Source: Bacilli bacterium (GTDB taxonomy: Bacteria > Bacillota_I > Bacilli_A > RF39 > UBA660). Taken from it: a stretch of 64,000 nucleotides of DNA. Shown piece by piece: positions 1 through 64,000 of the stretch; positions within the stretch are counted from its first letter, which is position 1, and each line of letters opens with the position of its first letter. Position numbers and translations under genes: made by a program. The stretch lies in contig JAFQQQ010000002.1 of the NCBI GenBank assembly GCA_017410525.1, positions 205,591 through 269,590 on the forward strand, read 5' to 3'. Under the pieces are notes generated by a model, which saw only the letters and a list, made by a program, of their open reading frames with translations, was not told the origin of the DNA and did no database searches.

Positions 1-473
1 TATTCAATTAAATGATCCGCTTGAGCAACACCTGTATTAAATAGTAGGCTATTACCAAACATTTCTTCTTTTCTTGCTGTATATTTACCTTCGAGTAAGT
101 TTCCTGTAACTATTACATATTTAACTCCATTTTCAGCAAACTTCCTATACATATCATTTAATTTAGATATTTGTTCATATTTAGAACCGAATCTTAAATC
201 AGATATAACTCCAATTTTAGTATTAGAGTCTAAATCCTCGTCAATCTTATATGTATATTGTTTAGATAAATCGGGATTGTTATTTATTTTTATTTCAATC
301 TTATCTGATTTTTCATAAACTTTAACAATTATCTCTTGATCTTTTAGTTTTGAAATATATCCATATAAGGCGAAATCGCTTATTTCTAGTTCTTTACAAA
401 GATTTTCTACTGTAGAACCTTTTTCTAAAACATCTTTTAAATAATCTAATATTTCTTTTTCTGTTTTTGCCAT
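1..473 (-). CDS. CDS truncated by the window edge: N-terminal HTH-like region followed by a metallophosphoesterase-like region with degenerate motifs
   Basis: My reverse-complement translation from the ATG (CAT at 471-473) reads MAKTEKEILDYLKDVLEKGSTVENLCKELEISDFALYGYISKLKDQEIIVKVYEKSDK...IGVISDLRFGSKYEQ...YVIVTGNLLEGKY... and stays open to position 1. GGAGG (RC of 480-484) lies 6 nt upstream. ISDLRFGS and VTGNLLEG resemble calcineurin-type motifs I/II, but with H->R and D->N. Not in the supplied ORF track. Confidence 0.6.
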   Translation of the reverse strand, partial: MAKTEKEILDYLKDVLEKGSTVENLCKELEISDFALYGYISKLKDQEIIVKVYEKSDKIEIKINNNPDLSKQYTYKIDEDLDSNTKIGVISDLRFGSKYEQISKLNDMYRKFAENGVKYVIVTGNLLEGKYTARKEEMFGNSLLFNTGVAQADHLIE

Positions 474-676
474 AATTTACCTCCATAAAAAACAAAAAGA
501 GAACACAAAATCAAAAAGCGCTCTCTTTAAATGATAAATAGAATGATTTTAATATAAGATTTAGTTTATTCATGTTCTCACATCCTACTACTATTCTAAA
601 CTGATTATAACACTTCTCTAACTCATAAACAAGTCTTTTTTTGATTTTTTTTCATAATCTTTATTAGAGGTGAATT

Positions 677-1852
677 ATGAAAAAGATTTTAATGTGTTTT
701 ATTTGTTTATTTATGGTAATTCCTTTTGTTAATATGTATGCAGAAGAAGTTAAGGAAGAAAAAAGTAATGTGTTAGCTAAAAACGCTAAAAGTGCTATTT
801 TACTTGAAGAAAGTACAGGTGAAATACTTTATGAGTTTAATTCTCATGAGAAATTAGAGCCTGCAAGTATGACTAAGATGATGAGTTTATTACTTATAAT
901 GGAAGCTATAGAAAAAGATGTAATAAAGTGGGATCAAATCATAACAGTATCATCTAATGCTTCTGGTATGGGTGGAAGTCAAATACTTCTTGAAACTGGT
1001 GAAAAGATGAGTGTTGATGACTTAGTTAAAGGTGTTGCTATTGCTTCGGGTAATGATGCAGTAGTTGCTTTAGCGGAAGCAATTGCTGGAACAGAAGAAA
1101 ACTTTGTAAAAATGATGAATGATAAATTAGTTGAATTAGGACTTAAAGATAGTAATTTTAAAAATTGTCATGGATTAGATGAGGAAGGCCACTATTCAAG
1201 TGCTTATGATATGGCCCATATTGCTCGTGAACTTGTTAAACATGAAAAGATATTAGAATATTCTAGTATATATGAAACATATTTAAGGGAGGGTACAGAT
1301 AAAAAAATATGGTTAGTTAATACTAATAAATTAGTTAGATTTAAAAGCGGTGTAGATGGACTTAAAACTGGTTATACAGAAGGAGCAGGATTTTGTTTAA
1401 CTGCTACAATGAAACAAAATGATATGAGAGTTATCGCTACAGTAATGGGGGAACCTGATAGTCAGACAAGAAACAATGAAGTATCTTCTATGCTTGATTA
1501 TGCTTTTGCTCAAGTAGGAATAAAAAAGGTATTGTCAAAAAGTAGTGTGGTTGAAAAAATAAGTTTATCAAAATCTAAATTAGATGAAATAGAAATTGTT
1601 CCTGTTAAAGATGTTACAGTTTTATACAAAAAGGTAGAAGGAGAAATAACTCCTACATATGAAATAAAATTAGATGAAGTTAGTGTTCCTATAAAAAAAG
1701 GTGATGTAGTAGGAACTTTATATGTTATGAATAATGATGAAGTAATAAATGAAATAGATTTAACTGTTAAAGAAGATGTGGAAAAGTGTAATTTATTTGA
1801 ATTATACTGGAAATATTTAAAAAATATAATAGGTGGTAATATTAAGTTTTAA
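677..1852 (+). CDS. Serine-type D-Ala-D-Ala carboxypeptidase (peptidase S11, low-MW PBP)
   Basis: Signal peptide; SxxK (ASMTKMM), SGN (IASGNDA) and KTG (LKTGYT) motifs; RBS AGAGGTG upstream. Confidence 0.9.
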   Translation: MKKILMCFICLFMVIPFVNMYAEEVKEEKSNVLAKNAKSAILLEESTGEILYEFNSHEKLEPASMTKMMSLLLIMEAIEKDVIKWDQIITVSSNASGMGGSQILLETGEKMSVDDLVKGVAIASGNDAVVALAEAIAGTEENFVKMMNDKLVELGLKDSNFKNCHGLDEEGHYSSAYDMAHIARELVKHEKILEYSSIYETYLREGTDKKIWLVNTNKLVRFKSGVDGLKTGYTEGAGFCLTATMKQNDMRVIATVMGEPDSQTRNNEVSSMLDYAFAQVGIKKVLSKSSVVEKISLSKSKLDEIEIVPVKDVTVLYKKVEGEITPTYEIKLDEVSVPIKKGDVVGTLYVMNNDEVINEIDLTVKEDVEKCNLFELYWKYLKNIIGGNIKF

Positions 1853-1942
1853 GAGATGAGAATCTCTTTTAATTTTAAATGGCGAAATATTTACTTTTTT
1901 TTATATGAGTGATATAATCTTTATAAGAATAAGGAGGTATGT

Positions 1943-3559
1943 ATGAGAGAAGTATATATATTTGGACATAAAAAGCCTGATACAGATTCAGTAACTTCAG
2001 CTATAGCCTTATCTTATTTGAAAAATCAGATAGGTATTAAATCTAAACCTGTGGTATTAGGAGATATAAATAAAGAGACTCATTTTGTGTTAAAATATTT
2101 TAATATAGAAAAACCAGAATACTTAGAAGATGTTAAACTACAAATAAAAGATTTAAATTATTATAAAGATTGTTACGTAAGTAAGTTTGACTCGATTAGA
2201 AAAACATATGACTATATGGGAAGCAAAAATATTACGGGTGTTCCTATTGTAGATAATGAAAAAAAGTTTATAGGTCTTCTAACTTCTAAAATGATTGGTT
2301 CCGAATTAATAAATGGTAATTTTACTAAATTAAATACATCCTATGATAATATTTTGGATGTGCTTAAAGGGGAAGAAATTCTAAGATTTGATGACGAAAT
2401 AAGTGGTAATATATTAGCTGCTTCTTTTAGAAGTACAACTATTTTAAATACAGTAGAATTTAGAAAAGATACAATAATGATTATAGGAGATAGGCATAGC
2501 GTTATAGAAGCTGCGGTTAATAGTTATATAAAATTGTTAGTAATAGTAGGTAATTTAGAAATAAAAGAAGAACACTTATCTATTGCTAGACAAAATAAGG
2601 TAAATATTATAAGAACTCATTTTGATACATTTCATACAGCTAAATTGATAGGTTTATCTAATTATGTAGATAATTTACTTACTGATACTAGAACTATTAG
2701 TTTTAACGAAAATGATTACTATGATGATTTTAAAGATAAAAGTGTAAAATTAGGGCACAATAACTATCCAGTAATAGATGATAGTGGAATATGTTTAGGA
2801 CTTATAAGAATTACTGATATTAAAAATATGAATAGAAAACAAGTAATACTTGTAGATCATAATGAGGCTGTTCAAAGTATTGATGGGCTTGATGAAGCAG
2901 AAATATTAGAAATAATAGATCACCACAATATTAGTTCATTAACAACTAAGATGCCAATCAATTTTAGAAATATGACAGTAGGTAGTACTAATACAATTAT
3001 TTATTCGATATTTAATGAAAGTAATATAAATATTCCAAGTGACATTGCTGGTATTATGTTAAGTGGTATTATTTCTGATACATTAAAGTTTACTAGCCCA
3101 ACAACTACTGAATATGATAAATATGTAGCTTATAGACTTGCAGATATTGCTCAAATTAACATAGATGTATATTCTAATAAAATGTTTAAAGCGGGAACTG
3201 ATTTAAAGGGAAAAACAATTCAAGAAATTATTCAAGGGGATATGAAAATATATGAATCTAATAATGAAAGAATTGCTATATCACAAGTAATAACTTTAAA
3301 TTCAGAAGATATATTAGAAAAACGAGAAGAATATATTAAGAAAATAAATGAGATGAAAGAAAATAGAGGTTACGATATAATGGTAGTATGTGTAACTGAT
3401 ATAATTAAGGACGGTTCATATATATTCTTTGATGAATCAAGTAAAAGTGAGATCGCTAACGCGTTTGGATTTGAAGAAATAGAACAAGGTTATTTTTTCT
3501 CAAAATGTTTATCTAGAAAAAAACAATTAGCGCCCCTAATTATGAGTGTAGTAAAATAG
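1943..3559 (+). CDS. CBS-domain-containing family II (DHH/DHHA2) inorganic pyrophosphatase
   Basis: GHKKPDTDSV at the N-terminus, DHNE and DHH motifs, a long CBS-like insertion, and a C-terminal DHHA2-like region. 538 aa fits the CBS-PPase subfamily. Confidence 0.8.
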   Translation: MREVYIFGHKKPDTDSVTSAIALSYLKNQIGIKSKPVVLGDINKETHFVLKYFNIEKPEYLEDVKLQIKDLNYYKDCYVSKFDSIRKTYDYMGSKNITGVPIVDNEKKFIGLLTSKMIGSELINGNFTKLNTSYDNILDVLKGEEILRFDDEISGNILAASFRSTTILNTVEFRKDTIMIIGDRHSVIEAAVNSYIKLLVIVGNLEIKEEHLSIARQNKVNIIRTHFDTFHTAKLIGLSNYVDNLLTDTRTISFNENDYYDDFKDKSVKLGHNNYPVIDDSGICLGLIRITDIKNMNRKQVILVDHNEAVQSIDGLDEAEILEIIDHHNISSLTTKMPINFRNMTVGSTNTIIYSIFNESNINIPSDIAGIMLSGIISDTLKFTSPTTTEYDKYVAYRLADIAQINIDVYSNKMFKAGTDLKGKTIQEIIQGDMKIYESNNERIAISQVITLNSEDILEKREEYIKKINEMKENRGYDIMVVCVTDIIKDGSYIFFDESSKSEIANAFGFEEIEQGYFFSKCLSRKKQLAPLIMSVVK

Positions 3560-3641
3560 TGTTAAACCACTATTTTTTTCTATTTATCAATTGATATTAA
3601 CTCTTTTCTATGATAAAATTAATAAAGAATGAAGGTGTATT

Positions 3642-4163
3642 ATGGAAGTTTATGTACCAGATATTTATCAAGAAAATATATATAAATTAAATTATGAAAC
3701 TCTACTTTCTAGGGGGATTAAATGCTTGTTTTTTGATTTAGATAATACTATAGCTAAAGTTAAAGATACAATGCCTAAAGATGCTGTAAAAGAATTATTT
3801 GATAATTTAAAAAGAAAAGGTTTTAAAATACTTATTACTTCTAATAGTATTAAGGCTAGGGTAAAACCATTTGCAGAAGAATTGAAAGTAGATTATATAT
3901 CAAGTTGTAAGAAACCTAATATAGAAAAAATAGATGAGTTTATAAAAAATAGTAAATTTGGATTAGATGAGATAGCTATAATAGGGGACTCTATGATGGA
4001 TGATGTAGTATGTGGAAACACAATAGGTATAACTACTGTACTATTAGATCAAATGAGTAAAATGGAATTTCCTATTGCTCGTTTAAAAAGAATTAAAGAA
4101 AAAAGAATACAAAAAAAATTAAGAGATAAAAATCTGTTTACTAAAGGAAGATATTATGTCTAA
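3642..4163 (+). CDS. yqeG: YqeG-family HAD phosphatase
   Basis: FFDLDNTI (HAD motif I), ITSNS, GDSMMDD. Sits immediately upstream of yqeH, as in Bacillus. Confidence 0.8.
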   Translation: MEVYVPDIYQENIYKLNYETLLSRGIKCLFFDLDNTIAKVKDTMPKDAVKELFDNLKRKGFKILITSNSIKARVKPFAEELKVDYISSCKKPNIEKIDEFIKNSKFGLDEIAIIGDSMMDDVVCGNTIGITTVLLDQMSKMEFPIARLKRIKEKRIQKKLRDKNLFTKGRYYV

Positions 4164-5145
4164 ATGTATAGGTTGTGGAGTAAAATTACAAACTATAAAT
4201 AATAAGACTCTAGGTTATACTACTAATTTAGATAATAAATTATGTGAAAGATGTTTTAGAATAAGAAATTACAACGATTATAAATTTGTTATAAAAGATA
4301 ATACTGATTATATAAATATTTTAAAAGATATAAATAAGACTAATGATTTAGTAGTGCTTGTAGTAGATTTATTTAATATAAGTCAATATTTAAATGATAT
4401 ATCAAAATATATAGATAATAACGTCTTACTTGTATTAACTAAAAGAGATATATTACCTAAATCTTGTTATGATGAAAAGTTTAAACAATACTTTAAAAAT
4501 TATAATCTAAATATATTAGATACAGTAGTAGTAAGTAGTAATAAAAATTATAATTTAGATACACTTTATGAAAAAATAAATAGTTATAAAACAAGTAATA
4601 AAGTATATGTAGTGGGGTTTACTAATTCTGGCAAAAGTACTTTGATAAATAAAATAATTTATAATTATTCAAATAATGATATGGTTATAACTACTAGTAA
4701 TTTACCATCTACTACAATTGATTCTATAACTGTTAAAGTAAATGATGATTTAATTTTAATAGATACTCCAGGACTACTTGATGATGCAGATATAATTAAT
4801 TTTATAGATTCAAAAACTCTAAAAAGAATTATTCCAAATAGAGAAATAAAACCTATTACATATCAAATAAAAGATAAACAAACTATATTAATAGATGAAT
4901 TAGTTAGGTTAGATTTAATAGATAAAAATAATATGACTGTTTATATGTCTAATAATTTGGAAATAAAAAGATTATTTAAAGATACAAACGATTTAAAAAA
5001 TTTAAAAAAACATGAGTTAGATATAAGCGATGATAATGATGTGGTAATACAGGGGCTTGGATTTATAAAATTCACACATAAATCAAAAATAGTTTTATAT
5101 ACAAAGGAAAATGTTGCTGTTTATGTTAGAAAGAACTTAATATAA
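4156..5145 (+). CDS. yqeH: Ribosome-biogenesis GTPase YqeH (circularly permuted)
   Basis: Zinc ribbon CIGCG...CERCF. The G4-like TKRD precedes G1 GFTNSGKST and G3 DTPG. Overlaps yqeG by 8 nt. Confidence 0.85.
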   Translation: MSKCIGCGVKLQTINNKTLGYTTNLDNKLCERCFRIRNYNDYKFVIKDNTDYINILKDINKTNDLVVLVVDLFNISQYLNDISKYIDNNVLLVLTKRDILPKSCYDEKFKQYFKNYNLNILDTVVVSSNKNYNLDTLYEKINSYKTSNKVYVVGFTNSGKSTLINKIIYNYSNNDMVITTSNLPSTTIDSITVKVNDDLILIDTPGLLDDADIINFIDSKTLKRIIPNREIKPITYQIKDKQTILIDELVRLDLIDKNNMTVYMSNNLEIKRLFKDTNDLKNLKKHELDISDDNDVVIQGLGFIKFTHKSKIVLYTKENVAVYVRKNLI

Positions 5146-5154
5146 GGTGATAAT

Positions 5155-6000
5155 ATGAAAAATAAAACAGAAAAAAATAATAATTTATTTATAATAATTT
5201 TATTTGCTATTGTGTTAGTTTTAGTATTGTTTTTGCCTAAAATTTATGAGTTTATAGAAGCTGAGAAGTTACCTGAAGTAGAAAAAAAAGAAGAAAAAGA
5301 AGAAACGGAAGAAAAAATAGTAAATGAAGAAACATTGAAAAATATACATTTTCCAATAATGAGAAATAGCGTTTATGATTTTAATACGTATTATAGTTTA
5401 GATAAGTTTACTATTTCAAATATGTCTAATAATGATATATTATATAATGCTTTTATGGATATATATGAAGGCAATATGACAACGTCAAATATTACTGGCA
5501 GTTGTACATCAACACCAAAACAATTTAGTGTGGATTATCTAGAACTTAGAATTAAAAATATACTTGGTAAAAATGTAAAGTATAATTTAGAATCATTCTA
5601 TGTACCAGAAGATTCAACTAGTAACTATAAGGGAACTTGGGTTTATGATAGTATTAATGGTAGATTTATTTATAATGGTTTATGTTCTTATAAGGCAACC
5701 AATACTAAGTATTATAATTTAGAAGAATTAATAAGTGCTAAATACAAAGATAGCGATATTGTTGTAAATTATTATGTAGGATTTGCTAAAGTAGTAGATA
5801 ACAACTATGTAATTTATAGCGATGCTGGCATGACAAAAGAAATACATAATGGAACATTTACTTCTTTAGAAGATTTAAATAATATATTTAAATCAATTAA
5901 TAAAAACAATAAAAAAATATATAAATATGTATTTAAAAACACATTGTGTAGTTATAATGAATATTGTTTATATGAAGGAAAATGGGTAAATGAAGTTTAA
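5155..6000 (+). CDS. Membrane-anchored hypothetical protein
   Basis: N-terminal TM segment LFIIILFAIVLVLVLFLP, a Glu/Lys-rich linker, then a globular region. No family recognised. Confidence 0.6.
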   Translation: MKNKTEKNNNLFIIILFAIVLVLVLFLPKIYEFIEAEKLPEVEKKEEKEETEEKIVNEETLKNIHFPIMRNSVYDFNTYYSLDKFTISNMSNNDILYNAFMDIYEGNMTTSNITGSCTSTPKQFSVDYLELRIKNILGKNVKYNLESFYVPEDSTSNYKGTWVYDSINGRFIYNGLCSYKATNTKYYNLEELISAKYKDSDIVVNYYVGFAKVVDNNYVIYSDAGMTKEIHNGTFTSLEDLNNIFKSINKNNKKIYKYVFKNTLCSYNEYCLYEGKWVNEV

Positions 6001-6289
6001 TAATGATGGTTTTAATGAAAGAATGAATTATATTCATAATTCTAATGATTTAAATAAAATAAAAAACAATCCAAATAACTTTGATAATTCGTTTGCTAAA
6101 ATGAGAACAGAAGAAAGAAGAAATTTAGTGACTACAATTAATCATGATAAAGTATTAGTAACTGAGGAAGTTAGAGGTAATAAAGATAATTTCTTAATTA
6201 GAAATAACAATATAAATAGAATAAATGCAAAACCTAATATTAATAACCCAGTAAGTAATGCGTTAAATAGAAATATGTTTAAAAGATAG
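5990..6289 (+). CDS. Asn-rich hypothetical protein
   Basis: 99-aa ORF overlapping the upstream gene by 11 nt, followed by hairpin AAGATAG/CTATCTT plus a T-run at 6282-6306. Low complexity. Confidence 0.45.
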   Translation: MKFNNDGFNERMNYIHNSNDLNKIKNNPNNFDNSFAKMRTEERRNLVTTINHDKVLVTEEVRGNKDNFLIRNNNINRINAKPNINNPVSNALNRNMFKR

Positions 6290-6327
6290 GTTGCTATCTT
6301 TTTTATATAAAAATTTAATTTTATGTA

Positions 6328-6356
6328 TTGTAATTTAAAAAAAATTATAATATAAT
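6328..6356 (+). promoter_or_regulatory. Sigma-A-type promoter for the ABC-2 exporter operon
   Basis: TTGTAA (6328-6333), 17-nt spacer, TATAAT (6351-6356). Confidence 0.5.
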
Positions 6357-6507
6357 TAAGAAGACGTTTTGCAAAGAATCTACAATTTATTAAAAAACAA
6401 CTAGATGGCTACATTTAAAAATGTGGTTTTTTGTGTTATGTAAAAGAAAAGAAAGGAGAGTATGGATGATAAATTGTTGATTCTTTCTAGGAAGGAGTTG
6501 AATAAAA

Positions 6508-7488
6508 ATGTCATTCATCGAGGTTAAACATATAAATAAATCATTTAAGGTACCTATAAAGTCTAATGGAAGATTTGGCGCTTTAAAAACTTTCTTTAGT
6601 AGAAAATATAATTATATTAAAGCTATTAATGATATTTCGTTTTCTATTAAGAAAGGAGAAATAGTTGGTTACATTGGTCCAAATGGGGCAGGTAAGTCTA
6701 CAACAATAAAAATGTTATCTGGAATACTTGTGCCTGATAGTGGTAGTATTGTAATTGACAAAATGACACCTTGGAAGGATAGAAGAAAATATGTATCTAA
6801 AATAGGTGTTGTATTTGGCCAAAGAAGTCAATTATGGTGGGATATACCAGCTATTGATTCATTTAATTTGCTTAAAGATATTTATAAATTAGATGATAGG
6901 GAATATAAAAAAACATTAAATGAATTAATAGAGTTATTAAACTTAAAAGATATAATAAATATACCAGTAAGAAATTTAAGTTTAGGTAATAGAATGAAAT
7001 GCGAAATAGCGGCATCACTCATTCATAAGCCTAAAATACTATTTTTAGATGAACCTACTATAGGGTTAGATGCAATATCTAAAAAAACAGTTAGAGAATT
7101 TATAAAAAAGATAAATAGACAAAATAAAGTTACAGTAATATTAACGACTCATGATATGGCAGATATAGAAGCTCTAGCTAAAAGAATTATTTTAATTGGT
7201 AAAGGTAAATTATTATATGATGGATCACTTTCTAAATTAAAAAGAAAATATGATTATTTAAGAAAAATAACGGTAATAACTAAAGATAAAATAAAAATAG
7301 AAGAAGATTATATAATAGAAGAAAAAAATATTGACGGTGGAATTGAATTTATAATAGACATAAGAAAAATTGAAATAAATGATTTTATAAAACTAGTATC
7401 ATCTAAAATATCTATAAGTGATATTGATATAGATAGTGGTAATATTGATGAATTAATTGTTAAATTATATGAGGATTTTAAAATATGA
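6508..7488 (+). CDS. ABC transporter ATP-binding protein
   Basis: Walker A GPNGAGKST, signature LSLGNRMK, Walker B ILFLDEPT. Confidence 0.9.
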   Translation: MSFIEVKHINKSFKVPIKSNGRFGALKTFFSRKYNYIKAINDISFSIKKGEIVGYIGPNGAGKSTTIKMLSGILVPDSGSIVIDKMTPWKDRRKYVSKIGVVFGQRSQLWWDIPAIDSFNLLKDIYKLDDREYKKTLNELIELLNLKDIINIPVRNLSLGNRMKCEIAASLIHKPKILFLDEPTIGLDAISKKTVREFIKKINRQNKVTVILTTHDMADIEALAKRIILIGKGKLLYDGSLSKLKRKYDYLRKITVITKDKIKIEEDYIIEEKNIDGGIEFIIDIRKIEINDFIKLVSSKISISDIDIDSGNIDELIVKLYEDFKI

Positions 7489-8288
7489 AGTCTTATATAA
7501 CATATTTTAAATTAAAGTTTAAAACAGGACTTCAATATAGAGCTGCTGCTTTAGCAGGTATGGCTACTCAAGTATTCTTTGGATTTGTATATGTTTCAAT
7601 ATATATAGCATTCTATGAATCTGGTAGTGGTAATTTACCTATGGAATTAAATGAACTTGTAAGTTATGTTTGGATTAGCCAAAGTTTGTTAGCCCTTGTT
7701 TATATGTGGTATAAAGATAAAGAAATATTAAATATGATTAAGTCAGGTAACATTGCTTATGAATTATGTAGACCTCAAGATTTATATTTTATGTGGGCAA
7801 GTAAAATACTTGGAGAAAGACTTTCCAGTTGTGCTTTAAGATTTTTACCAGTAATTCTATTTGCTTTATTACTTCCAAGTCCATATAATTTAGATTTAAG
7901 TATTACATTACCTAGATTATTGTTATTTATGGTTGTAATGATATTATCAATTATACTTATGACAGTGCTTGTACTTTTATATCATGTAATTTGTTTAATT
8001 ACTTTAGATGACAAAGGTATAGTAAATATATTCATGGTGTTATCAGATATATTATCAGGCATGGCAATACCAATACCTTTCTTTCCAAGTTATCTTAAAA
8101 ACATATCTAATATATTACCATTTAGATATATAACTGATTTTCCATTTAGATTATATGTAGGAAATATTAGTATCAATGAAGGATTGTTTGGATTAGTAAT
8201 ACAAATCATATGGATAATAATACTTGTTATAATTGGTAGATTTATAACAAAAAAATCACTAAAGAAAGCAGTTATACAAGGTGGTTAA
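7485..8288 (+). CDS. ABC-2-type permease
   Basis: Polytopic membrane protein. ATGA overlap with the ATPase gene. Confidence 0.75.
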   Translation: MKSYITYFKLKFKTGLQYRAAALAGMATQVFFGFVYVSIYIAFYESGSGNLPMELNELVSYVWISQSLLALVYMWYKDKEILNMIKSGNIAYELCRPQDLYFMWASKILGERLSSCALRFLPVILFALLLPSPYNLDLSITLPRLLLFMVVMILSIILMTVLVLLYHVICLITLDDKGIVNIFMVLSDILSGMAIPIPFFPSYLKNISNILPFRYITDFPFRLYVGNISINEGLFGLVIQIIWIIILVIIGRFITKKSLKKAVIQGG

Positions 8289-8289
8289 T

Positions 8290-9066
8290 ATGGGATTATA
8301 TTTTAAATACTTTAAAATTCATTTTAAAAGTGAATTGCAATATAAACTATCTTTCATAATGTCATTTATAGCGCAATTCTTCGTATTCTTTGGTTATTAT
8401 TTTACAATTATTTGTTTATTTGATAAGTTCTCAAATATAAAAGGATTTACTCTCTATGAAGTGTTATTAACTTTTGGGATAATACAATTTGGATTTTCAT
8501 TTTGTGAGACATTTTTTAGAGGCATTGATCAATTTGATTATTTAATATTAAAAGGAAATTTTGATAGATTACTTTTAAGGCCTATAAATATTTTATTACA
8601 AGTGTTTTGTGAAGAAGTGAGTTTTATAAAATTATCTAGATTATTACAGTCTATTATAGTACTTATAATCGCAATAATAAAAATTGATGTAGTGTGGAAT
8701 ATAGAAAATATCATAACTTTAATATTTATGTTAATTAGTTCTATATTTATATTCCTAAGTATACTGATAATTACTGCTGCTTATTGCTTTTATACAGTAA
8801 AAGGCTTAGAAGTTAGAAATGTATTAACTTATGGATGTAGAGAGATGGCACAATATCCAATAGGTATATTTAGAAAAGGGTTTGTTATATTCTTTACTTG
8901 CATTGTACCTTTTGGATTTATAAATTATTATTCGCTTATGTTTATATTAGGTGATGTAACAAATAAATTATTAATAATTTCTCCTTTAATAACTCTTGTT
9001 TATTTAATACCAAGTGTTATAATATTTTATAAGGGTATGAAAAGATATTCTAGTGTAGGGAGTTGA
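8290..9066 (+). CDS. ABC-2-type permease (second subunit)
   Basis: Polytopic membrane protein. I prefer the ATG at 8290 (AAGGTGG RBS) over the track start at 8281. Confidence 0.75.
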   Translation: MGLYFKYFKIHFKSELQYKLSFIMSFIAQFFVFFGYYFTIICLFDKFSNIKGFTLYEVLLTFGIIQFGFSFCETFFRGIDQFDYLILKGNFDRLLLRPINILLQVFCEEVSFIKLSRLLQSIIVLIIAIIKIDVVWNIENIITLIFMLISSIFIFLSILIITAAYCFYTVKGLEVRNVLTYGCREMAQYPIGIFRKGFVIFFTCIVPFGFINYYSLMFILGDVTNKLLIISPLITLVYLIPSVIIFYKGMKRYSSVGS

Positions 9067-9070
9067 TAAA

Positions 9071-9568
9071 ATGGAATATTTAGATTTATATGATGAAAAA
9101 GGAAATTTAATTGGTGAAAAAATACTAAGAACTAAAGGTATGAAACCACAAGATGATAAATATATAAAAATAGTTCTAGTATTTATAAAAAATGATGAAA
9201 ATAAATTTTTAATGCAAAAAACATCAAAGGAAAAAGGTAGTGTTTGGGCAACTACTGGTGGACTTGTTTCGTCTGGATATACTCCAGATGAAACAGTCGT
9301 AAAAGAAATAGAGGAAGAATTAGGTTTAGTAATAGAATTTAAAGAGTTAAAACACATAGAAACAATAAAAAGAAAACATGTTTTTCAAGATACTTACTAT
9401 TTAGAAAAAAATATAAATATTGAAGATTTAAAAATTCAAGAAGAAGAAGTAGAATTCGTTAAATGGTTAAGTGTCGGTGAAATAAATGAATTAATAAAAA
9501 ATGGTGAATTTAGAGAGGGTAATATTCTTGCTTTCAATAATTTATTAGAAAAAGAAAAATTAATATAA
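9071..9568 (+). CDS. Nudix hydrolase
   Basis: Nudix-box-like GGLVSSGYTPDETVVKEIEEELGL. Confidence 0.75.
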   Translation: MEYLDLYDEKGNLIGEKILRTKGMKPQDDKYIKIVLVFIKNDENKFLMQKTSKEKGSVWATTGGLVSSGYTPDETVVKEIEEELGLVIEFKELKHIETIKRKHVFQDTYYLEKNINIEDLKIQEEEVEFVKWLSVGEINELIKNGEFREGNILAFNNLLEKEKLI

Positions 9569-9630
9569 AAAATTTTTCTTTTTTTATAGAAAATAGTATG
9601 CATTTATGATATAGTTTAAGTGGTGGTACT

Positions 9631-10149
9631 ATGTATATTATTTCTGATGATATAAAACTTTCAGTATTAGAAGATAAGGAAGAAAATTATAAGTTATTAG
9701 AAAAATGGTGTAATAGAGAAGAAATATATAAACATTTCGAGCAAAGAATTTTAAAATATGATGAAATAGTTAATAAATATAAACCAAGGTGTAATATAAA
9801 TGCAGAAGTTCCTGTTTATATGATATATTATAAAAATAAAAAGATAGGGATTATTCAATATAAAAATATAAAGTCCAATACTTATGAATTTGATATTTTT
9901 ATTGGTGAAGTCAATCTGCACAGTAAAGGTTTGGGAGAAAAAGTAATAAAACTTATAACTAATTATTTGATTGATAATAAAGGCGCCGAAACATTCTTGC
10001 TTTGTCCGTTAAAAGAAAACGAGAAGGCTATAAAATGTTATAAAAAATGTGGATATAAAATAGTGAAAGAATATAAAGATTTTAATACGATTGGTGAAGA
10101 GAAAGAATATGTTATGATGGAGTATAATTATGAAAACAATTCTTTATAA
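9631..10149 (+). CDS. GNAT N-acetyltransferase (resembles the AAC(6')-like subgroup)
   Basis: FIGEVNLHSKGLGEKV acetyl-CoA loop and a KCGYK tail. The subgroup assignment is from memory only. Confidence 0.6.
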   Translation: MYIISDDIKLSVLEDKEENYKLLEKWCNREEIYKHFEQRILKYDEIVNKYKPRCNINAEVPVYMIYYKNKKIGIIQYKNIKSNTYEFDIFIGEVNLHSKGLGEKVIKLITNYLIDNKGAETFLLCPLKENEKAIKCYKKCGYKIVKEYKDFNTIGEEKEYVMMEYNYENNSL

Positions 10150-10636
10150 TTATGATAATTTGAAAGAAGAAAATATAAATAGAACAACTAGAAGAGCAAA
10201 AGCACTTATAATTAATTCTCAGGATAAAATATTGTTTGCTCATTCAAAAAATAATTATTTTTTTGTAGGTGGTAGAGTAGAAGAAAATGAAACATTTGAT
10301 GAATGCATTGTTAGAGAAACAAAAGAGGAAACAGGAATAGATTTGCCTTTAGAAAAAAGAGAACCTTTTTTTACTATAACTTATATGAATAAGGATTATC
10401 CTAGCTTAGGTGTTAATACTAAATCAATTACTAATTACTATTTAGTTAAGTGTGATACTAAACCTGATTTAAATGAGATAACTTTAACAGAAGAAGAAAA
10501 AAATAATAATTTTAAATTAGTTTATATTCATAAAGATAAAGCACTTGAAGAATTAAATAATAATTTAGATAATTGTTCTAATAAAAATGTAGTTAGGGAT
10601 ACAATAGAAGTTATGAAAGAATATTTAAAAATATAA
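10130..10636 (+). CDS. Nudix hydrolase
   Basis: Canonical Nudix box GRVEENETFDECIVRETKEETGI. Confidence 0.8.
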   Translation: MKTILYNYDNLKEENINRTTRRAKALIINSQDKILFAHSKNNYFFVGGRVEENETFDECIVRETKEETGIDLPLEKREPFFTITYMNKDYPSLGVNTKSITNYYLVKCDTKPDLNEITLTEEEKNNNFKLVYIHKDKALEELNNNLDNCSNKNVVRDTIEVMKEYLKI

Positions 10637-10657
10637 TAAATTAATTCAGGAGGGTTT

Positions 10658-11158
10658 ATGAAAAAATATATAGATTGTGATGGTGTTATTTTTGATTCTG
10701 AAATTTGGTTATTTGATGATGAATATAGAAGTTTAAAAATTAAAGATGAATTTAATAAAATAAAATATATTCAAACTAAAGATTGGAATGAAATATTAAG
10801 AAAAAGCGGAATTATAAATGATGCAATTAATATTTTAAAAGAATTAAGAGATTTTGCTATTTTAACAAAAGTACATTCTATGGAAAATGAAGGAGTAGCT
10901 AAAATAAAATTGTTTAGAAGTCTAGATATCAAAAACGAAATAATACTTGTGCCATATACTTTGAAAAAAACAGATGTAGTAGATCCTTGTGGTAATATTT
11001 TAGTAGATGATACAGTTCATAATTTAGATGATTGGAAAGAAGAAGGTGGAATACCAATATTCTTTAATAAAGATAACTTAGATATAGATGGATGGGGAAA
11101 AGAAAATAAAAAATATCCTAAAATTAAAAGTTTAGATTATTTAAAAAAGATAAAATAG
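10658..11158 (+). CDS. HAD-superfamily 5'(3')-deoxyribonucleotidase-like protein
   Basis: YIDCDGVIFD (DxDxV motif I) at the N-terminus, VDD near the C-terminal part. Size is about 165 aa. Confidence 0.5.
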   Translation: MKKYIDCDGVIFDSEIWLFDDEYRSLKIKDEFNKIKYIQTKDWNEILRKSGIINDAINILKELRDFAILTKVHSMENEGVAKIKLFRSLDIKNEIILVPYTLKKTDVVDPCGNILVDDTVHNLDDWKEEGGIPIFFNKDNLDIDGWGKENKKYPKIKSLDYLKKIK

Positions 11159-11167
11159 GAGATAAAT

Positions 11168-11752
11168 ATGAAAATAGTTTTAGCGACAACATCAAAATTT
11201 AAAAATGAGATAATGGATACAGTAGGTATCAAACATTCTATGATTGAAAGTGATTTTAATGAAGATTTAGTTAGTGAAAAAAATGTATATGAATACGTAA
11301 AGAAATTAGCGCTAGGTAAAGCAAGTAGTGTTAAAGAAAAAGTAAATAATTCTATAATTATAGGTCTTGATACTATTAACTATGTAGATGGTATTATTCA
11401 AGAAAAACCTAAAGATTTAAATGATGCTAGAAAAAATATAGAAATGTGTAGAAATAAGACTACTAAAGTAATAACTGGTATATGTATTATTGATCAAAAA
11501 ACTAATGAAATAATAAATACATATGCAGAGACTAAAGTAACTTTAAGAGATATAGATGATATAGATATTGATTATTATATGGAAAATGAACCTAATATTA
11601 TGTATGCGTCTGGATTTATACTTGAAACTATATTATCTAATTTTATAGATAAAATAGAAGGTAGTTACTATAATATATTAGGAGTACCAGTTGAAATAAT
11701 ATATAAATATATTAATGATATGGGATATAATTTAAAGGATATGGAGGAATAA
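11168..11752 (+). CDS. maf: Maf-family nucleoside triphosphate pyrophosphatase
   Basis: MKIVLATTS...GLDTI...GSYYNILGVP pattern typical of Maf/YhdE. Confidence 0.8.
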   Translation: MKIVLATTSKFKNEIMDTVGIKHSMIESDFNEDLVSEKNVYEYVKKLALGKASSVKEKVNNSIIIGLDTINYVDGIIQEKPKDLNDARKNIEMCRNKTTKVITGICIIDQKTNEIINTYAETKVTLRDIDDIDIDYYMENEPNIMYASGFILETILSNFIDKIEGSYYNILGVPVEIIYKYINDMGYNLKDMEE

Positions 11753-11754
11753 TT

Positions 11755-12084
11755 GTGGAACAAATATATAATAAATTAGTTAGGGATAATATACCAGAAA
11801 TAATAGAATCTAACGGAGAAAAACCTATAATAAGTATATTAGATGATAATAGATATAAAGAAGAATTAGAGAAAAAGTTATATGAAGAATATTTAGAAGT
11901 AATAGATTCTAGTTATAGTAGTAGAATAGAAGAATTAGCTGATATGTTAGAAGTCATTAGTGCTCTTGCTAAATTAGAAGATAAGACTTTGGATGATGTA
12001 GTGGAAGTAGCTAAAGAGAAAGTAAAAAAAAGAGGAGCTTTTGATAAAAAAATATTTTTAGAGAAGGTTATAAGCGATAAATAG
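11755..12084 (+). CDS. MazG-like / phosphoribosyl-ATP-pyrophosphohydrolase-like NTP pyrophosphohydrolase
   Basis: YNKLVRDNIPEII start and EELADMLEV helix pair. GTG start with a GGAGG RBS. Confidence 0.65.
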   Translation: MEQIYNKLVRDNIPEIIESNGEKPIISILDDNRYKEELEKKLYEEYLEVIDSSYSSRIEELADMLEVISALAKLEDKTLDDVVEVAKEKVKKRGAFDKKIFLEKVISDK

Positions 12085-12173
12085 ATTTCTTTGAATGTAG
12101 AAATCTTTTTATAATAATTTGATTTTTAATTTAAACCATGATAGTATAATAGTCAATTTAAATGGGGGATATT

Positions 12174-13415
12174 ATGAATGAAAAATACTTAATTATTAAT
12201 GCTGGTAGTTCATCTTTAAAATTTTCTTTATATGAAATTCCAGAAGTAAAAGAAATTGTAAATGGTTGCGTAGAAAAAATAGGAAATGAAGATAGTTTTT
12301 ATACTTTAAAATATGACGATAAAAAAGAAGAAAAAGTAAAAGTAATTATGAATCATACTCAAGCTGTAGAAACTATGCTTTATGAGTTGTTAATAAATAA
12401 TTTTATAAGTGATGTTAATGAAATAAAAGGAGTAGGACATAGAGTACTACATGGTGGAGAAAAATATTTTGATTCAGTTGTAATTGACGATGAAGTTATA
12501 AACGATATAGTCGATTTAACTAAATTAGGGCCACTTCACCACCCAGGTAATTTATCAGGAATACTTGCTATGCAAAAAGCAATACCACATATACCACAAA
12601 TAGCTGTATTTGATACTTCTTTTCATCAAACAATAAATGAAGAAAATTATATATATCCTATACCATACTCTTGGTATAATGAAAATGGAGTAAGAAAATA
12701 TGGCTTTCATGGGACTAGTCATAAATATATTACGGAAACTATGCAACAATATTTAGATAAAAAAGATGTTAACTTAATAATTTGCCATATTGGTAGTGGA
12801 GCTAGTATGTCTGCAATAAAAAATGGTAAAAGCTGTGATACAACAATGGGTTTAACTCCACTAGATGGACTTATGATGGGTACTCGTTCAGGCTCTATTG
12901 ATCCATCAATTATTGAATATATTTGTAAAGAAAGAAATTTAACTGTATCTGAAGTTACTAATATTTTAAATAAAGAAAGCGGTTTAAAAGGAATAAGTGG
13001 CGTAAATGATTTCAGAGATGTAACAGCTTTAGCTAAACAAGGAAATCATAATGCAAAATTAGCTATAAAATTATTTGAAAAATCAATAGTTAAATATATC
13101 GCGCAATATTATTTTGAATTAAATGGTGATGTAGATGCTATTATATTTACTGCAGGTGTAGGAGAAAATATGTCCTACGTTAGAGAAGATATAGTTAATC
13201 TTATTTCAAAACCAATGGGTATAAAAATTAATAAAGAAATTAATGATAACATTGCTAAGTTTAAGCAATATCAAAGTGGTGTTATAACAACAGATGATTC
13301 TAAAATTAAAGTAATGGTTATACCTACTAATGAAGAATTAATGATATTAAAGGATACTGTTAGATTAACTAAAAAATCAAAAGATTTAAATAAAGAGAAA
13401 AAATTAACTAAATAA
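12174..13415 (+). CDS. ackA: Acetate kinase
   Basis: INAGSSSLKF, HRVLHGG, FDTSFH, GFHGTSH and GVGEN motifs. I prefer the ATG at 12174 (GGGGGA RBS) over 12162. Confidence 0.95.
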   Translation: MNEKYLIINAGSSSLKFSLYEIPEVKEIVNGCVEKIGNEDSFYTLKYDDKKEEKVKVIMNHTQAVETMLYELLINNFISDVNEIKGVGHRVLHGGEKYFDSVVIDDEVINDIVDLTKLGPLHHPGNLSGILAMQKAIPHIPQIAVFDTSFHQTINEENYIYPIPYSWYNENGVRKYGFHGTSHKYITETMQQYLDKKDVNLIICHIGSGASMSAIKNGKSCDTTMGLTPLDGLMMGTRSGSIDPSIIEYICKERNLTVSEVTNILNKESGLKGISGVNDFRDVTALAKQGNHNAKLAIKLFEKSIVKYIAQYYFELNGDVDAIIFTAGVGENMSYVREDIVNLISKPMGIKINKEINDNIAKFKQYQSGVITTDDSKIKVMVIPTNEELMILKDTVRLTKKSKDLNKEKKLTK

Positions 13416-13436
13416 TAATATTTTAAGGAGGGAGAT

Positions 13437-14075
13437 ATGAAAGTAATTGAGTTGGAAGAAAAATATATTTTAGAATATATAAAATATATGATTTCTAGTT
13501 TTAAAACAATACCTATAGAAATAAATAATGCTAAATATCATCATAATACAAGTTATTCTGATGTACCTTTGGTTTTAAAACAAGGTATTTTGTCGGTGTC
13601 AGAATTAAATAGATTAGGTATAAAAAAATATTCTCCTGAAATATTAAATTTATGGAGTGACATAGAGTCACATATTAATGGTATAGATTCAATATCATTA
13701 TCTGTAGTTGGTTTAAAAGATTTATATGTAGATGAATTTGAATATGATCCGTTTATACCAACAAAAGTAGATTTGAATATTTCAAGTGATATATCTACAC
13801 TAAGATCAAGTATACATTATGGAAATGAATTTTTATGTTATGAAAATATAGGAATTGATAAAATAAAATCAATTGATATAAGATTACTAGAATTAATTGA
13901 AAAAAGAAAAGATTTTACAATAAAAGATATAATAAATAAATATAATTGTTTAAAGGATGTTGCATTAGCAATTAAAGAAAATAACTTAGATATTCCTTTT
14001 AGAGAAATGTCTAATGATAATTGTGCATTAGATATAACTAAAGTGTCAGAGATGCCTAAATTAATTTTAAAATAA
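13437..14075 (+). CDS. Hypothetical protein
   Basis: 212-aa ORF with a GGAGGGAG RBS. Terminator CAAATGAAA/TTTCATTTG plus T-run lies just after the stop. No family recognised. Confidence 0.55.
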   Translation: MKVIELEEKYILEYIKYMISSFKTIPIEINNAKYHHNTSYSDVPLVLKQGILSVSELNRLGIKKYSPEILNLWSDIESHINGIDSISLSVVGLKDLYVDEFEYDPFIPTKVDLNISSDISTLRSSIHYGNEFLCYENIGIDKIKSIDIRLLELIEKRKDFTIKDIINKYNCLKDVALAIKENNLDIPFREMSNDNCALDITKVSEMPKLILK

Positions 14076-14147
14076 AGCAAATGAAAAAATTTCATTTGTT
14101 TTTTTAAAATATTTATATATAATAGAGATAGAAAAAAGGTGATTTAA

Positions 14148-14324
14148 ATGATATATATAGTAAGACATGGACAGACGGATTATAATGTAGAAGGTAGATA
14201 TGGTGGTAGGATAGGTGTAGAATTAAATATTAAAGGAATTGGGCAATCACATATCATTCATAATGAATTAAAGAATATAAAGTTTGATAATGAAAAACTA
14301 AAAGAATTACAAAAATATATATAA
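14148..14324 (+). pseudogene. Truncated histidine-phosphatase (PGAM/CobC-like) gene remnant
   Basis: My translation is MIYIVRHGQTDYNVEGRYGGRIGVELNIKGIGQSH..., which carries the RHG catalytic motif. It stops after 58 codons, whereas family members run about 190-210 aa. A start-less reading frame follows to 14503. Confidence 0.6.
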
Positions 14325-14522
14325 TAGTTCATGACAATATTGATTTTGACTCTTATTTTTCAAGTTATATATTATCTAAAATACTTCAAAGTTTAAACAC
14401 AAATGCTATTTTTACTATTTTTGATGATTATAATATTGGTGATGATGATAGAAAAATAATAGATGGTTATAAAAAAGAAAAAAATAGAATTAAACAAAAA
14501 TAGAAAAAAATGTAAAAAGGTG

Positions 14523-14551
14523 TTGACAAACAAAAAAAATTAGAGTATTAT
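14523..14551 (+). promoter_or_regulatory. Sigma-A-type promoter of the leader and RSH operon
   Basis: TTGACA (14523-14528), 17-nt spacer, TATTAT (14546-14551). Confidence 0.6.
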
Positions 14552-14593
14552 TTAATGTAATATTTTTATCTTTTTAGACAAAGGAGGAATATT

Positions 14594-14740
14594 ATGGTTA
14601 ATTGCTTTAACATAGAAAGATCAGTGATAAAATCAAAATCTAATGTTATTTGCAACAGCTTCTGCTGCAATACTTTAGTATGCTTTTCAATTCTTTCTTG
14701 TCTAAATGAAAAGATGAAAAGCGATATAGCAAAGTCTTAA
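14594..14740 (+). CDS. Small Cys-rich ORF (48 aa, 6 Cys) within the operon leader; either a RiPP-type precursor or an attenuation leader peptide
   Basis: My translation is MVNCFNIERSVIKSKSNVICNSFCCNTLVCFSILSCLNEKMKSDIAKS. A strong RBS AAAGGAGGAATATT precedes the ATG. The TAA stop (14738-14740) lies in the apical loop of the terminator hairpin. Below the size cutoff of the supplied track. Confidence 0.55.
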   Translation: MVNCFNIERSVIKSKSNVICNSFCCNTLVCFSILSCLNEKMKSDIAKS

Positions 14741-14772
14741 TGACTTTTCTTGTCGCCTTTCATCTTTTTTCT
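14709..14772 (+). terminator. Intrinsic terminator / attenuator between the leader ORF and the RSH gene
   Basis: Outer stem AAGATGAAAAGCGA (14711-14724) pairs with TCGCCTTTCATCTT (14753-14766): 13 bp plus 1 mismatch. Inner stem AAAGTC/GACTTT spans 14731-14747. A TTTTTTCTT run follows. The competing pairing is GCTTTTCA (14682-14689) with TGAAAAGC (14715-14722). Confidence 0.7.
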
Positions 14773-14803
14773 TATAAAAATATAAAAGGAAAAGGAGGGA
14801 TTT

Positions 14804-16237
14804 ATGATAACTATTGAAAAATTATTAAATCATGTAAATACTTATAATCCTGGAGAAGAAGAAATTATAAGAAAAGCTTATGAGTATGCTGATTATTTAC
14901 ATGGAAATCAAATTAGACAAAGTGGAGAACCATATATTACACATCCTTTGAATGTTGCTTATATTTTATCTGAAATGCATGCAGATAGAGATACAATATG
15001 TGCTGCACTCTTACACGATACTCTAGAAGATACAAATACAACTAAAGAAGAAATAGCTGATTTATTTAATAAAGAAATAGCTAACTTAGTAGACGGAGTA
15101 ACAAAGATAAGTAAAATGAATTTTTCTAGTAAAGCAGAACAAAATTTAGCAAACACAAGAAAAATCATAACAGGGCTTACAGAAGATGTAAGAATAATAA
15201 TAATAAAATTAGCCGATAGACTTCATAACATGAGAACTTTAGAATTTAAATCTGAATTTAAGCAAAAAGAAAATTCTTTAGAAACAATGGAAATATTTGT
15301 ACCGCTTGCTTATTATATAGGTGCTTATAGAATAAAAAGTGAGCTAGAAGATATATCTTTTAAATATTTAAAACCAGATAAATATAAAGAAATAGAACAT
15401 AGAATAAATAACTCTAGTATTGAAAATAATAATTGCTTAAATGAAATGTTATTGAATATAGAAGAAATATTAAATAATGAGTCAATACCACATGAAATAA
15501 AAGTTAGAACAAAAAATATATATGGAATATATAAAAGAATAGATAATGGAGAAAACAAAATAAGTGATATACACGATTTATTATCTTTAAAAATAATGGT
15601 AGATGATATAAAAAATTGTTATATAACACTAGGTCTTATACATGATAAATATCATCCAATAAATGGAAGATTTAAAGATTATATTTGTAATCCTAAAACA
15701 AATCTATATAAATCTTTACATTCTACAGTATTTGGGCCTAATGAAAAATTAGTACAAACACAAATAAGAACATTTGATATGGATAAAATAGCATCCTTTG
15801 GTTTAACAGCATATTGGGATATAAATAAAGGTGATGCAAGATATACTATGCAACAAGATTTAAGAGATAATTTTCAATTTTTTAAATCATTATCAGATAT
15901 AAATGTTATGTTTAAGGATAATCAAGATTTTGTATCTCAAATAAAGAATGAATTATTCGCAAATAAAATTTATGTGTATACTACTAACGGTAAAATAATA
16001 GAATTACCTAAAGGATCAAATATTATTGATTTAGCTTGTTATATGGACATAGAAAATGTATTAATAGGAGCTAAAGTAAATGATGAAATAGTTCCTATTG
16101 ATTATATTTTAAAAAATAAAGATAGGGTAATACCACTTATAGATGAATTATCTTATGGATATAGAGAAAGTTGGATAGAAAAAGCGAATACAGTTTATGC
16201 TAAAAAGAAAATAAAGGGGTTAATAGAGAGTAGGTAA
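14804..16237 (+). CDS. RelA/SpoT homologue: HD hydrolase + RelA/SpoT-type domain + TGS, lacking the usual C-terminal regulatory domains
   Basis: HD region: YITHPLNVA...LLHDTLEDT...ADRLHNMRT. Synthetase-like region: RTKNIYGIYKRI...RFKDYICNPKTNLYKSLHST...VQTQIRTFDM...ASFGLTAYW. TGS-like region: IYVYTTNGKIIELPKGSNIIDLACYM. It is 477 aa, against about 730 aa for typical long Rel proteins. Confidence 0.8.
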   Translation: MITIEKLLNHVNTYNPGEEEIIRKAYEYADYLHGNQIRQSGEPYITHPLNVAYILSEMHADRDTICAALLHDTLEDTNTTKEEIADLFNKEIANLVDGVTKISKMNFSSKAEQNLANTRKIITGLTEDVRIIIIKLADRLHNMRTLEFKSEFKQKENSLETMEIFVPLAYYIGAYRIKSELEDISFKYLKPDKYKEIEHRINNSSIENNNCLNEMLLNIEEILNNESIPHEIKVRTKNIYGIYKRIDNGENKISDIHDLLSLKIMVDDIKNCYITLGLIHDKYHPINGRFKDYICNPKTNLYKSLHSTVFGPNEKLVQTQIRTFDMDKIASFGLTAYWDINKGDARYTMQQDLRDNFQFFKSLSDINVMFKDNQDFVSQIKNELFANKIYVYTTNGKIIELPKGSNIIDLACYMDIENVLIGAKVNDEIVPIDYILKNKDRVIPLIDELSYGYRESWIEKANTVYAKKKIKGLIESR

Positions 16238-16240
16238 AAA

Positions 16241-17401
16241 ATGTTATTTAGATTAGTTGCAATTCGTTGTCATAAAAATATAATTTTCTGTGACAGTTTT
16301 AATGAAAACTTTGAAAAAATACAATTAGCAATTCCATCAGAACTTTTCAACTCATTAGGACTTAAAGTAGGTAGTGTAATTTCTACAAATTATCAAATTA
16401 CTAAAAATAAATATGGAAATGATTTGTATTTCATAAATGATGTACAAAATGTATCAAATCATAATAAAAATATATCTTTTAAATCTATAAATACAAAATT
16501 ATCATCCATGAATCAATCTAGTTTTATTAGTGCATTAAATGGTGGAGTTAATTTAAAATATTGGGAAATGAAACAAAAACTTTTAGAAGAAATTAGAAAA
16601 TTTTTAGTAAATAGAAGTTACATAGAAGTAAATACTTCATTGTTAATGGATAATAGAGGTACTAGTACTGTTAACCCTATGCAAGTAAATGGTAAATACT
16701 GTGGTAATAAATATTTAAAAATAACTCATGAATTAGAATTAAAAAAAATTTGTTATCTTACTTTAAAATCATTATTTGAGATAGGATATGTAACAAGAGA
16801 TGTATATTCTACTAGTAAATCTGCTAATCAATATTTAACATTTGAATTAGTTGCACCTATAGAAGATACATTAACAGCAGAAGAATTATATATTTATGTT
16901 TATGAGATTGCAATTAAGTTGGCTGAATCATATGGTATTTCTTATAATGAGATATTTAATAAAATAGAAACAGTGGATGTTTTAAAATTATATTTATCAA
17001 ATCATAAAAAGATTGATAAGAAAGAATTCCTTGAGTTTTATAAAAAACTATTAGAATTAGAAAAAAATATAATATATGTAAATGCGCCTACCAATACTCC
17101 TTTAGCGAAAGAATCAGAATACGGAATACCTTTAGAAACAAAATGGGCTATAGGAAATAGGGGTATAGGTCATGGATATTATGATCAAAATCAGTTATCG
17201 GTTATAGAAAATTTATTTGAATTACAAAAAGATGCACTAAAAGAAAAAGGGATAGATTCCAGTGTTGATAAAGAATACTTAATGACTTTAATGTATGCAG
17301 GTATAGATACAAAAAGTTTAAATATAGGGATTGATAGATTTATGTATAAATTTTTAGGTTTAGATCACGAAGAGAAAGCAATAAAAATATTAGGATTATA
17401 G
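16241..17401 (+). CDS. Divergent class IIb aminoacyl-tRNA-synthetase paralogue (Asp/Asn/Lys-RS-like: OB fold plus a compact catalytic core)
   Basis: N-terminal OB-fold-like pattern (LFRLVAIRCHKNIIFCDS...KIQLAI...GSVISTNYQI). Motif 1-like IRKFLVNRSYIEVNTSLL. Degenerate motif 2, GYVTRDVYSTSKSANQYLTFELVAP. Motif 3, LNIGIDRFMYKFLGL. Confidence 0.6.
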   Translation: MLFRLVAIRCHKNIIFCDSFNENFEKIQLAIPSELFNSLGLKVGSVISTNYQITKNKYGNDLYFINDVQNVSNHNKNISFKSINTKLSSMNQSSFISALNGGVNLKYWEMKQKLLEEIRKFLVNRSYIEVNTSLLMDNRGTSTVNPMQVNGKYCGNKYLKITHELELKKICYLTLKSLFEIGYVTRDVYSTSKSANQYLTFELVAPIEDTLTAEELYIYVYEIAIKLAESYGISYNEIFNKIETVDVLKLYLSNHKKIDKKEFLEFYKKLLELEKNIIYVNAPTNTPLAKESEYGIPLETKWAIGNRGIGHGYYDQNQLSVIENLFELQKDALKEKGIDSSVDKEYLMTLMYAGIDTKSLNIGIDRFMYKFLGLDHEEKAIKILGL

Positions 17402-17411
17402 AGGTGAACAA

Positions 17412-18671
17412 ATGAAAGAAGATAAAATATTATTTTTGTATCCGCCGACAGTTTATGCTAACCATAGTATGTTTAAGCATTTTACTTATTTTGGCGAAAC
17501 GATAGATGTTATAAGTAGATATTATAAAAATATAAAAGTTTTAGACTGTGCAGTTGAACAAATAGAACAAAAGATAATATTTAATAATTTTAAAGATAGT
17601 AATTTATTAGTAATGGAAATAGAACCTTATAACATAGATGTTGCACTATCTTTAGGAAAATTATATAAATCATTCAACAGTAAAGGAAAAATTATAGTAT
17701 ATGGTACTGCAATTACAATAATGCCCAATTATTTTATGAAACAACATTTATTTGATTATATAATTAATGATGGTAATTTTGCTGTTGGTATATTGGGGGT
17801 AATGAATGAAATTTTAAATACAGAATATCCTTATGAAGTTAAGAGTAAATATTATGAATTAATAAATGGTGAGTATATAATGAAGGGTGATAATTTTCAA
17901 CTTCCAATAAAAGATTGGGGTGTTGGATATAATAAATTATTACCATTAGAAAAATATAAATTTTATAATAATGGTATGTTTGAATTAACTGTTCAAACCG
18001 GTTGCCCTTTTAATTGTTCTTTTTGTTCTGAAAAAATATTATTTGATAAGTATTGTGGAACAAAATATAGAGATGTTGAAGATATTATTAAAATAATGAA
18101 AAATATTAATGACGATTTTAATGAAATATATTTTTCTGCTACAACAATGACAGCAAATAGAAAATGGACTGAAAATTTATGTACTAGATTAATTGAAGAA
18201 GGTAATAAAATGCCTTGGAGAACAGTTACTAGAATTGATTGTGTTGATGAAGAATTGTTAAAATTAATGAAAAAATCAGGATTAAAGAAAATTTGTTTTG
18301 GTGTTGAAACGTTTGATGATAAATTATTAGAAGAGATAAATAAAAAACAAAATGCAAATAATGTAATTAATATATTAAAATTATGCAATAAATTAGGTAT
18401 TAAAGCCAAAGCTTTACTTATGTTGGGTATACCAGGACAAACAGCAAAAAATGTTTTTGATACAGTGAAAATATTAAAAGATTTAAATGTGGAATATAGA
18501 TTTAAAGAATATTCTCCTATTCGTGAAGCACATATATTAGATTCTAAAAATTCTGATATCTCTGATATGATTCCTATTTTTAGTAGATATGAATATAGAA
18601 CAAGTAGTATTCCTGGAATAACTAGTGAAGAATATATGGAATTACTTTTTCCTACAGAATATGTGAGGTAG
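17412..18671 (+). CDS. Radical SAM enzyme with an N-terminal B12-binding-like domain (class B type)
   Basis: CPFNCSFC (CxxxCxxC) at about residue 198, preceded by a Rossmann-like ~150-aa domain (ILFLYPP...LLVMEIEP...IIVYGTA). Confidence 0.75.
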   Translation: MKEDKILFLYPPTVYANHSMFKHFTYFGETIDVISRYYKNIKVLDCAVEQIEQKIIFNNFKDSNLLVMEIEPYNIDVALSLGKLYKSFNSKGKIIVYGTAITIMPNYFMKQHLFDYIINDGNFAVGILGVMNEILNTEYPYEVKSKYYELINGEYIMKGDNFQLPIKDWGVGYNKLLPLEKYKFYNNGMFELTVQTGCPFNCSFCSEKILFDKYCGTKYRDVEDIIKIMKNINDDFNEIYFSATTMTANRKWTENLCTRLIEEGNKMPWRTVTRIDCVDEELLKLMKKSGLKKICFGVETFDDKLLEEINKKQNANNVINILKLCNKLGIKAKALLMLGIPGQTAKNVFDTVKILKDLNVEYRFKEYSPIREAHILDSKNSDISDMIPIFSRYEYRTSSIPGITSEEYMELLFPTEYVR

Positions 18672-18678
18672 ATTAGCA

Positions 18679-19707
18679 ATGATTGAACATTTAAAAAGTG
18701 GTTTGTCAATATCGACACATTTAGGTTGTGGATTAAAGTGCTCGTATTGTATTTTGTCAACCATGGACGGTTTTAATGAGGGCCCGGTATTACAAATTAA
18801 ACCCAAGGATTTAATATTTAAATTATTTAATGAATATGAATTTTATTGCAAAAATAAAACACCTTTAATGTTAAATAATAGAACAGATCCATTTTTACCA
18901 ACTGTAACACCGTATACTTTAGAAATTTTAGATTTATTAATTGAAAAGCAAGTCGAGTCTCCAATTATAATAATTTCAAAGTTTGCGCCGCCTACAGTTT
19001 TAAAAAAATATTTTTCTTTATTAAATATTTGTTACTTTTATTCTTATTCTGGTATAGATACTGATTTTAACTATAATAAACTTAAAAGTGATTTACAACT
19101 AATAAAAAATGTTGTTCCTAGGTCTTCTAGATTTCATTATTTTAGACCGATAATACCAGGAGTGAACGATGATTTTGAATTTATGAAAAAAATATTAAAT
19201 ATATTTAGTGAAAATGAATTTGATGCCACTGTAATTGCTGGATTTAGGGTAACTAATCTAAATAAACATTTAATAAAAAAGGAAACGATAGATGTTGAAA
19301 AAATTGATTATAATCATAAATTAGTAGATAGTAGTATATATGAAATAAATAAAATATTTAATGCCGAAAATTATCGTATATTTAGACATACTAGTTGTGC
19401 TATAGCAAACCATTTTAATTCTTTTAACAAATTAAATTATTTTTCAAAATGTGGTCATTGCTTTGAATCATGTCCTAACTATGACAACTGTTTAAATAAA
19501 AGAATAAATATTAAAGATATTTTAAAAGAACTTAAAGAAAAATTTGGTAATGAATATAATTTTAAAATTAAAGATAACAAAATTGAAATATTGTCTTTAT
19601 GTACTCAAGAATTAGTTGCTTATATAAAAAATGCTTATGGGTGTGAGATTATTGCAACCAATGTTAAATTATCAAAATCTGAAGAGGTGATTTTAGGTGA
19701 AAAATAA
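18679..19707 (+). CDS. Radical SAM enzyme (compact, with a C-terminal Cys cluster)
   Basis: GCGLKCSYC near the N-terminus. A later cluster, CAIANH...CGHCFESCPNYDNC, could hold an auxiliary Fe-S cluster. Confidence 0.65.
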   Translation: MIEHLKSGLSISTHLGCGLKCSYCILSTMDGFNEGPVLQIKPKDLIFKLFNEYEFYCKNKTPLMLNNRTDPFLPTVTPYTLEILDLLIEKQVESPIIIISKFAPPTVLKKYFSLLNICYFYSYSGIDTDFNYNKLKSDLQLIKNVVPRSSRFHYFRPIIPGVNDDFEFMKKILNIFSENEFDATVIAGFRVTNLNKHLIKKETIDVEKIDYNHKLVDSSIYEINKIFNAENYRIFRHTSCAIANHFNSFNKLNYFSKCGHCFESCPNYDNCLNKRINIKDILKELKEKFGNEYNFKIKDNKIEILSLCTQELVAYIKNAYGCEIIATNVKLSKSEEVILGEK

Positions 19708-20248
19708 TATTATAGTGGGATGCGATTTACATAATACTTTGTTATTAAGCAATGAAGCTTGGATAAAAGCATTTATAAGTCTTAATTCTAAATTGGATAT
19801 AAATGAAATTTCTAATTTTATATATAGTAAAAAATCAAGAAAAGAAATGGCTAGATTATATAATATTGATTATAATGTATTATTAAATACTTATCATAAA
19901 AATTGTATTCCTAATATAAAATTATTAAATTTTATTAAAGAACTTAAAGTTAAAGGGTTTCCTATTGTTTTAATTTCTTCATCAAGCGAAGAAAAAGTAA
20001 AAAAAGATTTAGAGAAACTAAAAGAATATATTTCTTTTGATAAAATTTATACAAAAGAAACATTTTCTAAAAGTGTTTCTAAAGATTGGGATATGGTTAT
20101 AAAAGAATATAGAGCAAAATTTATGGTATATATAGGAAATGACTATGATGAAGATATAATACATAATGATAAAGTAATATCTATTCTTTCAGGACATTTT
20201 TTTACAGAATTGAAAAAAAACGGTTTTTTAGAAGAAAGAGGTAAATAA
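19697..20248 (+). CDS. HAD-superfamily protein with variant motif I
   Basis: GCDLHNTL (DxH instead of DxD), LISSSS (motif II), GNDYDEDI (motif IV). GTG start overlaps the upstream gene by 11 nt. Confidence 0.55.
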   Translation: MKNNIIVGCDLHNTLLLSNEAWIKAFISLNSKLDINEISNFIYSKKSRKEMARLYNIDYNVLLNTYHKNCIPNIKLLNFIKELKVKGFPIVLISSSSEEKVKKDLEKLKEYISFDKIYTKETFSKSVSKDWDMVIKEYRAKFMVYIGNDYDEDIIHNDKVISILSGHFFTELKKNGFLEERGK

Positions 20249-20250
20249 AA

Positions 20251-21168
20251 ATGGAAATATATTTAAAAAAAGAAGATATAGAAAGTTATCTAATAAATCA
20301 GGAAGAAAATATAAAAAACATGATTGATAATTTAGATTCAAGTTGGCCACATTATAATGCAGTGAAAAAATTATTAGAAGAGACTATGTTAGAAATAAAA
20401 AGAAAAGATATACATTGTAATGCTGTTTTATCTTCTACTAAGCATGAACGAAAAATAGAAAAATATGTAAATTGGGTTGAGGTTTATAGACTAGCAAATT
20501 ATCATTTTTCAAAATATACTAGTAGTAATACTTCTTATAGTGAAGGATTGTTTTCAACATTACTTGCGTTAAATAGTATGTATATACATAATAAAAAAAT
20601 TAAGGATATTGGAATAATTGGTTGTGGTCCAGGAAGAAGCGTTTTAGATTTTTCTTTAGCTTATCCAGATGCCACTATTTATGGTTTAGATTATTCCTTA
20701 GTTTCCTTAGTTTTAGCAAGAAATATTGTTAGTACAAATAATAAAAATATTGAGATTATAAGAAGAGATGATGAAGTAGTATTAGATAAAGTTGAAAGCT
20801 TTAATAGGACAAATTGTAAATGGGGAATGTTTGATTTAACTAAATCTAATTTAAATGAAAAATTTGATATCGTAGTATGTTCAAATGTAATAAATTTAAT
20901 GCCTAATCATAAAGATGCTATAAATAAAATTTATGATATGATAAAACCTAATGGATATTTAATATATGCTGATTTAACTGGTTGGAGATTAGATAGAAAG
21001 AAAGAACAACAATTACTTTCTGATAAAAAAGCTATAAAAAATAGTTTTGAAAACGTAGGCTTTGAAACTATAGAATGTTTTGATGGTGGACCATATATAG
21101 AAAAAGAAAATAAAGATAATTTCACGTTTTATAAACAAACTTATTATATAGGAAGGAAGGTAAAATGA
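20251..21168 (+). CDS. Class I SAM-dependent methyltransferase
   Basis: IGIIGCGPGRSVLDF (motif I), GLDYS, VVCSNVINLM. Confidence 0.75.
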   Translation: MEIYLKKEDIESYLINQEENIKNMIDNLDSSWPHYNAVKKLLEETMLEIKRKDIHCNAVLSSTKHERKIEKYVNWVEVYRLANYHFSKYTSSNTSYSEGLFSTLLALNSMYIHNKKIKDIGIIGCGPGRSVLDFSLAYPDATIYGLDYSLVSLVLARNIVSTNNKNIEIIRRDDEVVLDKVESFNRTNCKWGMFDLTKSNLNEKFDIVVCSNVINLMPNHKDAINKIYDMIKPNGYLIYADLTGWRLDRKKEQQLLSDKKAIKNSFENVGFETIECFDGGPYIEKENKDNFTFYKQTYYIGRKVK

Positions 21169-21824
21169 AAAATATAATATTATTAAGTGGACCTGATAAA
21201 ACAAAATATTTTGCTAAGGAAATATCAAAAGAAATAAAAAATAACGTTACGCATCCAACAAATATGGTTGTAATACCGGCTGATCCAAATAATTATGAAA
21301 AAAATGATAAACAATTTAAAGGGAATGAAAGTGTAGTTGGAGTATTTAAAACATTTAAAAAAATATTTCCAGATATAAATATTGTTTTGTTAGATAATAG
21401 AGTAGATTCTACAAGTGGATTAAACAAGTTGAAGAAAGCAGATATTATTTATCTACTTGGTGGAAATCCTTTTATTCAATTAGAATACTTGCAAAAAAAT
21501 AATTATAGTGATACAATATGCAGCACAAATGCATTGGTTATGGGAGTTAGTGCTGGATCAATGAATTTAGCTGTTGATTCTTATTATTCTAAAGATGAGG
21601 ATTATCCAGAAAGTGTAATTTATAAAGGATTAGGAATTGTTGACATGACTATAGATCCACATTTTGATATTAACAATGAAGAACAGGTTAAAGAAATAAA
21701 AGTTAATTCAAAAGATAGAAAAATTATTGGTTTACCAAATGATTCAGCAATAATTGTTTCAAATAATAATATAAAATATATTGGTGATATTTATTTATTT
21801 GAAAATGGTGAATTAACTAATTAA
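21165..21824 (+). CDS. Peptidase S51 (dipeptidase E / cyanophycinase-like) family protein
   Basis: LLGGNPF, GVSAGSMN (nucleophile Ser context), DPHF. ATGA overlap with the methyltransferase gene. Confidence 0.6.
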   Translation: MKNIILLSGPDKTKYFAKEISKEIKNNVTHPTNMVVIPADPNNYEKNDKQFKGNESVVGVFKTFKKIFPDINIVLLDNRVDSTSGLNKLKKADIIYLLGGNPFIQLEYLQKNNYSDTICSTNALVMGVSAGSMNLAVDSYYSKDEDYPESVIYKGLGIVDMTIDPHFDINNEEQVKEIKVNSKDRKIIGLPNDSAIIVSNNNIKYIGDIYLFENGELTN

Positions 21825-21855
21825 TTAGTTAGTTTACAAGATAGGGGGAATTGGA

Positions 21856-23433
21856 ATGAATTGGGCATTAGAAGAAGCAAAAAAATTAGTTGAAAAGCAT
21901 CCTGAAAAGGAAGAATTTGTAATCGCATCGGGGGTTAGTCCATCTGGATTTATACACATAGGAAATTTTAGAGAAATCGTTACTACATTTTTTGTAGGTA
22001 AAGAATTAGAAAATTTAGGGAAAAAAGTTAGATTTATATTATCGTTTGATGATTTTGATAGATTTAGAAAAGTTCCTAAAGGAATGCCGGAAAGTTATAG
22101 TAAGTATATAGGAATGCCTTATACTAGTATACCTAGTCCATTTAGTGAAAATAAAACTTATGCTAAAGAAATGGAAGATATATTTGTAAGTGAATTAAAT
22201 AGACTAGGAATTAATCCTGAAACCATATCTCAAACAGAACAATATAAAAGTGGAAGATATGATGATAAAATTAAATTAGCTATGGAACAAAGAAAAAAAA
22301 TATTTGATATAATGGCTAATTATAAAACTCAAGAATTTACAGAAGAAGATAGAAATAATTATTATCCTATAAGTTTATATTGTGAAGAATGTGGTAAAGA
22401 TTCAACAACTATATTAAATTATAATGATGTAACAGGTGATGTAGAATATAAATGTACTTGTGGGCATCATCATATTCAAAATATAAATAAATGTGGTAAT
22501 ATAAAGTTACAATGGAAAATTGATTGGCCAATGAGATGGCAAAAAGAAGGGGTAATTTTTGAACCAGGTGGTAGAGATCATTCTGCAGAAAATGGAAGTT
22601 ATGCTGTATCAAAAGAAATATCTAAACGAATTTTTGAATATGAAGCACCATCCTATGTAGCCTATGATTTTATTGGTATTAAAGGCGCTAATGGTAAAAT
22701 GGCTTCATCAACAGGAAATGTTTTAACATTAACTGATTTATTAAGTGTTTATGATAAAAATATAATATTATGGTTTTATGCCAAAAATAGACCTAATCAT
22801 CAATTTAATATAGCGCTTGATGAAGATGTATTAAGATTCTATACAGAATATGATAGGATGGTAAAAGCATATTTTGAAGGTAAATTAGATGATAAAAATT
22901 CTAGTATTATATCATTAACAGGAGTAACTAGTGGGTATGTTAATAATCCTAATTTTGGATATATAGCAAACTTTTTACCGATGGTAAGTTATAAAGAAGA
23001 AGCACTTGCAAAATTATTAAGTAAAGAAAATATTGATTGTTCTACATTATATTTTAAAAATAGATTACTAAGAGCAACCAATTGGTTAGAAAAATATAAT
23101 AATAGTAAAATAAAAGTGTTAGATGAATTTAATCAAGAATATTATGAAACATTAAGTGATGAAGAAAAAGAATGGTTAGAAAAAACTTTAGTTGTTTTAC
23201 AAAATGAATATGAAACTACTCAGGATTTACAAACAGATTTATATGCTATTGTAAAAAATGGTATAGAAGATTCTAAAGAATTAAAAAATAAACAAAGAAG
23301 ATATTTTCAGATAATTTATAATTTAATTATAGGAAAAGATAATGGACCAAAAATGGGATTATTGCTATCTGCAATGGATTATGAAGTTGTAAAATCTAAA
23401 TTGCAAAAATCAAAAGAAAAAAAATTAAGATAA
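21856..23433 (+). CDS. lysK: Class I lysyl-tRNA synthetase (LysK-type)
   Basis: SGFIHIGNFREI (HIGN), GKMASSTGN (KMSKS-equivalent), Cys-rich insertion YCEECG...CTCGHHH. 525 aa. Confidence 0.8.
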   Translation: MNWALEEAKKLVEKHPEKEEFVIASGVSPSGFIHIGNFREIVTTFFVGKELENLGKKVRFILSFDDFDRFRKVPKGMPESYSKYIGMPYTSIPSPFSENKTYAKEMEDIFVSELNRLGINPETISQTEQYKSGRYDDKIKLAMEQRKKIFDIMANYKTQEFTEEDRNNYYPISLYCEECGKDSTTILNYNDVTGDVEYKCTCGHHHIQNINKCGNIKLQWKIDWPMRWQKEGVIFEPGGRDHSAENGSYAVSKEISKRIFEYEAPSYVAYDFIGIKGANGKMASSTGNVLTLTDLLSVYDKNIILWFYAKNRPNHQFNIALDEDVLRFYTEYDRMVKAYFEGKLDDKNSSIISLTGVTSGYVNNPNFGYIANFLPMVSYKEEALAKLLSKENIDCSTLYFKNRLLRATNWLEKYNNSKIKVLDEFNQEYYETLSDEEKEWLEKTLVVLQNEYETTQDLQTDLYAIVKNGIEDSKELKNKQRRYFQIIYNLIIGKDNGPKMGLLLSAMDYEVVKSKLQKSKEKKLR

Positions 23434-23456
23434 ACTAAATTTGTTTATCTTTTTTG
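23428..23456 (+). terminator. Intrinsic terminator closing the operon
   Basis: AGATAAAC (23428-23435) pairs with GTTTATCT (23443-23450), followed by TTTTT. Confidence 0.7.
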
Positions 23457-23514
23457 TGTTATAATAAGATTGTAGGGGATAAGTATAATGAAAAAAATTA
23501 TTTAAGGAGGAAAT

Positions 23515-23997
23515 ATGATAAGAGAAGCTTTAGAAAAAGATGCTGAGAGAATTGTATATATTAATGTAATGTCTTGGAAAAATACGTATAAACATATTTT
23601 TCCACAAGATTTTTTAGATAGTCTTAATCCTATGAGTATTGATAATATTGAAAAATGTAAGAAAAAAATAAATCAATATATAGTATATGAAGTTGATAAT
23701 AAGGTAGTAGGGTTTGCTAGATTTGGATTAAATAAGAAAAATTATGGTAATGAGTATGGAGAAATACATGCTTTATATTTAGATGATAATTATAAGGGAA
23801 TGAATATAGGAACTGAGCTTGTAAAGTATATATTTGAAAAATTGAAGTCAACATATAAATATGTCTTGATAAGTACTTTAGTTGAAAATAATGCTAATAC
23901 ATTTTATAAAAAATTAGGTGGAAAATTTATAGGTCAAAGTGAATTTGAATTAGAAGGTAAAAAATATTTAGAAAATGTATATGAATATGTTTTATAA
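23515..23997 (+). CDS. GNAT N-acetyltransferase
   Basis: ALYLDDNYKGMNIGTELV acetyl-CoA-binding loop. 160 aa. Confidence 0.75.
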   Translation: MIREALEKDAERIVYINVMSWKNTYKHIFPQDFLDSLNPMSIDNIEKCKKKINQYIVYEVDNKVVGFARFGLNKKNYGNEYGEIHALYLDDNYKGMNIGTELVKYIFEKLKSTYKYVLISTLVENNANTFYKKLGGKFIGQSEFELEGKKYLENVYEYVL

Positions 23998-24059
23998 TTG
24001 ATATAAAAATATATATAACTATAATAAGAAAGATTTCTATTTTTATAGAAATAAAAAAG

Positions 24060-24767
24060 GTGTTTATGAATAAATTTTTAAAAGATATAGAATTTGATAA
24101 TGAATATATAAATTCATGTATAACTAAAGTAGATAATAAATTAAAAGAATATATAAACAATAAAATATTACCTGAATATGATTTAAATGATGAAGGTCAT
24201 AATAAAAATCATATAGAGTTTGTTCTTAAAAGAGCGCTTGAACTAAGTAAAAATTATGATATAAATTACAATATTTTATATGTGTCTGTTAGTTTTCATG
24301 ATATTGCTTGTCATATAAATAGAGAAGAACATGAAGTTTTATCTGCTAATATAGCTTATAAAGATGAATTTTTAAATAAATTCTTTAATAAAGAAGAATT
24401 AACTATAATAAAAGAAGCAATAGAAGACCACAGGGCATCTTCAGATAAAATACCACGTAATATATATGGAAAAATATTATCTTCAGCTGATAGAAAAGTA
24501 GATATAAAAACATATTTGATTTCCTCTTTATTCTTTCAAGTAACAGATATTAGTAATTTAGATATGAATGAAGCAATAGAACAATCTTATAATCATGCTA
24601 TTAAAAAATTTGGTAAGAATGGGTATGCTACTAATAAGTTTTACGTAGATGACAAAAGATATAAAGAATTTCTTACAAACTTACAATATCTAATTGATAA
24701 TAAAGATGAGTTTTATAAATTAGCTGAAATAGTATTTAATGAAGTTAAAAGCAATAAAAAGAATTAA
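24060..24767 (+). CDS. HD-domain phosphohydrolase
   Basis: GHNKNHIEFV ... VSFHDIACH (H...HD). Terminator AGATAAAC/GTTTATCT at 24869-24889. Confidence 0.65.
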   Translation: MFMNKFLKDIEFDNEYINSCITKVDNKLKEYINNKILPEYDLNDEGHNKNHIEFVLKRALELSKNYDINYNILYVSVSFHDIACHINREEHEVLSANIAYKDEFLNKFFNKEELTIIKEAIEDHRASSDKIPRNIYGKILSSADRKVDIKTYLISSLFFQVTDISNLDMNEAIEQSYNHAIKKFGKNGYATNKFYVDDKRYKEFLTNLQYLIDNKDEFYKLAEIVFNEVKSNKKN

Positions 24768-25001
24768 ATTTGAAACATATATATTTTTTATACATAAAAA
24801 AGACTATTTCATACAAACATATTGATTTTTAACTAAAAAAATATATTATATAATTAAATATTTAATTTAGATAAACATTTAGTTTATCTTTTTTATTATT
24901 TTTTAACACATTTTTGTTGAAATGAGTTGTTGGAATGTGCTAAAATATATTTGTAATTAAAGATATGTTGCAGATTATTAAATCGATTGGGGGAAACGAT
25001 T

Positions 25002-26807
25002 ATGGAAAATAAAAAATTTGTTTTTGATAAGGAAGGCAGTAAAAAAATTACGGGATTTGCTTCTATAGATAAACCTTGGAATAGATTTTATAGAAAAGAA
25101 CCTATTAGAGAAATTAAGTTAAATCAAACTATTTATGATATGGTATTTGGTGAAAACATTAATAATATGGATGACGATGCTCTGGGATATTTAGGAGTTA
25201 GCTTAACTTTCAATCAATTAAAAGCTAAAGTTGACCAATTTGCAGATGCGTTACTTAAATCTGGTTTAAATAGCGGTGACGTAGTTTTAATGGGGGTTTC
25301 TAATTCTCCTGAATCTATCATAGCATTATTAGCATTAAATAAAATTGGTGTAGTTTCTAAGTGGTTTGATATTAGAGCAAGTGAAAAAGATATAGAAACA
25401 TATGCAAAATCAAGTAATTGTAATTATATGATTGCATTCGATATGTTAATACCTAAAATAGAAAAAACATTATCGAATGTGGATTTTAATAAAATAATAA
25501 TAATAAATCCAACAGATTCTTTACCAAAAATTAAACAAGAATTATATAAACTTCAATGTAAGAAAAATGGAACATATGTAAAAATGCCTTCGGATAAGAG
25601 ATTTGTTAGGTTTAATAATTTTATGAAATTAGGAAGCAATAATTCAAAATTAGAAAGTGTCCAATTTGATGCCACAAAACCTTCAATTATGATACAATCA
25701 AGTGGTACTACGGGTAAACCAAAAACTATAGTTCATTCTGATTCTTCTTGTGTTAATTGTACTCATAAAATGGCTTATACAGATTTACCGTTAGGTAGAG
25801 GTAAAAAGATGTTAGTAGCTTTACCGCCTTGGATTGCATATGGATTAGGTAATGCCATAATAATGCCTTTATCATATGGAACTAAGGTAGAACTTAGCCC
25901 TAATTTTGATCCTAATGCTGTATTAAAAAATATAGGTAAGTTTACTATTTCTTTTGCAGCTCCATTTCATTATCGTTATTTAAAAGAACATTTTTCAGAA
26001 TTAACTGAAAAGCAAAAAGAAGCTTTTAAAATGGTTGAATGCTTAGCGTCTGGTGGAGACAAAATGTCTATAGAAGAAAATAACGATTTTGAGAAGACCT
26101 TTGGCGTTGTACTTATAAATGGTTATGGTAACAATGAAGGTTGGGGGGTATTAACTGTAAATCCTACACTTCATAATAAATATGGTACAGTTGGTATACC
26201 TAAATTTGGCGATTTAGTAATCAGTTATGATACTGACAATGAAAAAGAAAATGCATATGGTGAGTGGGGAGAAATATGCTCATTAACTGATACTTCAATG
26301 TTGTATTACGAAGATAATTTAGAAGAAACTAAAAAAACTTTACAAACTCATCCAGATGGTAAAGTTTGGATACATACTGGAGATTTAGGTTTTATAGATG
26401 AAGATGGTTTTATTCATTTAGGTGGAAGAGCTAGACGAGTTATTGTAAGGCTAGGATTTAAAATATCTGCATATACAATAGAAGATAAATTATCTGAACA
26501 TCCAGCAGTAAAAGAATGTGTTGCGGTTTCTGTAAAAGATGCTGAAGAAGAACATGTTCCAATGGTATACATAATTTTAAAAGACGAGTATAAAGCATTA
26601 TCTGATACAATAGAAAATGATATATATGTAAAATTGTCACAAGAATTAAAAGAATATGAAATACCAAAATATTTTAGAATTGTTGATAGTTTACCATATA
26701 CTCAAAATGGTAAATATGATTTTGTTTCTTTAGAAAAATATGGTAACGAATATGTTGATAGTTTAGATTCAAACGATAAAATATTTAAAAAGAAAATAGG
26801 TGATTAA
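25002..26807 (+). CDS. AMP-dependent acyl-CoA/acyl-adenylate ligase (ANL superfamily)
   Basis: QSSGTTGKPK AMP-binding motif, GYGNNE, TGDLGFIDEDGF, and GK near the C-terminus. ATG at 25002 preferred (GGGGGAA RBS). Confidence 0.85.
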   Translation: MENKKFVFDKEGSKKITGFASIDKPWNRFYRKEPIREIKLNQTIYDMVFGENINNMDDDALGYLGVSLTFNQLKAKVDQFADALLKSGLNSGDVVLMGVSNSPESIIALLALNKIGVVSKWFDIRASEKDIETYAKSSNCNYMIAFDMLIPKIEKTLSNVDFNKIIIINPTDSLPKIKQELYKLQCKKNGTYVKMPSDKRFVRFNNFMKLGSNNSKLESVQFDATKPSIMIQSSGTTGKPKTIVHSDSSCVNCTHKMAYTDLPLGRGKKMLVALPPWIAYGLGNAIIMPLSYGTKVELSPNFDPNAVLKNIGKFTISFAAPFHYRYLKEHFSELTEKQKEAFKMVECLASGGDKMSIEENNDFEKTFGVVLINGYGNNEGWGVLTVNPTLHNKYGTVGIPKFGDLVISYDTDNEKENAYGEWGEICSLTDTSMLYYEDNLEETKKTLQTHPDGKVWIHTGDLGFIDEDGFIHLGGRARRVIVRLGFKISAYTIEDKLSEHPAVKECVAVSVKDAEEEHVPMVYIILKDEYKALSDTIENDIYVKLSQELKEYEIPKYFRIVDSLPYTQNGKYDFVSLEKYGNEYVDSLDSNDKIFKKKIGD

Positions 26808-26862
26808 ATCTATTTTCTTTTTTGTCGTTTTATGATATACTGAAATCATAGGAGGGTAAGAA

Positions 26863-29082
26863 ATGTTGTTTGGTAATATAAATAATACAATGCTATTTTC
26901 TTTGATTTCAGTTTTTTACATGATTTGCTTTGCAATTGGATTTTTTGCTCGTAAAAAAGTTAAATCTGTAGAATTAACGATATTTAAAGGTCTAATTTTA
27001 ACTAATTTAATTTCGTTGATAGTAGAAATATTATTAGTAATATTGATTTTAAATAATAGTAATTTTTTAAATATAATGTTAAGATTTTTTAATGTGTGTA
27101 TTTTTTCATATGTTTGGTTTTTCGGACTCTATAGTTATTTTGTTTTAAAAAGAAGTAAGGAACTTAATTCTAAAAGCTCTTTATTCGTTCTTTATTTAAT
27201 ATATTATTTTGTCTGTTGTATTGGAATGATGATTTCAAAAGTTGAATTGAATCCTGTAGATTTTATGCAATATTCAAAGGGGCCTAGTGTTCAAGTTTTA
27301 TTTATCGCAGTTGGAATGATTGTAATGGTAACAATTATGATGCTTTTAATAAATATAAAAAATATAAAGAAAATAAAATGCACTCCAATAATTATGTTCG
27401 TTTTGTTTATTGGTATAAATGCCATAATTCAATTTATATGGCCTCACATTTTATTGGCTAATTCTTTATTCAGTTTTGTTACATTTTTAATGTACTTTAC
27501 AATAGAAAATCCAGATATAAAGATGGTAAACCAATTAGAACTCGCTAAAGATCAAGCAGAAAAAGCAAACAATGCTAAAACTGATTTCTTAAGTAATATG
27601 TCTCATGAAATAAGAACTCCATTAAATGCTATAGTAGGATTTAGTCAATGTATAGAAAATGCTACTAACTTAGAAGAAGCAAAAGAAGATGCTAAAGATA
27701 TAGTAATGGCTTCTAATAACTTACTTGATATAGTAAATGGTATACTTGATATAAGTAAGATTGAAGCAGATAAGATGGAAATAGTTAATACTGAATATAA
27801 CCTAAAAGAAATATTAGATAATTTAGTAAAACTTATTATACCTAGAATAGGTGAAAAAGATATTGAATTAAAAACTCATTTTGCTGAAGATTTACCAGAG
27901 GTATTATATGGAGATAGTGGTAAAGTAAAACAAATTATTACTAATGTTTTAACTAATGCTGCTAAATATACTGAACAAGGTGAAATTAACTTTAAGGTTA
28001 ATTGTGTTAACGAAAAAGATAAATGCAGATTAGTTATATCTATAAGAGATACTGGTAGAGGTATTAAAACTGAACAAATAGATAAATTATTTAATAAGTT
28101 CCAAAGACTTGATGAAGACAAAAATACAACTACTGAAGGTACTGGACTTGGACTTGCTATTACTAAGAGACTTGTTGAAATGATGGGTGGTAAAATAGTA
28201 GTTCAAAGTGAATATGGAGAAGGTTCTACTTTTACAATTTATTTAACTCAAGAAATAAGAAATGGTTTATATAAAAAAGAAGAAGTTATAGAAGAAGAAA
28301 TAAGTTTTGATAGTAAAAAAGTATTATTAGTAGATGATAATAAATTAAATATTAAAGTAGGTACTAAAATATTAAGAGAATATAATCTAGATATAACACC
28401 TTGTGAAAGCGGATTTGAATGTATAAACAAAATAGAAAATGATAATAATTATGACATTATACTTTTGGATATTATGATGCCTAAAATGAGTGGTGTTGAA
28501 ACTTTAAAAAGATTAAAACAAATAGATGGTTTTGATACTCCTGTAATAGCACTTACAGCAGATGCTATTCAAGGCAGAGAAAATAAATATTTAGAAGTAG
28601 GATTTAGTGGTTATTTATCTAAACCTATTGAACATAGTGAACTAAAAAAGGTATTATCTAAATATTTAATAAGTGTTAAAAAAGAAGAAATTGAAATATT
28701 TGATGAAATCAAAAAAGATAAAAAAGATATTGATTATTTAAAAGAAAGTGGTATTGATGTAGATAGTAGTTTAGAACTTTTAGGAGATATGGAAACATAT
28801 AATGAAACTTTAAAAGATTTCTTAACTGAATGTGAAACAAGACTTCCTAAAATGAAAGAACACTTATCTAATAATGATTCAAATAATTATGCAATACTTA
28901 GCCATGCTTTAAAGAGTGATAGTAAATATTTAGGTTTTAAAAAACTTGCTGAACTATCTTTAGATCATGAATTAAAAGGTAAAGAAAATGATTTAGAATA
29001 TATTAAAGAAAATTCTAACGAACTTATGGATGAAGCAGAAAAAATAATAAATATTATTAAAAATTATTTAGGAGATGAATAA
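26863..29082 (+). CDS. Hybrid sensor histidine kinase (multi-TM sensor, HisKA, HATPase, REC, HPt)
   Basis: About 6-7 N-terminal TM helices. H-box [11 protein letters not shown] boxes ([20 protein letters not shown]). REC (LLVDDN...[11 protein letters not shown]...K). HPt-like [12 protein letters not shown]. Confidence 0.85.
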
Positions 29083-29461
29083 TATGGAAAAAGCAATTAT
29101 AGTAGCTGATGATTCTATGATAGTTAAAAATATCGTAGAAAAGGCAATTGATGATGAATATATGGTTTTAAAAGCATCAAATGGTAAAGAAGCAATAAAA
29201 CATATTACTGATAAAAAATATGAAATAATTGGAATGTTACTTGATTTAAATATGCCAGAAAGTGATGGATTTATGGTATTAAATTATTTCAAAAACAATA
29301 ATTTATTTAAAAAATATCCAATTGTTATAATATCTGGAGATGATACAAAAGAAACTATAGAAAAAGCTTTTACATACGATATAGTTGATATGCTTAATAA
29401 ACCATTTTCTAAAGATAATGTTAATAGTATGGTTAATAAAATTATTAATTTTAAAAGCTAA
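29075..29461 (+). CDS. Single-domain response regulator (CheY-like REC)
   Basis: [24 protein letters not shown]...NKP. Overlaps the kinase gene by 8 nt. Confidence 0.8.
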
Positions 29462-29592
29462 CTTAACTGAAAAAGTTAAGTTTTTTTATTTACTTAGAGT
29501 TGGATAAATGGTATAATTGTATTAGGGTAAAAGATAATTAATATTGTAATATTTTTTTATGTGGTAACAGTAAAAAAAGGAGAATGTTAATT

Positions 29593-30546
29593 ATGAAAAA
29601 TGAAATAATTTTATTTGAAAATCAAGATGTCAAACTTGATGTAAATATAAAAGATGACACAGTATGGTTAAATGCAAAGCAAATAGCTGAATTATTTGAT
29701 AGGGATTATAAAACAATTAGAAAACATATTAATAATGCATTGGAAGAAGAATTAAAAGATGAAGTGGTTGTCGCAAAATTTGCGAATACCACAAAACATG
29801 GTGCAATTAAAGAAAAAAACCAAACTCATATGGTAGATTATTACAATTTAGATGTAATAATATCAGTTGGTTATAGAGTTAAATCTAAAAATGGTATTAT
29901 ATTTAGAAAATGGGCAAATAAAATATTAAAAGAATATTTATTAAAGGGATATGTAGTAAATCAAAAAAGATTAGAATATTTAGAAAAAACTGTTAAGTTA
30001 ATAGATATAGCTAATAGGATTGATGATGAATTAGAAGGTAATGAAGCTAAAGAAATATTAAAAGTAATAGGGGATTATTCTAAAGCCTTAGATTTACTTG
30101 ATAATTATGATCATAAAGATATTACAAAAGTTAAAGGTAGTATTAGTGATAAAAAGATAACTTACAAAGAATGTATAGAAATAATAAATAAATTAAGATT
30201 TAATAGTGATAGTAAGTTATTTGCGCTAGAAAGAGATAAGGGATTAGAATCTATAATAGGTGATATTTATCAAACATTTGATAAAAAAGATGTATATAAA
30301 AGTATTGAAGAAAAGGCTTGTAATTTTCTTTATATGATTATTAAAAACCATGTATTTATAGATGGTAATAAAAGAATAGGTGCGACATTATTTATATATT
30401 TCTTACAATTTTATAATATTTTATATAAGAATGGTAAACAAGTAATAGATAATAATACATTAGTTGCTTTAACACTCCTAATTGCACAATCTAATCCAAA
30501 AGAGAAAGAATTAATAATAGATTTAGTTATGAATTTCTTGGAATAA
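29593..30546 (+). CDS. RhuM-family N-terminal domain fused to a Doc-type Fic domain
   Basis: N-terminus VWLNAKQIAELF...YYNLDVIISVGYRVKS...FRKWANKILKEYLLKGY matches the RhuM signature. C-terminus carries HVFIDGNKRIGA (Doc variant HxFxDGNKR). ATG at 29593 preferred (AAAGGAGA RBS). Confidence 0.8.
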   Translation: MKNEIILFENQDVKLDVNIKDDTVWLNAKQIAELFDRDYKTIRKHINNALEEELKDEVVVAKFANTTKHGAIKEKNQTHMVDYYNLDVIISVGYRVKSKNGIIFRKWANKILKEYLLKGYVVNQKRLEYLEKTVKLIDIANRIDDELEGNEAKEILKVIGDYSKALDLLDNYDHKDITKVKGSISDKKITYKECIEIINKLRFNSDSKLFALERDKGLESIIGDIYQTFDKKDVYKSIEEKACNFLYMIIKNHVFIDGNKRIGATLFIYFLQFYNILYKNGKQVIDNNTLVALTLLIAQSNPKEKELIIDLVMNFLE

Positions 30547-30552
30547 ATAATA

Positions 30553-30585
30553 AATAGTATTTTGCATTTTTGGCAAAATACTATT
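30553..30585. terminator. Bidirectional terminator between convergent genes
   Basis: Perfect 13-bp stem AATAGTATTTTGC / GCAAAATACTATT with a 7-nt loop, and T/A runs on both sides. Confidence 0.7.
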
Positions 30586-30841
30586 TTAATTTACTCTTTA
30601 AAAAATCTTCAAATACTAAAAGACCATAATGTTTATTATAATAATTAGGAAATTCGTTTAAATGAGCAAGTGCGATTTTAGCTGTTTTAACTAAATCATT
30701 ATTAGTAACATTAGTGTCTATATTTTGAAGTCCATGCTCTAATTCTACATTTATACCTCTTTTAAAATCTTCAAAAGGAAATTTAGAAAAATTTACATTT
30801 AAATATCTTGCTACTCTTAAAATATCATTATCACTAATCAT
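30581..30841 (-). CDS. Small hypothetical protein (ELEHG motif)
   Basis: 86-aa ORF, one of only four minus-strand genes I accept in the window. Contains the GINVELEHG motif. Family not firmly recognised. Confidence 0.55.
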   Translation of the reverse strand: MISDNDILRVARYLNVNFSKFPFEDFKRGINVELEHGLQNIDTNVTNNDLVKTAKIALAHLNEFPNYYNKHYGLLVFEDFLKSKLK

Positions 30842-30910
30842 ATCATCACCTCTATAATTATATTGAATAAATTGAGTATTTATGTTATTATATTCGAAGG
30901 AAGTGATTGT

Positions 30911-32335
30911 ATGAGTTTACCAAATTTAAAAGAGGCTAAAATTAGAACTAATAAAGAAATAAAAATAATAAGAGATGAATATAAAGTTCCCGAAAACATG
31001 AAAACTATAGGTAAAAATAAAAAATATTTTTTAAAAACTTATGGTTGTCAAATGAATGTACATGATAGTGAAAATATAAAAGCTATTTTAGAAGATATGA
31101 GTTTTGAAGAAACTGTTCAAATGGAAGATGCTGATATAATAATTCTTAATACTTGTGCAATAAGAGAAAATGCTCATAATAAGATGTTTGGATTTTTAGG
31201 AAGAGTAAAACATTTAAAACAAAATAAAAAAGATATAATATGTGGTATATGTGGATGTATGGCACAAGAAGAAACTGTAGTAGATGATTTAAAAAACAAA
31301 TATAAATGGGTTGACATAGTATTTGGAACTCATAATATACATAAATTACCTGAAATATTAGAAGAGTCTATAAATAAACAAAAACAAGAAGTAGAAGTAT
31401 TTAGTATTGAAGGTGATGTGTATGAAGGAATACCTGTGAAAAGGGATTCTTTGGTAAAAGCTTGGGTAAATATTCAATATGGTTGTGATAAGTTTTGTAC
31501 TTATTGTATAGTTCCTTATACAAGAGGTAAACAAAGAAGTAGACTTCCTATTGATATAATAAATGAAGTAAAACAATTAGTTAAAGATGGTTACAAAGAA
31601 GTAACTTTACTTGGACAAAATGTTAATGCTTATGGTAAAGATTTAGATATGGATTATACTATGAGTGATTTATTAGAAGAAACTGCTAAAACTGGAATAG
31701 AAAGAGTTAGATTTGTAACTAGCCACCCATGGGATTTTGATGATAAAATGATAGATGTAATAGCTAAATACGATAATATAATGCCTTATATTCATTTACC
31801 TTTGCAATCAGGTAGTGATAGAATATTAAAACTTATGGGAAGACGCTATACAAAAGAAAAGTATTTAGAACTGTTTAATAAAATTAAAAACAGAGTTCCA
31901 AACTGCTCAATAACTACAGATATAATAGTTGCTTTCCCAGGAGAAACAGAAGAAGATTTTAAAGATACATTGGATGTAGTGAACAAATGTAAGTATGATT
32001 CAGCATTCACATTTATTTATTCACCTAGAGTTGGTACTCCAGCTGCTCTTATGAAAAATGATTTAACTGAAGAAGAAAAAAATAGAAGACTATATGAACT
32101 AAATGAAGTAGTAAATAAATATGCGAATGAAGCTAATCAAAAATACCTGGGAAAAGTAGTAAAAGTATTATTAGAAACTCCTAGTGAAAAAGAAGGAAGA
32201 CTTATGGGATATACTGATACTATGAAGTTAGTGAATGTAGAGGCTGATTGTAGTTATCTAGGGAAAATAGTAGATGTAGAAATAATAGACGTTAAAACGT
32301 GGAGTTTAGATGGTAAATTGATTGAAAAAGTATAA
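30911..32335 (+). CDS. miaB: tRNA-i6A37 methylthiotransferase MiaB
   Basis: FLKTYGCQMNVHDSE, the radical-SAM CDKFCTYC motif, and a C-terminal TRAM-like domain. ATG at 30911 preferred (AAGGAAGTGA RBS). Confidence 0.9.
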   Translation: MSLPNLKEAKIRTNKEIKIIRDEYKVPENMKTIGKNKKYFLKTYGCQMNVHDSENIKAILEDMSFEETVQMEDADIIILNTCAIRENAHNKMFGFLGRVKHLKQNKKDIICGICGCMAQEETVVDDLKNKYKWVDIVFGTHNIHKLPEILEESINKQKQEVEVFSIEGDVYEGIPVKRDSLVKAWVNIQYGCDKFCTYCIVPYTRGKQRSRLPIDIINEVKQLVKDGYKEVTLLGQNVNAYGKDLDMDYTMSDLLEETAKTGIERVRFVTSHPWDFDDKMIDVIAKYDNIMPYIHLPLQSGSDRILKLMGRRYTKEKYLELFNKIKNRVPNCSITTDIIVAFPGETEEDFKDTLDVVNKCKYDSAFTFIYSPRVGTPAALMKNDLTEEEKNRRLYELNEVVNKYANEANQKYLGKVVKVLLETPSEKEGRLMGYTDTMKLVNVEADCSYLGKIVDVEIIDVKTWSLDGKLIEKV

Positions 32336-32388
32336 AAAACTATACTTTTTTTAATTTTTTGTGATATAATTTAAATATAATAAAGGAG

Positions 32389-33663
32389 ATGATAGTTGTG
32401 ATATGTAAGAAATGTGGAGCTAATATAGAAGATAATTGTAAGTTTTGCGGAGTATGTGGAGAAAAAGTAGAAGAACTTGTACAAGAACAAAATGTTCAAT
32501 CTGAAAGTATAGTAGAAGAAACGCCAATGGTTGTTCCTTTAATTCAACCAGAGACAGAATCTTTAGAACAAACTGCAATTGTTGAACCAATAGTGCCAGA
32601 AGTTAATATTGAAACAAATGAAAACGTTATTCCAGTAGTAGAACATTCTTTAGAACAAACAGCAGTAGTAGAACCCGTTACACCAGAAACAAATGTTAAT
32701 GAAGTAGTGTCTACACCTGAAGTTAATACTGTACCGGTTACTAACAGAGAGTTGAAGAAAAAAAATAATTCTTGGATTTTTGTAGTGTTAGGAGTATTAT
32801 TAGGATTAATTGCACTTGCTTTGATATATTTTGCTTATTATAAATCATCTAATAGTTCTGTAAGAGTACTTGAAAAGGCTTTAGGTAATTTGGCATTTAA
32901 AGCAGAAAATAGTGGTACTATAGATGCAAAATTATTAATTCAAAGTAATACAGAAGATGCTATGAACTTATCTGCTACTATAAAATATGCTAAACAAGGT
33001 GATGATAATTATAACTTTAATTTAACATTAAATAAATCTATGTTCTTTGATGAAATGAATATATATGCATCAATTTTAGATGAAAGGGTAACTTTATTTG
33101 TTAATTCAAGTTTAATAGATATGTTAGGATTTACTTCAGCAACTCCTTCTATGTGGGTATATATGACTACCACAGAACAGGAATTAGAAATGCAAACTGG
33201 AACTGAAATAGATGAATTAGATGATATAGATTTAAGTGATATTTTAGATGAAAAACATTTTAAACTAATTGGAGAACAAAACAATTTAAATCATTATCAA
33301 TTAGTTATAGATAATGAACTAGTAAATAGAATTAAAACTGAAGCATACAAAGAAGAAGATTTAAAAAGTTTTGGTGATAGTTTAAGTGAATTAACAGAAA
33401 CTTATTATGTAGATTTCTATATTAATAATTCTAATGAATTAGTTAAAATATCTATGGATTTAACAAATTCTTTAAATGATGAATCAATAAAGAGTGCAGT
33501 TATAAGTTTTGAATTCAATAACTTTGGTAGTACTTTAGTACAAATACCTACAGAAGCCCAAAATTCTATTATTGATTTAGAAACTTATATGACGACTTAT
33601 GCTATACAAGATGATGCATATATTGATACATCATTAAATCAGGATTACACATATGAATATTAA
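32389..33663 (+). CDS. Zinc-ribbon membrane-anchored protein
   Basis: CKKCGANIEDNCKFCGVCG zinc ribbon, a repetitive E/V/P-rich linker, one TM (WIFVVLGVLLGLIALALIYF), and a large extracytoplasmic domain. Confidence 0.6.
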   Translation: MIVVICKKCGANIEDNCKFCGVCGEKVEELVQEQNVQSESIVEETPMVVPLIQPETESLEQTAIVEPIVPEVNIETNENVIPVVEHSLEQTAVVEPVTPETNVNEVVSTPEVNTVPVTNRELKKKNNSWIFVVLGVLLGLIALALIYFAYYKSSNSSVRVLEKALGNLAFKAENSGTIDAKLLIQSNTEDAMNLSATIKYAKQGDDNYNFNLTLNKSMFFDEMNIYASILDERVTLFVNSSLIDMLGFTSATPSMWVYMTTTEQELEMQTGTEIDELDDIDLSDILDEKHFKLIGEQNNLNHYQLVIDNELVNRIKTEAYKEEDLKSFGDSLSELTETYYVDFYINNSNELVKISMDLTNSLNDESIKSAVISFEFNNFGSTLVQIPTEAQNSIIDLETYMTTYAIQDDAYIDTSLNQDYTYEY

Positions 33664-33734
33664 AAGTAGTTTTTACTGCTTTTTTTGTGCATTTTTACTA
33701 AACTCTTTCATATATTAAATTGAGGAGTGATTAT

Positions 33735-34265
33735 ATGTCATTATATAAGGAGATAGTTACTAAAGCTGTTATTGGTAAAGGTAAAAAATATTTTAAAGAC
33801 AATTATAGTATTTCTATAGAAAATACTCCAACTACAATACTTGGGTGTTGGGTAATAAATCATAAGTTTAAAGGGTATAAAACAAACGAAAAAATAGGTG
33901 TTAGCGGATCATATGATGTAAATATTTGGTATTCATATGAAAATGATTCTAAAACTGCTGTTGTAAATAAAAATATATCATATAATGATTTATTTAATGT
34001 CAGATTAAAAGAAAATGCAGATCTATCAAATGATACAGATATAATTGTTAGAACGCTTAAACAACCTAATTGTTCTGGAGTAAATATAAATGGTAAGAAC
34101 ATTACTTTTGATATAGAAAAAGAATTAGGTGTAGAAGTAGTAGGAGAAACTAAGGTAAAAATAGCTATTGAAGAAGATGAAGAACCATGGGATGAAATAG
34201 AGGATGAATTAAGTGATAAAGATTTAGAAGAAATAGATAAAGTAAAAGATGATTTTATAAAATAG
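33735..34265 (+). CDS. cotE: Outer spore coat morphogenetic protein CotE
   Basis: YKEIVTKAVIGKGKKYF...ILGCWVINHKF...DVNIWYSYEN...LKQPNC...VVGETKV plus an acidic tail. This aligns by eye with B. subtilis CotE. The miaB-cotE neighbourhood is also as in Bacillus. Confidence 0.8.
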   Translation: MSLYKEIVTKAVIGKGKKYFKDNYSISIENTPTTILGCWVINHKFKGYKTNEKIGVSGSYDVNIWYSYENDSKTAVVNKNISYNDLFNVRLKENADLSNDTDIIVRTLKQPNCSGVNINGKNITFDIEKELGVEVVGETKVKIAIEEDEEPWDEIEDELSDKDLEEIDKVKDDFIK

Positions 34266-34318
34266 TACTATTGTACTTTTTTTCTTTTTTTGGTAATATA
34301 TATTCTGTTGGTGATTTT

Positions 34319-34801
34319 ATGATAAACAAATTAGGACTAAATGAAGAAAGAATGTTATCAGTAGAGAAAATAATAGTAAATACAAAATTAAATTTATTAG
34401 ATGAAGAATTTCTTTTTAATAATGATATTTTTAGCTTAGAATATATAAGACAAATGCACATATTTTTGTTTGGTGATTTATATTATGAAAGGGATTTGAC
34501 TTTTAGAGAATTATCAAATGAAGAAATAAAGTATATAGAAGTTTTACTTAATTCAATTAAACAAATATGTATAAATAAGTATGATTGTGTAGAAATACTC
34601 TTAGAAACATTAGTAAGGCTTTGGGAATTGCAAATATTTAAAGACGGAAATACTAGAACTCTTTTAGGATACTTATCTATATTAAATAAGGCATTTATTT
34701 TAAATTTAGACATAGATTTGAATAAAGAAATAAAAAGTAGAGCTAGTGAATTATATGTCAAAAACCTTGTTAACCAAAAACAGTTGACAAAATCAAAATA
34801 A
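34319..34801 (+). CDS. Fic-domain-like protein with a degenerate active-site motif
   Basis: LQIFKDGNTRTLLGYL occupies the position of HxFx(D/E)GNGRxxR, with His->Gln and the final Arg->Leu. ATG at 34319 preferred over 34271. Confidence 0.55.
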   Translation: MINKLGLNEERMLSVEKIIVNTKLNLLDEEFLFNNDIFSLEYIRQMHIFLFGDLYYERDLTFRELSNEEIKYIEVLLNSIKQICINKYDCVEILLETLVRLWELQIFKDGNTRTLLGYLSILNKAFILNLDIDLNKEIKSRASELYVKNLVNQKQLTKSK

Positions 34802-34837
34802 TTTGTTAATATTATATATAGTGAATGGAGGTGCTTT

Positions 34838-35125
34838 ATGGCAGTTAAAATGAGATTAAAAAGAATGGGAGCTAAAAAAAGACCTTTTTACCGTATCGTA
34901 GTTGCTGATTCAAGATTCCCAAGAGATGGAAGATTTATTGAAGAAGTTGGATACTATAATCCAGTTGAAAATCCAGCGCTTGTAAAAGTGGATAAAGAAT
35001 TAGCTATGAAATGGTTAAATAATGGTGCAACTCCTACAGATACAGTTAGAGATATCTTAAGTAAAGAAGGAATATTAAAAGAATTCCACGAAGCTAAAAT
35101 GGCTAGTAAGAAAGCTGGTAAATAA
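34838..35125 (+). CDS. rpsP: 30S ribosomal protein S16
   Basis: [26 protein letters not shown]...GYYNP. Confidence 0.95.
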
Positions 35126-35127
35126 TT

Positions 35128-35370
35128 ATGGAATTAATTAATTTAACAGAATATTTAGTTAGTGAATTACTACCTAATGTAGAAGGTATAAGTGTTAAGC
35201 AAATAGAATCTGAAACTGATACAGTTATTCAAGTTTTAGTTCCAAATGAATGTATGAGTTTAGTAATTGGTAAAGGTGGAAGTATTGCTAATTCAATTCG
35301 TACAATAGTACAAGCTAGTGCTTATGTTAAAAAAATGGGTAGAGTAAGAATCAATATAGATTCATTATAA
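35128..35370 (+). CDS. KH-domain RNA-binding protein (YlqC family)
   Basis: VIGKGGSIANSIRTIV (GxxG KH motif), immediately downstream of rpsP. Confidence 0.8.
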   Translation: MELINLTEYLVSELLPNVEGISVKQIESETDTVIQVLVPNECMSLVIGKGGSIANSIRTIVQASAYVKKMGRVRINIDSL

Positions 35371-35452
35371 AGTTGGAGTAATCCAATTTTTTTTATTTTT
35401 TAGTTGTAATAACTTCTTTAATATATTATAATTATATATAGGATGTGATTAT

Positions 35453-36253
35453 ATGAAACAAAGAGTAATAAGTGCTACAGTAGCATTTGCGATCTTTATA
35501 CCAATTTTTATTATAGGAAAATTACCTTTTAATTTAGCGTTTTATGTTTTAACTCTTCTTGGCTTAAAAGAGTTTATGAAAGTTAAAGAAAAAGAAAAAA
35601 AATTTCCTGACTTTATAAGACTTATTGCATACCTTTTAATAACACTTCTTTATTTTGGATGTACTTTAGATGGTAATATGGACTTTAGTTTTGATTATAG
35701 AATGGTTGCTGGACTTTTCTTGAGCTTATTGATGCCGGTAGTTTTATATCACAATGAAAAAGTATATAATATAAAGGATGCATTTTATTTGTTAGGTGGT
35801 GTATTTTTCTTAGGTTTTTCTATGTCTTTATTTTCAATGTATAGAGCCAAAGGTTTAGATTTAATAATATTCTTATTTATGATAACTATAATTACTGATT
35901 CATTTGCTTATTTTGGTGGAAGATTAGTAGGGAAAAATAAATTGTTAGAAGTTATTTCTCCTAAGAAAACTTGGGAGGGGACCATTATAGGTAGTTTAGT
36001 AGGTACTTTTGTTTGTACAGTTTATTATTTAACCGTAATAAATCCTGATGTATCCGTGTTTGCCATTTCTATTGTCGTACTATTCTTGAGTTTAATAGGT
36101 CAATTTGGTGATTTATTCTTTTCAGCAATAAAAAGAAAATATAATGTAAAAGATTTTTCTAATATTATGCCAGGACACGGTGGAGTATTAGATAGATTGG
36201 ATAGTATTATATTTGTGATGTTAGCTTTCACATTCTTTGTAAATATTTTATAA
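35453..36253 (+). CDS. cdsA: Phosphatidate cytidylyltransferase
   Basis: Polytopic protein with the C-terminal signature SAIKRKYNVKDFSNIMPGHGGVLDRLDS. Confidence 0.9.
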   Translation: MKQRVISATVAFAIFIPIFIIGKLPFNLAFYVLTLLGLKEFMKVKEKEKKFPDFIRLIAYLLITLLYFGCTLDGNMDFSFDYRMVAGLFLSLLMPVVLYHNEKVYNIKDAFYLLGGVFFLGFSMSLFSMYRAKGLDLIIFLFMITIITDSFAYFGGRLVGKNKLLEVISPKKTWEGTIIGSLVGTFVCTVYYLTVINPDVSVFAISIVVLFLSLIGQFGDLFFSAIKRKYNVKDFSNIMPGHGGVLDRLDSIIFVMLAFTFFVNIL

Positions 36254-36266
36254 AAGGTGATTATTA

Positions 36267-37529
36267 ATGATGACAATTATATATTTTATTTTAATACTTG
36301 GAGTAACTGTTTTTATACATGAATTAGGTCATTTTGTGTTTGCTAAAAGGTACGGAGTTCATGTATATGAATTTTCTATAGGAATGGGTCCAAAATTGTT
36401 TAAGTTTAACAGAAAAAATGATGAAACAAATTATTGTATTCGTCTTTTTCCTATAGGTGGATTTGTTCAAATGGCAGGGGAAGAAGTTGAAGAAGATAAA
36501 AGTATACCTATAGAAAAGAGTTTAAGATCTAAAACTGCTTTTCAAAGATTTATGATTATGGTTGCAGGTGTAATGATGAATTTTATACTTGCTTTTGTAC
36601 TTTTATTTTTCTTAGGTTTATTTAATGATGCAAGTGTTAATAATGTTTATATAGATGGTAGTACAATTCCTAATTTAAACAATAATGACAAGATTGTAGA
36701 AGTAGATGGACACTTTGTAAATAATTACGATAAACTTGCTTTAGAATTAACTATAGCTGCTAAAAAAGATTTCAATATGGTTGTAGAAGATCCTAAAGGT
36801 AACGAAAAAGAAGTTAATGTTCATCCAATTGCTTTAGGTAAAAATGGTTTACCACATAAAAAAGATTTTGGATTTGAAGTAAATAATATAGAGATATCTA
36901 AAAGCAGTTTAAAAGAAGTAAGTGTTGGTGATACTATTGTTTCAGTTAATGGAATAAAAATAACTAACAATTTAGAACTTTTAAATGAATTGGATAAAGC
37001 AAAAGGTGAAATACTATTAACTTTAAAAGATAAAAATAATAAAGAGCGAAATGTTAAAGTAACAGTAAACGAAAATAAAGATGATGAACTATTAGGATAT
37101 AGTTATGGATTCTATATAACAGGAGAAAGAGTTAAAGGTTTATTTGGAGCGCTTAAGTATGCTTGTTTAAAATTCTTTAGTACAGTAGAACAAATGGTAT
37201 TTACAGTATTCTATTTAATTACTGGAGATATTAGTTTAAATATGTTATCAGGACCTGTTGGAATATTTAGTGTAGTAGGAGATGCAGGTAAAGCAGGATT
37301 TAGTAGTGTAATATCACTTCTATCACTAATCTGTATAAATGTAGGTTTTATTAACTTTTTACCACTCCCAGCTTTTGATGGCGGACACATATTATTTATT
37401 ATAATAGAAAAAATAAAAGGTAGTAGAGTTAATCCTAAAGTAGAAAATACAATACATAATATAGGGTTTATATTACTTATGATACTTATGGTTCTTGTAA
37501 CTTATAACGATATAATTAGAATATTTTAA
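36267..37529 (+). CDS. rseP: Site-2 zinc metalloprotease RseP/RasP
   Basis: HELGHF, PDZ-like middle region, and LPLPAFDGG near the C-terminus. Confidence 0.9.
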   Translation: MMTIIYFILILGVTVFIHELGHFVFAKRYGVHVYEFSIGMGPKLFKFNRKNDETNYCIRLFPIGGFVQMAGEEVEEDKSIPIEKSLRSKTAFQRFMIMVAGVMMNFILAFVLLFFLGLFNDASVNNVYIDGSTIPNLNNNDKIVEVDGHFVNNYDKLALELTIAAKKDFNMVVEDPKGNEKEVNVHPIALGKNGLPHKKDFGFEVNNIEISKSSLKEVSVGDTIVSVNGIKITNNLELLNELDKAKGEILLTLKDKNNKERNVKVTVNENKDDELLGYSYGFYITGERVKGLFGALKYACLKFFSTVEQMVFTVFYLITGDISLNMLSGPVGIFSVVGDAGKAGFSSVISLLSLICINVGFINFLPLPAFDGGHILFIIIEKIKGSRVNPKVENTIHNIGFILLMILMVLVTYNDIIRIF

Positions 37530-37538
37530 GGTGATTTT

Positions 37539-38438
37539 ATGTTAAAAGTAGAAAATGTAACAAAATATTATGGGGACTTTAAGGCAGTTGATAAACTGTC
37601 TTTTGAAGTAAATAAAGGAGAAATATTTGGACTTCTAGGAGTTAATGGAGCAGGTAAAACTACAACATTTAGAATGATTATGGGATTACTTGATAAAAAT
37701 GAGGGAAGTATTACTTTAGATGATAAAGAAATTGATTATTCAGTTACTGATGATATAGGTTTTTTAACTGAAGAAAGAAGTTTACTTACAAAACTTACAG
37801 TAAAAGAACAAGCAATCTATTTTGGTACTTTAAAAGGTATGAGTGATGAATCTATAATAGAAAGGCTTGATTATCTATTAAAAAAGTTTGGCATAGAAGA
37901 ATATAAAAATAAAAAGATAAAAGAATTATCTAAGGGTAATCAACAAAAAATACAATTTATAACAGCTATTCTAAACTCTCCAAAATTACTCATATTGGAT
38001 GAACCTTTCGCAGGGCTTGATCCATTTAATATTGAACTATTTAAAGAAGAAATATTAAACTTATCTAAAAAAGGGAGTATTATAATTTTCTCTTCTCATA
38101 GAATGGAACACGTAGAATTATTTTGTAAAAAATTAGCGGTCCTTGTAAATGGTAAAGCTGTATTATCAGGTAATATTAAAGATATTAAAGAAAGTTATAT
38201 GAAAAAGAATATCTTTATAAAGGGAGATGTTGAAATAGATAAGTTAAAGAATGTTAAAGGTGTTGAAGAAGTAATAGAACATTCACAAGAGTATGAAGTA
38301 AAAATATCGAGTAAAGAAGCAATACAAAATGTATTTAAATATATAAGCAAGTGTTTTAATGTGACTAAGTTTGTTGTAGAAGAACCAAGTCTAAATGAAA
38401 TATTTATTTCTAAAGTAGGTGAGTCATATGAGAAGTAA
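37539..38438 (+). CDS. ABC transporter ATP-binding protein (NatA-like)
   Basis: GVNGAGKTT, LSKGNQQK, LLILDEPF. Confidence 0.9.
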   Translation: MLKVENVTKYYGDFKAVDKLSFEVNKGEIFGLLGVNGAGKTTTFRMIMGLLDKNEGSITLDDKEIDYSVTDDIGFLTEERSLLTKLTVKEQAIYFGTLKGMSDESIIERLDYLLKKFGIEEYKNKKIKELSKGNQQKIQFITAILNSPKLLILDEPFAGLDPFNIELFKEEILNLSKKGSIIIFSSHRMEHVELFCKKLAVLVNGKAVLSGNIKDIKESYMKKNIFIKGDVEIDKLKNVKGVEEVIEHSQEYEVKISSKEAIQNVFKYISKCFNVTKFVVEEPSLNEIFISKVGESYEK

Positions 38439-39753
38439 ATTAAATTTTTTAATCAATGTTAGCCTGAAGAAAAAGATAAAATCAAAATGGTTCTTAGTTG
38501 CCAATATTGTTATAGGTTTACTTATAGTAGGACTTATAAATCTTGATAGTATAATTACTAAATTTGGTGGAGATTTTAGTGATTCTACTAAAATTTATAT
38601 ATCAGATGAAACAACTGTTATCGCACCTACATTTGAAGAAGCGCTTAATCTTTATGTAACTAATTTATATGGCATGGAAGAGTCTAAATATGAAGTAGAA
38701 ATAACAGATAAAAAATCTAATGAGATGCAGGAAACAATAAAAGACGAAGAAAATAAATCGTTGTTGATAGAAATCTATTATGATGAAAATAATGATATAA
38801 AAGCAAAATTAATTTCTTTGTCAACACTTGATACTTATGATTATCAAATTATAAGCGGTGCTTTAAATACAACAACTAGTATGTATACATTAAGTTCAAT
38901 AGGACTTACAGAAGAACAATACAATAAAATATTAAAAGGCATTGAAATAGATAGGGTTATATTGGATGAATCCATAAAAACAGAAGATGAAAATATGGAA
39001 ATGATAGTAACTACTGTATTTCCTATTATTATCTTACCATTCTTTATGTTAACTATATTCTTAATACAATTTATAGGAACTGAAGTAAACGATGAAAAAT
39101 CTACTAAGAGTATGGAAATAATAATATCTAATGTATCCCCTAAAACTCATTTTGCTTCAAAAATAATTGCTAATAATTTATTTATATTGATGCAAGTAGT
39201 ATTGATGATAATATATGCTATGGTAGGCATTGGAATAAGAAAGGTAATAGGTGGAGACAATATAATAAATGGTATAGGGACAGAAGTATCTAATATGTTT
39301 AATATGATATTGAATGGATCGTTAGGAGAAAAGTTAGTACCAATAATAATATTTACAATTATACTAATGATACTTACATTTATTGCATATTCACTTCTTG
39401 CGGGAATACTTGCATCTATGACAACTAATGCAGAAGATTATCAGCAAGTACAAGGACCTATGGTTATAATACTACTTATAGGTTATTACTTATCAATGAT
39501 AGCAGGTATGTTTGAAGGCTCTGTGCTTATTAAAATATTATCGTTTTTCCCATTTGTTTCGGCTATTCTTTCGCCGTCATTACTTGTAATGGGACAAATA
39601 GGAGTAGTTGAGATAATCATTTCTACAATAATAATGATAATAACAAACTATTTATTAATTAAATATGGTATTAGAATATACAAAGTGGGTATTTTAAATT
39701 ATTCATCTACTGGTATGTGGAAGAAAATGTTTAAGTCATTAAGAAACAAATAA
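38428..39753 (+). CDS. ABC-2 permease (NatB-like)
   Basis: An N-terminal TM, a large extracytoplasmic loop, then about 5 TM helices. ATG at 38428 preferred (AGGTGA RBS). Confidence 0.75.
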   Translation: MRSKLNFLINVSLKKKIKSKWFLVANIVIGLLIVGLINLDSIITKFGGDFSDSTKIYISDETTVIAPTFEEALNLYVTNLYGMEESKYEVEITDKKSNEMQETIKDEENKSLLIEIYYDENNDIKAKLISLSTLDTYDYQIISGALNTTTSMYTLSSIGLTEEQYNKILKGIEIDRVILDESIKTEDENMEMIVTTVFPIIILPFFMLTIFLIQFIGTEVNDEKSTKSMEIIISNVSPKTHFASKIIANNLFILMQVVLMIIYAMVGIGIRKVIGGDNIINGIGTEVSNMFNMILNGSLGEKLVPIIIFTIILMILTFIAYSLLAGILASMTTNAEDYQQVQGPMVIILLIGYYLSMIAGMFEGSVLIKILSFFPFVSAILSPSLLVMGQIGVVEIIISTIIMIITNYLLIKYGIRIYKVGILNYSSTGMWKKMFKSLRNK

Positions 39754-39822
39754 TTGTTTCTTTTTTATTGAAATCTTGGTATAATTAATTGGAAGGCGAG
39801 CGCTAAATCAGCTGTTTTTTAG

Positions 39823-39861
39823 TACTTTTTTCAAAAAAATAAAAATTTTTTGAAAAAAGTA
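39823..39861. repeat. Perfect 16-bp-stem A/T-rich palindrome upstream of the tRNA promoter
   Basis: TACTTTTTTCAAAAAA (39823-39838) pairs with TTTTTTGAAAAAAGTA (39846-39861); 7-nt loop. Confidence 0.8.
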
Positions 39862-39862
39862 T

Positions 39863-39890
39863 TGTCAAAATACGAAAATTAGGATATACT
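39863..39890 (+). promoter_or_regulatory. Promoter of the tRNA-Ile/tRNA-Glu pair
   Basis: TTGTCA (39863-39868), 16-nt spacer, TATACT (39885-39890), about 22 nt before the tRNA 5' end. Confidence 0.55.
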
Positions 39891-39912
39891 TATATAGTCA
39901 TATCTTTTTGAT

Positions 39913-39989
<77 letters not shown>

Positions 39990-40003
39990 TCTTATTAAAA
40001 TAT

Positions 40004-40080
40004 GGCCGGTTGGTGAAGCGGCTTAACACACATGCCTTTCACGCATGCATTCACGGGTCCGAATCCCGTACCGGTCACCA
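40004..40080 (+). tRNA. tRNA-Glu (anticodon UUC)
   Basis: Acceptor GGCCGGT/ACCGGTC, anticodon stem CATGC/GCATG with loop CTTTCAC, T-arm GGGTCCGAATCCC, CCA encoded. Confidence 0.9.
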
Positions 40081-40090
40081 TATGTTAATT

Positions 40091-40119
40091 AACCCTTGAT
40101 TTTCAAGGGTTTTTATTTT
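40091..40119 (+). terminator. Terminator after tRNA-Glu
   Basis: AACCCTTGA TTT TCAAGGGTT followed by TTTATTTT. Confidence 0.7.
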
Positions 40120-40254
40120 GTCGTTTGAGTTTTGGTCTTGTTTTTGGTCTTGTAACTCGTTTTTTTTTTGAACTTTTTTATTTCCTTTTGTCAATATAAA
40201 ATAAAAAACGAAAAAAACATTGAAAAAAAGATCAAAAATATAGAAGTTTTTAAA

Positions 40255-40351
40255 TGGTGACCGGTAAGAAACCCGGACCCACTTATAGCTATAGTGAATA
40301 CCTGCGTGAGTGTGTGTTAAGATTTGATAAAATAAATTGACCTCTCGCTTA
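40255..40351 (-). repeat. Inverted, internally deleted, decayed copy of the tRNA-Ile(3' half)/tRNA-Glu pair (copy 1)
   Basis: The reverse complement reads TAAGCGAGAGGTC...CTTAACACACACTCACGCAGGTATTCAC...GGGTCCGGGTTTCTTACCGGTCACCA. This aligns block by block with 39949-40080 (TAAGCGTGAGGTC...CTTAACACACATGCCTTTCACGCATGCATTCACGGGTCCGAATCCCGTACCGGTCACCA). Confidence 0.75.
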
Positions 40352-40418
40352 TTTAAAAAAAGTTGATATTTTTTTCTTTTGTGATATAATATAAGAAATT
40401 TTTGTAGGGGGATAATTT

Positions 40419-40700
40419 ATGAAAGAAATCACGTTTTATAGAACATATAGTTATGGTGGTATGGAAGGTAGAAACAAAGAAGTGAGAAATTTTGAAACAG
40501 TAGAGTTAGCTGTTCAAGATGCTCTTAAAGATACTTGGAATGACCAATTTAAATTATATAAAGTAAAAATGATATTTGATGGAAAAATAACAGAAGAAGA
40601 AAAGTACATAGAACCTTTAGTGTGTGGTAGAGATTTAATTTCTGATAATCCATTGAATAAATTAAATTTAGAATCTTTAACTAAACCAAAAAGAAAATAG
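40419..40700 (+). CDS. Hypothetical protein (island ORF)
   Basis: 93-aa ORF with a GGGGGA RBS and an upstream TTGATA...TATAAT promoter. No family recognised. Confidence 0.5.
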   Translation: MKEITFYRTYSYGGMEGRNKEVRNFETVELAVQDALKDTWNDQFKLYKVKMIFDGKITEEEKYIEPLVCGRDLISDNPLNKLNLESLTKPKRK

Positions 40701-40784
40701 TGTTGTATCTTGATTTTTAGATTTTATTTAGTAGTTAACGTTTGTCAAAAAATTTTTAAAAAAACATAAAAAGGAGTTTCTGTA

Positions 40785-41345
40785 ATGAAAGAAAAATTAT
40801 TTAATACAAGTGATGGTATAAAATATAAATTCTCAAGATTTTATATTATTAAAAATAATTATTTATTTAGTACTAGTAATGCTAATTTAGGTCATAATTT
40901 AAAAACTTGTTGTTGTATAAAAAAGTTAGGTTCAAATGTTCGTCCTAAAATTTATTTAGATATAAAAAAGGATAATAAGATAATCATGAAAAACAAACTT
41001 ATAGGTGATTACCAAGCATTAATGGATTTTATAGTGGAACACCAGAATGATTTTATATTTATAAAAGGTTTTAGTAGAGCTAGTATGGCTGAATTTATAG
41101 CAATGCTTAATATCAAAAAGCAGATGAATATTAAACCTGTAAAATTTAAAAATAAAATATTAGAGGCACAATACGAAAGACATTTACTAACAAAAGAACA
41201 ACGCATTGAAGAATTAAATAAAAAATTAGAAAATGGCGCAGAAGTTGATAGTGCTGAGCAATATATGAAAATTACCAATTCAGTATTTGGTATAAATAGA
41301 TATAAGTCTAGACAAAAAATTATACAATTAAGAAAAAATAGTTAG
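40785..41345 (+). CDS. Hypothetical protein (island ORF)
   Basis: 186-aa ORF with an AAAGGAG RBS and a lysine-rich C-terminal helical region. No family recognised. Confidence 0.5.
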   Translation: MKEKLFNTSDGIKYKFSRFYIIKNNYLFSTSNANLGHNLKTCCCIKKLGSNVRPKIYLDIKKDNKIIMKNKLIGDYQALMDFIVEHQNDFIFIKGFSRASMAEFIAMLNIKKQMNIKPVKFKNKILEAQYERHLLTKEQRIEELNKKLENGAEVDSAEQYMKITNSVFGINRYKSRQKIIQLRKNS

Positions 41346-41541
41346 GCTAAATAACTATTTTTTGTTTTAGTCTTATTTTGGTCTTGTGGTTTGGTCTTGT
41401 AAATGGTTACTATTTGTTAAAATTATCAAAATAAACAGTAACAAAAAATGATAAAACAGTAACACGAAATCCCTTTGTTTTTAAGGCAATATGGCATTAG
41501 CCCTTTATTTTCAATAATTTTCTAAAAATAGAAGTTCACAT

Positions 41542-41558
41542 TCCCGTACCGGTCACCA
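41542..41558 (+). repeat. Direct repeat of the tRNA-Glu 3' end (candidate attR-type scar)
   Basis: TCCCGTACCGGTCACCA is identical to 40064-40080. The flanks are also related (TTCAC before; TATGTTAATTA versus TTTATGAATTA after). Confidence 0.8.
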
Positions 41559-41605
41559 TTTATGAATTAGAAACCATTTTATATGGTTTTTTTCTTTATA
41601 TAATT

Positions 41606-41709
41606 GTGAACGCATTGCGTGGTGTGAGTGATTAAGCCTTATATGGTTTTGAGTAAGTATTAATACTAAAATAACTGAATGGAATGAACCTGAATAGACC
41701 TCTCGCTTA
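41606..41709 (-). repeat. Inverted decayed copy of tRNA-Ile 3' half plus tRNA-Glu 5' part (copy 2)
   Basis: The reverse complement reads TAAGCGAGAGGTCTATTCAGGTTCATTCCATTCAG...GGCTTAATCACTCACACCACGCAATGCGTTCAC. The genuine sequence is TAAGCGTGAGGTCGATGGTTCAAGTCCATTCAG...GGCTTAACACACATGCCTTTCACGCATGCATTCAC. It shares the T->A change with copy 1. Confidence 0.7.
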
Positions 41710-41771
41710 AATTAATAATTTATGTTATAATTAAATTGTCATATAAATGATAAGTTGTAAGGAGGAAATAC

Positions 41772-42419
41772 ATGAATAATACTATAGTAACATATGAAAC
41801 ATTCCATGGAAGTGCGAAGAAGATAGCTAATATAATTTCTGATAAATTAAATTGCAAATGTATTAATATAGATACACCTTTTGAAGCTGAAGATTTAAAA
41901 GAAATAGATAATATAATATTAGTATTTAACTTTAGAGGGCCATATACTGCTCAATTAACTAAATTATATTTAAATAGAGTTAAAGAACAGTTAAAAAATA
42001 AAAATGTAATTTTAGTAGGTGAAGGATTATTTTCAGAAAAAGAATTCCCTGTAGTAGCAGATGAAATATACAAAAATAACCCATCAAAAACATTTAACAA
42101 ATTTTTTGTTAATGGACAATTAAGAATGGAAACATTATTTCCAGAAGAAAGAGCTCTACTTAAAAAGTTTAGTGAAATAACTGGTATGGAAATAAAAGAT
42201 ATGGGAGAACTTGATTTGAAGAAAGCAGAAGAAGTTGCTAATGAAATTGAAAGATTGATTGAAACGGATGAATTTAAGACTCCAATAGAAAATGAAACAA
42301 ATGAAAATCAAGGAACAAAGTGGGTTTGTCCAGTATGTGGGTATATCCACTATGGAGATAATCCACCAGAAAAATGTCCTTTGTGTGGAGTACCTAAAGA
42401 ACTTTTTAGAAAAGAATAA
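41772..42419 (+). CDS. Flavodoxin-like domain protein with a C-terminal rubredoxin-type zinc/iron ribbon
   Basis: N-terminus IVTYETFHGSAKKIA (flavodoxin-like). C-terminus WVCPVCGYIHYGDNPPEKCPLCG (CxxC...CxxC rubredoxin knuckles). Confidence 0.6.
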   Translation: MNNTIVTYETFHGSAKKIANIISDKLNCKCINIDTPFEAEDLKEIDNIILVFNFRGPYTAQLTKLYLNRVKEQLKNKNVILVGEGLFSEKEFPVVADEIYKNNPSKTFNKFFVNGQLRMETLFPEERALLKKFSEITGMEIKDMGELDLKKAEEVANEIERLIETDEFKTPIENETNENQGTKWVCPVCGYIHYGDNPPEKCPLCGVPKELFRKE

Positions 42420-42471
42420 AAAAAGTTTGAATAATTAAAATATAAGTAGTATAATTTAATTATTCTTTTAT

Positions 42472-42546
42472 TGCCCCATAGCCAAGCGGTAAGGCAGTGG
42501 ACTCTGACTCCAATATGCGAAAGTTCGAATCTTTCTGGGGCAACCA
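42472..42546 (+). tRNA. tRNA-Gln (anticodon CUG)
   Basis: TGCCCCATAGCCAAGCGGTAAGGCAGTGGACTCTGACTCCAAT...TGGGGCAACCA. The anticodon loop is CTCTGAC. Confidence 0.9.
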
Positions 42547-42549
42547 AGT

Positions 42550-42636
42550 GCAAGAATGGCGGAATTGGTAGACGCACTACTTTGAGGGGGTAGTGACTAT
42601 ATGGTCGTGGGAGTTCAAGTCTCCTTTCTTGTACCA
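42550..42636 (+). tRNA. tRNA-Leu (anticodon GAG), long variable arm
   Basis: GCAAGAATGGCGGAATTGGTAGACGC..., anticodon loop TTGAGGG, variable arm GTGACTATATGGTCGT, T-arm GGGAGTTCAAGTCTCC, CCA encoded. Confidence 0.85.
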
Positions 42637-42638
42637 AT

Positions 42639-42712
42639 GCTGATTTAGTTTAGTGGTAAAACAAAAGCATGGTAAGCTTTAGAGGACTGTTCAATTCAGT
42701 CATTCAGCACCA
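42639..42712 (+). tRNA. tRNA-Thr (anticodon GGU)
   Basis: GCTGATTTAGTTTAGTGGTAAAAC..., anticodon stem AAGC/GCTT with loop ATGGTAA, T-arm GACTGTTCAATTCAGTC, CCA encoded. One T-T mismatch in the acceptor stem. Confidence 0.75.
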
Positions 42713-42717
42713 CTTTT

Positions 42718-42791
42718 GGGAAACTTGCTCAATTGGTTAGAGCGCTTGCTTGACGTGCAAGAGATCAAGGGTTCGAGTCCTATGTTTCTCA
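42718..42791 (+). tRNA. tRNA-Val (anticodon GAC), CCA not encoded
   Basis: GGGAAACTTGCTCAATTGGTTAGAGCG, anticodon stem CTTGC/GCAAG with loop TTGACGT, T-arm AGGGTTCGAGTCCT. The 3' end is ...GTTTCTCA followed by CTA. Confidence 0.8.
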
Positions 42792-42815
42792 CTATTATTT
42801 TTAACCCTTAAACAC

Positions 42816-42844
42816 TTGTTACAAAATATTAGGTATGTTATAAT
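42816..42844 (+). promoter_or_regulatory. Promoter of the P-type ATPase gene
   Basis: TTGTTA (42816-42821), 17-nt spacer, TATAAT (42839-42844). Confidence 0.55.
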
Positions 42845-42946
42845 TATTATAGATAAGAAGTAGTTAACATACCACACAATTAATGGTTTAATTAATGAGA
42901 CTTATCTACTACAGTAGTAAGTCTTTTTATTTTAGAGGTGATTAAA

Positions 42947-45583
42947 ATGTTTTATAATAAAGATATAAAAGAAATAGAAAAAGAATTAAATACAAGCATA
43001 GATGGTTTAACAGAAAATGAAGTAAAAAAGAGGATAGAAAAATATGGTAAAAATATATTACCTAAAAATAAAAAAGATAGTATATTAAAATTATTTTTTA
43101 ATGAACTTAAAGATCCTATTATATTACTTTTGATAGTTGCTATAATTGTTTCTATAATTGCCGGAGAGGTAATAGATGCGCTTGCGATATTTTTTATAGT
43201 TCTTATTGATTTAATTATGGGAACATATCAAGAAAATAAAGCAAATAACACAGCAGAAGCATTAGAAAATCTAGTTAAGCAAGAAGTTAAAGTAATAAGA
43301 AATGGTGAAATAGTAAAAGTTGCATCAGAAGAACTTACAATAGGGGATATAGTTATACTTGAATCGGGAGATAAAATATCTGCTGATATGAGAATTATAG
43401 AAGCGCATAACTTAATGGTTGATGAAGCAATTTTAACTGGTGAAAGTGTTCAAGTAAATAAGAATGGTGAAATTGTTAACATAAGTAATGCTCAAATAAC
43501 TGAACAAGATAATATGTTATTTTCTGGTACTAGTGTAGTTAAAGGTAGAGCTAAAGCAATAGTTGTTTCCATAGGCCTTTCTACTGAAATTGGTAAAATA
43601 GCTAGAAGTATAAATGAAACCAAAGAAGAAAAATCCCCTTTAACAATAAGAGTAGAAAAATTTTCAAAACAAATAAGTGTTTTAGTATTGGTAATAGCTA
43701 TAGTTATAACATTCTTGCTCATTTCAAAAGGAGAAAAACCTGATGCTATATTCTTATCTGTTGTTGCACTTGCAGTGTCTGCTATGCCAGAAGGACTTCC
43801 TTTAGCACTCACAATGGCTCTTACAATAGCTTCAAATAAAATGGCGAAGAAAAATGTAATAGTAAGAAAATTAAAATCAGTAGAATCACTTGGAAGTTGT
43901 ACTGTAATCGCTAGTGATAAAACAGGTACTCTTACAGTAAATGAACAAACTGCAAAAAAAATATTATTACCTAATAATACAGAATACAAAATAGAAGGAA
44001 TTGGTTATAGTACAAAAGGAAAAGTGTTAGGAGATAATATAGAATTTGCTAAAGAAATAGGTTTGCTTGGAACCATTAACAATGAAGCAATTATGACCGA
44101 TGAAAAAATTGTGGGAGATTCTATAGATGTAGCATTCTTGGTAATGGGTAAAAAATTAAATGTAGATACAAAAAATATAAATACTTTAGAAATAATTGCG
44201 TATGAATCAGAAAATAAATATTCAGCAGTTTTCTATGAGTTAGATAATGAAATTTATTGTACTGTTAAAGGTTCATTAGAAGTTGTTAAAAAATTTTGTA
44301 ATAATATAAATTTAATTGATCAAAAAACAACTTCAAACGTACTTGATGAACAAAATGAAATGCTTGCGCGTAATGGTTATAGAGTAATCGCGCTCGCTAA
44401 TGGTAAAATTCATAAGAAAGATAAATATAGTGAAAAAGATATTAAAAATTTAACTTTTATGGGAATGGTAGGTTTTATTGATCCTATAAGAAAAGAGGTA
44501 GTTGATTCTATTGATGAATGTAGAACAGCAGGTATAAAAGTTTTAATGATTACAGGAGATCATCCGTTAACTGCTTTTTCAATTGCTAAAGAATTAAAAT
44601 TAACTGAAGAGTTTTATGATGTAACAACTGGAATAGAAGTAGATGAATATTTTAAAAAAGGAGAAAAAGAATTTGATGAATATGTAAAATCAAAATGTAT
44701 ATTTACAAGAGTTACCCCTTTACAAAAATTAGAAATAGTTGAATCATTAAAAAGACAAGGTGAGTTTGTTGCTGTTACAGGTGATGGAGTAAACGATGCT
44801 CCTGCGCTCAAAGCTGCTAATATAGGTATTGCTATGGGTAGTGGGACTGATATAGCTAGAGAAACAGCAAACATGATAGTAATTGATGATAATTTTAAAT
44901 CGATAGTTGCAGGTGTTAAAGAAGGTAGAATTGCTTATGCTAATATTAGGAAGATAATTTTATTCTTAATTTCTTGCGGCCTTGCTGAAGTATTGTTCTT
45001 CTGTTTATCAATTATATTTGATTTACCAATGCCTTTAGTTGCTATTCAACTTTTATGGCTTAATGTAGTAACAGATGGTATACAAGATTTTGCTTTATCT
45101 TTTGAAAGAGCAGAAGAAGGAATAATGAATGAAAAACCAAGAAATCCTAAAGAACCTTTATTTGATAAAAGTTTATTCGATGGTATTATGCTTTCAGGTT
45201 TAACTATAGGTTTGGTAGTGTTTGCAGTATGGTTCTATTTAATAAGGGTTATTAAAATTGATATAGATACCTCAAGAGGATATATAATGGCTTTGATGGT
45301 ATTTATTCAAAATATACATGTATTTAATTGTAGAAGTGAAAAACAATCCGCTTTAAAAGTGCCAATAAAGAAAAATAAATTAATATTATATGGAGTAATA
45401 TTCTCAATATTTTTACAAATTATAGTTATGGAAGTTCCTATATTATCAAGCTTCTTGAAAACAACTTCAATACCTGTTCTAAATCTAATAGTATTACTTA
45501 TAATGGCCACAATAGTTTTAATAGTATTAGAACTATATAAAAAAATAAAATATAATAAGAAAAATCTAATTAAAGAAAATTAG
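42947..45583 (+). CDS. P-type cation-transporting ATPase (Ca2+-ATPase-like, P2 type)
   Basis: TGES, DKTGTLT, MITGDHP and GDGVNDAPALK motifs, about 10 TM helices. ATG at 42947 preferred (AGAGGTGA RBS). Confidence 0.9.
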   Translation: MFYNKDIKEIEKELNTSIDGLTENEVKKRIEKYGKNILPKNKKDSILKLFFNELKDPIILLLIVAIIVSIIAGEVIDALAIFFIVLIDLIMGTYQENKANNTAEALENLVKQEVKVIRNGEIVKVASEELTIGDIVILESGDKISADMRIIEAHNLMVDEAILTGESVQVNKNGEIVNISNAQITEQDNMLFSGTSVVKGRAKAIVVSIGLSTEIGKIARSINETKEEKSPLTIRVEKFSKQISVLVLVIAIVITFLLISKGEKPDAIFLSVVALAVSAMPEGLPLALTMALTIASNKMAKKNVIVRKLKSVESLGSCTVIASDKTGTLTVNEQTAKKILLPNNTEYKIEGIGYSTKGKVLGDNIEFAKEIGLLGTINNEAIMTDEKIVGDSIDVAFLVMGKKLNVDTKNINTLEIIAYESENKYSAVFYELDNEIYCTVKGSLEVVKKFCNNINLIDQKTTSNVLDEQNEMLARNGYRVIALANGKIHKKDKYSEKDIKNLTFMGMVGFIDPIRKEVVDSIDECRTAGIKVLMITGDHPLTAFSIAKELKLTEEFYDVTTGIEVDEYFKKGEKEFDEYVKSKCIFTRVTPLQKLEIVESLKRQGEFVAVTGDGVNDAPALKAANIGIAMGSGTDIARETANMIVIDDNFKSIVAGVKEGRIAYANIRKIILFLISCGLAEVLFFCLSIIFDLPMPLVAIQLLWLNVVTDGIQDFALSFERAEEGIMNEKPRNPKEPLFDKSLFDGIMLSGLTIGLVVFAVWFYLIRVIKIDIDTSRGYIMALMVFIQNIHVFNCRSEKQSALKVPIKKNKLILYGVIFSIFLQIIVMEVPILSSFLKTTSIPVLNLIVLLIMATIVLIVLELYKKIKYNKKNLIKEN

Positions 45584-45636
45584 ATTTTTTTGTATAAAAA
45601 GAAAAAAATGAATCAATATATAATTGGAGGGATTTT

Positions 45637-46074
45637 ATGAGTAAAAATAATGAAGAAGTAAACGTATTAGATGAATTAAATAAAGGTGCTTGTATGGGTA
45701 GAGATGCCATTCACTTTATAATGGATAAAGTAGAAGATGAAAATTTAAAAAAAGAATTAGATAGACAATATAGAGAATACAAAGAAATAAGTGAAGAAAT
45801 AAATAAAATATATCCTGAATATAGTGAAGACGAACCACATAAAACAAGTGCTATGAATAAGATGATGACTTGGTACGGAATTGAAATGAAAACTTTGATG
45901 GATTCTAGTACTTCTAAAATTGCAGAACTTTTAATGCAAGGAACTAATATGGGAATTATTGAAGGTAGAAGACTTTTAAATGATAAAAATACTGATGAAG
46001 AAATAAATAAATTAGTAGAAAAATATGTACAAGTACAAGAAACTGCTGTAGAAAAATTAAAACCATTTTTATAA
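45637..46074 (+). CDS. Hypothetical helical-bundle protein
   Basis: 145-aa all-helical-looking sequence. It may belong to a ferritin-like/four-helix-bundle DUF; not confidently recognised. Confidence 0.5.
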   Translation: MSKNNEEVNVLDELNKGACMGRDAIHFIMDKVEDENLKKELDRQYREYKEISEEINKIYPEYSEDEPHKTSAMNKMMTWYGIEMKTLMDSSTSKIAELLMQGTNMGIIEGRRLLNDKNTDEEINKLVEKYVQVQETAVEKLKPFL

Positions 46075-46126
46075 TAAGCAATGCTTATTATTTTTTGTTT
46101 GAATATAATTAAAAGGGAGTGATTTA

Positions 46127-47071
46127 ATGGATTATAAATATTATTATTCAAATAATAACGGTAAAGACGATTACGGATTAAAATATGTTGATGAGTGTGG
46201 TAATGGATTAAAGTGTACTGAGTATAAAATACAATATCCACCACAGTGTCAATGTGAACAACCTGGTATGGAGTATATGATGCATCCAAGGCCTGTATTT
46301 GATAACCCTAATTATATAGGTTCTGGTAAATTAAAAGATAAAGTTGCAATCATAACAGGTGGAGATTCTGGTATTGGTAGAGCAGTTGCTATTGCTTATG
46401 TAAAAGAAGGAGCTAAAGTTGTATTACCTTATTTAAATGAACATATAGATGCTAATGAAACTAAACAATATATAGATTCTTTAGGTGGTACTTGTATACT
46501 TATGCCTGGGGATATTAAAGATCCTAACTTTTGTGACTACATAGTTGAAGAAGCAATGAAAAATTTTGGTAAGATAGATATACTTGTAAATAATGCAGGG
46601 GTTCAATTTCAAACAAAGAGTTTGCTTGATATAAGTGATGAACAATTTGATGTAACTATGAAAATAAATATGTATTCTATATTTTATTTAACTAAAAGAG
46701 CACTAAAATACATGCATCCTGGAGCATCTATAATAAATGTTAGTTCAGTAACAACTTTCTATGGTGAACCAGAACTAATAGACTATGTAACTAGTAAAGG
46801 TGCTATAATAGGATTTACTAGGGCACTTTCAACAAACTTAGCAGACAAAAATATAAGAGTAAATGCAGTTGCTCCTGGATACTTTTGGACTGCACTTCAA
46901 CCTGCTTGCTGGGAAGCAGAAAAGATTCCAACGCTAGGTGCAGATGCTCCTATGAAAAGAGCAGGTGAAACATTTGAAATAGCACCTTTATTTGTATATC
47001 TTGCAAGTAGTGATTCTTCATATGTTACAGGACAAACAATGCATATAAATGGCGGACTATATAAAGGATAA
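46127..47071 (+). CDS. Short-chain dehydrogenase/reductase (general-stress YhxC/YdaD-like)
   Basis: ITGGDSGIGRA (TGxxxGxG), NNAG, YVTSK (YxxxK), and the N-terminal extension typical of this SDR subgroup. Confidence 0.8.
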   Translation: MDYKYYYSNNNGKDDYGLKYVDECGNGLKCTEYKIQYPPQCQCEQPGMEYMMHPRPVFDNPNYIGSGKLKDKVAIITGGDSGIGRAVAIAYVKEGAKVVLPYLNEHIDANETKQYIDSLGGTCILMPGDIKDPNFCDYIVEEAMKNFGKIDILVNNAGVQFQTKSLLDISDEQFDVTMKINMYSIFYLTKRALKYMHPGASIINVSSVTTFYGEPELIDYVTSKGAIIGFTRALSTNLADKNIRVNAVAPGYFWTALQPACWEAEKIPTLGADAPMKRAGETFEIAPLFVYLASSDSSYVTGQTMHINGGLYKG

Positions 47072-47127
47072 AAAAGTTGTATAACTTTTTTTCTTTTTGC
47101 TCAATATAAAAAAGAAAGGAGATAGTT

Positions 47128-47352
47128 ATGCAAGAAACTTATAATGCAGTACCAAATATTGTTAGTTCAAAAGATTTAGATTATTTAAGTGATATGTTTA
47201 ATTGGAATTATGGTGCTTATAAAAGTAGTTTGAATGCTTCTAATTCAGTTATGGATGAAAATTTGAGTAATCTATTATTAAAAGCATCTAATATATTTCA
47301 TAGTAATATGAGTAAAGTATTAAATATGATTATGGGAGGTAACAATGAATAA
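47128..47352 (+). CDS. Small spore-coat-associated-like protein
   Basis: 74-aa ORF paired and overlapping (8 nt) with the CotF-like gene. Assignment is by context only. Confidence 0.45.
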   Translation: MQETYNAVPNIVSSKDLDYLSDMFNWNYGAYKSSLNASNSVMDENLSNLLLKASNIFHSNMSKVLNMIMGGNNE

Positions 47353-47659
47353 TAGTATTAGTAATCCTAAAACAGAAGTACCTAAAGGAACAAGTATAAA
47401 TGATAAAGATTATATGAATTCATTACTTGGTACTTTAAAAGAAATGGTTAAAAATTATGCAGTTGCTTTAACAGAAGTAAGTAATGAAACTCTATATAAA
47501 GAATTTAAAAATATGTTTGATGAATATACAAATTTACAAAGAGAAGTTTATGAAGTAATGTTTAGAAAAGGTTGGTACACAATAGAGGTAGCAGAACAAC
47601 AAAAATTAGATAATAAACACCAAATACTAAATCAAGAGTTTATGGATTTACAAAGTTAA
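47345..47659 (+). CDS. Spore coat protein F-like (Coat_F domain)
   Basis: DKDYMNSLLGTLKEMVKNYAVALTEVSNETLY...REVYEVMFRKGWY fits the CotF/YraD pattern. Confidence 0.65.
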   Translation: MNNSISNPKTEVPKGTSINDKDYMNSLLGTLKEMVKNYAVALTEVSNETLYKEFKNMFDEYTNLQREVYEVMFRKGWYTIEVAEQQKLDNKHQILNQEFMDLQS

Positions 47660-47721
47660 AGACTTATGTCTTTTTTTGTATACATAAAAATATTATGTTA
47701 ATACTAATATTGGTGATATGT

Positions 47722-49170
47722 ATGAGTATATGGAATAAGAAAGAAATAAAAAGAGATATACAAAGATTAAATAAAGATATAGAAGTAGATATATTAATTA
47801 TAGGTGCTGGTATTACCGGAATGACTACCGCATACTTTCTGAAAGATAAAAATATATGTGTAGTAGACGCCAATAGGATAGGTCATGGGGTAACTTTAAA
47901 TACAACAGCTAAAATAAATTATTTTCAAGAGAGAGTGTATACAAAAATAAAAAATATTAGAGATGAGAAATCAGCTAAAAAATATCTGAAATCTCAAATA
48001 AGCGCTATTAAAGATATAAAAGAAATAATAGAAAAAGAAAATATAAATTGTGATTTTAAAATGGTAGATTCGTATGTATTTAGTAATAAAGAAAGTGAAA
48101 CACAACCATTAAAAAAAGAAATAGAATTTTTAAAAGAAAATAATATACAAGTAAAACAAAAAGAATTGCCTAATAAAATAACTCAGTACTTATCTTACTG
48201 TGTAAGTGATACATATATTTTCAATCCTATAAAGTACTTAGAAGGAATTTATAAAATATTAAAAGAAAAAAATATAAATATATTTGAAGAAACTAAAATA
48301 TTAAAAATAAAAAAGAAAGATGATTATTATATTTGTTATAGTAATAAATATAAAATAAAGACTAAAAAAGTAATACTTGCTTGTCATTATCCTTATTTTA
48401 TATTACCATTTTTACTACCTTTAAGGTCTCATATAGAAAAATCTTATATAGTTATTAGTAGAGTTAAGAAAGATTTGAATTTTACTTGTATAAGTTCATC
48501 TAGTCCGACTTATTCTTGTAGATTTTATAATGATGGAGATAATATATATCAAATATCTTTAGCAGAATCCCATAATACAAGTATCAAACAAAATGATGAA
48601 TATCACTTTAAAAGAGTTAAAGAAATATTTAATTTGAAAGAGAGTGATATAGTAATAACTTATTCTAATGTAGATATAATGACTCCGGATCATATGCCTT
48701 ATATAGGTAGATTAAAAGATAATATTTATATAGCGTGTGGTTATAATACATGGGGTATGACTAATGGGGTACTAGCTGCTAGAATACTGAGTGATATGAT
48801 ACTAAATAAAGAAAATGAATATGTAGAAGTGTTTAATCCTAATAGAATAAATATTGCTAATATAGTAGATTTACCTAACATAATATTTAGTCAAACAAAA
48901 TCATTCTTTGGGCCTAAATTAGTAAAAAACAAATCATGGTATAACGGTAATATAACCTTTATAAATAAAGAAGGCAAAAGTTTAGCTGTATACAAAGATG
49001 AAAAAGGAAATAATCACATTATACATAATAAATGTCCGCATTTTGGATGTAGTTTAATTTTTAATGAAGAAGAAAAAACTTGGGATTGTCCTTGTCATTC
49101 ATCTAGGTTTGATATAGATGGTAGATGCATTAAAGGACCAAGTAATTATGATATCTCTTATAAAGAATAA
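47722..49170 (+). CDS. FAD-dependent oxidoreductase with a C-terminal Rieske [2Fe-2S] domain
   Basis: VDILIIGAGITGMTTA (GxGxxG dinucleotide fold). C-terminus CPHFGC...CPCHSSRF (Rieske CxH...CxxH). ATG at 47722 preferred. Confidence 0.75.
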   Translation: MSIWNKKEIKRDIQRLNKDIEVDILIIGAGITGMTTAYFLKDKNICVVDANRIGHGVTLNTTAKINYFQERVYTKIKNIRDEKSAKKYLKSQISAIKDIKEIIEKENINCDFKMVDSYVFSNKESETQPLKKEIEFLKENNIQVKQKELPNKITQYLSYCVSDTYIFNPIKYLEGIYKILKEKNINIFEETKILKIKKKDDYYICYSNKYKIKTKKVILACHYPYFILPFLLPLRSHIEKSYIVISRVKKDLNFTCISSSSPTYSCRFYNDGDNIYQISLAESHNTSIKQNDEYHFKRVKEIFNLKESDIVITYSNVDIMTPDHMPYIGRLKDNIYIACGYNTWGMTNGVLAARILSDMILNKENEYVEVFNPNRINIANIVDLPNIIFSQTKSFFGPKLVKNKSWYNGNITFINKEGKSLAVYKDEKGNNHIIHNKCPHFGCSLIFNEEEKTWDCPCHSSRFDIDGRCIKGPSNYDISYKE

Positions 49171-49233
49171 ATACAAAGTATTTATTTTTTTATTTTGGTG
49201 TAGTATAATTTATATAGAAAGTAGAGTGGTTTA

Positions 49234-50241
49234 ATGAAAATATTAGTTACAGGTGGTACAGGTTATATTGGTAGTCATACTTGTGTTGAATTATTAGATG
49301 CAGGATATGAAATAGTAGTTATTGATAATTTATCTAATTCCAAAATAGAAGTAGTAGATAAAATAAAAGAAATAACAGGTAAAGAATTTAAATTTTATGA
49401 AGGAGATTGCTGTGATAAAAATATTTTAACTAAAATATTTGAAGAAAACGAAATATCTGCAGTAATACATTTTGCAGGTTTTAAAGCAGTAGGAGAATCT
49501 GTATTAAAACCTTTAAAATATTATAGAAATAATTTGGATTCAACAATAACTTTATTAGAAGTAATGAGTGAATATAGTATTAAAAAAATCGCATTCTCAT
49601 CAAGTGCTACAGTATATGGCAAACCGGAAACATTACCAATCAAAGAAGATTTCCCACTATCAACAACTAATCCTTATGGAACAACTAAGTTGATGATAGA
49701 AGATATACTTAGAGATTTGTATGTATCAGATAATGAATGGAGTATAGCTATACTTAGATACTTTAATCCAATAGGGGCTCATAAGTCAGGACTTATAGGA
49801 GAAAATCCTAATGATATTCCAAATAATTTAATGCCATATATAGTTAAAGTAGCGACACATGAACTTGAGTGTCTTAGTGTATTTGGAAATGACTATGATA
49901 CAAAAGATGGCACAGGTGTAAGAGACTATATTCATGTAGTAGATCTTGCTAAAGGACATATTAAAGCGTTAGAAAAAGTATTAAAAGATAAAGGTGTAGA
50001 TGCATATAACTTAGGTACAGGTAATGGATATAGTGTTTTAGAAATCGTTAATACATTTATGGATGTAAATAAGATAGATGTTAACTATAAAATAACAGAT
50101 AGAAGACCTGGAGACATAGATGCCTGTTATGCAGATCCAACTTATGCTAAAGAGAAACTTAATTGGGAAGCAAATCTAGGAATTGAAGAAATGTGTGAAG
50201 ATGCATATAACTTTGTTAAAAAATTTAAAGAAGACAAATAG
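49234..50241 (+). CDS. galE: UDP-glucose 4-epimerase
   Basis: MKILVTGGTGYIGSH, SSSATVYG, YGTTK (YxxxK), RPGD. Confidence 0.92.
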   Translation: MKILVTGGTGYIGSHTCVELLDAGYEIVVIDNLSNSKIEVVDKIKEITGKEFKFYEGDCCDKNILTKIFEENEISAVIHFAGFKAVGESVLKPLKYYRNNLDSTITLLEVMSEYSIKKIAFSSSATVYGKPETLPIKEDFPLSTTNPYGTTKLMIEDILRDLYVSDNEWSIAILRYFNPIGAHKSGLIGENPNDIPNNLMPYIVKVATHELECLSVFGNDYDTKDGTGVRDYIHVVDLAKGHIKALEKVLKDKGVDAYNLGTGNGYSVLEIVNTFMDVNKIDVNYKITDRRPGDIDACYADPTYAKEKLNWEANLGIEEMCEDAYNFVKKFKEDK

Positions 50242-50309
50242 TCTTCTTTTTGTTTAAAAAATATTTTCTTTTTAAATAAAGTGTGTTATAATTAATTAGT
50301 AATGAATCT

Positions 50310-50385
50310 GTCTCCTTAGCTCAGTTGGTAGAGCAACTGACTCTTAATCAGTGGGTCTAGGGTTCGAATCCCTAAGGGGACACCA
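50310..50385 (+). tRNA. tRNA-Lys (anticodon CUU)
   Basis: GTCTCCTTAGCTCAGTTGGTAGAGCAACTGACTCTTAATCAGTGGGTCTAGGGTTCGAATCCCTAAGGGGACACCA. A terminator follows at about 50396-50432. Confidence 0.92.
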
Positions 50386-50457
50386 TTGGATATTAAAGAT
50401 TCTTGGTTTAGATTCAAGAATCTTTTTATTATAATTTTGGATTAAAGAGGGATGATT

Positions 50458-50808
50458 ATGAAAAAGAAAGGTTTTACATTAGTTGAATTACTTGCTGTTT
50501 TAGTTATTTTATCTATTTTATCAATTATTGCTACAGTTACGGTTAGTTCTATATTAAATGATTCTAAAAGTTCACTTTCTGATAGGCAAAAAAGAAATAT
50601 AGAAAATGCTGCAGAAACTTATTATTTAAAAGAAGGCATGAACTCTAATGATATGTGTATTAGTGTTGAAGAACTAATAGAAAAAGGATACATTGATAGT
50701 GTTACTGTAAAAGATCCACAGGACAGGAAAGAAATGACTGGATATGTAAAAATAACTTATGCTTCAAATCAATATTCATATAAATATCAAGAAATTTCTT
50801 GTGAATAA
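50458..50808 (+). CDS. Type IV pilin / pseudopilin-like protein (prepilin-type N-terminal methylation motif)
   Basis: KKGFTLVELLAVLVILSIL: the G/F cleavage-methylation site with Glu at +5. Confidence 0.75.
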   Translation: MKKKGFTLVELLAVLVILSILSIIATVTVSSILNDSKSSLSDRQKRNIENAAETYYLKEGMNSNDMCISVEELIEKGYIDSVTVKDPQDRKEMTGYVKITYASNQYSYKYQEISCE

Positions 50809-50850
50809 AAATTAAAAATCTTCTCACAATATTAGTGGGAGGATTTTTTT

Positions 50851-51291
50851 ATGGAAAAAAAAGAATATAAAAAGATAGTAGATAAATATACTCCAGATGA
50901 ACCTAGATTTAGAAATGCATTGATTGCTTTTATAATAGGTGGATTTATGGGAGTGTTAGGTAATTTTTTAGTAGACTTTTATTCATCAACATTTGATTTA
51001 TCTAGTAAGGATGCTAGTGTATTTATGATTATTACTTTGGTTTTTTTAGGATGTTTTCTAACTTGTTTAGGATTTTTTGATAAATGGGTAGGGTTTGCTA
51101 AATGTGGACTTATTATACCTATAACAGGATTTGCACATGCTATGATGAGTGCAGCTTTAGAATATAGAAAAGAAGGTTTGGTAACGGGGATAGGTTCTAA
51201 TATGTTTAAACTTGCTGGTTCGGTAATTATATTTGGCGTTGTTTCAGCATACATATTTGGGCTTTTAAGATTACTTGTAATAGGAGGTTAA
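50851..51291 (+). CDS. spoVAC: Stage V sporulation protein AC
   Basis: YTPDEPRFRNALIAFIIGGFMGVLGNF and 4 TM helices, with spoVAD/AEb directly downstream. Confidence 0.88.
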   Translation: MEKKEYKKIVDKYTPDEPRFRNALIAFIIGGFMGVLGNFLVDFYSSTFDLSSKDASVFMIITLVFLGCFLTCLGFFDKWVGFAKCGLIIPITGFAHAMMSAALEYRKEGLVTGIGSNMFKLAGSVIIFGVVSAYIFGLLRLLVIGG

Positions 51292-51292
51292 T

Positions 51293-52282
51293 ATGACTTT
51301 TAAATATAATAATGTATATATAAATGAAACTAGTACAGTAGTTGGACCCTATGAAGCAAAAGGGCCTTTTTCTAAACTTTATGATAAGTGTTATAAAGAT
51401 TTTTATTTTAACGAAAAGACATGGGAACAAGCAGAAACTAAATTAATACAAGAAAGTGTAGAAATATTATTAAAAAAATCAAATAGGAAAAATAGTAAAA
51501 TTGATGTACATATTGGTGGTGACTTATTAAATCAAATAGTTGCGACTAATTATGCATCTGCTATAATAGGTATACCTTTAATAGGTATATATTCGGCGTG
51601 TGCAACGAGTAACTTAAGTTTATTACTTGCTAGTAATATGATAGAAGCAAATCAAATACAGAATGCTATAGTAACTGCATCCTCTCATAACAATAGTGCA
51701 GAAAAGCAATATAGAAACCCAGTAGAATATGGTGGGCCTAAAAAAGAATATTCAACATTTACAACTACAGGATGTGCTGCTTGTTATTTATCTAATGAAG
51801 AGTCAAAAATAAAAGTAGAGTCCGCAACCCTAGGCACAGTGGTTGATATGGGAATAACTGATGTATTTAATATGGGAGCAGTTATGGCTCCAGCAGCTGC
51901 TAAAGTAATAAATGACCATTTAAAAGATACTGGTAGAAAAATAGAATATTATGATTTAATACTTACTGGTGATTTAGGAGTAGTAGGTAAAATGATTTTA
52001 AAAGATTATATGAAACAGGAATATAATATTACTTTAAAAAATTATGATGATTCTGCTTGTATGATATTTGATATGGATACACAACCGGTTTATATGGGTG
52101 GTAGTGGAGTATCTTGTTTACCACTTGTTGCTTATACACACGTACTTAATAAAATGAAAAAAGGTGAGTTAAAGAAAGTTTTATTAGTTGCTACAGGTGC
52201 TTTAATGAATCCTACTATGTGTAATCAGCACTTATCTATACCTAGTATTGCTCATGCAATTAGTTTGGAGGCGGTTAAATGA
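51293..52282 (+). CDS. spoVAD: Stage V sporulation protein AD
   Basis: STVVGPYEAKGPF, a thiolase-like fold (YSACATS), 329 aa. Confidence 0.88.
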   Translation: MTFKYNNVYINETSTVVGPYEAKGPFSKLYDKCYKDFYFNEKTWEQAETKLIQESVEILLKKSNRKNSKIDVHIGGDLLNQIVATNYASAIIGIPLIGIYSACATSNLSLLLASNMIEANQIQNAIVTASSHNNSAEKQYRNPVEYGGPKKEYSTFTTTGCAACYLSNEESKIKVESATLGTVVDMGITDVFNMGAVMAPAAAKVINDHLKDTGRKIEYYDLILTGDLGVVGKMILKDYMKQEYNITLKNYDDSACMIFDMDTQPVYMGGSGVSCLPLVAYTHVLNKMKKGELKKVLLVATGALMNPTMCNQHLSIPSIAHAISLEAVK

Positions 52283-52629
52283 TACATTTTAATGCTTTTG
52301 TTTTTTGTGGTATAGTTTGTTTAATAGGACAAATAATACTTGACAATACTAAACTTACTCCTGGGCACATTACAACTATATTTGTAATAGTAGGAGCATT
52401 CTTAGATGTATTTAATATTTATGATAAATTTGTGCTTTGGGCAGGTGGTGGAGCTTTAGTACCAATAACTTCTTTCGGTCATTTACTTATACATGGTGCA
52501 ATGGATACTGTAAATAATTATGGTGTAATGGGATTATTTATGGGGATGTTTGATTTAACGTCTTCTGGAATAGTCGCTGCTATTATATTTTCGTTTGTTT
52601 TATCTTTAATTTTTCAACCTAGAGATTAA
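52279..52629 (+). CDS. spoVAE: Stage V sporulation protein AE (AEb-type)
   Basis: 116-aa, 3-4 TM, FVFCGIVCLIGQIILD. ATGA overlap with spoVAD. Confidence 0.85.
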   Translation: MIHFNAFVFCGIVCLIGQIILDNTKLTPGHITTIFVIVGAFLDVFNIYDKFVLWAGGGALVPITSFGHLLIHGAMDTVNNYGVMGLFMGMFDLTSSGIVAAIIFSFVLSLIFQPRD

Positions 52630-52720
52630 ATTTGTGTAAACTTAAAAATAATTTTTCAGAACTTATTGAAATTATAAAAAATATATGTTATAATTTGGTC
52701 ATAAAATAGGAGGTATGTTT

Positions 52721-52861
52721 ATGGCTAAAAGGGGTAGACCTTCAAATAAAGTTATAGCGAAAAGAAAAGTTGCTAAATCTAAAAGTGAATTATCACTATT
52801 AGTAGGAATTTTCTTCGTAGTTTTACTTTTAATACTAGGTTATTTCTTTTTAATTAAATAG
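52721..52861 (+). CDS. Small membrane protein (46 aa), not in the supplied track
   Basis: My translation is MAKRGRPSNKVIAKRKVAKSKSELSLLVGIFFVVLLLILGYFFLIK. RBS is TAGGAGGT. It has a basic N-terminus and one TM. Confidence 0.55.
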   Translation: MAKRGRPSNKVIAKRKVAKSKSELSLLVGIFFVVLLLILGYFFLIK

Positions 52862-53006
52862 AGTTATCTCTATTTTTTTTATTTAATTTTCATAAAAGAA
52901 AAAAGTGTTAAGTTTTTGTGTAAAAATATTGTAAATTTTACCAAAAATACTTGTTTTCGCTTTTTTTATTATGTATAATAAATTTGTATGTTAAAAGGAG
53001 GATTTT

Positions 53007-55640
53007 ATGACAAAATATGTTTATGCCTTTAAAGAAGGTAACAAAGACATGCGAAATTTGTTAGGTGGTAAAGGTGCTAACCTTGCTGAAATGACAGGTA
53101 TTGGACTTCCTGTTCCACAAGGATTTACTGTTACTACTGAAGCATGTATTAAGTATTATGATGATGGAGAAGATATATCTCAAGAAATCAAAGATGAAAT
53201 TTTAAGTCACTTAGAAGGACTTGAAAAAGAATCTGGAAAAAAATTTGGAGATATGGAAAATCCGTTATTAGTATCTGTTAGAAGTGGTGCTAGAGCATCT
53301 ATGCCAGGTATGATGGATACAGTTTTAAACTTAGGTTTGAATGATGAAGTTGCAAAAGGATTTGCTAAAGCTACAAACAATGCAAGATTTGTATACGATA
53401 GTTATAGAAGATTTATTCAAATGTTTGCTGATGTAGTTATGGGATTCCCAAAAAGTTCATTTGAAAGAAAATTTGATGCAATTAAAGAAGAAAAAAACGT
53501 TAAATTTGATACTGAATTAAGTGCTGAAGATTTAATGGAAGTTGTTGAAATTTACAAAAATGAATACAAAAATCATGCTGGTGTAGATTTTCCACAAGAT
53601 CCAAAAGATCAATTATTAGAAGCTGTAAAAGCTGTATTTAGAAGTTGGAATAATGATAGAGCAATCACTTATCGTAGATTAAATGATATTCCATCTAGTT
53701 GGGGAACTGCTGTTAACGTTCAAGAAATGGTTTATGGTAACCGTGGAGATGATTGTGGTACAGGTGTTGCATTTACAAGAAATCCAGCAACTGGAGAAAA
53801 GAAATTATACGGTGAATATTTAATGAATGCTCAAGGAGAAGATGTTGTTGCTGGTATTCGTACACCTCAAACAATTGATACTCTAAAAGAAGTTATGCCT
53901 GATTGCTATGATCAATTTGTAAAAATTTGTAATATTCTTGAAAATCATTACAAAGATATGCAAGATATGGAATTTACTATTGAAAACGGAAAACTTTTCA
54001 TGTTACAAACTCGTAATGGAAAAAGAACTGCTCAAGCTGCTTTAAAAATAGCTGTTGATTTAGTAAATGAAGGAATGATTTCTAAAGAAGAAGCTATTCT
54101 AAAAGTTGAACCAAAACAATTAGATCAATTATTACATCCAAACTTTGATGCTGCAAGCTTAAAGGCCGCTAAAGTAGTTGCAAAAGGTTTAGCTGCTTCT
54201 CCAGGAGCTGCAACTGGTAAAATTTACTTTACTGCAGAAGATGTTATGGAAGCTGCTAAACAAGGTGAAAAAGATATATTATTAGTTAGACTTGAAACTA
54301 GTCCAGAAGATATCGAAGGTATGAATATCGCTCACGGTATTTTAACTATCCGTGGTGGTATGACTAGCCATGCTGCAGTTGTTGCTCGTGGTATGGGTAC
54401 TTGCTGTGTATCTGGATGTGGTGAACTTGTAATAGATGAAGAAGCTAAAACTGTTAAAACAGTTGATGGTAAAGTATACAAAGAAGGAGACTGGATGAGC
54501 TTAGATGGTTCAACTGGTAATGTATACGGTGAACAAGTTAAAACTGTTGAACCAGAAATAAGCGGAGACTTTGAAACATTTATGGGATGGGCTGATAGTG
54601 TTAGAAGACTTAAAGTTAGAACTAATGCTGATTCACCAAGAGATGCAATTCAAGCTCGTAAATTTGGTGCTGAAGGTATAGGTCTATGCCGTACAGAACA
54701 CATGTTCTTTGAAGAAGAAAGAATTTTCAACTTCCGTAGAATGATTGCTGCTGATTCAGTAGAAATGAGAGAAGAAGCTTTAGAAAAAATCTTACCATAT
54801 CAAAGAAAAGATTTTGAAGGATTATTTGAAGCTATGGAAGGAGATCCTGTTGTAATTCGTTACTTAGATCCACCTTTACATGAATTCTTACCTCATACAG
54901 ATGCTGAAATTAAAGCTTTAGCTGAAAGTTTAGGAATGAGTTTTGAAGCATTAAAAAATCGTGTTGAATCATTAAAAGAATTCAATCCAATGATGGGACA
55001 TAGAGGATGTAGATTAGCTGTTACATATCCAGAAATAGCTAAAATGCAAACAAGAGCCGTTATTGAAGCTGCAATCAATGTAAATAAAAAAGGTATGAAC
55101 ATAATTCCTGAAATAATGATCCCACTTGTTGGAGATATTAATGAATTAAAATATGTTAAAAAAGTAGTTTGTGAAACTGCAGATGCTATAATTGCTGAAG
55201 CTGGGGTTGAACTTACTTACCATGTTGGAACAATGATAGAAATTCCAAGAGCTGCTGTTACAGCAGATGAAATAGCTAAAGAAGCTGAATTCTTCTCATT
55301 CGGAACTAATGACTTAACTCAAATGACATATGGTTTCTCAAGAGATGATGCTGCTAAATTCTTAAATGAATACTATACAAAAGGAATTTTTGAAAATGAT
55401 CCATTCGCTAAGTTAGATCAAAACGGTGTAGGTAAACTTGTTGAAATGGCTGCTAAACTTGGTAAATCAACTCGTCCTGATATCCATATGGGTATTTGTG
55501 GAGAACACGGTGGAGAACCAAGCAGTGTTGAATTCTGTCATAAGGTAGGACTTGACTATGTATCTTGTAGCCCATTCAGAGTACCTCTAGCTAGACTTGC
55601 TGCTGCACAAGCCTCTATCAAAGAAGGGATGAATAAGTAA
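53007..55640 (+). CDS. ppdK: Pyruvate, phosphate dikinase
   Basis: GGKGANLAEM, the phospho-His motif GGMTSHAAVVARGMG, GLCRTEHMF, FFSFGTNDLTQ. 877 aa. Noticeably less AT-rich codon usage than its neighbours. Confidence 0.97.
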   Translation: MTKYVYAFKEGNKDMRNLLGGKGANLAEMTGIGLPVPQGFTVTTEACIKYYDDGEDISQEIKDEILSHLEGLEKESGKKFGDMENPLLVSVRSGARASMPGMMDTVLNLGLNDEVAKGFAKATNNARFVYDSYRRFIQMFADVVMGFPKSSFERKFDAIKEEKNVKFDTELSAEDLMEVVEIYKNEYKNHAGVDFPQDPKDQLLEAVKAVFRSWNNDRAITYRRLNDIPSSWGTAVNVQEMVYGNRGDDCGTGVAFTRNPATGEKKLYGEYLMNAQGEDVVAGIRTPQTIDTLKEVMPDCYDQFVKICNILENHYKDMQDMEFTIENGKLFMLQTRNGKRTAQAALKIAVDLVNEGMISKEEAILKVEPKQLDQLLHPNFDAASLKAAKVVAKGLAASPGAATGKIYFTAEDVMEAAKQGEKDILLVRLETSPEDIEGMNIAHGILTIRGGMTSHAAVVARGMGTCCVSGCGELVIDEEAKTVKTVDGKVYKEGDWMSLDGSTGNVYGEQVKTVEPEISGDFETFMGWADSVRRLKVRTNADSPRDAIQARKFGAEGIGLCRTEHMFFEEERIFNFRRMIAADSVEMREEALEKILPYQRKDFEGLFEAMEGDPVVIRYLDPPLHEFLPHTDAEIKALAESLGMSFEALKNRVESLKEFNPMMGHRGCRLAVTYPEIAKMQTRAVIEAAINVNKKGMNIIPEIMIPLVGDINELKYVKKVVCETADAIIAEAGVELTYHVGTMIEIPRAAVTADEIAKEAEFFSFGTNDLTQMTYGFSRDDAAKFLNEYYTKGIFENDPFAKLDQNGVGKLVEMAAKLGKSTRPDIHMGICGEHGGEPSSVEFCHKVGLDYVSCSPFRVPLARLAAAQASIKEGMNK

Positions 55641-55763
55641 TTTAAAACGAAAATCGTTTTAATACCAATAAATATAAGGAATTAATATTGTAAAGATGTA
55701 TAATTCCTTGTAATTACAAATGTTCTTATAGGACAAATAAAAGTAAAAATATACAAAATATTA

Positions 55764-55806
55764 AAGACTAAGATGACTTATAGTTGCAAATCTTAGTCTT
55801 TTTTGT
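55764..55806 (+). terminator. Strong intrinsic terminator about 125 nt downstream of ppdK
   Basis: AAGACTAAGAT (55764-55774) pairs with ATCTTAGTCTT (55790-55800), followed by TTTTGT. Confidence 0.7.
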
Positions 55807-55839
55807 GCTTTGTGCGACAAGAATTTGGAGGTATTAAAA

Positions 55840-56301
55840 ATGCGATTATTGTACACTAAACCAGAATTAAAAGATTTATCCCAAGGATCAAGAATAGCGT
55901 TTGTCAGACAATTTAGATTGATGACACAAGATGAAGTATCGGATAAATTAGGATTAACAGGTGAATGTAAAAGAAGAACAATGACAAGATATGAGAAGGG
56001 AGAAAGAAATCCAAAAGATGATAGAACTTATGAATTATCTAAAATATTAAAAGTTAATTACAATGCAATAAAAAAATATGATTTCAAAGATCAATCAGAT
56101 ATACTTTATACTTTAATGTGGTTAGAAGAGTTGCTTCCTCGTTACCAAATAGATTTATCGAGAATACCAAGCATTAATGATGATAATATCATTAAATTTA
56201 AAGAATTCATCAATGAATGGGAAGAAATGAGGACAAAAAGATTTAAAAGAGAAATTTCTTACGAGCAATATGTTGAATGGAAGTTAAATTTAGAGGTGTA
56301 G
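55840..56301 (+). CDS. XRE-type HTH domain protein
   Basis: IAFVRQFRLMTQDEVSDKLGL...MTRYEKGERNP. ATG at 55840 preferred (GGAGGT RBS). Confidence 0.65.
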   Translation: MRLLYTKPELKDLSQGSRIAFVRQFRLMTQDEVSDKLGLTGECKRRTMTRYEKGERNPKDDRTYELSKILKVNYNAIKKYDFKDQSDILYTLMWLEELLPRYQIDLSRIPSINDDNIIKFKEFINEWEEMRTKRFKREISYEQYVEWKLNLEV

Positions 56302-56305
56302 TAGT

Positions 56306-57166
56306 ATGTTAGAAAAAATAGATTTGTTAAAAATTGATGGTTTTAAAAATCATCCTTATAAAGTTAATGATGATGAATCTTTAAAAGAACTTGCAAGTAG
56401 TATTAAAGAAAATGGATTGCTGAATCCTTTAATAGTAAGATTAAAGTCAAATGGTAGATATGAACTAATATCAGGACATAGAAGAAAAAAAGCAATGGAG
56501 TCAATAGGAATATCAGAAGCGGAAGTATATGTAAAAAAATTGTCTGACGAAGAAGCTACGATAGAAATGGTTGATTCTAATATGTACAGAGAAAAAGTTT
56601 TACCATCAGAAAAAGCGTTTGCATATAAAATGAAATTAGAAGCATTAAAGCATCAAGGTAAATCTTTGTCCCCTAAGGGAACTAAATCTCATACGGTAGA
56701 TGAAATAGATGATACAAAAACTCAAATTTATAGATATGTAAGATTGACTTATTTAATCCCAGAATTATTACAATTAGTTGATGATACTGTTTTAAAGGAC
56801 AAAAGAGCAGTTTTAACGATGGGTTTAAAACCAGCGGTAGAATTATCATATTTAACAAAAGAAGAGCAAAAATTGGTATATATGGGGATTACATACGAGG
56901 ATTTAACTCCAAGTCATGCTCAAACAATAGAAATAAGAAAATTAAGTAAATCAAAAAAATTGGATTTTAATAGTTTAGAAGATATTTTATGTCAAAAAAA
57001 AGGAAATCAAAACGATCAAATATCATTTAATAAAGATAAAATAGAATCGGTTTTACCAACAGAATTATTGAAAAGAGATAAAAGATATATTGAACGATAT
57101 ATAATAAAAGCAATTATAGAGTATAAAAAAATGAAAATTGTTGAAGAAGATGAATTGGATTTTTAA
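56306..57166 (+). CDS. ParB/Srx-fold N-terminal domain protein (ParB-like nuclease family)
   Basis: NPLIVRLKSNGRYELISGHRRKKAM (ParB box GxRR) followed by a helical C-terminus. Confidence 0.75.
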   Translation: MLEKIDLLKIDGFKNHPYKVNDDESLKELASSIKENGLLNPLIVRLKSNGRYELISGHRRKKAMESIGISEAEVYVKKLSDEEATIEMVDSNMYREKVLPSEKAFAYKMKLEALKHQGKSLSPKGTKSHTVDEIDDTKTQIYRYVRLTYLIPELLQLVDDTVLKDKRAVLTMGLKPAVELSYLTKEEQKLVYMGITYEDLTPSHAQTIEIRKLSKSKKLDFNSLEDILCQKKGNQNDQISFNKDKIESVLPTELLKRDKRYIERYIIKAIIEYKKMKIVEEDELDF

Positions 57167-57190
57167 ATAAAGTAAAGAAAGGGTGATAAT

Positions 57191-58015
57191 ATGGTTTTTA
57201 AGGTGGAAAAAAATAAGAATTATACAGTAATGAGTAATTACCATTTGAGAGATAAAAACTTATCTTTGAAAGCAAAAGGCTTATTATCATTTATGCTTAG
57301 TTTACCAGATGATTGGGATTACTCATTAAATGGTTTATGTTCTATATGTAAAGAATCTGAAGGAGCAATAAAAAGTACATTAAAAGAGTTAAAAGATAAT
57401 GGATATTTGGTTATAGAAAAAGTACGAGGGGAAAAGGGATATTTTGAATATAACTATATTATTTATGAACATCCATATACATTAGAAAAGGAGAAAAACA
57501 ATCCAGAGGGTAAAAATCCACCTGTGGATTATCCAATGGTGGAAAATCATACCCAAATAAATACTAATGAACAAAGTATTAAAGAACAAATAGATAGAAT
57601 AGATAAAACCATAAATGAAGATGAGGAAAAAATTTCTTCATCTTTTTCTTTAGAAGAACATCACGCTATAACTAAAGATTTAGTTGAAAGAGAATATTTA
57701 GCAGAAGATGATGTAGAACTATACAAGTATGATAAATTTTTTAAGGAAATTTTAAAAAAACAAAAATTTACTGATGTAATTTCTATAACTCACTATATTA
57801 TTTCTAGTGTTAAAAGTCGGCATTTTATAGATGAGTTTGATAATAAGATAGAGAATAAATTTGGATATTTAAAAACATCAATTGAAAATAATATTGAAAT
57901 GTTTAAAAGACGTGAAATAGAATGGGATGATGAATTAGGATGGTTTAGGGAAGTGGATAACGATGATAAAGAATTAGATTCTTTTTATGACGATTTTGAT
58001 TATGAAATAACATAA
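57191..58015 (+). CDS. Replication-initiator-like winged-helix protein (HTH_36/RepA_N-like N-terminus)
   Basis: YTVMSNYHLRDKNLSLKAKGLLSFMLSLPDDWDYSLNGL...LKELKDNGYLVIEKVR matches the pattern common in element-borne Rep/DnaD-like proteins. The family name is from memory. Confidence 0.6.
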   Translation: MVFKVEKNKNYTVMSNYHLRDKNLSLKAKGLLSFMLSLPDDWDYSLNGLCSICKESEGAIKSTLKELKDNGYLVIEKVRGEKGYFEYNYIIYEHPYTLEKEKNNPEGKNPPVDYPMVENHTQINTNEQSIKEQIDRIDKTINEDEEKISSSFSLEEHHAITKDLVEREYLAEDDVELYKYDKFFKEILKKQKFTDVISITHYIISSVKSRHFIDEFDNKIENKFGYLKTSIENNIEMFKRREIEWDDELGWFREVDNDDKELDSFYDDFDYEIT

Positions 58016-58046
58016 AAAAAGACTAAAATCAGTCTTTAGGAATATG

Positions 58047-58445
58047 TTACTTCTCAATCAATTTTTCGGCAAAACTATGTAGCATTTCAAGGTTTATATC
58101 GCTTAAATTTTTTGCGATTTCAAATATGCTATATAAATTTGAATTTTTTCTGATAATGATGGCATCAACATTTTTTAAGTCATCTTCAGAAAATGTACTT
58201 CCAGTCTGGTTAAATATAGCTTCTTTTAATTGAAAAGAATCTCTAAAACCTAAACCTTTACTAATTTTTTTTAATGTTATACTGCTTATGTTACCGCTAT
58301 GCTTTTTAGACTCTAAATCATTAATTACCATTCTTGAAATTTCGCATTTATCTGCAAATTCTCTAGCACTCATCGTTGGATGAAATGATTTACGATAATT
58401 ATTAATGTAAGAGCCAAGTGCATCTACAAATGCTTTGTCTTCCAT
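58047..58445 (-). CDS. XRE-family HTH regulator (divergent from the downstream + strand genes)
   Basis: MSAREFADKCEISRMVINDLESKK HTH. A minus-strand gene facing a 436-bp divergent control region. Confidence 0.65.
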   Translation of the reverse strand: MEDKAFVDALGSYINNYRKSFHPTMSAREFADKCEISRMVINDLESKKHSGNISSITLKKISKGLGFRDSFQLKEAIFNQTGSTFSEDDLKNVDAIIIRKNSNLYSIFEIAKNLSDINLEMLHSFAEKLIEK

Positions 58446-58687
58446 ATCCTATCGCCTTTCTTTTGTTCTTTTACTACATTACCATTTTACACTTTTTTTG
58501 AATTTTTGTCCACATAACGCTATGAAATTCATTTTTAAAAAATTAAATTATGAAAATGGACATTTTTAATATTATTTGTTATGATAATAATGTAGTAAAT
58601 AGTCTTTAAAAAAATATGGGAGGATAGAAATGTTTAAATCAAAACTTGTGATGCTTTCATTTCTGACCAAAGAAAGGAGGAGCAAGA

Positions 58688-58855
58688 TTGCAAGAGCAAG
58701 AAGGTTCTAATGTTGTTAAAAGCATCAAGATTGAAGTGATAAGTGGGGAAAAAAAAGGTGTAAACTTATTAACGCAGTTTAGTGAGGTAGAAACAATTAG
58801 AATATTAAAGCAGTGTCTTATATCGTTAGAAAGGGAGGCATCACAAAACCAGTAG
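58688..58855 (+). CDS. Possible small ORF (55 aa, TTG start)
   Basis: My translation is MQEQEGSNVVKSIKIEVISGEKKGVNLLTQFSEVETIRILKQCLISLEREASQNQ, with RBS AAAGGAGGAGCAAGA. A competing 26-codon ATG ORF (58630-58710, RBS GGGAGGA) overlaps it. Confidence 0.35.
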   Translation: MQEQEGSNVVKSIKIEVISGEKKGVNLLTQFSEVETIRILKQCLISLEREASQNQ

Positions 58856-58881
58856 TACCGATTAAGGAAGGAAAATGATAT

Positions 58882-59193
58882 ATGACTAAAGAAAGTAATG
58901 AAGTAGTATCAGAAGTAAATGCAGTAATTAGTAGTATTAGAAGTAAGGTTCAACAAGAAGAAAAAATTACAGTAGATGAAATTGATAATTTATCTACTAC
59001 TGTTAATCAACTAATCACTGATTATAGAACAGTATTAAATGACTATCTTGTAATGAACTCTTTAGCAGTAAAACATGATAAGTTTTTAGAAGTAATTGGT
59101 ATTATAGAATTTGCTTCTGCAAATGATGTTAGAATTTTAGATCAAACAATTAAATCCTTAGAAAAGGTTGTTAAAACAATAAAGCAGAGGTAA
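58882..59193 (+). CDS. Hypothetical helical protein
   Basis: 103-aa ORF with RBS AAGGAAGGAA. Terminator ACTGTGTGGA/TCTACACAGT plus T-run at about 59203-59238. Confidence 0.55.
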   Translation: MTKESNEVVSEVNAVISSIRSKVQQEEKITVDEIDNLSTTVNQLITDYRTVLNDYLVMNSLAVKHDKFLEVIGIIEFASANDVRILDQTIKSLEKVVKTIKQR

Positions 59194-59282
59194 ATAAAAT
59201 ATACTGTGTGGAAAAAAATTCTACACAGTTTTATTTTTGGATATTGACATTTATAAAAAAATAATGTATCCTTTTATTGTAA

Positions 59283-59302
59283 GTGGCAGTTCAAACTGAC
59301 AC
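59283..59302. repeat. Palindrome-containing site, left member of an inverted pair
   Basis: GTGGCAGTTCAAACTGACAC matches the reverse complement of 59520-59539 at 18 of 20 positions. It is embedded in a 10-bp outer inverted repeat, CTTTTATTGT (59271-59280) / ACAATAAAAG (59301-59310). Confidence 0.75.
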
Positions 59303-59519
59303 AATAAAAGAAGGAGGGGATTGAAAAATTTGTAATAGGAGAGAGGTATAGAGTTTTTAATGAAGTATCCGAAAATCATGGAAACTATCTCACAATTATC
59401 AACATAAATAAAGACTTAATATATTATTTATTTGATGGTAGCGATCAGGTTCAATGTTTTTCAAGTAGTAGTGAATTTGCAGTTGACCTTATTAAGTTGG
59501 TCTAATTTTTTTAAAATAA

Positions 59520-59539
59520 CTGTCAGTTTGAACTGACAC
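59520..59539. repeat. Palindrome-containing site, right member, just upstream of the 59553 ORF RBS
   Basis: CTGTCAGTTTGAACTGACAC. The core GTCAGTTTGAACTGAC is a perfect 16-bp palindrome. Confidence 0.75.
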
Positions 59540-59552
59540 GAAAGGAACTACG

Positions 59553-59813
59553 ATGAAAAAAATTAAGAAAGAAAGATCAGTACCAAAATGGGTTTTACGA
59601 AATCTACGATTGTATGGGAATTGTTGTTGTGGATACGATTTAATAAAAAAATATGGTGAAAAGAAATTATTAGAAAAATTAGTTAAATTTGGATTTGAAT
59701 GTAGTTTAAGAGTTGTACCAGATCCAGATGCAAGAACAAGAAGAAAAATGAAATATCCACCATCAGCTTACTATATTTTAGAAGTTGATAAGGTACTGAT
59801 TACTAACAAATAA
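59553..59813 (+). CDS. Hypothetical 86-aa protein in the antitoxin position upstream of MazF
   Basis: MKKIKKERSVPKWVLRNLRLYGNCCCGYDLIKKYGEKKLLEKLVKFGFECSLRVVPDPDARTRRKMKY... Its stop TAA (59811-59813) abuts the MazF TTG start. I can see no AbrB/RHH/MazE-like pattern. Confidence 0.55.
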   Translation: MKKIKKERSVPKWVLRNLRLYGNCCCGYDLIKKYGEKKLLEKLVKFGFECSLRVVPDPDARTRRKMKYPPSAYYILEVDKVLITNK

Positions 59814-60194
59814 TTGTTTTTATCAGTAAAGAAAGGTGAAGTTTATTTAATCGATTTGAAGGATACATATTCAAATGTCCAATGTGGGAAAAGACCTTGT
59901 TTAGTCATTCAAAACGATTATGGTAATGAATATTCACCGACAACAATAGTAGTTCCCATTACAACAAAAATTAAGAAGACTTATATGCCTGTTCATGTAG
60001 TTATTGAAAAGGGAAGTTATTCTAATAAGGATCGAGAAATGGTTTTATGTGAATGTATCTTAACAGTATCAAAAGATCAAATAATTAATCATTTAAGAAC
60101 TTTTGATGAAGATACGATGCAGAAAATTGATAAGGCTTTAGAAGTATCATTAGGAATTGGCGTGAAAGGGAGGAATCAAAAATTAAAAAGTTAA
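59814..60194 (+). CDS. mazF: MazF/PemK-family endoribonuclease toxin
   Basis: KKGEVYLIDLKDTYSNVQCGKRPCLVIQNDYGNEYSPTTIVVPITT matches the PemK signature. The TTG start is translationally coupled to the upstream ORF. Confidence 0.8.
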   Translation: MFLSVKKGEVYLIDLKDTYSNVQCGKRPCLVIQNDYGNEYSPTTIVVPITTKIKKTYMPVHVVIEKGSYSNKDREMVLCECILTVSKDQIINHLRTFDEDTMQKIDKALEVSLGIGVKGRNQKLKS

Positions 60195-60265
60195 AAGAGA
60201 CGTATAATGATATTTTTAGTAAAGGTATTGAAAATTATTGGAAGTCTGAAGGTTGTAATAGTAGG

Positions 60266-60832
60266 ATGCAAAAATACTTTAAATTTGCAAACTTACTAGA
60301 TAGTATTAATGTAGTTTTAAAATATATAATGATTATTTGTCTTAATATTATTGCAACAATGACAATTTTTAAACTATCTTCAGGAATTTATTTGACAGAA
60401 ATGGTTAAAGAAACAACAACTTTAACTGTAATGGATATTATTTTTCAACAAGGAGGCTTTATAGTTATTGGTTGTTTATATTTTGTTTTAGGGTTAAGAT
60501 ACGGAAAACGAAATAAAGACAGTTTTGGTAAGATAATGTATAAAGTTTTATATGGTATGCCAATGTATTATTTAATATATCTAAATATGTGTTTGATGGA
60601 TGGTTTAACAGGAATAATGATATTCTTAATTCTTTATTTAATTATTGTTAATATAAACTTTTTAATAAGTAAAAGAATAAAAGAGTTATATAATGTTGCA
60701 ACAGGTAATATTGGAACAGAAGAATATGAAAAAGAATTAGAAGAAGTAGATGTAGTATTTACAAAACAAGAAGTTGAAAATAAGGATAATAAAAAAGGAA
60801 GAGGAGATAAAAAATATGCAAGGAAGCGTTAA
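60266..60832 (+). CDS. Hypothetical membrane protein (about 4 TM) with a charged C-terminal tail
   Basis: Hydrophobic segments [42 protein letters not shown] and [18 protein letters not shown]. No family recognised. Confidence 0.5.
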
Positions 60833-61037
60833 ATGGTTTAGTGATAAATTAGGATATGGATTTATTGTTTGTGAAGATTTAGATGAGGAAGTATTTGTTC
60901 ATTTTAGCGAAATACAAATGGATGGATATAAGTCTTTAAAAGAAGGAGATATTGTAAGTTTTGATTATGACACAGAAGTTGGAAAAGCTAAAAATGTCAA
61001 TGTTATCAAAAATGAAAAGTTAGAAACTTCTAAGTAG
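60816..61037 (+). CDS. csp: Cold-shock protein (CspA family)
   Basis: [50 protein letters not shown] (RNP1-like KGYGFI, RNP2-like VFVHF). ATG at 60816 preferred (GGAAGAGGAG RBS). Confidence 0.85.
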
Positions 61038-61507
61038 TGAATTTTATTGGTGCAGTAGTGCATTATTCCGTTGACTGTGTAGATGAATCTAAAACAGCAG
61101 AAAACGGAAGAGAAATTTGTAGTCAGTATAGACCACTTGTAGAAAAAAGAATTAAAAGATTATTAGCAACACCAATGAACTCTGCAAGTATTGTACTTTT
61201 TACATCTGGAAATAGAAGTAAAAATTCTTTTGAAGAAAAACTAATACAAAGAGTTGCTTGGAATGATGATCAGATAACTAATTTTATGAATAACATTTTG
61301 TTATTAGAACAATATGATAAAATGGCAGGTTTATATTTGAAACTTAAATATATTTATGATAAAACTGATAAACAAATTGCAAAAAAAATGAAAGTAACAG
61401 ATAGAACTTTAAGAACTTATAAAACAAGGGCGTATTTTCAAATTGCAGTGTGGTCTAATAAAGTTGAATATATTTATAACAAAACTTTTCATTTTAATAT
61501 TGATTGA
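61037..61507 (+). CDS. Sigma-70 region-4-like HTH protein (element-type sigma/regulator)
   Basis: C-terminus KTDKQIAKKMKVTDRTLRTYKTRAYFQIA resembles a sigma region 4.2 HTH. GTG start abuts the csp stop. Confidence 0.5.
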   Translation: MNFIGAVVHYSVDCVDESKTAENGREICSQYRPLVEKRIKRLLATPMNSASIVLFTSGNRSKNSFEEKLIQRVAWNDDQITNFMNNILLLEQYDKMAGLYLKLKYIYDKTDKQIAKKMKVTDRTLRTYKTRAYFQIAVWSNKVEYIYNKTFHFNID

Positions 61508-61563
61508 TATATTTGATGTGGAAATATCCACATCCTGCTACATACAAAGGAGTTGAATATTTT

Positions 61564-62712
61564 ATGAAAAAAAGAAATATTTTAATTATTAGTGCATTAA
61601 TAGTAGTATTAGTATCTATTGGTATATATTTATTTATACAACATACAAATAAAATAACTTTAAAGGAATCTAATTTTATTTTTGAACTTGGGGATAAAGT
61701 TCCTTTTGAAGTTGAATATTATTTAAAAGATAAGGATAAAGATAAAATATCAAATTCAAAAATAAGATTTGAAAATGATGCAATGTTTGATACTTCAAAC
61801 AATGAAATTAGAACAATAGATTCAAAGTTTTTAGATGTTGGAAAATATAAAATGTATATTGAGTATAAGGATACTAAGTATCACTTTAATATTAAAGTGA
61901 AAGATACAACAGCACCTAATTTTATTGATTTTATGGATGAAATTATATTAGAACAAAATGCTGTAAATGTAGATTTGTTAAAATATTATGAAGCATCTGA
62001 TTTAAGTAGTTTAACGATAAGCATTGAAAGTGATTATGATATTGAAAAAACTGGTGAATATAAAGCAATAATTAAATCTAAAGATGTTTATGATAATATA
62101 GTTACAAAAGATGCAACAATTAAAGTAATTTCTTATGATGATTTAAAAAATACAGAAGTAACGAAATGCTTAGATGGTACAATATTTAAAAGTGAAAAAA
62201 GAATTGAATCAGAAAAGAAAAAAATAGAAACTAATCAATCTAGTTCTAATAATAATACAACCCCTAAAATAGAAATAGTTGATAATAACAACAATAGTAA
62301 TAATTCAAAGAATGAATCAAATAACAATAGTTCTAGTTCATCATCTAATAATACTCCAACTATTGTTAATGCTACATATAGAACAGATATTTCAAATGAA
62401 ATAGTAAATAAGATAAATGAATATCGTAAAAATAATGGTCAAACTGTGTTACCTGTAACTTCTGAAGCACAAGCTGAAGCTGACAGGAGAGCAAAGGAAA
62501 TTGTATCAAATCCTACTCATGAAGGTTCTTCTTATGGTTTTGGGGAAAATATAGGTGGAGGAGGAATTGGTACTGATTTCTTCACATTATGGAAAGAAAG
62601 TTTTTCCCACAATAACGCAATGTTAAGAGAGCAAAATACAGCAATAGCAGTAAGTATATATCAATATAATAATCAATGGTATGCAGTTGCTGTTTTTAGA
62701 ATGAATTATTAA
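61564..62712 (+). CDS. Membrane-anchored secreted protein with a C-terminal CAP/SCP (YkwD-like) domain
   Basis: N-terminal TM (ILIISALIVVLVSIGIYLFI), a middle beta-rich region, an Asn/Ser low-complexity linker, then YRKNNG...AEADRRAKEI...HEGS...GENIG...WKESFSHNNAML. ATG at 61564 preferred (AAGGAG RBS). Confidence 0.7.
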   Translation: MKKRNILIISALIVVLVSIGIYLFIQHTNKITLKESNFIFELGDKVPFEVEYYLKDKDKDKISNSKIRFENDAMFDTSNNEIRTIDSKFLDVGKYKMYIEYKDTKYHFNIKVKDTTAPNFIDFMDEIILEQNAVNVDLLKYYEASDLSSLTISIESDYDIEKTGEYKAIIKSKDVYDNIVTKDATIKVISYDDLKNTEVTKCLDGTIFKSEKRIESEKKKIETNQSSSNNNTTPKIEIVDNNNNSNNSKNESNNNSSSSSSNNTPTIVNATYRTDISNEIVNKINEYRKNNGQTVLPVTSEAQAEADRRAKEIVSNPTHEGSSYGFGENIGGGGIGTDFFTLWKESFSHNNAMLREQNTAIAVSIYQYNNQWYAVAVFRMNY

Positions 62713-62747
62713 AATTTCTCAATATGGGAAATTTTTTTATGCAAGAA

Positions 62748-62769
62748 ATTATGTGGAATTCCACATAAT
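62748..62769. repeat. Perfect 22-bp palindrome ATTATGTGGAATTCCACATAAT
   Basis: Read directly and self-complementary over 62748-62769. Half-site TTATGTGGAA recurs at 62792-62806 and, inverted, at 62844-62858. Confidence 0.85.
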
Positions 62770-62791
62770 ATTTTTTATGTAGAACTTTTAG

Positions 62792-62858
62792 TTATGTGGA
62801 ACTTTTATAAAAAACATCTTGTAATTAAGGCGTTTCTATTATAAAAAGTTCCACATAA
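62792..62858. repeat. 15-bp perfect inverted repeat pair TTATGTGGAACTTTT / AAAAGTTCCACATAA, 37 bp apart, abutting the recombinase gene 3' end
   Basis: 62792-62806 and 62844-62858 are exact reverse complements. Confidence 0.85.
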
Positions 62859-62865
62859 TTTTTTT

Positions 62866-63867
62866 CTATTTCATATTATTTTTCAACCAACTATCTAAAT
62901 TGTCTTTTTTAGTATTACTATATTTACTTTTAGTGTTTATCGTTTCTGAATTTCTAAGAATTTCTTGTCTTTGCTTTTTCGAATCTGGAGTTGCATATAT
63001 CTCTGTTGATGTTATTGAACTATGACCTAGAAATTCTTTAACATATAAAAGCGGAGTTCCATTATTATACAAATGTGTTGCTTTGGTATGTCTAAAACTA
63101 TGAGGATGATAATTTCCATTGAATTTATCTGGATATATTAAATTTAATTTTAAAACTATTTTTTTAATCATTTTATTAATACTATATCTTGAATATTTTT
63201 TCTTATAATTAGAATAAAATAAATAATCATCTCCATAGTTAATATAAAATTCTTTTAAATATTTATTGATTAACTTTACTAATTCTTGACTGATAGGTAC
63301 AATTCTAGTTTTATTACCTTTGCCATATAAAGTAATACTTGCATTATCAGATAAATTTAAGTCATCTAATTTAATATTTATTAATTCAGTTACTCTTGCC
63401 CCTGTTTCATAAAGTACACATATCATCGTTAATTTTTTTAAATCTTTGATACTGTTTAAATAATTTATCATTGTTTTTATTTCATTTTCTGTAAAATATG
63501 ATATCATTTTATTAGGAACCTTTTTATTCTTAATACTAAGAATTTGAGAACAAGATCCAAATAAATCAGGTTCGTTTATTTGGACATACTTGTAAAATGA
63601 TTTTATACAAGCAAGTCTTTGGTTCCTAGTTTGTATTGAAACAGTTCTATCTGTTTCTAACCAATCTAGAAATTGGATTATTACTTCCTTAGTAATTGAT
63701 TCAATTTCTATTTTATTTGGTTTAATATTTTTTTCTTTATTCATAAATTCTAACAACAAATAAAATGTAGTTGAATATGATGATTTAGTGTTCATTGAAT
63801 AATTACATTCACCAATTAAATAACTTGTAAGAAATTCTTGAACTAATTTACTAAATCTATTAGTCAC
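62866..63867 (-). CDS. Tyrosine site-specific recombinase (XerC/D / phage-integrase family)
   Basis: SAM-like N-terminal domain. ETGARVTEL (catalytic Arg context), HSFRHTKATHL (HxxR), LGHSSITSTEIYA (catalytic Tyr). GTG start. Confidence 0.85.
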   Translation of the reverse strand: MTNRFSKLVQEFLTSYLIGECNYSMNTKSSYSTTFYLLLEFMNKEKNIKPNKIEIESITKEVIIQFLDWLETDRTVSIQTRNQRLACIKSFYKYVQINEPDLFGSCSQILSIKNKKVPNKMISYFTENEIKTMINYLNSIKDLKKLTMICVLYETGARVTELINIKLDDLNLSDNASITLYGKGNKTRIVPISQELVKLINKYLKEFYINYGDDYLFYSNYKKKYSRYSINKMIKKIVLKLNLIYPDKFNGNYHPHSFRHTKATHLYNNGTPLLYVKEFLGHSSITSTEIYATPDSKKQRQEILRNSETINTKSKYSNTKKDNLDSWLKNNMK

Positions 63868-64000
63868 CTAAATCACCCCCTCATATAAACTTTTAGAAAA
63901 AGTATCATTAGCATCGATAATTTTATTTTTATTATAATCAGTAAAATGAAGATAGTATTCTGTTTCATGAATACTTTTATGTCCCATATATTTATAAAGA
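63868..64000 (-). CDS. C-terminal end of a second tyrosine recombinase (5' part beyond the window)
   Basis: My reverse-complement translation is ...LYKYMGHKSIHETEYYLHFTDYNKNKIIDANDTFSKSLYEGVI*. It shows the LGH...T..YxH catalytic-Tyr motif. The TAG stop (63868-63870) abuts the GTG of the downstream recombinase. Confidence 0.7.
   Translation of the reverse strand, partial: LYKYMGHKSIHETEYYLHFTDYNKNKIIDANDTFSKSLYEGVI

Follow-up and report, generated by a model that had tools for sequence, protein, structure and literature searches.

Eight tightly packed genes on the plus strand at 14804–23433 of the window (the whole 64 000-nucleotide stretch of DNA analysed) raise two questions: do they form one dedicated system rather than a scatter of housekeeping genes, and what might such a system make?

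Organization of the operon and its leader

All eight open reading frames (ORFs) were confirmed (Table 1), and the intergenic gaps of 3, 10, 7, 2 and 31 nt and the overlaps of 11 and 4 nt matched exactly the count and spacings given in an earlier sequence-only reading. The single sigma-A-type promoter and leader described in that reading were likewise recovered, the promoter being the best promoter-like site within 13400–25000, and TGACAAAC around the −35 element is conserved in the related locus L010. Promoter-like sites overall showed no excess in this AT-rich DNA (110 found and 110 expected in shuffles). The hairpin and T-run said to close the block are real and are probably the operon terminator, but the structure is weak; the 9-bp stem (23427–23451) contains two G–C pairs, is followed by T-rich sequence and did not pass a stricter terminator scan. 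The eight genes are best explained as being transcribed together, with a conserved accessory biosynthetic cassette at the heart of the unit.

Table 1. Features of the operon region, numbered from the first nucleotide of the window.
Feature	Position	Strand	Basis
Truncated His_Phos_1 histidine phosphatase fragment, 58 aa	14148–14324	+	PF00300, 44.4 bits, profile positions 1–46 of 194
Sigma-A-type promoter, TTGACA-17-TATTAT	14523–14551	+	11/12 positions match; predicted function
Leader ORF, 48 aa, MVNCFNIERSVIKSKSNVICNSFCCNTLVCFSILSCLNEKMKSDIAKS	14594–14740	+	Strong SD AAAGGAGG
Long hairpin and T-run, attenuator/terminator candidate	14708–14775	+	−22 kcal/mol, last 70 nt before T-run
Truncated long RSH, 477 aa, HD hydrolase, synthetase-like domain and TGS	14804–16237	+	HD_4, RelA_SpoT, TGS
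Compact class II LysRS paralogue, 386 aa, N-terminal OB fold and class II catalytic core	16241–17401	+	Weak tRNA-synt_2, 31 bits
Radical-SAM enzyme 1 (rSAM1), 419 aa, N-terminal B12-binding-like domain, CPFNCSFC	17412–18671	+	PF04055, 80.7 bits
Radical-SAM enzyme 2 (rSAM2), 342 aa	18679–19707	+	CX3CX2C, C240, C261, C265, C271 conserved, NNRTDP motif
HAD-fold protein, 183 aa, motif I D-x-H-N-T replacing DxD	19697–20248	+	Weak HAD_2 match
Class I SAM-dependent methyltransferase, 305 aa, ~110-aa N-terminal extension	20251–21168	+	Methyltransf_31/12/25/11 matches
S51-family serine hydrolase-like protein, 219 aa, GGN...SAGS	21165–21824	+	PF03575, 64.9 bits
Class I lysyl-tRNA synthetase (lysK), 525 aa, HIGN, KMASS	21856–23433	+	TIGR00467, 415 bits, cut-off 147.6
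Weak AT-rich hairpin (9-bp stem) and T-run	23427–23456	+	Overlaps lysK stop codon; read from sequence

Base composition gave no sign of recent acquisition, the GC content of the block (0.21–0.26) being no different from that of the rest of the window, and in this respect the proposal of an acquired or rearranged block was not borne out. The gene debris noticed upstream was identified as the N-terminal part of a His_Phos_1 phosphatase, which adjoins the operon. A fusion of methyltransferase and His_Phos_1 exists in a related cassette (L018/L027), and whether the fragment formerly belonged to the operon is uncertain.

The leader hairpin spans about 14708–14769; its 5′ arm is made of the last codons of the leader ORF, the stop codon of which lies in the loop, and folding of the leader was stronger than in shuffles (z = −4.3). 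No Rfam family matched the leader and no T-box was found in it. ORFs with an SD sequence and cysteine codons also precede the RSH gene in L012 (33 aa) and in L010 and L011 (56 aa), all three with a hairpin and T-run at the equivalent position, and the window and L012 ORFs share IKS.SNVIC...LSCLN. Conservation of the ORF was poor even where the enzymes are 74% identical, and a Cys-rich leader ORF was missing from L013, L001, L005, L008 and L014, all of them loci with the same enzymes. The ORF was seen only in RSH-led operons, and the leader peptide follows the RSH-led promoter, not the core cassette. In this RSH-led version the ORF and terminator would constitute a translation-coupled attenuator.

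Encoded proteins

Domains of the eight proteins were called with Pfam and NCBIfam profiles, which upheld every domain reading made previously from the sequence. The RSH protein matched TIGR00691 (502.6 bits) over model positions 1–449 of 687 and has no C-terminal regulatory domains. Comparison with Bacillus subtilis Rel (6yxa; 383 bits), in which 'EVQIRT' aligned with 'QTQIRT', revealed replacement of the catalytic synthetase Glu by Gln, a change kept in all eight orthologues (8/8), while the HD...ED motif is intact. An RSH or HD+TGS protein adjoins three different cassette types; however, RSH is absent upstream of the cassette in L013 and from the Lachnospiraceae loci, and is not a constant member of the system. 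In some versions it may act as an accessory pyrophosphohydrolase or as a regulator.

rSAM1 showed sub-threshold similarity to the HpnJ, PhpK and B12-rSAM families and no match to PF02310 (B12-binding) in the Pfam search; its nearest solved relative was the sugar-modifying diol dehydratase AprD4 (E 1e-9). The rSAM2 family has no Pfam or NCBIfam model, and neither radical-SAM enzyme matched SPASM (PF13186). Within the HAD family D-x-H-(N/D/G)-T was kept in 33 of 33 aligned members, with V or L in place of T in five variant B copies, and GN(D/E)xx(E/D)D was kept outside variant B. The methyltransferase occurs in window-type, Lachnospiraceae and L018-type cassettes and is fused to the HAD protein in variant B. 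The S51-like protein scored just 41 bits against the PepE equivalog (cut-off 156), and cryptic S51-like genes adjoin the aminoacyl-tRNA synthetase (aaRS) paralogue in L014, L024 and L002.

The earlier assignment of this paralogue to class IIb, with an OB fold, was corroborated by a predicted structure (pLDDT 81.5), for which Foldseek ranked 49 class II LysRS chains and a single AspRS as its top 50 matches, the best at E 3e-19. A profile search of the PDB gave LysRS at 4e-21 and AspRS at 3e-6, and the best NCBIfam models were LysRS and EpmA, at 33–37 bits against cut-offs of 264–287. Invariant positions comprise the motif 2 Arg, GIDR of motif 3 and the Glu240 and Glu278 equivalents, and the arginines that bind ATP are kept. 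The epsilon-amino end of the pocket is altered (Tyr280 to Val, Glu428 to Asp) and the equivalent of Glu421, a metal ligand in LysRS, is Gly. OB-fold Arg, Phe and Gln positions, which serve anticodon contact in class IIb enzymes, are conserved in variants A and B. Thirty-nine representatives were retrieved at E ≤ 1e-30 among 1.84e9 proteins. The paralogue is predicted to be an adenylate-forming ligase.

The terminal gene, annotated as lysine–tRNA ligase (MBQ2946616.1), starts 31 nt past the S51 gene and has no T-box. Related Bacilli MAGs contain hundreds of class I LysRS copies that stand alone, at about 57% identity; the window copy is therefore probably the native LysRS of its lineage. It need not be an extra copy, and, class I being the lineage type, it may be the only lysS, a situation that the sequence-only reading had counted against itself.

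Recurrence of the cassette and linkage to LysRS

Uncultured Bacilli/'Tenericutes', Lachnospiraceae and a Marsarchaeote together supplied more than 25 loci with the same genes, Lachnoclostridium sp. An131 (Lachnospiraceae) being a cultured carrier. The aaRS paralogue, rSAM1, rSAM2 and HAD genes stood together in every complete paralogue-bearing locus; an S51-like gene joined them in most of these loci, and a methyltransferase did so in many. Gene orders are rearranged between loci, and fusions join radical-SAM and aaRS-like domains (L004, P0289) or HAD and methyltransferase (L041). The genes of the block form a genuine module that is inherited together; the recurrence, rearranged orders and fusions support a dedicated system over scattered housekeeping genes.

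The cassette was present in five of ~185 000 species genomes and is rare but broadly scattered, in gut bacteria. Its surroundings include mobile or accessory elements: a serine recombinase (L001), ParD, AbiEii and HTH_17 (L005), a relaxase with MatE efflux (L018) and Mob_Pre (L041). Phosphate and nucleotide enzymes recur nearby, HAD always, and also NUDIX, CYTH, DUF402, a dCMP-deaminase-like gene and His_Phos_1. A deeper core of rSAM1, rSAM2 and HAD lies in a natural-product-like Paenibacillus cluster (L016; similarly L029–L032), where GT2, a SPASM radical-SAM enzyme, a carrier protein and an adenylating enzyme occur instead of the aaRS-like gene; the amino-acid activator is therefore an exchangeable module.

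A full LysRS is repeatedly in or beside the cassette, of class I in most loci, and has been joined to the core by at least two separate routes. It lies at the 3′ end in the window type, at the 5′ end in L006, L014, L015 and L021, convergently in L005 and after the S51-like gene in L024; in L036 the copy is a divergent class II enzyme. The LysRS1 linked to the cassette are of two types, and their tree disagrees with the aaRS-like tree. In the Lachnospiraceae locus L015 a canonical native LysRS2 (720 bits) stands directly beside the cassette LysRS1. LysRS1 has an additional C-terminal tRNA-binding domain in the Lachnospiraceae loci, L005 and L024, and two tRNA-Lys genes lie directly upstream of it in L005. 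The amino acid and the aaRS do not match in every case, because variant B has ThrRS as its terminal aaRS while its aaRS-like protein is still LysRS2-derived.

Candidate functions

By analogy, the cassette is tentatively read as making a small molecule linked to lysine, through a pathway to a lysine-type aminoacylated antimetabolite with an insensitive LysRS, conceptually albomycin-like. The radical-SAM enzymes, HAD protein and methyltransferase would act on a phosphorylated precursor (a sugar phosphate or nucleotide, for example) and remodel it; lysine or a close derivative would be activated by the LysRS-like enzyme and ligated onto the resulting scaffold, and the S51-like hydrolase would trim or release the aminoacyl conjugate, or protect the producer against it. 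The precedent is albomycin, where AbmF joins a nucleoside amine to the Ser-AMP that the resistant SerRS AbmK supplies (PMC9032320); there, too, an aaRS-like ligase occurs with radical-SAM tailoring, a methyltransferase and a resistant adenylate-supplying aaRS. The antimetabolite pathway is also favoured by the cross-lineage synteny, both kinds of fusion, the patchy, rare distribution in mobile or accessory contexts and the Paenibacillus cluster with its exchanged activator. The LysRS2-like paralogue with catalytic arginines and both Glu equivalents retained and the epsilon-amino end of its pocket changed, the LysRS linkage in several architectures with discordant trees, the paired synthetases of L015, the neighbouring phosphate and nucleotide enzymes and the relationship of rSAM1 to AprD4 point the same way. 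However, the window operon has no identifiable product, exporter or regulator. Its LysRS may simply be housekeeping, and is a 'resistance copy' only putatively because class I is ordinary in this lineage. The Gly at position 421, the ThrRS of variant B and distant rSAM2 relatives in defence islands also count against the pathway, and the retained anticodon positions of the OB fold fit a tRNA-dependent role at least as closely as they do a small-molecule ligase.

Such a role is the main rival, although itself rather doubtful. Here the radical-SAM, HAD and methyltransferase enzymes would produce a lysine derivative, which the paralogue, as a true tRNA-charging enzyme, would load onto tRNA-Lys, one of its isoacceptors or a dedicated tRNA with its gene at another site. 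This aminoacyl-tRNA would then go either to the ribosome, introducing a non-canonical amino acid, or to the S51-like protein as a transferase or hydrolase; class I LysRS would cooperate on the same tRNA or maintain normal Lys-tRNA supply, and the HD+TGS protein would act on tRNA 3′ ends. The complete class IIb architecture with its conserved OB-fold positions, the TGS domain in the RSH-like partner across three cassette types, the extra tRNA-binding domain of linked LysRS1 and the tRNA-Lys genes of L005 are all consistent with this. However, no dedicated tRNA gene was found in 12 scanned cluster loci or near the window operon, the older core is found with no aaRS-like gene but with a carrier protein and an adenylating enzyme, an analogue on ordinary tRNA-Lys would be toxic, and the distribution is mobile and patchy.

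Improbable is a role like that of EpmA or GluQRS, in which a lysine-like group of radical-SAM origin would be attached to a translation factor, other protein or tRNA base, the linked LysRS then being adapted to the modified partner. EpmA and LysRS were the best NCBIfam matches, the methyltransferase has a weak PHROG 'tRNA methyltransferase' match, and a radical-SAM enzyme with a LysRS paralogue is reminiscent of EpmB/EpmA. However, those scores fall far below the cut-offs, EpmA and GluQRS lack the anticodon-binding domain that the window paralogue has, and mobile contexts, extreme rarity and exchange for an A-domain and carrier protein are ill-suited to a housekeeping modification.

Slightly less probable again is a nucleotide conflict system, anti-phage or inter-bacterial, in which the radical-SAM enzymes, HAD, methyltransferase and RSH-type hydrolase would make or destroy a modified nucleotide viperin-style, with the aaRS-like protein as sensor or modifier. 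Distant rSAM2 relatives lie in a radical-SAM, exonuclease and ATPase module, either inside defence islands or next to thymidylate synthase and NDK, and the nucleotide-enzyme neighbours, RSH HD domain, toxin–antitoxin genes and mobile elements would fit. However, a PADLOC search gave nothing significant (best 24–40 bits, to generic domains), the plasmid relatives are just 22–30% identical and without other cassette genes, and the LysRS linkage is left unexplained.

Peptide maturation, raised in the earlier reading, is very improbable. In such a RiPP cluster the 48-aa Cys-rich ORF would be a precursor matured by the radical-SAM enzymes, methyltransferase and S51 peptidase, with an amino acid added by the aaRS-like enzyme. 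The strong SD, the leaky-terminator-like hairpin, the partial conservation with L012 and sub-threshold similarity of rSAM1 to RiPP radical-SAM families would suit it, but a RiPP role is unlikely because the peptide tracks the RSH-led promoter and not the core, being missing from five RSH-less copies; its poor conservation, the missing SPASM matches and overlap of the ORF end with the terminator stem, which suits attenuation, also argue against it. Equally hard to credit is an inserted cassette merely flanked by housekeeping rel and lysK with incidental co-transcription, which would fit the lineage-typical LysRS, the RSH-less L013 and the uniform composition, but not LysRS linkage in at least five arrangements and three lineages with incongruent trees, RSH or HD+TGS proteins beside three cassette types, or the absence of a T-box or separate promoter at the 3- and 31-nt spacers.

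The cassette corresponds to no described pathway; as the sequence-only reading had supposed, none of this composition turned up in the HMM libraries or the literature searched. Under the lysine-type antimetabolite pathway, the product or an intermediate would interfere, as an antimetabolite, with the activation of lysine by class II LysRS, which would account for the presence of the cassette in class I LysRS hosts, for the carriage of class I LysRS into class II hosts and for the divergent class II copy in L036.

The operon and its leader

The eight open reading frames of the sequence-only reading were all present at exactly the coordinates it had assigned, and the domains that it had recognised by eye were all confirmed with Pfam and NCBIfam. 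From 5' to 3' the genes are spaced by 3, 10, 7, -11, 2, -4 and 31 nt. The promoter was the top promoter-like site in the region, where such sites were no more frequent than in shuffled sequence. The hairpin and T-run that had been read as closing the block do exist, and are genuine but weak.

Features of the operon and its surroundings in the window
Feature	Position	Strand	Length or remark
Truncated His_Phos_1 phosphatase gene	14148-14324		N-terminal 58 aa; RHGQTDYN motif
Promoter, TTGACA-17-TATTAT	14523-14551	+
Leader ORF	14594-14740	+	48 aa; strong SD
RSH	14804-16237	+	477 aa
aaRS paralogue	16241-17401	+	386 aa
rSAM1	17412-18671	+	419 aa
rSAM2	18679-19707	+	342 aa
HAD	19697-20248	+	183 aa
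Methyltransferase	20251-21168	+	305 aa
S51-like	21165-21824	+	219 aa
Class I LysRS	21856-23433	+	525 aa
3' hairpin, followed by T-run	23427-23451 (hairpin)	+
GNAT, HD-domain and AMP-binding genes	23515-26807
RhuM + Fic/DOC domain protein	29584-30546		apparently unrelated to operon
MiaB-like methylthiotransferase	30863-32335		UPF0004 + radical SAM + TRAM; apparently unrelated to operon
Seven tRNA genes	39913-40080, 42472-42792, 50310-50385		Ile-GAU, Glu-UUC, Gln-CUG, Leu-GAG, Thr-GGU, Val-GAC, Lys-CUU

GC content was even throughout the window and gave no compositional sign of recent acquisition of the operon, so the proposal of an acquired block drew no support from base composition. The phosphatase fragment directly 5' of the promoter may be a decayed former member of the cassette, because the related cassette of L018/L027 carries a methyltransferase fused to His_Phos_1. 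The genes directly 3' of the terminator encode a GNAT acetyltransferase, a protein with an HD domain and an AMP-binding, acyl-adenylate-forming enzyme; the related locus L010 likewise has an AMP-binding gene after its operon. A link through GNAT was dismissed, this GNAT and the one preceding the cassette of L005 not being specifically related (E 0.14). The window is consistent with a leading-strand chromosomal segment, since all its large genes bar one lie on the + strand and GC skew is strongly positive.

The last codons of the leader ORF form the 5' arm of a long hairpin, with the stop codon in the loop and a T-run following. The same layout (SD, a Cys-containing ORF of 33-56 aa, hairpin and T-run) precedes the RSH genes of L010, L011 and L012. 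IKS.SNVIC...LSCLN is common to the leader peptides of the window and L012, and conservation outside this is modest. Six of the 48 codons of the window ORF are for cysteine, with a single CC pair among them; the ORFs of L010-L012 contain Cys too, and no clear tandem run of Cys codons was seen. At gathering thresholds no Rfam family was found in the leader, where only chance-level microRNA matches appeared at E<=1, and a T-box or riboswitch was ruled out there; nor was a T-box found ahead of the cluster-linked aaRS genes in eight loci. No conserved alternative (antiterminator) pairing was found in the leader. As in an attenuator, the end of the small ORF, which is predicted to be translated, overlaps a hairpin resembling an intrinsic terminator. 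The ORF is not present in the RSH-less cassette copies L013, L001, L005, L008 and L014, which is why the leader is read as a putative translation-coupled attenuator serving the RSH-led promoter instead of as a RiPP precursor. Peptide maturation had been one of the two options offered from sequence; a RiPP cluster is now a lesser alternative, as the supposed precursor is confined to RSH-led copies and does not travel with the enzymes that would mature it.

The synthetase paralogue and its partner enzymes

The AlphaFold model of the aaRS paralogue (pLDDT 81.5, pTM 0.81) consists of an N-terminal beta-barrel and a class II core. Among its top 50 Foldseek matches in the PDB, 49 were full-length class II LysRS chains and one was an AspRS (best match E 3e-19; TM 0.62-0.72), and model and matches together identify an OB anticodon-binding domain alongside the class II core. 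The profile of the paralogue family matched LysRS in the PDB at 4e-21 and AspRS only at 3e-6. The protein, annotated by NCBI as hypothetical (MBQ2946610.1), fell below the lysS_bact equivalog (TIGR00499, 48.1 bits against a cut-off of 427.6; NF001756, 48.2 against 468) and below the EpmA/GenX cut-offs (TIGR00462, 33.3 against 286.9; NF006828, 36.9 against 264).

The family shows no variation at R186 (the motif 2 Arg), at G363 and R366 (motif 3, GIDR) or at the residues corresponding to Glu240 and Glu278 of E. coli. The complete lysine pocket (equivalents of Glu240, Glu278, Tyr280, Asn424, Phe426 and Glu428) is not retained; relative to E. coli LysRS, Tyr280 is replaced by Val, Asn424 by His, Phe426 by Tyr, Glu428 by Asp and Glu421 by Gly, the roles of the pocket residues being those in the LysU and LysS structures. 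From this pattern of conservation the paralogue appears to be an active enzyme that forms the adenylate of lysine, or of a substrate resembling lysine, in a pocket altered at its distal end. In the LysRS2-like protein of variant B, a second, ThrRS-ended cassette type, both acidic positions are altered (Asp and Ser), and its substrate would therefore differ. The Arg, Phe and Gln positions of the OB fold are retained, so the paralogue may still bind tRNA.

The RSH aligned with B. subtilis Rel over 472 residues (383 bits) and is like long RSH proteins (Rel/SpoT) in its order of HD, synthetase and TGS domains and in its hydrolase motif. Unlike these, it is the first gene product of a biosynthetic-type operon and is C-terminally short: it stops after the TGS domain at residue 477, matching positions 1-449 of 687 in TIGR00691, and is without the regulatory region (helical, zinc-finger and ACT/RRM domains). 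The HD...ED of the hydrolase is intact, LLHDTLEDT being kept in every orthologue spanning the region. The synthetase Glu of RSH proteins is essential for catalysis; this residue (E324 of B. subtilis, EVQIRT) is Gln (QTQIRT) in the window and in all eight orthologues, and in an RSH-like protein of L002 the synthetase domain was unrecognisable. We infer that the RSH is hydrolase-competent and synthetase-dead. It appears to be functionally tied to the cassette, because it adjoins three cassette types, but the core can do without it, since it is missing from L013 and the Lachnospiraceae loci.

rSAM1 has the CX3CX2C radical-SAM core (CPFNCSFC; PF04055, 80.7 bits) and resembles B12-type radical-SAM enzymes and AprD4 in this core and in an N-terminal Rossmann-like domain. 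It differs from the B12-type families in scoring 5- to 10-fold under their cut-offs and in having no match to the cobalamin-binding domain PF02310 in Pfam. Sub-threshold matches were to HpnJ, PhpK and BchE, with HpnJ the best curated family (85.7 bits against 577.6), and the closest solved structure is AprD4, which is sugar-modifying and not a methylase.

rSAM2 is part of a larger family of >130 clusters. Distant relatives with 22-30% identity occur in L070-L072 (Nostoc, Agrobacterium vitis, Streptomyces plasmids), in a conserved module of radical-SAM, 3'-5' exonuclease (unannotated in the Nostoc record) and P-loop ATPase genes. The surroundings of the module are either defence islands, with anti-phage dGTPase, TIR and WYL genes, or thymidylate synthase and NDK genes, and it looks like an uncharacterised system directed at nucleotides or DNA. 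Plasmid or phage carriage of the cassette itself was rejected: the paralogue had no plasmid match and the plasmid relatives of rSAM2 are distant and belong to this other module.

Motif I of the HAD is D-x-H-(N/D/G)-T in 33 of 33 aligned members, with V or L for T in the five variant B copies. The nucleophile Asp is retained, the Asp+2 general acid/base of the canonical DxDx(T/V) is absent, and motifs II (ISSSS) and IV (GNDYDED) are conserved. The S51-like protein scored 64.9 bits for PF03575 (gathering 23.9), with GVSAGS conserved, and was under the PepE equivalog (NF003642, 41.3 bits against 156). Unannotated genes of 221-229 aa beside the paralogue in L014, L024 and L002 proved to be cryptic S51-like genes (profile E 1e-11 to 2e-7). 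The paralogue family, rSAM2 and the DxH HAD have no model in Pfam or NCBIfam; the cassette includes, as families without models, a compact LysRS2 paralogue with an OB fold, a radical-SAM enzyme with an extra Cys cluster, the DxH HAD and a C-terminally truncated, predicted synthetase-dead RSH.

Distribution of the cassette and its linkage to LysRS

The paralogue family comprised 30 clusters among 5.8 billion sequences and 39 representatives at E<=1e-30 among 1.84 billion proteins, and was present in 5 of about 185,000 species genomes. In every complete locus recovered, the paralogue was found together with homologues of rSAM1, rSAM2 and HAD; an S51-like gene was present in most paralogue loci and a methyltransferase in many. 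The window block is a real system. The earlier view that it is dedicated and not a scatter of genes was borne out by this co-occurrence, and chance juxtaposition is a lesser explanation. No published description of the gene set was found in the literature searched.

Gene order was variable. The window type runs RSH-paralogue-rSAM1-rSAM2-HAD-methyltransferase-S51-LysRS1 (LysRS1 being class I and LysRS2 class II), the Lachnospiraceae type LysRS1-rSAM1-rSAM2-HAD-methyltransferase-paralogue-S51-like, and L024 rSAM1-rSAM2-HAD-paralogue-S51-like-LysRS1, while in L005 GNAT-paralogue-rSAM1-rSAM2-HAD is convergent with NUDIX-LysRS1. Radical-SAM and aaRS-like domains are fused in L004 and in the protein P0289, and HAD and methyltransferase in L041. 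Carriers were uncultured Bacilli, 'Tenericutes' and Erysipelotrichaceae MAGs, Lachnospiraceae, among them the cultured Lachnoclostridium sp. An131 (NZ_NFLI01), and one Marsarchaeote (L017); the hosts include human and animal gut bacteria. The Marsarchaeote locus (L017, 4715-11927) encodes an aromatic amino-acid lyase/aminomutase family protein, rSAM1, a LysRS2-like protein with an OB fold, rSAM2 and HAD, and is convergent with a HisRS gene.

The rSAM1, rSAM2 and HAD genes, with or without the methyltransferase, were also found in loci that have no aaRS paralogue. In Paenibacillus and related metagenomic loci (L016, L029-L032) this core lies beside a GT2 glycosyltransferase and a SPASM radical-SAM enzyme, with a carrier protein and an adenylating enzyme in addition in the Paenibacillus locus L016; in the mobilisable element L018 it accompanies a MatE efflux pump and the methyltransferase-His_Phos_1 fusion. 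Because the core thus occurs with other partners, the amino-acid-activating module is exchangeable, which is typical of small-molecule biosynthesis.

Variant B (L038-L041) comes from close relatives of the window organism, with RSH proteins 67-71% identical. There the RSH is followed by DUF402, a radical-SAM enzyme, a 345-aa LysRS2-like protein with an OB fold, a distant rSAM2 (30%), the HAD-methyltransferase fusion, a dCMP-deaminase-like protein and ThrRS. Identification of the deaminase as TadA was rejected in favour of a ComEB/dCMP-deaminase-like protein. The L041 operon (6076-14864) has an orthologous, apparently synthetase-dead RSH, and a Mob_Pre gene lies 5' of it. A 480-aa HD+TGS protein adjoins the third, more distant cassette, L002.

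The window LysRS is above the lysS_arch equivalog (TIGR00467, 415.4 bits against 147.55, over residues 1-517), matches PF01921 with 390 bits and has the class I motifs HIGN and KMASS in its translation. A full LysRS goes with the cassette in several independent arrangements. Class I LysRS genes were located at the 3' end of the cassette, at its 5' end, convergent with it or after the S51-like gene; L036 has a divergent class II LysRS instead (468.1 against a subfamily threshold of 468). Two class I types are linked, one of 517-533 aa in the window lineage and one of 670-684 aa with an added tRNA-binding domain. The relationships of the linked LysRS1 proteins disagree with those of the adjacent paralogues, so the linkage arose on more than one occasion.

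The usual dus-greA-lysS position in the Lachnospiraceae MAG L015 is occupied by a canonical class II LysRS (720 bits), with the cassette LysRS1 directly after it, whereas in An131 (L014) this position holds a metallophosphoesterase gene and then LysRS1, the only LysRS there being class I. Comparison of the two suggests displacement of the class II LysRS in An131. The cluster aaRS is a second copy in L015, where LysRS1 stands beside LysRS2, and possibly in L036, while LysRS1 is the normal type in the window lineage. Hundreds of stand-alone class I LysRS genes, of ~57% identity and in ordinary contexts, were found in related Bacilli MAGs, and the window LysRS1 is for this reason probably the native LysRS, which speaks against taking it simply as an additional copy for resistance. 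No second LysRS or Rel was found within the 64-kb window; two ORFs of ~490 aa considered as such copies are the MiaB-like enzyme and a DAO/Rieske oxidoreductase.

In L005, tRNA-Lys(CUU) and tRNA-Lys(UUU) genes (9871-10033) lie directly 5' of the cassette-linked class I LysRS (with a tRNA_bind domain) and the NUDIX gene, and the locus is flanked by ParD/AbiEii and HTH_17 genes. Near a stand-alone class I LysRS in a related Bacilli MAG (L068, 16508-19554) are genes for an S51 peptidase, a radical-SAM/SPASM protein and a protein with HMUDK_hel, the helical domain of 5-hmU DNA kinase.

Precedents and proposed function

In the abm cluster of Streptomyces, for the SerRS inhibitor SB-217452, AbmF is a class II aaRS-like ligase, AbmJ a radical-SAM enzyme and AbmI a methyltransferase, and the full aaRS AbmK supplies aminoacyl-adenylate and protects the producer (PMC9032320). 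By analogy, albomycin is the closest conceptual precedent, having an aaRS paralogue, radical-SAM enzyme, methyltransferase and full aaRS in one cluster; an aaRS-like ligase, tailoring enzymes and a full aaRS were likewise found together in the window. No gene is orthologous, however: AbmF is SerRS-like, whereas the window ligase is LysRS2-like with an OB fold. The window cassette is also without the siderophore/NRPS part and the PLP enzymes, and its linked aaRS, unlike that of albomycin, is of the other structural class (class I LysRS) and maybe the sole LysRS in the window lineage. We regard the set as an aaRS-paralogue biosynthetic cluster linked to a full aaRS, with a real chance of something more unusual.

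We tentatively propose that the cassette makes a lysine-type aminoacylated small molecule, which is a possible reading and the one with the most support. Radical-SAM, HAD and methyltransferase chemistry would act on a phosphorylated precursor, which is proposed because rSAM1 is nearest to the sugar-modifying AprD4 and because genes for NUDIX, CYTH, DUF402, deaminase and His_Phos_1 proteins are found repeatedly nearby. The LysRS-like enzyme would ligate the amino acid and the S51-like hydrolase would serve in conjugate processing or immunity. LysRS would be linked to the cassette because the product interferes with lysine activation of the class II type.

The main rival, which we consider rather unlikely, is a tRNA-dependent pathway with the paralogue charging a tRNA. 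The pyrrolysine cassette pylTSBCD likewise encodes a class II aaRS together with lysine radical-SAM chemistry, and LysRS1 and LysRS2 reportedly act jointly on tRNA-Pyl and tRNA-Other. The window paralogue is, however, class IIb LysRS-derived and not PylS-like, and its cassette is without PylC/PylD homologues. No dedicated tRNA gene was found in or beside the window operon; tRNA genes were absent from 11 of 12 related loci, and those of L005 are ordinary, so that pyrrolysine-like code expansion with a cassette tRNA was discarded. In a specific version that we judge improbable, the OB-fold-retaining paralogue would charge tRNA-Lys, or one isoacceptor, with a lysine derivative made by the radical-SAM enzymes, alongside LysRS1 on the same tRNA, and the synthetase-dead HD+TGS RSH would be a tRNA 3'-end or alarmone hydrolase.

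EpmA-like modification of a macromolecule is a lesser alternative. The EpmA/EpmB (PoxA/YjeK) system for EF-P beta-lysylation also combines a LysRS2-derived paralogue with a lysine-acting radical-SAM enzyme, and EpmA models were among the best NCBIfam matches of the window protein, although with scores far under their cut-offs. EpmA is without the OB anticodon-binding domain that the window paralogue keeps, rSAM1 and rSAM2 are, unlike EpmB, not lysine 2,3-aminomutase-like by HMM, and the window cassette adds HAD, methyltransferase, S51 and LysRS1 genes and has an accessory, mobile distribution. A nucleotide-based conflict system, to which the location of distant rSAM2 relatives in defence islands would point, is likewise a lesser reading; PADLOC returned only weak, generic matches and no known defence system, and PHROGs yielded nothing specific.

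If the tRNA-dependent reading is right, the cassette would represent a new kind of non-canonical aminoacyl-tRNA synthesis. Charging of tRNA-Lys, if true, would add a hitherto undescribed way in which a non-canonical aminoacyl-tRNA is made in nature, the outcome being a new proteinogenic residue or a tRNA-borne building block. If instead the cassette makes an aminoacylated small molecule, as we propose, it would be the first pathway in nature, to our knowledge, that targets the activation of lysine by class II LysRS.

Follow-up and report, generated by a model that had tools for sequence, protein, structure and literature searches.

A putative ribosome-occlusion attenuator ahead of an RSH and lysyl-tRNA synthetase operon in AT-rich Bacilli

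The operon and its leader

The window, i.e., the whole stretch of 64,000 nucleotides of Bacilli DNA that was analysed, harbors an operon of eight genes on the forward strand (14804-23433), whose products were assigned by Pfam and NCBIfam scans. The first gene encodes an RSH protein with HD, RelA_SpoT and TGS domains and without C-terminal regulatory domains (14804-16237); its ATG at 14804 is preceded by the Shine-Dalgarno (SD) sequence GGAGGG (14794-14799). It is followed by the catalytic core of a class-II LysRS/EpmA-like enzyme (16241-17401), a B12-type radical SAM protein (17412-18671), a second protein with a CxxxCxxC motif that we count as the second radical-SAM protein (18679-19707), a HAD protein (19697-20248), a SAM methyltransferase (20251-21168), a peptidase of family S51 (21165-21824) and a class-I LysRS (21856-23433). 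The same gene order is repeated in loci L002-L029, and a C39-like peptidase gene lies upstream in two of the loci examined, L013 and L014. The Pfam and NCBIfam scans of the operon revealed neither a PqqD/RRE domain nor a transporter, none of its genes is a known resistance gene, and a literature search on this combination of genes retrieved nothing relevant.

Upstream of RSH and on the same strand, a sigma-70-type promoter at 14523-14551 (TTGACA at 14523-14528, a spacer of 17 nt and TATTAT at 14546-14551) matches the consensus at 11 of 12 positions and represents the top promoter match in 12000-24500; transcription would thus start at about 14558. The SD sequence GGAGGA, read directly from the letters at 14583-14588, stands 5 nt ahead of the ATG of a leader ORF of 48 codons (MVNCFNIERSVIKSKSNVICNSFCCNTLVCFSILSCLNEKMKSDIAKS, 14594-14740) that ends with the TAA at 14738-14740 and is predicted to be translated. 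This frame is free of internal stops, whereas the other two hold 5 and 3. Its codon usage is atypical and poor (CAI-like index of 0.47 vs. 0.77; GC3 of 0.30 vs. 0.11), and six rare codons succeed one another at 14651-14668, a run of Cys, Asn, Ser and Phe codons (codons 20-25).

The distal part of this ORF enters a hairpin of 62 nt (14708-14769; 5' arm 14708-14736, apical loop 14737-14741, 3' arm 14742-14769) that we predict to be an intrinsic terminator of transcription. The outer stem joins 14711-14724 to 14753-14766 by 13 bp with one A.C mismatch, the inner stem pairs AAAGTC (14731-14736) with GACTTT (14742-14747), and the apical loop, TTAAT, encloses the stop codon of the leader ORF. An earlier note, made from the letters of this DNA, had described the bipartite hairpin, its 13 bp and single mismatch, and had placed the stop codon in the loop; all its coordinates agree with the sequence, and the folding that it proposed, carried out with RNAfold, recovered the hairpin and extended it to 14708-14769. 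With a free energy of -28.2 kcal/mol (z -8.3), the structure is more stable than all 200 shuffled sequences, and in a fixed-frame scan of the whole window it ranks first among hairpins followed by a T-run (-25.8 against -19.1 for the runner-up). The hairpin lies 35 nt upstream of the RSH start codon and is followed by the U-tract TTTTTTCTT at 14765-14773, whose first five T (14765-14769) also close the extended stem on its 3' side. The ribosome-binding site of RSH does lie downstream, as had been noted, at a distance of about 20-28 nt instead of exactly 30. A simple consensus terminator scan of 12000-24500 returned no site and left this hairpin, with its interrupted and AT-rich stem, unflagged.

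Searching Rfam permissively (E up to 10) over 14000-15200 gave 17 matches, all far below gathering scores; most were miRNA or snoRNA models, accompanied by a few other low-scoring RNA models, and no riboswitch or T-box was among them. At the gathering threshold, the whole window yielded tRNAs only and seven homologous loci yielded zero matches. The region, the window and the homologous loci therefore all agree with the earlier observation that no T-box or known riboswitch signature is present here.

Conservation of the leader in other lineages

The leader of the window was compared with those of L001, L005, L009, L013, L020, L027, and L023. These loci were obtained by exact-protein look-ups; scans of genomes and of metagenomes with the LysRS-like protein gave one locus each. 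The LysRS-like proteins of the eight operons are 40-75% identical (64-75% for most), and in a MAFFT alignment of the eight leaders the promoter alone can be aligned, with an invariant TGTTGAC. All eight present the same succession of a TTGAC promoter, an SD, a short ORF and an A-tract/hairpin/U-tract; an SD-like purine run occurs in every homologous leader, at the same spacing to the ATG as in the window. The ORFs measure 19-56 codons, and the hairpins range from -11 to -28 kcal/mol (-11 to -22 for the seven homologues, all with U-tracts). The terminator stands 20-35 nt ahead of the first operon gene except in L023, where the two lie 267 nt apart, possibly with a second promoter in between; the ORF of L023 may therefore be a small, unrelated gene.

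From the ATG to the base of the hairpin, the eight leaders hold no stop in frame, compared with 25 and 34 in the other frames. The chance of such an open frame is 0.02-0.27 per leader, with a product of about 2e-10 that ignores shared ancestry and the choice of start. The ORF reaches the 5' base of the terminator in all eight leaders, the first nucleotide of the stop being located at -1 to +63 from the hairpin base. The stop falls in the apical loop in the window, L009 and L013, on the 5' side of the hairpin in L001 and L020, and at its base in L027 and L023, while the ORF of L005 runs through the hairpin and ends in an ATGA that overlaps the RSH start. We estimate that a stop would be expected within an AT-rich hairpin of 45-60 nt in about 3/4 of cases; the apical-loop position is therefore weaker evidence than the fact that the ORF reaches the hairpin. 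The element is not essential to the operon, since the close relative L004, which lacks the hairpin and has an unstructured 5' UTR, and the distant operons L024, L030, and L031 do without it (the enzyme core stands without leader ORF in L004, L024, L030, and L031/L032).

At shorter distance, phmmer, run against 1.8 billion representatives, identified eight close relatives of the leader peptide and no wider peptide family. In the nine peptides of this clade, window included, the frame is preserved through in-frame indels and the residues EMKSD, encoded by the 5' arm of the terminator, are kept; in eight of the nine the stop follows KSD after exactly 4 codons, whose residues are variable. The N-terminal 19 residues are near-invariant and the remainder varies, most of all in the patch of Cys and rare codons; each peptide has 3-6 Cys and no Cys position is invariant. 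A hairpin in the N-terminal coding region was considered as the cause of this N-terminal conservation and rejected, as its fold (14598-14658) is insignificant (z -0.86). The conserved 19 residues are unexplained by a model in which only the act of translation counts. Within other leader types, the 0-2 differences (L013/14/16; L020/22; L005-8) are too few to inform on selection.

Amino acid composition presents a bias toward U-rich codons, with Phe, Ser and Cys raised and Glu and Gly lowered; across leaders, Phe and Ser alone are broadly raised, and they form no runs. The Cys counts of the eight leaders are 6, 0, 5, 1, 1, 0, 2, and 0, the enrichment being limited to the clade of the window and L005. 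Lys occurs at background frequency, and the sensing of Lys codons, considered for the two LysRS-type genes of the operon, was rejected on this ground. No conserved C-terminal motif was found across the leader types compared. In the window, L005 and L009, the codon usage of the leader ORF is unlike that of real genes, which, together with the preference for U-rich codons, fits selection at the RNA level rather than at the protein level.

These data bear on the possibility that the ORF is a small-peptide gene, whose product would be either a small hydrophobic peptide or a RiPP-like precursor on which the LysRS-like and radical-SAM enzymes act. In that case a leaky terminator or a 3'-end stabiliser, formed by the hairpin, would ensure a high ratio of peptide to enzyme transcripts, as downstream of lantibiotic structural genes. 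The strong SD and promoter are in line with such a gene, as is the place of the ORF at the head of an operon with two radical-SAM proteins, a methyltransferase and a peptidase, and a near-invariant N-terminus followed by a variable, Cys-rich rest resembles a leader with its hypervariable core. The enrichment in Cys within the clade and the C39-like peptidase gene upstream in L013 and L014 point in the same direction. However, no common leader or core can be recognised across lineages whose enzymes are 64-75% identical, no Cys is invariant, and their number is 0-1 in four leader types. The L001 ORF counts merely 19 codons, in L005 the terminator and the ribosome-binding site of RSH code for the C-terminus and the stop overlaps the RSH ATG, and the enzyme core occurs without such an ORF in L004, L024, L030 and L031. 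The poor codon usage, the restriction of the phmmer matches to close relatives, and the lack of RRE/PqqD domain and transporter in the Pfam scan argue against it as well; the S51 peptidase is not a known leader peptidase. We thus regard a small-peptide gene as unlikely, and the control of precursor-peptide stoichiometry that the earlier note had offered as an alternative is disfavoured. Improbable, in our opinion, is a scheme in which the ORFs encode fast-evolving Cys/Phe/Ser-rich substrates of a class-II LysRS-like ligase and of the two radical-SAM enzymes, with an N-terminal recognition part conserved clade by clade and a stop within the terminator that couples translation of the precursor to transcription of the enzymes. 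Should peptides indeed be substrates, they would form a new RiPP-like class, in which a paralogue of aminoacyl-tRNA synthetases decorates a ribosomal peptide.

Pairings upstream of the terminator

Just ahead of the terminator, a pyrimidine-rich segment of the distal leader (14682-14705) contains GCTTTTCA (14682-14689), the motif TTCTTT (14691-14696) and the stretch predicted to pair with the SD region at 14573-14590. The sequence GCTTTTCA is exactly complementary to TGAAAAGC (14715-14722) in the 5' arm of the terminator; the local fold of -11.1 kcal/mol is equalled by 4 of 200 shuffles, i.e., it is modestly above chance. An extended duplex of 14657-14697 with the 5' arm, which includes this pair, reaches -17.8 kcal/mol in the window, at the 1% tail of shuffles. 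In none of the seven homologous leaders does the complementarity exceed chance. The competing antiterminator proposed earlier is, in the window, an exact and modestly above-chance complement, and it is not a conserved feature.

The effect of a ribosome on the fold was modelled as an equilibrium footprint. A ribosome at any codon upstream leaves the terminator with a probability of about 0.9 (0.8-1.0 among the eight leaders). Values of 0-0.5 are reached solely with an A site at most about 15 nt from the 5' arm or within the hairpin, in all eight leaders. No upstream stall position lowers terminator formation in this equilibrium model, which does not support the competing antiterminator of the earlier note.

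A stall-sensing attenuator of the trp type was nevertheless weighed, at least for the window. A ribosome stalled at codons 20-25 would free 14657-14697 as an antiterminator, and a shortage of charged tRNA, perhaps that of Cys, would induce the operon. Besides the complementarity and the six successive rare codons, the leader offers segments 1 (the SD), 2 (14682-14705), 3, and 4 that could form a 1:2/2:3/3:4 set. Since trp-type leaders, too, have a terminator that exceeds the antiterminator in stability, equilibrium modelling is compatible with a kinetic switch. Such leaders have their stop codon well upstream of the terminator, unlike the present one, whose stop is inside it. The results on homologous leaders and on ribosome position given above also count against this type of attenuator: the complementarity is at chance, no amino acid occurs in a conserved run, Cys number 0-1 in four leader types, Lys is not enriched, and within the clade the peptide varies most in the Cys patch. 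Taken together, we hold stall-sensing of this type to be quite unlikely. The sensing of Cys-tRNA supply, suggested by the earlier note, is disfavoured: Cys are enriched only in the clade of the window and in L005, they have no invariant position and number 0-1 in four leader types among the eight. As a feature of the family it was rejected, the count of Cys varying among leaders and their positions within the clade.

The patch of Cys and rare codons (codons 20-25) can itself fold into a weak hairpin at 14650-14670 (8 bp with one A.C mismatch and a loop of 3 nt). This hairpin, which had been noticed before, does exist, but its stability of -6.4 kcal/mol does not exceed chance (14 of 200 shuffles are as good) and it is probably no functional element. 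In the minimum free energy fold of the full leader, 14573-14581 and 14583-14590 are paired with 14689-14705, and a comparison with 49 control genes predicts more extensive pairing of the SD region in the leaders (p = 0.003). Finally, the last 40 nt before the hairpin are T-rich in all eight leaders, six of which have TTNTTT 13-35 nt before it; the TTCTTT of the window is a possible NusG-type pause motif.

A predicted mechanism of ribosome occlusion

We propose, as the reading that we consider rather probable, that the leader is an attenuator working by ribosome occlusion, in which translation of the leader is predicted to prevent termination ahead of the RSH operon. Transcription would begin at about 14558 from the strong promoter. 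When no ribosome is close behind RNA polymerase, the hairpin at 14708-14769 would form and release an RNA of about 215 nt. A ribosome on the last dozen or so codons, or at the TAA of the loop, would on the contrary cover the 5' arm with its footprint and block the hairpin, so that the polymerase proceeds into the genes from RSH to class-I LysRS. The default state of the operon would thus be off, and leader translation at the right time would turn it on; the peptide as such is probably dispensable. Two accessory features may contribute: the T-rich TTCTTT (14691-14696) could pause the polymerase just ahead of the terminator, and the pairing of 14689-14705 with 14573-14590 would shut the leader to late ribosome loading. 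Our best guess is that the signal would be the general capacity for translation or initiation rather than a single amino acid.

As a ribosome near the end of the ORF must melt the terminator, read-through would be coupled to translation of the leader. This coupling, already suggested by the earlier note, finds its support at the sequence level in the eight unalignable leaders with an SD-led ORF extending to at least the 5' base of the terminator, and in the position of the stop in eight of nine clade peptides. RNA polymerase is said to outrun ribosomes in Bacillus subtilis, a finding attributed to Johnson et al. in 2020. Occlusion would then need a pause, to which the short T-rich motif is the one pointer.

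The T-rich sequence just before the hairpin would also be in line with another control of the terminator, by an RNA-binding protein, an sRNA, or NTP-sensitive pausing in this tract, or with a constitutive partial terminator, the ORF being incidental or serving for reinitiation at the first gene. The clade-conserved N-terminal coding region, devoid of predicted structure, could be a binding site for a protein or an sRNA, and the overlap of stop and start in L005 would suit reinitiation. This however leaves unexplained why an SD-led frame is open as far as the terminator in eight diverged leaders; no known RNA motif was found by Rfam, and the distance of 39-64 nt from stop to start in most leaders is long for reinitiation. 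We consider these other modes of control very unlikely.

If occlusion does operate, an operon for a (p)ppGpp synthetase/hydrolase and a lysyl-tRNA synthetase, which also carries an uncharacterised set of LysRS-like and radical-SAM enzymes, would be licensed by ongoing translation of its leader. This would form a direct feedback from translational status to the hardware of the stringent response and of tRNA charging, and the leaders would represent an uncurated family of attenuators in Bacilli of gut and rumen that are uncultured and very rich in AT. Since their architecture is conserved and their sequence is not, libraries of covariance models miss such attenuators; a frame open up to the terminator across unalignable leaders exemplifies a test that could be applied to regulatory uORFs in general. 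What is gained is one more instance of a known principle, in a system open to experiment.

Comparison with known leaders

The proposed mechanism has precedents, among them experimental ones from Firmicutes (pil1 and tlrB, below), and it is the setting, an operon of the stringent response and lysyl-tRNA synthetase, that is new. In attenuators of the trp, his and pheL type, a leader peptide similarly precedes an intrinsic terminator and the position of the ribosome controls transcription, but their runs of cognate codons, conserved antiterminator, stop upstream of the terminator and induction by starvation-dependent stalling are features of which none is conserved here.

The orf12 leader of tet(M) on Tn916, reportedly described by Su, He and Clewell in 1992, is said to contain rare codons (Cys and Met) and to overlap the repeats of a terminator; faster translation of orf12 was, by the same account, proposed to let ribosomes catch the polymerase and thus prevent termination. 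A later study did not support this role: toeprinting gave no signal, and the MIC was unchanged in a start-codon mutant (bioRxiv 10.1101/2021.03.24.436905). Both cases have a short leader ORF with rare codons that overlaps a terminator, whereas tet(M) is a resistance determinant on a transposon.

In the tlrB (yxjB) leader of B. subtilis, formation of the terminator hairpin is disturbed by a ribosome close to the stop codon, a NusG-dependent pause at a T-rich site allows the leader to be translated in time, and an SD-sequestering structure blocks further translation of the leader (Yakhnin et al., 2019; PMC6851288). Tylosin, acting through an RYR arrest motif, induces this resistance methyltransferase, whose control is mainly translational (PMC6851288). 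A putative leader peptide with a predicted terminator, a T-rich site and a predicted pairing of the SD are all present in our case, in which, unlike tlrB, neither an arrest motif nor a resistance gene is evident.

In the pil1 and pil3 loci of S. gallolyticus, an SD-led leader ORF likewise lies ahead of a premature terminator, a stem-loop (-18.7 and -28.2 kcal/mol) (Danne et al., 2014; PMC3894217). Leader stops inside the hairpin, shortly before it or past it give high expression of pil1, and loss of the ATG or of the RBS gives low expression, the terminator being destabilised by the ribosome; the length of the ORF is switched by slippage of GCAGA repeats (phase variation), with a default stop 39 nt upstream of the hairpin (PMC3894217). 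The present leader shares with pil1 its Firmicute host and an SD-led ORF ahead of a terminator hairpin, but it precedes RSH and LysRS genes instead of pili, lacks repeats and has its stop fixed in or at the hairpin. Any regulation must hence act on translation, or on coupling itself.

A leader ORF that enters an intrinsic terminator is likewise found in pyrBI and pyrE of E. coli, where, according to what Turnbough, Jensen and co-workers are said to have established, the ORF leads into or through the terminator, a close ribosome blocks the hairpin, and a U-rich tract upstream slows the polymerase so that the ribosome catches up. Those systems sense UTP and govern pyrimidine genes in a Gram-negative organism, unlike the present leader, for which there is no evidence of NTP sensing. 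The pyrBI ORF ends beyond its terminator, as does, among the leaders compared here, that of L005 only.

Leader architecture

The leader of the window lies on the forward strand and starts at a near-consensus promoter (TTGACA-17-TATTAT, 14523-14551) that is the top match within 12000-24500. It comprises a Shine-Dalgarno (SD) sequence GGAGGA (14583-14588), a short ORF of 48 codons (14594-14740) and a long interrupted hairpin predicted at 14708-14769, and is followed by the SD (14794-14799) and ATG (14804) of the gene encoding the RelA/SpoT homologue (RSH). The hairpin is formed by an outer stem of 13 pairs plus one A.C mismatch (14711-14724/14753-14766) and an inner stem (14731-14736/14742-14747), it runs into the T-run TTTTTTCTT (14765-14773), and the ORF stop TAA (14738-14740) sits inside its 5-nt apical loop; checked on the sequence, the coordinates of the earlier note for both stems and the stop were all right. 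Its predicted fold reaches -28.2 kcal/mol (z -8.3, 0/200 shuffles equally stable), and a scan of all T-runs ranks it as the most stable T-run-abutting hairpin of the whole window (-25.8 vs -19.1 for the runner-up). A simple consensus terminator scan of 12000-24500 missed it, presumably because the stem is AT-rich and interrupted. A gene remnant is found just upstream of the promoter (14148-14503): its 58-aa ORF covers no more than the first 46 of 194 positions in a histidine-phosphatase profile, and the continuation, which is out of frame, matched no family.

DNA upstream of the operon was readable for nine lineages with close operons, and eight of them present the same architecture, namely the window and the homologous loci L001, L005 (identical in L006-L008), L009, L013 (same type in L014 and L016), L020 (also L022), L027 and L023. 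All eight leaders harbor a TGTTGAC promoter, which is their sole alignable part, and an SD with an ATG-initiated ORF of 19-56 codons; each homologous leader has an A-tract/hairpin/U-tract of -11 to -22 kcal/mol, and the terminator lies 20-35 nt from the first operon gene, except in L023 (267 nt). These 267 nt, between the small-ORF terminator and the LysRS-like gene (L023 5735-6000), hold a promoter-like TTGCTA-17-TATAAT, so that the small ORF of L023 may be an independent unit. Since two leader-bearing operons (L001 and L023) are devoid of RSH, the leader belongs with the operon promoter rather than with RSH itself. No such leader was found in the close relative L004, nor in the distant operons L024, L030 and L031/L032.

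The eight leader peptides are unrecognisably different in sequence, yet in every leader the ORF stays open between its start codon and the base of the hairpin. The count of stops is 0 in this frame, compared with 25 and 34 in the two others. The chance of an open frame is 0.02-0.27 per leader, giving a product of ~2e-10 if ancestry and start choice are ignored. Stop positions vary, from the hairpin base (L027, L023) or its 5' side (L001, L020) to the apical loop (window, L009, L013). In L005 (4372-4544, same in L006-L008), the stop lies beyond the hairpin: the 56-codon ORF crosses it entirely and its TGA overlaps the RSH start (ATGATG), an ATGA overlap that suggests direct translational coupling of leader to RSH. 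The conserved quantity is an ORF reaching the terminator. The stop in the loop, stressed in the earlier note, is weaker evidence, as a frame open at the hairpin base likely meets a stop by chance within a 45-60-nt AT-rich hairpin. The coupling of read-through to leader translation that was proposed there gains comparative support from the eight open frames. Control of the terminator by a trans-acting factor or NTP levels, the ORF being incidental, would leave this maintained frame unexplained and appears distinctly improbable.

Proposed ribosome occlusion

A 30-nt ribosome footprint was set on each codon of the eight leaders in turn, and terminator pair probabilities were computed. With the ribosome anywhere upstream, the modelled terminator probability remained at 0.8-1.0, and in 8/8 leaders it collapsed only when the A site was no more than ~15 nt from the 5' arm or inside the hairpin. 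Complementarity between upstream leader and 5' arm, as required for an antiterminator, exceeded chance in the window alone, where the extended duplex reaches -17.8 kcal/mol (1% tail of shuffles). Occlusion is therefore the simplest model fitting all leaders, and the attenuator would most likely work in this manner: a ribosome translating the leader end would block hairpin formation, hence termination, and without it the very stable hairpin would terminate transcription.

A trp-type stall sensor might be envisaged in the window, where the 8-mer GCTTTTCA (14682-14689) is exactly complementary to 14715-14722 of the 5' arm and six consecutive rare codons occur at 14651-14668. The antiterminator described earlier is thus real as a sequence match and modestly above chance here (-11.1 kcal/mol locally, 4/200 shuffles as good), but it is not above chance in other leaders; the additional Cys hairpin at 14650-14670 exists and is weak (-6.4 kcal/mol, equalled by 14/200 shuffles). 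As such a sensor is not conserved and equilibrium modelling lends it no support, stall sensing is improbable, although kinetics could still permit it.

Several properties of the leaders are compatible with occlusion. The 40 nt preceding each hairpin are T-rich (0.42-0.55 vs 0.33), and a TTNTTT is found 13-35 nt upstream of the hairpin base in six of eight leaders (window 14691-14696, L001, L013, L020, L027, L023). The motif is similar to the one that NusG-dependent Bacillus pauses have on the non-template strand, and could provide a NusG-type pause giving the ribosome time to catch up. In the pooled leaders, U-rich codons (Phe, Ser, Cys) are over-represented, and Glu and Gly are under-represented; codon usage of the window leader is far from that of genes (CAI-like 0.47 vs 0.77, GC3 0.30 vs 0.11), and the CAI is also low in the L005 and L009 ORFs. 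The atypical usage, codon bias and T-rich tract fit an RNA-level rather than a protein-level role.

Predicted folds pair the pyrimidine-rich distal segment (14689-14705) with the SD region of the leader itself (14573-14590, 17 bp); when the 3' part is folded, 14690-14702 pairs instead with the region of the RSH SD (14787-14801). The predicted pairing of the SD is higher in the leaders than in 49 window control genes (Mann-Whitney p = 0.003). Such sequestration would shut the leader to late ribosomes, and the decision might then hinge on prompt initiation.

Signal and precedents

Cysteines number 6, 0, 5, 1, 1, 0, 2 and 0 per leader and their positions vary within the window clade, leaving the Cys-tRNA sensing suggested earlier unsupported as a family property; Lys codons are at background frequency in the pooled composition. 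Our best guess for the signal is general translation or initiation capacity, or polymerase-ribosome spacing. Either read-out would make sense as an input to an operon encoding a (p)ppGpp enzyme and a LysRS.

Occlusion itself is already well studied elsewhere, E. coli pyrBI and pyrE being the classic cases. The S. gallolyticus pil1 locus is highly expressed with the leader stop within, next to or past the hairpin, and poorly after ATG or RBS knockout (PMC3894217), and B. subtilis tlrB is a second experimental Firmicute precedent for a ribosome effect on a leader terminator (PMC6851288). New here is an uncurated family of putative leader-ORF attenuators before a conserved RSH/LysRS-like/radical-SAM/class-I LysRS operon in uncultured AT-rich Bacilli.

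Leader peptides and downstream operon

Eight tightly packed genes follow the leader (14804-23433). They encode, in order, the RSH (477 aa; HD, synthetase and TGS domains, C-terminal regulatory part absent), a class-II LysRS/EpmA-like catalytic core, a radical-SAM protein of the B12 type, a second CxxxCxxC protein for which Pfam, NCBIfam and PDB gave no match, a HAD hydrolase, a SAM methyltransferase, an S51 peptidase and a class-I LysRS. A collection of 5.8 billion proteins contains 30 relatives of the LysRS-like protein, each of them from a metagenome or MAG labelled Bacilli or Erysipelotrichaceae. Gene order is kept across the recovered loci (L002-L029); the distant relatives L023, L024, L030 and L031 keep a core of LysRS-like, two radical-SAM and HAD genes, usually accompanied by S51 and/or class-I LysRS, the latter fused to a tRNA-binding domain in L024 and L030. 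The operon could represent a modification pathway of the lysine/tRNA/EF-P type, or else a biosynthetic cluster that carries a resistant copy of LysRS.

Full phmmer and profile searches with the window peptide gave eight close relatives only, and no wider peptide family. In the nine-peptide alignment, indels are in-frame, codons 1-19 (14594-14650, residues MINCFNIEKSVIKSKSNVI) are nearly invariant (window, P0032, P0034-P0040) and the remainder is variable; the RNA of this N-terminal region shows no significant structure in the window. The motif 'EMKSD', encoded by the terminator 5' arm, is also conserved, and the stop comes exactly four variable codons later in 8/9 peptides.

A conserved N-terminus before a variable, Cys-rich remainder, next to radical-SAM genes, is what a real RiPP-like peptide gene with a leaky terminator might present. 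Such a gene is nevertheless unlikely: peptides are not conserved across lineages whose enzymes are 64-75% identical, the clade alignment lacks an invariant Cys, the L005 C-terminus derives from terminator and RSH RBS sequence, the L001 ORF has just 19 codons, the enzyme core occurs elsewhere without the ORF, neither an RRE domain nor a transporter was found, and codon usage is poor. Together with the odd operon, the N-terminal conservation leaves a small chance of something more novel.

In L006 (4542-5972), RSH is broken into two gene calls (152 and 319 aa) behind a leader identical to that of L005, reflecting either a frameshift/nonsense variant or faulty assembly. Only the L013 lineage carries a Peptidase_C39_2-like gene upstream of its leader, ~0.5 kb away (L013 3391-3981; L014 237-899). 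Elsewhere in the window, seven tRNA genes form three groups (39913-40077, 42472-42791 and 50310-50382), several being followed by canonical A-tract/hairpin/U-tract terminators (e.g., T-runs at 40110 and 50423). G+C content is 22-34% across the window, and GC skew is positive throughout.

Follow-up and report, generated by a model that had tools for sequence, protein, structure and literature searches.

The gene at 14804..16237 on the plus strand of the window (the whole 64-kb stretch of DNA analysed here) encodes a short RelA/SpoT homologue (RSH) of 477 aa with an altered synthetase motif, and the question is whether such a protein still makes (p)ppGpp or is left to degrade it. The ORF, the Pfam matches and the alignments gave the layout HD, pseudo-synthetase and TGS, which is the HD, RelA_SpoT, TGS order of the RSH superfamily. 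The HD (hydrolase) domain covers aa 25-170 (14876..15313, plus strand; Pfam HD_4, E = 9.5e-41), a degenerate synthetase domain covers aa 234-339 (15503..15820, plus strand; alignments and Pfam RelA_SpoT at 235-339, 2.3e-28) and the TGS domain covers aa 389-442 (15968..16129, plus strand; column statistics and Pfam TGS, E = 1.2e-9). The protein scored 502.6 bits against NCBIfam TIGR00691 (spoT_relA; cut-off 499.2), matching profile positions 1-449 of 687, and ends at residue 477, about 35 aa past TGS. RelA_AH, RelA_RIS and ACT_4 had no Pfam matches in the 477-aa protein, while the long Rels of its clade have all three; the helical, zinc-finger (RIS) and ACT (RRM) domains are absent from the short RSH. 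The next ORF begins at 16241 and encodes an unrelated class-II aaRS-like protein, so no remnant of the C-terminal domains lies 3' of the gene. With three domains, the protein does not match the small alarmone hydrolase (Mesh1/SAH) layout of a single stand-alone HD.

Active sites were mapped by aligning the protein with B. subtilis Rel (PDB 6yxa, native numbering) in phmmer and pairwise with E. coli K-12 RelA, and domain statistics were drawn from 50%-identity cluster representatives (44 short and 85 long). All HD catalytic residues were kept: the Arg, H47, H71-D72, E75-D76, D138, N142 and T145. The complete set R44, H53, H77, D78, E81, D82, D144 and N148 was present in this protein and in every one of the 62 short-form sequences without gaps. 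Mean HD identity was 0.50 among short and 0.52 among long forms, and 21 of 23 Rel-invariant HD sites were kept; the hydrolase domain of the short clade is, by sequence, as conserved as that of bona fide Rel.

The HD domain could act on another substrate, such as (p)ppApp or, like MESH1, NADPH; alternatively, the protein could be mainly a non-enzymatic regulator. HD-type alarmone hydrolases can be promiscuous, with MESH1 and a (p)ppApp hydrolase among the PDB matches of this protein, and a protein without the usual regulatory domains could take on a new role. However, the Rel-type HD residues, including those that bind ppGpp, are invariant across the short clade, and the fold predicted by AF2 (pLDDT 83) is that of the Rel N-terminal domains: its N-terminal half superposes on the catalytic domains of S. 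aureus Rel with bound pppGpp (7oiw) with a TM of 0.96 and an rmsd of 1.5 Å. A different substrate or a mainly non-enzymatic role is very unlikely. The conformation of the AF2 model may reflect training bias.

The synthetase domain gave a different picture. The catalytic Glu (RelSeq E323, B. subtilis E324, RelA E335) is replaced by Gln318, with codon CAA at 15755-15757. Val234 aligns with G240 of B. subtilis Rel and G251 of RelA, Lys263 with R269 and R280, Ser331 with E337 and E348, and Tyr337 with His343 and His354; together with N238 in place of His, these are the signature changes of the domain. R235-x-K237, D258, Y302 and H306 are retained. Of the carboxylate pair of bifunctional [HS] Rels (D264 and E323/E324), only D258 is left, and the [HS] residues corresponding to G251, R280 and H354 of RelA are lost throughout the family. 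The preliminary description had noted a protein ending shortly after TGS, intact HD motifs, a kept R-x-K, Q-T-Q-I-R-T in place of E-[IV]-Q-I-R-T and ASFGLTAYW in place of AExGxAAHW, and the ORF, Pfam and alignments bore out each of these, with no Glu at the catalytic site. Its statement that this Glu is catalytic for synthesis agrees with published work, in which synthesis by RelSeq was abolished by E323Q and by D264G (PMC13299517). In RelA, synthesis was abolished by G251E and lowered by H354Y (PMC4154780).

Gln was found at the catalytic Glu position in 120 of the 120 closest database homologues (71-94% identity, 438-493 aa). In an alignment split at 515 aa, the position was Gln or Lys in 55 of 63 sequences of up to 515 aa and Glu in 90 of 90 long forms. 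In a tree of 169 sequences, all 58 non-Glu sequences formed one pure clade that contained only short proteins, and five short Glu-bearing sequences grouped with the long forms outside it. On this sequence evidence, namely the Gln in 120/120 homologues and the pure clade of 58 non-Glu sequences, Q318 is neither chance nor a sequencing error.

Conservation was lower over the whole synthetase domain, with a mean identity of 0.34 among short and 0.46 among long forms and 16 of 30 Rel-invariant sites kept. Many nucleotide-binding residues were still common among the short forms (R241 in 70%, K243 in 89%, D264 in 94%, Y308 in 98% and H312 in 98%, with K304 also kept), and N244, K269 and Q324 were conserved specifically in the short forms at 80-84%, which argues for constraint rather than decay. 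These data suggest that the synthetase domain has become a non-catalytic pseudo-enzyme module in which the Gln, Lys, Asn and Tyr replacements are themselves conserved; we hold this, jointly with the whole hydrolase reading, with moderate confidence. The preliminary description had proposed a hydrolase-only or re-purposed RSH, and the domain statistics favour that proposal. The names "GTP pyrophosphokinase" and "(p)ppGpp synthetase I", under which the protein appears in public annotations, are probably wrong for the short RSH.

The short form might instead still be a synthetase, weak or altered, making another product such as pGpp or (p)ppApp, or using Gln and Lys with another metal arrangement, and be induced as a ribosome-independent enzyme by Cys starvation through classical read-through at the leader described below. 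The retained nucleotide-binding residues agree with this, as do the conservative nature and the conservation of the replacements. The conserved Gln, Lys and Asn would be just as compatible with an altered activity as with an absent one. However, the Glu is invariant in every long Rel examined (85-120 sequences, depending on the set), the Glu to Gln mutant of RelSeq is synthetase-dead, Gly240, Arg269 and His343, which are important for synthesis, are lost as well, and the relaxation extends over the whole domain. We consider continued synthesis improbable.

The TGS domain was also degenerate. The His of B. subtilis Rel (H420) and RelA (H432) that stacks on the tRNA 3'-CCA (PMC7797070) is a Tyr here, beside a two-residue deletion, and G424 is a Glu. 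The stacking His was present in 89 of 90 long Rels vs 36% of the short forms, and TGS mean identity was 0.34 in short vs 0.54 in long forms, with 2 of 9 Rel-invariant sites kept. The suggestion that the protein retains a TGS domain that senses the tRNA CCA end thus found no support. B. subtilis Rel without the ZFD and RRM shows increased hydrolysis and impaired synthesis, and the bare NTD hardly hydrolyses (PMC7797070); the weak hydrolysis of the bare NTD fits the retention of TGS in the short RSH. The suggested link to the tRNA-centred genes nearby fared no better, because gene order around the short RSH is not conserved: across 55 related loci there was no conserved gene neighbourhood, and the downstream aaRS-like and radical-SAM genes were not neighbours of the short RSH.

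The short RSH belongs to a large monophyletic clade of proteins of 470-495 aa from uncultured low-GC gut Bacilli. A pseudogene in decay was considered and rejected, the HD site being invariant and the length conserved in more than 150 clusters. Canonical Rels of 719-724 aa with all motifs lie near the short form in four related contigs (L037, L039, L049 and contig k141_1079883), which identifies the short form as a paralogue. On contig k141_1079883, the short form is 86% identical to this protein and the canonical Rel is 29 kb away. The long Rels of the clade keep E324, G240, R269, H343 and H420 in 120/120 sequences. They are also the long Rels closest to the short form, with 47-50% identity, other long Rels reaching at most 44%, and metagenomes contain them as often as the short forms (at least 120 clusters with 72% identity or higher). 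Plasmid and phage collections contained only chromosomal full-length Rels, either mislabelled or about 40% identical.

The preliminary description had allowed that the short form might be the only, housekeeping Rel of its organism, in a form shared by related species. Related species do share it, but the four contigs carry a full-length Rel as well. It had also proposed a search for a full-length Rel and for small alarmone synthetases. tblastn searches with the full-length protein and with the single domains as queries detected no second RSH in the 64-kb window, and neither a long Rel of this genome nor a small alarmone synthetase was found in the window; 0.89 Mb of related loci contained no small alarmone synthetase, a sample far too small to conclude absence. 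The absence of a second RSH from the window agrees with a short form that has replaced the full-length Rel as sole RSH of this reduced genome. At most related loci the short form likewise stands alone within 10 kb on either side, and upstream synteny with a relative carrying both Rel genes is broken. Against replacement, the relative with the closest short form among the long contigs has its canonical Rel 29 kb off, long Rels are as common in the clade's metagenomes as short forms, and a (p)ppGpp hydrolase would be useless in a cell whose only RSH is synthetase-dead, unless small alarmone synthetases exist. A sole RSH is therefore very unlikely.

Upstream of the gene, we found a promoter, a Shine-Dalgarno sequence and a Cys-rich leader frame whose stop codon lies within an intrinsic terminator, an arrangement that is new here and recurs in 35 of 48 loci. 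A sigma-70-type promoter at 14523..14551 on the plus strand (TTGACA, 17 nt, TATTAT; 11 of 12 positions) is the best match in 14000-16400 and would serve a transcript of leader and RSH. The sequence then reads, behind the Shine-Dalgarno sequence AAAGGAGGA, a frame of 48 codons with six Cys (MVNCFNIERSVIKSKSNVICNSFCCNTLVCFSILSCLNEKMKSDIAKS) at 14594..14740 on the plus strand. RNA folding placed the terminator at 14708..14777 on the plus strand, with a hairpin with 27-bp arms (14708-14769; -28.2 kcal/mol, z = -7.0 vs shuffles) followed by a U-run, and the leader stop UAA (14738-14740) sits in the hairpin loop. Only 35 nt separate the terminator from the RSH start codon, too short a stretch to hold another promoter. 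The order of Shine-Dalgarno sequence, short Cys-enriched frame, intrinsic terminator and RSH gene is that of a leader-peptide attenuator.

The leader frame of this locus is conserved in L056, L057 and L001, and leaders were also found in deep branches, in L063 (50% identity) and L067 (39% identity). A promoter, a Shine-Dalgarno sequence and a frame of 25-48 codons were present 5' of the short RSH in 35/48 loci, and 13/48 loci had no detectable leader frame. In 35/48 loci the stop codon either fell within the hairpin, in its 5' arm or its loop, or immediately preceded it. Cys made up 7.2% of leader residues vs a background of 1.2% (six-fold, p = 2e-33), and UGC was over-used among the Cys codons. 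Rfam at gathering thresholds returned tRNAs only, and permissive thresholds on the leader gave spurious miRNA/snoRNA matches but no T-box or ppGpp/PRPP riboswitch. In a scan of the 64-kb window, the leader was the only convincing Cys-rich frame with a Shine-Dalgarno sequence; a short Cys-rich frame on the minus strand (41426-41497) from the same scan was judged spurious.

The frame could alternatively be an independent gene for a small Cys-rich protein. Its strong Shine-Dalgarno sequence and its own terminator would suit such a gene, and Cys-rich small proteins exist. It would also agree with the outcome of an antiterminator search: in a test for duplexes between the leader and the 5' arm of the terminator, the mean z was 0.04 and 3 of 35 leaders were below -2 (this window, -3.7), so that the signal was not significant overall and no general antiterminator was found across the 35 leaders. 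However, the peptide sequence is conserved only in the Cys cluster, the hairpin contains the stop codon in 31 of 35 leaders, and there is no space for a promoter of the RSH gene itself. Furthermore, where it occurs, the frame always accompanies a short RSH, duplicated copies included, and control regions lack it (comparable frames in 4 of 109 control intergenic regions). An independent gene is thus unlikely.

When the leaders were folded with masked ribosome footprints, the terminator formed in 28/35 leaders without a ribosome and at 76/100 Cys-stall sites, but in just 4/35 when a ribosome occupied the stop codon. RSH expression is probably tied to translation by the leader and terminator. As in the pyrBI leader of E. 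coli, the frame extends into the terminator, so translation itself can prevent termination. Against this model, no general antiterminator was found, 13/48 loci show no leader frame, and tight coupling of transcription and translation is not known to be the rule in B. subtilis. A Cys codon lay within 12 nt of the hairpin base in about 40% of the leaders, a position compatible with the reverse, classical logic, where a stall gives read-through, and with an RSH that is still a synthetase. Known Cys leader frames likewise turn genes on at low Cys (uORFC-8-2, PMC8632094; mycobacterial polyCys, bioRxiv 10.1101/834739).

On sequence grounds, the most likely role of the short RSH is that of a ribosome-independent (p)ppGpp hydrolase. 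The fuller proposal, that it is a dedicated hydrolase of this kind, a paralogue of the lineage's Rel, and expressed through a translation-controlled Cys leader, appears to us reasonably probable. By its sequence, this paralogue of full-length Rel kept HD complete and shed the ribosome-binding C-terminal domains (helical, zinc-finger/RIS and ACT/RRM). Its pseudo-synthetase domain may still bind nucleotide and act as an allosteric or structural partner of HD, the degenerate TGS may support the hydrolase-ON state as an intramolecular scaffold instead of sensing tRNA, and the co-resident long Rel would be left to make the alarmone. Leader and RSH gene would be expressed from one promoter. A ribosome reaching the end of the leader would melt the terminator and let RNA polymerase read into the RSH gene, and a ribosome stalled at the Cys codons, by scarce Cys-tRNA or slow translation, would leave the terminator free to form. 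On this model the hydrolase would therefore be made in healthy translation and withheld in starvation, and amino-acid sensing would have shifted from the C-terminal domains of the protein to the mRNA leader.

Plant RSH1 is a hydrolase-only long RSH that has lost the synthetase Gly. The closest relatives in kind of the short RSH are hydrolase-only SpoT and RshC. SpoT[Hs] of Acinetobacter baumannii and Moraxellaceae (PDB 7qpr) has an active HD and a degenerate pseudo-synthetase and is accompanied by a dedicated synthetase, RelA or Rel (PMC9974481). The short RSH is likewise a long-RSH paralogue with HD, a pseudo-synthetase and a predicted partner synthetase. SpoT[Hs] and plant RSH1 keep the full, regulatory C-terminal region (TGS, helical, zinc-finger and ACT), whereas the short RSH stops after TGS and, unlike either of them, occurs in Firmicutes. 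RshC, known from some strains of the Bacillus cereus group, is a divergent additional copy of Rel (Atkinson, Tenson & Hauryliuk 2011, PMC3153485); it was reported from six Bacillus strains only and labelled [HS], with both activities predicted (PMC3153485). Compared by published description, both are extra copies beside Rel in Bacilli. The short RSH too is a second Rel-derived copy truncated in the helical domain with TGS retained, its co-residence with Rel being taken from the four related contigs. In contrast to RshC, members of the short clade belong to uncultured low-GC gut Bacilli, and their synthetase domains no longer have the Glu, Gly, Arg and His, a motif state that does not match [HS]. 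With canonical Rel (B. subtilis 6yxa, RelSeq 1vj7, S. aureus 7oiw), it shares 37-42% identity over HD-SYNTH-TGS, the same fold and an identical HD site, but the catalytic Glu, further synthetase residues, the CCA-sensing His and every ribosome-binding domain are missing from it.

The leader resembles Rhodobacterales cysS uORFC-8-2 (PMC8632094) in its shortness, clustered Cys codons and over-used UGC, and here it stands before an intrinsic terminator. Clustered Cys codons in a short leader are also seen in the mycobacterial polycysteine short frames (bioRxiv 10.1101/834739). Unlike in these Cys attenuators and pyrBI, the controlled gene encodes an alarmone enzyme and not a cysteine-pathway or pyrimidine function. 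Compared with known Cys attenuators, no antiterminator is evident, the hosts are Firmicutes and the direction of control is a proposal. We know of no earlier alarmone enzyme under leader-peptide attenuation.

A further and more tentative possibility is that gut Firmicutes independently evolved a division of labour like that of RelA and SpoT, in which Rel synthesises, the truncated paralogue hydrolyses and the Cys leader senses. The long Rel would make alarmone on starved ribosomes, and the hydrolase would be allowed only when translation crosses the terminator. The HDxxED hydrolase motif of the long Rel would already be on its way out in a few lineages, and the conserved Gln/Lys/Asn pseudo-active site would be a nucleotide-sensing allosteric site.

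Growth arrest, persistence and sporulation are under the control of (p)ppGpp turnover, and how bacteria switch the alarmone off is less well understood than how they switch it on. If the hydrolase reading is true, the clade is a natural and widespread minimal hydrolase of HD, pseudo-SYNTH and TGS, which is exactly the type of truncation that has been engineered in B. subtilis Rel for study. Such proteins could reveal on which regions of a long RSH the hydrolase-ON state depends and why a dead synthetase site is retained, and the leader would directly couple the charging of one tRNA species to alarmone degradation. The hosts are uncultured bacteria that are abundant in the gut communities of humans and animals.

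The ORF at 14804-16237 on the plus strand encoded a RelA/SpoT homologue of 477 aa (short RSH) and lay on a bacterial chromosome segment with 24% GC and nearly every gene on the plus strand. Pfam domains HD_4, RelA_SpoT and TGS were identified at aa 25-170, 235-339 and 389-442, respectively, and none was found beyond TGS. The NCBIfam spoT_relA model was barely passed, with profile positions 1-449 of 687 covered. Since the next ORF started four bases past the stop codon and encoded an unrelated, degenerate LysRS-like protein, the truncation is real and left no C-terminal remnant. In a phmmer search against the PDB, residues 2-473 corresponded to residues 7-480 of B. subtilis Rel (6yxa, whose chain numbering equals the native and the RelSeq numbering), and pairwise alignment with E. 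coli K-12 RelA (from NC_000913) gave an identical mapping. Gln318 occupied the position of the catalytic synthetase Glu (RelSeq E323, B. subtilis E324, RelA E335), while Val234, Lys263, Ser331 and Tyr337 replaced Gly (RelA G251), Arg269 (RelA R280), Glu337 and His343 (RelA H354), respectively. The R-x-K motif, D264, Y308 and H312 were retained, and all HD catalytic residues were present when the codons were checked. The preliminary description, which had reported an end soon after TGS, intact HD motifs, a kept R-x-K and a replaced catalytic Glu, was correct in all details. Synthetase activity is abolished by E323Q and D264G in RelSeq (PMC13299517, citing Hogg et al. 2004), and synthesis by RelA is abolished by G251E and reduced by H354Y (PMC4154780, citing Gropp et al. 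2001); thus, the substitutions affect no fewer than three independent positions with a known role in synthesis.

Judged by its sequence relatives, the short RSH is a member of a family and not an accident. All 120 best database matches (71-94% identity, 438-493 aa) carried Gln in the Q-x-Q-I-R-T strand; they came from gut assemblies (human, primate, rabbit, ruminant and mouse), and among their names were 'Mycoplasma sp. CAG:611' and 'Clostridium sp. CAG:710'. Exhaustive searching of representatives of 50%-identity clusters with HMMER added 44 short representatives lacking the Glu, at identities down to ~37%, and also recovered canonical Rels of 680-800 aa. In a neighbour-joining tree of 169 sequences, the 58 sequences with a replaced Glu, all short, formed one pure clade. 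Five short sequences with Glu grouped among the long forms and, being mostly located on short contigs, appear to be fragments.

Domain conservation was compared as mean pairwise identity in 44 short and 85 long representatives. Identity in short versus long forms was 0.50 and 0.52 for the HD domain, 0.34 and 0.46 for the synthetase domain, and 0.34 and 0.54 for TGS, with 21/23, 16/30 and 2/9 of the Rel-invariant sites kept in the short forms, respectively. The synthetase sites lost included K251, R269, E324, Q326, R328, E337, H343, Y346 and K347 (B. subtilis numbering), and G240, near-invariant in long forms (74/85), was also replaced. Within the short clade, the replacements Q324, K269 and N244 showed 80-84% conservation, and long forms essentially lacked them, a pattern that would be expected of a maintained pseudo-active site and not of random decay.

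The short RSH, a member of a lineage-specific and widespread clade, most probably acts as a (p)ppGpp hydrolase only, as a paralogue of type [Hs]-TGS that is controlled by a Cys-rich leader-terminator device. The AF2 model (49 sequences; pLDDT 83, pTM 0.74) was confident and superposed best, in its catalytic half, on S. aureus Rel with pppGpp (7oiw; TM 0.96, rmsd 1.5 A), a fit that agrees with a closed conformation of hydrolase type but supports it weakly. Truncation work on B. subtilis Rel is better support: without ZFD and RRM, the enzyme hydrolyses more and is severely impaired in synthesis, while the bare NTD hardly hydrolyses (PMC7797070). By analogy, a natural HD-SYNTH-TGS protein is plausible as a constitutive hydrolase, which would account for the retention of a degenerate TGS.

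The concept of a hydrolase-only RSH is established. Plant RSH1, a hydrolase-only long RSH with its full C-terminal region kept, is among the functionally closest proteins. Acinetobacter baumannii SpoT (7qpr; PMC9974481), a hydrolase-only long RSH, is also among the functionally closest proteins but, unlike the short RSH, keeps the full C-terminal region. The closest described architecture is that of RshC, which six strains of the B. cereus group carry as a second copy of Rel, with a truncated helical domain and a kept TGS, labelled [HS] (Atkinson et al. 2011, PMC3153485); in a comparison by description only, its motif state differs from that of the short clade. Three features predicted from sequence here (a minimal architecture, a pseudo-active site that is conserved, and control by a leader peptide) are directly testable and appear new, although the 13 long-RSH subfamilies given in the part of the 2020 reclassification available to us (PMC7229694) may already include the clade.

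Long Rels were found on the same contigs as short forms in relatives. In each of loci L037, L039 and L049, a Rel of 724 aa that has E-x-Q-I-R-T was encoded 3-7 kb upstream of the short RSH. A short form with 86% identity to that of the window was found on the metagenome contig k141_1079883 (80.5 kb), ~29 kb from a 719-aa Rel that had RelA_AH, RelA_RIS and ACT_4 domains and lay in the classical Firmicute rel-dtd-...-hisS-aspS context. The preliminary description had allowed for a sole Rel whose short form is shared by related species; the short form is indeed widespread, but these four contigs speak against a sole Rel. No second RSH was found in the 64-kb window, and from the related contigs we infer a co-resident long Rel in its own genome. 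The long-form search returned at least 120 clusters whose identity was no lower than 72%, and G240, R269, E324, H343 and H420 were each present in 120/120 of the long-form matches listed. The clade's long Rels were 47-50% identical to the short RSH and all other long Rels at most 44%; because the former are the closest long Rels, the sequences point to duplication within the lineage. In 10/120 of the clade's long Rels (P0271-P0390), the HDxxED motif was altered to HDTMKE, HDTMEE, HDTIEE, HDTIEC, HDTIEV or HDTIEL, including those at L037 4655-6829, L049 2891-5065 and L039 1326-3500, the three contigs with adjacent long and short genes. Such changes are a hint of RelA-like subfunctionalisation, in which the hydrolase of the long Rel is being lost in some lineages.

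A gap of 730 bp preceded the short RSH gene. It contained the N-terminal 59 codons of a phosphoglycerate-mutase family histidine phosphatase (14148-14327, MIYIVRHGQTDYNVEGRYGG...), probably a decayed gene, followed by the best sigma-70 promoter match of the region (14523-14551), a 48-codon leader frame with six Cys behind a strong SD site (14594-14740), and a terminator hairpin with a U-run (14708-14769; -28 kcal/mol, z = -7) ending 35 nt 5' of the RSH start. The leader stop codon fell within the hairpin loop. The same layout (SD site, frame of 25-48 codons, terminator) was found in 35/48 related loci, with the terminator ending 15-35 nt before the RSH start and the stop codon in its 5' arm (25 loci), in the loop (6) or directly before the hairpin (4). 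Only 4/109 control intergenic regions of the same loci matched, after a fifth apparent match was left out because the adjoining gene was another short RSH. Cys made up 7.2% of leader residues but 2.8% in the other two frames and 1.2% in the background (six-fold enrichment over background, p = 2e-33). The peptides were otherwise unrelated in sequence; their Cys residues formed CC or CxC clusters within the latter half, and UGC accounted for 47% of their Cys codons versus 17% genome-wide. No Rfam family matched the leader, and it was the only convincing Cys-rich frame of this type in the 64-kb window; one other match, short and on the minus strand, was judged spurious. The layout also occurred in deep branches L063 (50% identity) and L067 (39%) but was missing at L069 (~3050-3273) and L066 (~9930-10000), so the leader is old but not universal in the family. 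At one of the latter two, a promoter led straight into a terminator hairpin and no frame was evident; the other had neither of these elements. Two contigs carried two short RSH copies each. On CAKOXW010000001.1 (L024/L045; 31 kb apart, 96.7% identity), each copy had its own Cys-rich leader and terminator, and gene and leader were evidently duplicated as one unit. On CATYVZ010000006.1 (L040/L053; ~55 kb apart, 86.7% identity), a Cys-containing frame was present at both, and a terminator was not confidently detected (none at L040, -0.7 kcal/mol at L053).

When the 35 leaders were folded with a masked ribosome footprint, the terminator formed in 28/35 with no ribosome, at 76/100 Cys-stall positions and in only 4/35 once a ribosome was placed on the stop codon. 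These models are most simply read as pyrBI-like control, in which translation to the end of the leader would prevent termination and stalling at Cys codons would permit it; the hydrolase would be made when Cys-tRNA is charged and withheld in starvation. The classical, opposite logic, in which stalling at Cys gives read-through, could apply instead, as a Cys codon lies within 12 nt of the hairpin base in ~40% of leaders. No general antiterminator was found across the leaders; the window's own leader had one candidate (z = -3.7). Cys-codon leaders are known in mycobacteria (bioRxiv 10.1101/834739) and upstream of cysS in Rhodobacterales, where they are likewise UGC-rich (PMC8632094); in the literature, we found none described for an alarmone enzyme.

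The preliminary description had further linked the hydrolase to tRNA through a CCA-sensing TGS and a tRNA-centred gene context. Its reading as a hydrolase-only or re-purposed RSH was supported by the sequence, with HD kept and synthetase sites lost; the TGS argument was not supported, and the context argument failed. The His that stacks on the tRNA 3'-CCA (B. subtilis H420, RelA H432), whose mutation abolishes tRNA-dependent activation (PMC7797070), was present in 89/90 long forms versus 36% of short forms, and was Tyr, beside a two-residue deletion, in the window. The genes 3' of the short RSH encoded a 386-aa paralogue resembling class-II LysRS, so degenerate that only its motif 1-2 region could be recognised, as well as a B12-binding radical SAM enzyme, an unknown protein of 342 aa, a HAD-like protein, a SAM methyltransferase, a PepE-like peptidase and a class-I LysRS. 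In 55 related loci, these genes were not found beside the short RSH, nor was any gene family consistently adjacent to it. The closest relative held another cassette in the same slot, encoding a PPDK_N-like protein, another radical SAM enzyme and a class-II aaRS (tRNA-synt_2b and HGTP_anticodon).

A variable island at 16241-21824 (12030-16378 in locus L056) separates the RSH gene from conserved AMP-binding/hybrid histidine-kinase genes (24987-29461) and may be an aaRS-like and radical-SAM biosynthetic or modification cassette. The class-I LysRS (21856-23433; TIGR00467, E = 2.9e-124) is of archaeal type in a Firmicute and lies a few genes from the class-II-like paralogue. A RhuM-family/Fic-domain protein (29584-30546), encoded directly after the two-component genes, may represent an insertion that is mobile or related to defence. 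Sporulation genes suggest a spore-forming lineage: the window encoded CotE (33720-34265), and relative L058/L059 (7048-7747, 20086-21583) encoded SASP, YunB, a SpoIIGA-type peptidase U4 and a sigma factor. Relatives were deposited as 'Mycoplasma sp. CAG' or 'uncultured Bacilli', with ~24% GC. Seven tRNA genes were located at 39913-42792 and 50310-50385, and several of their anticodons (Gln-CTG, Leu-GAG, Thr-GGT, Val-GAC and Lys-CTT) read G/C-ending or rare codons in this 24%-GC genome.
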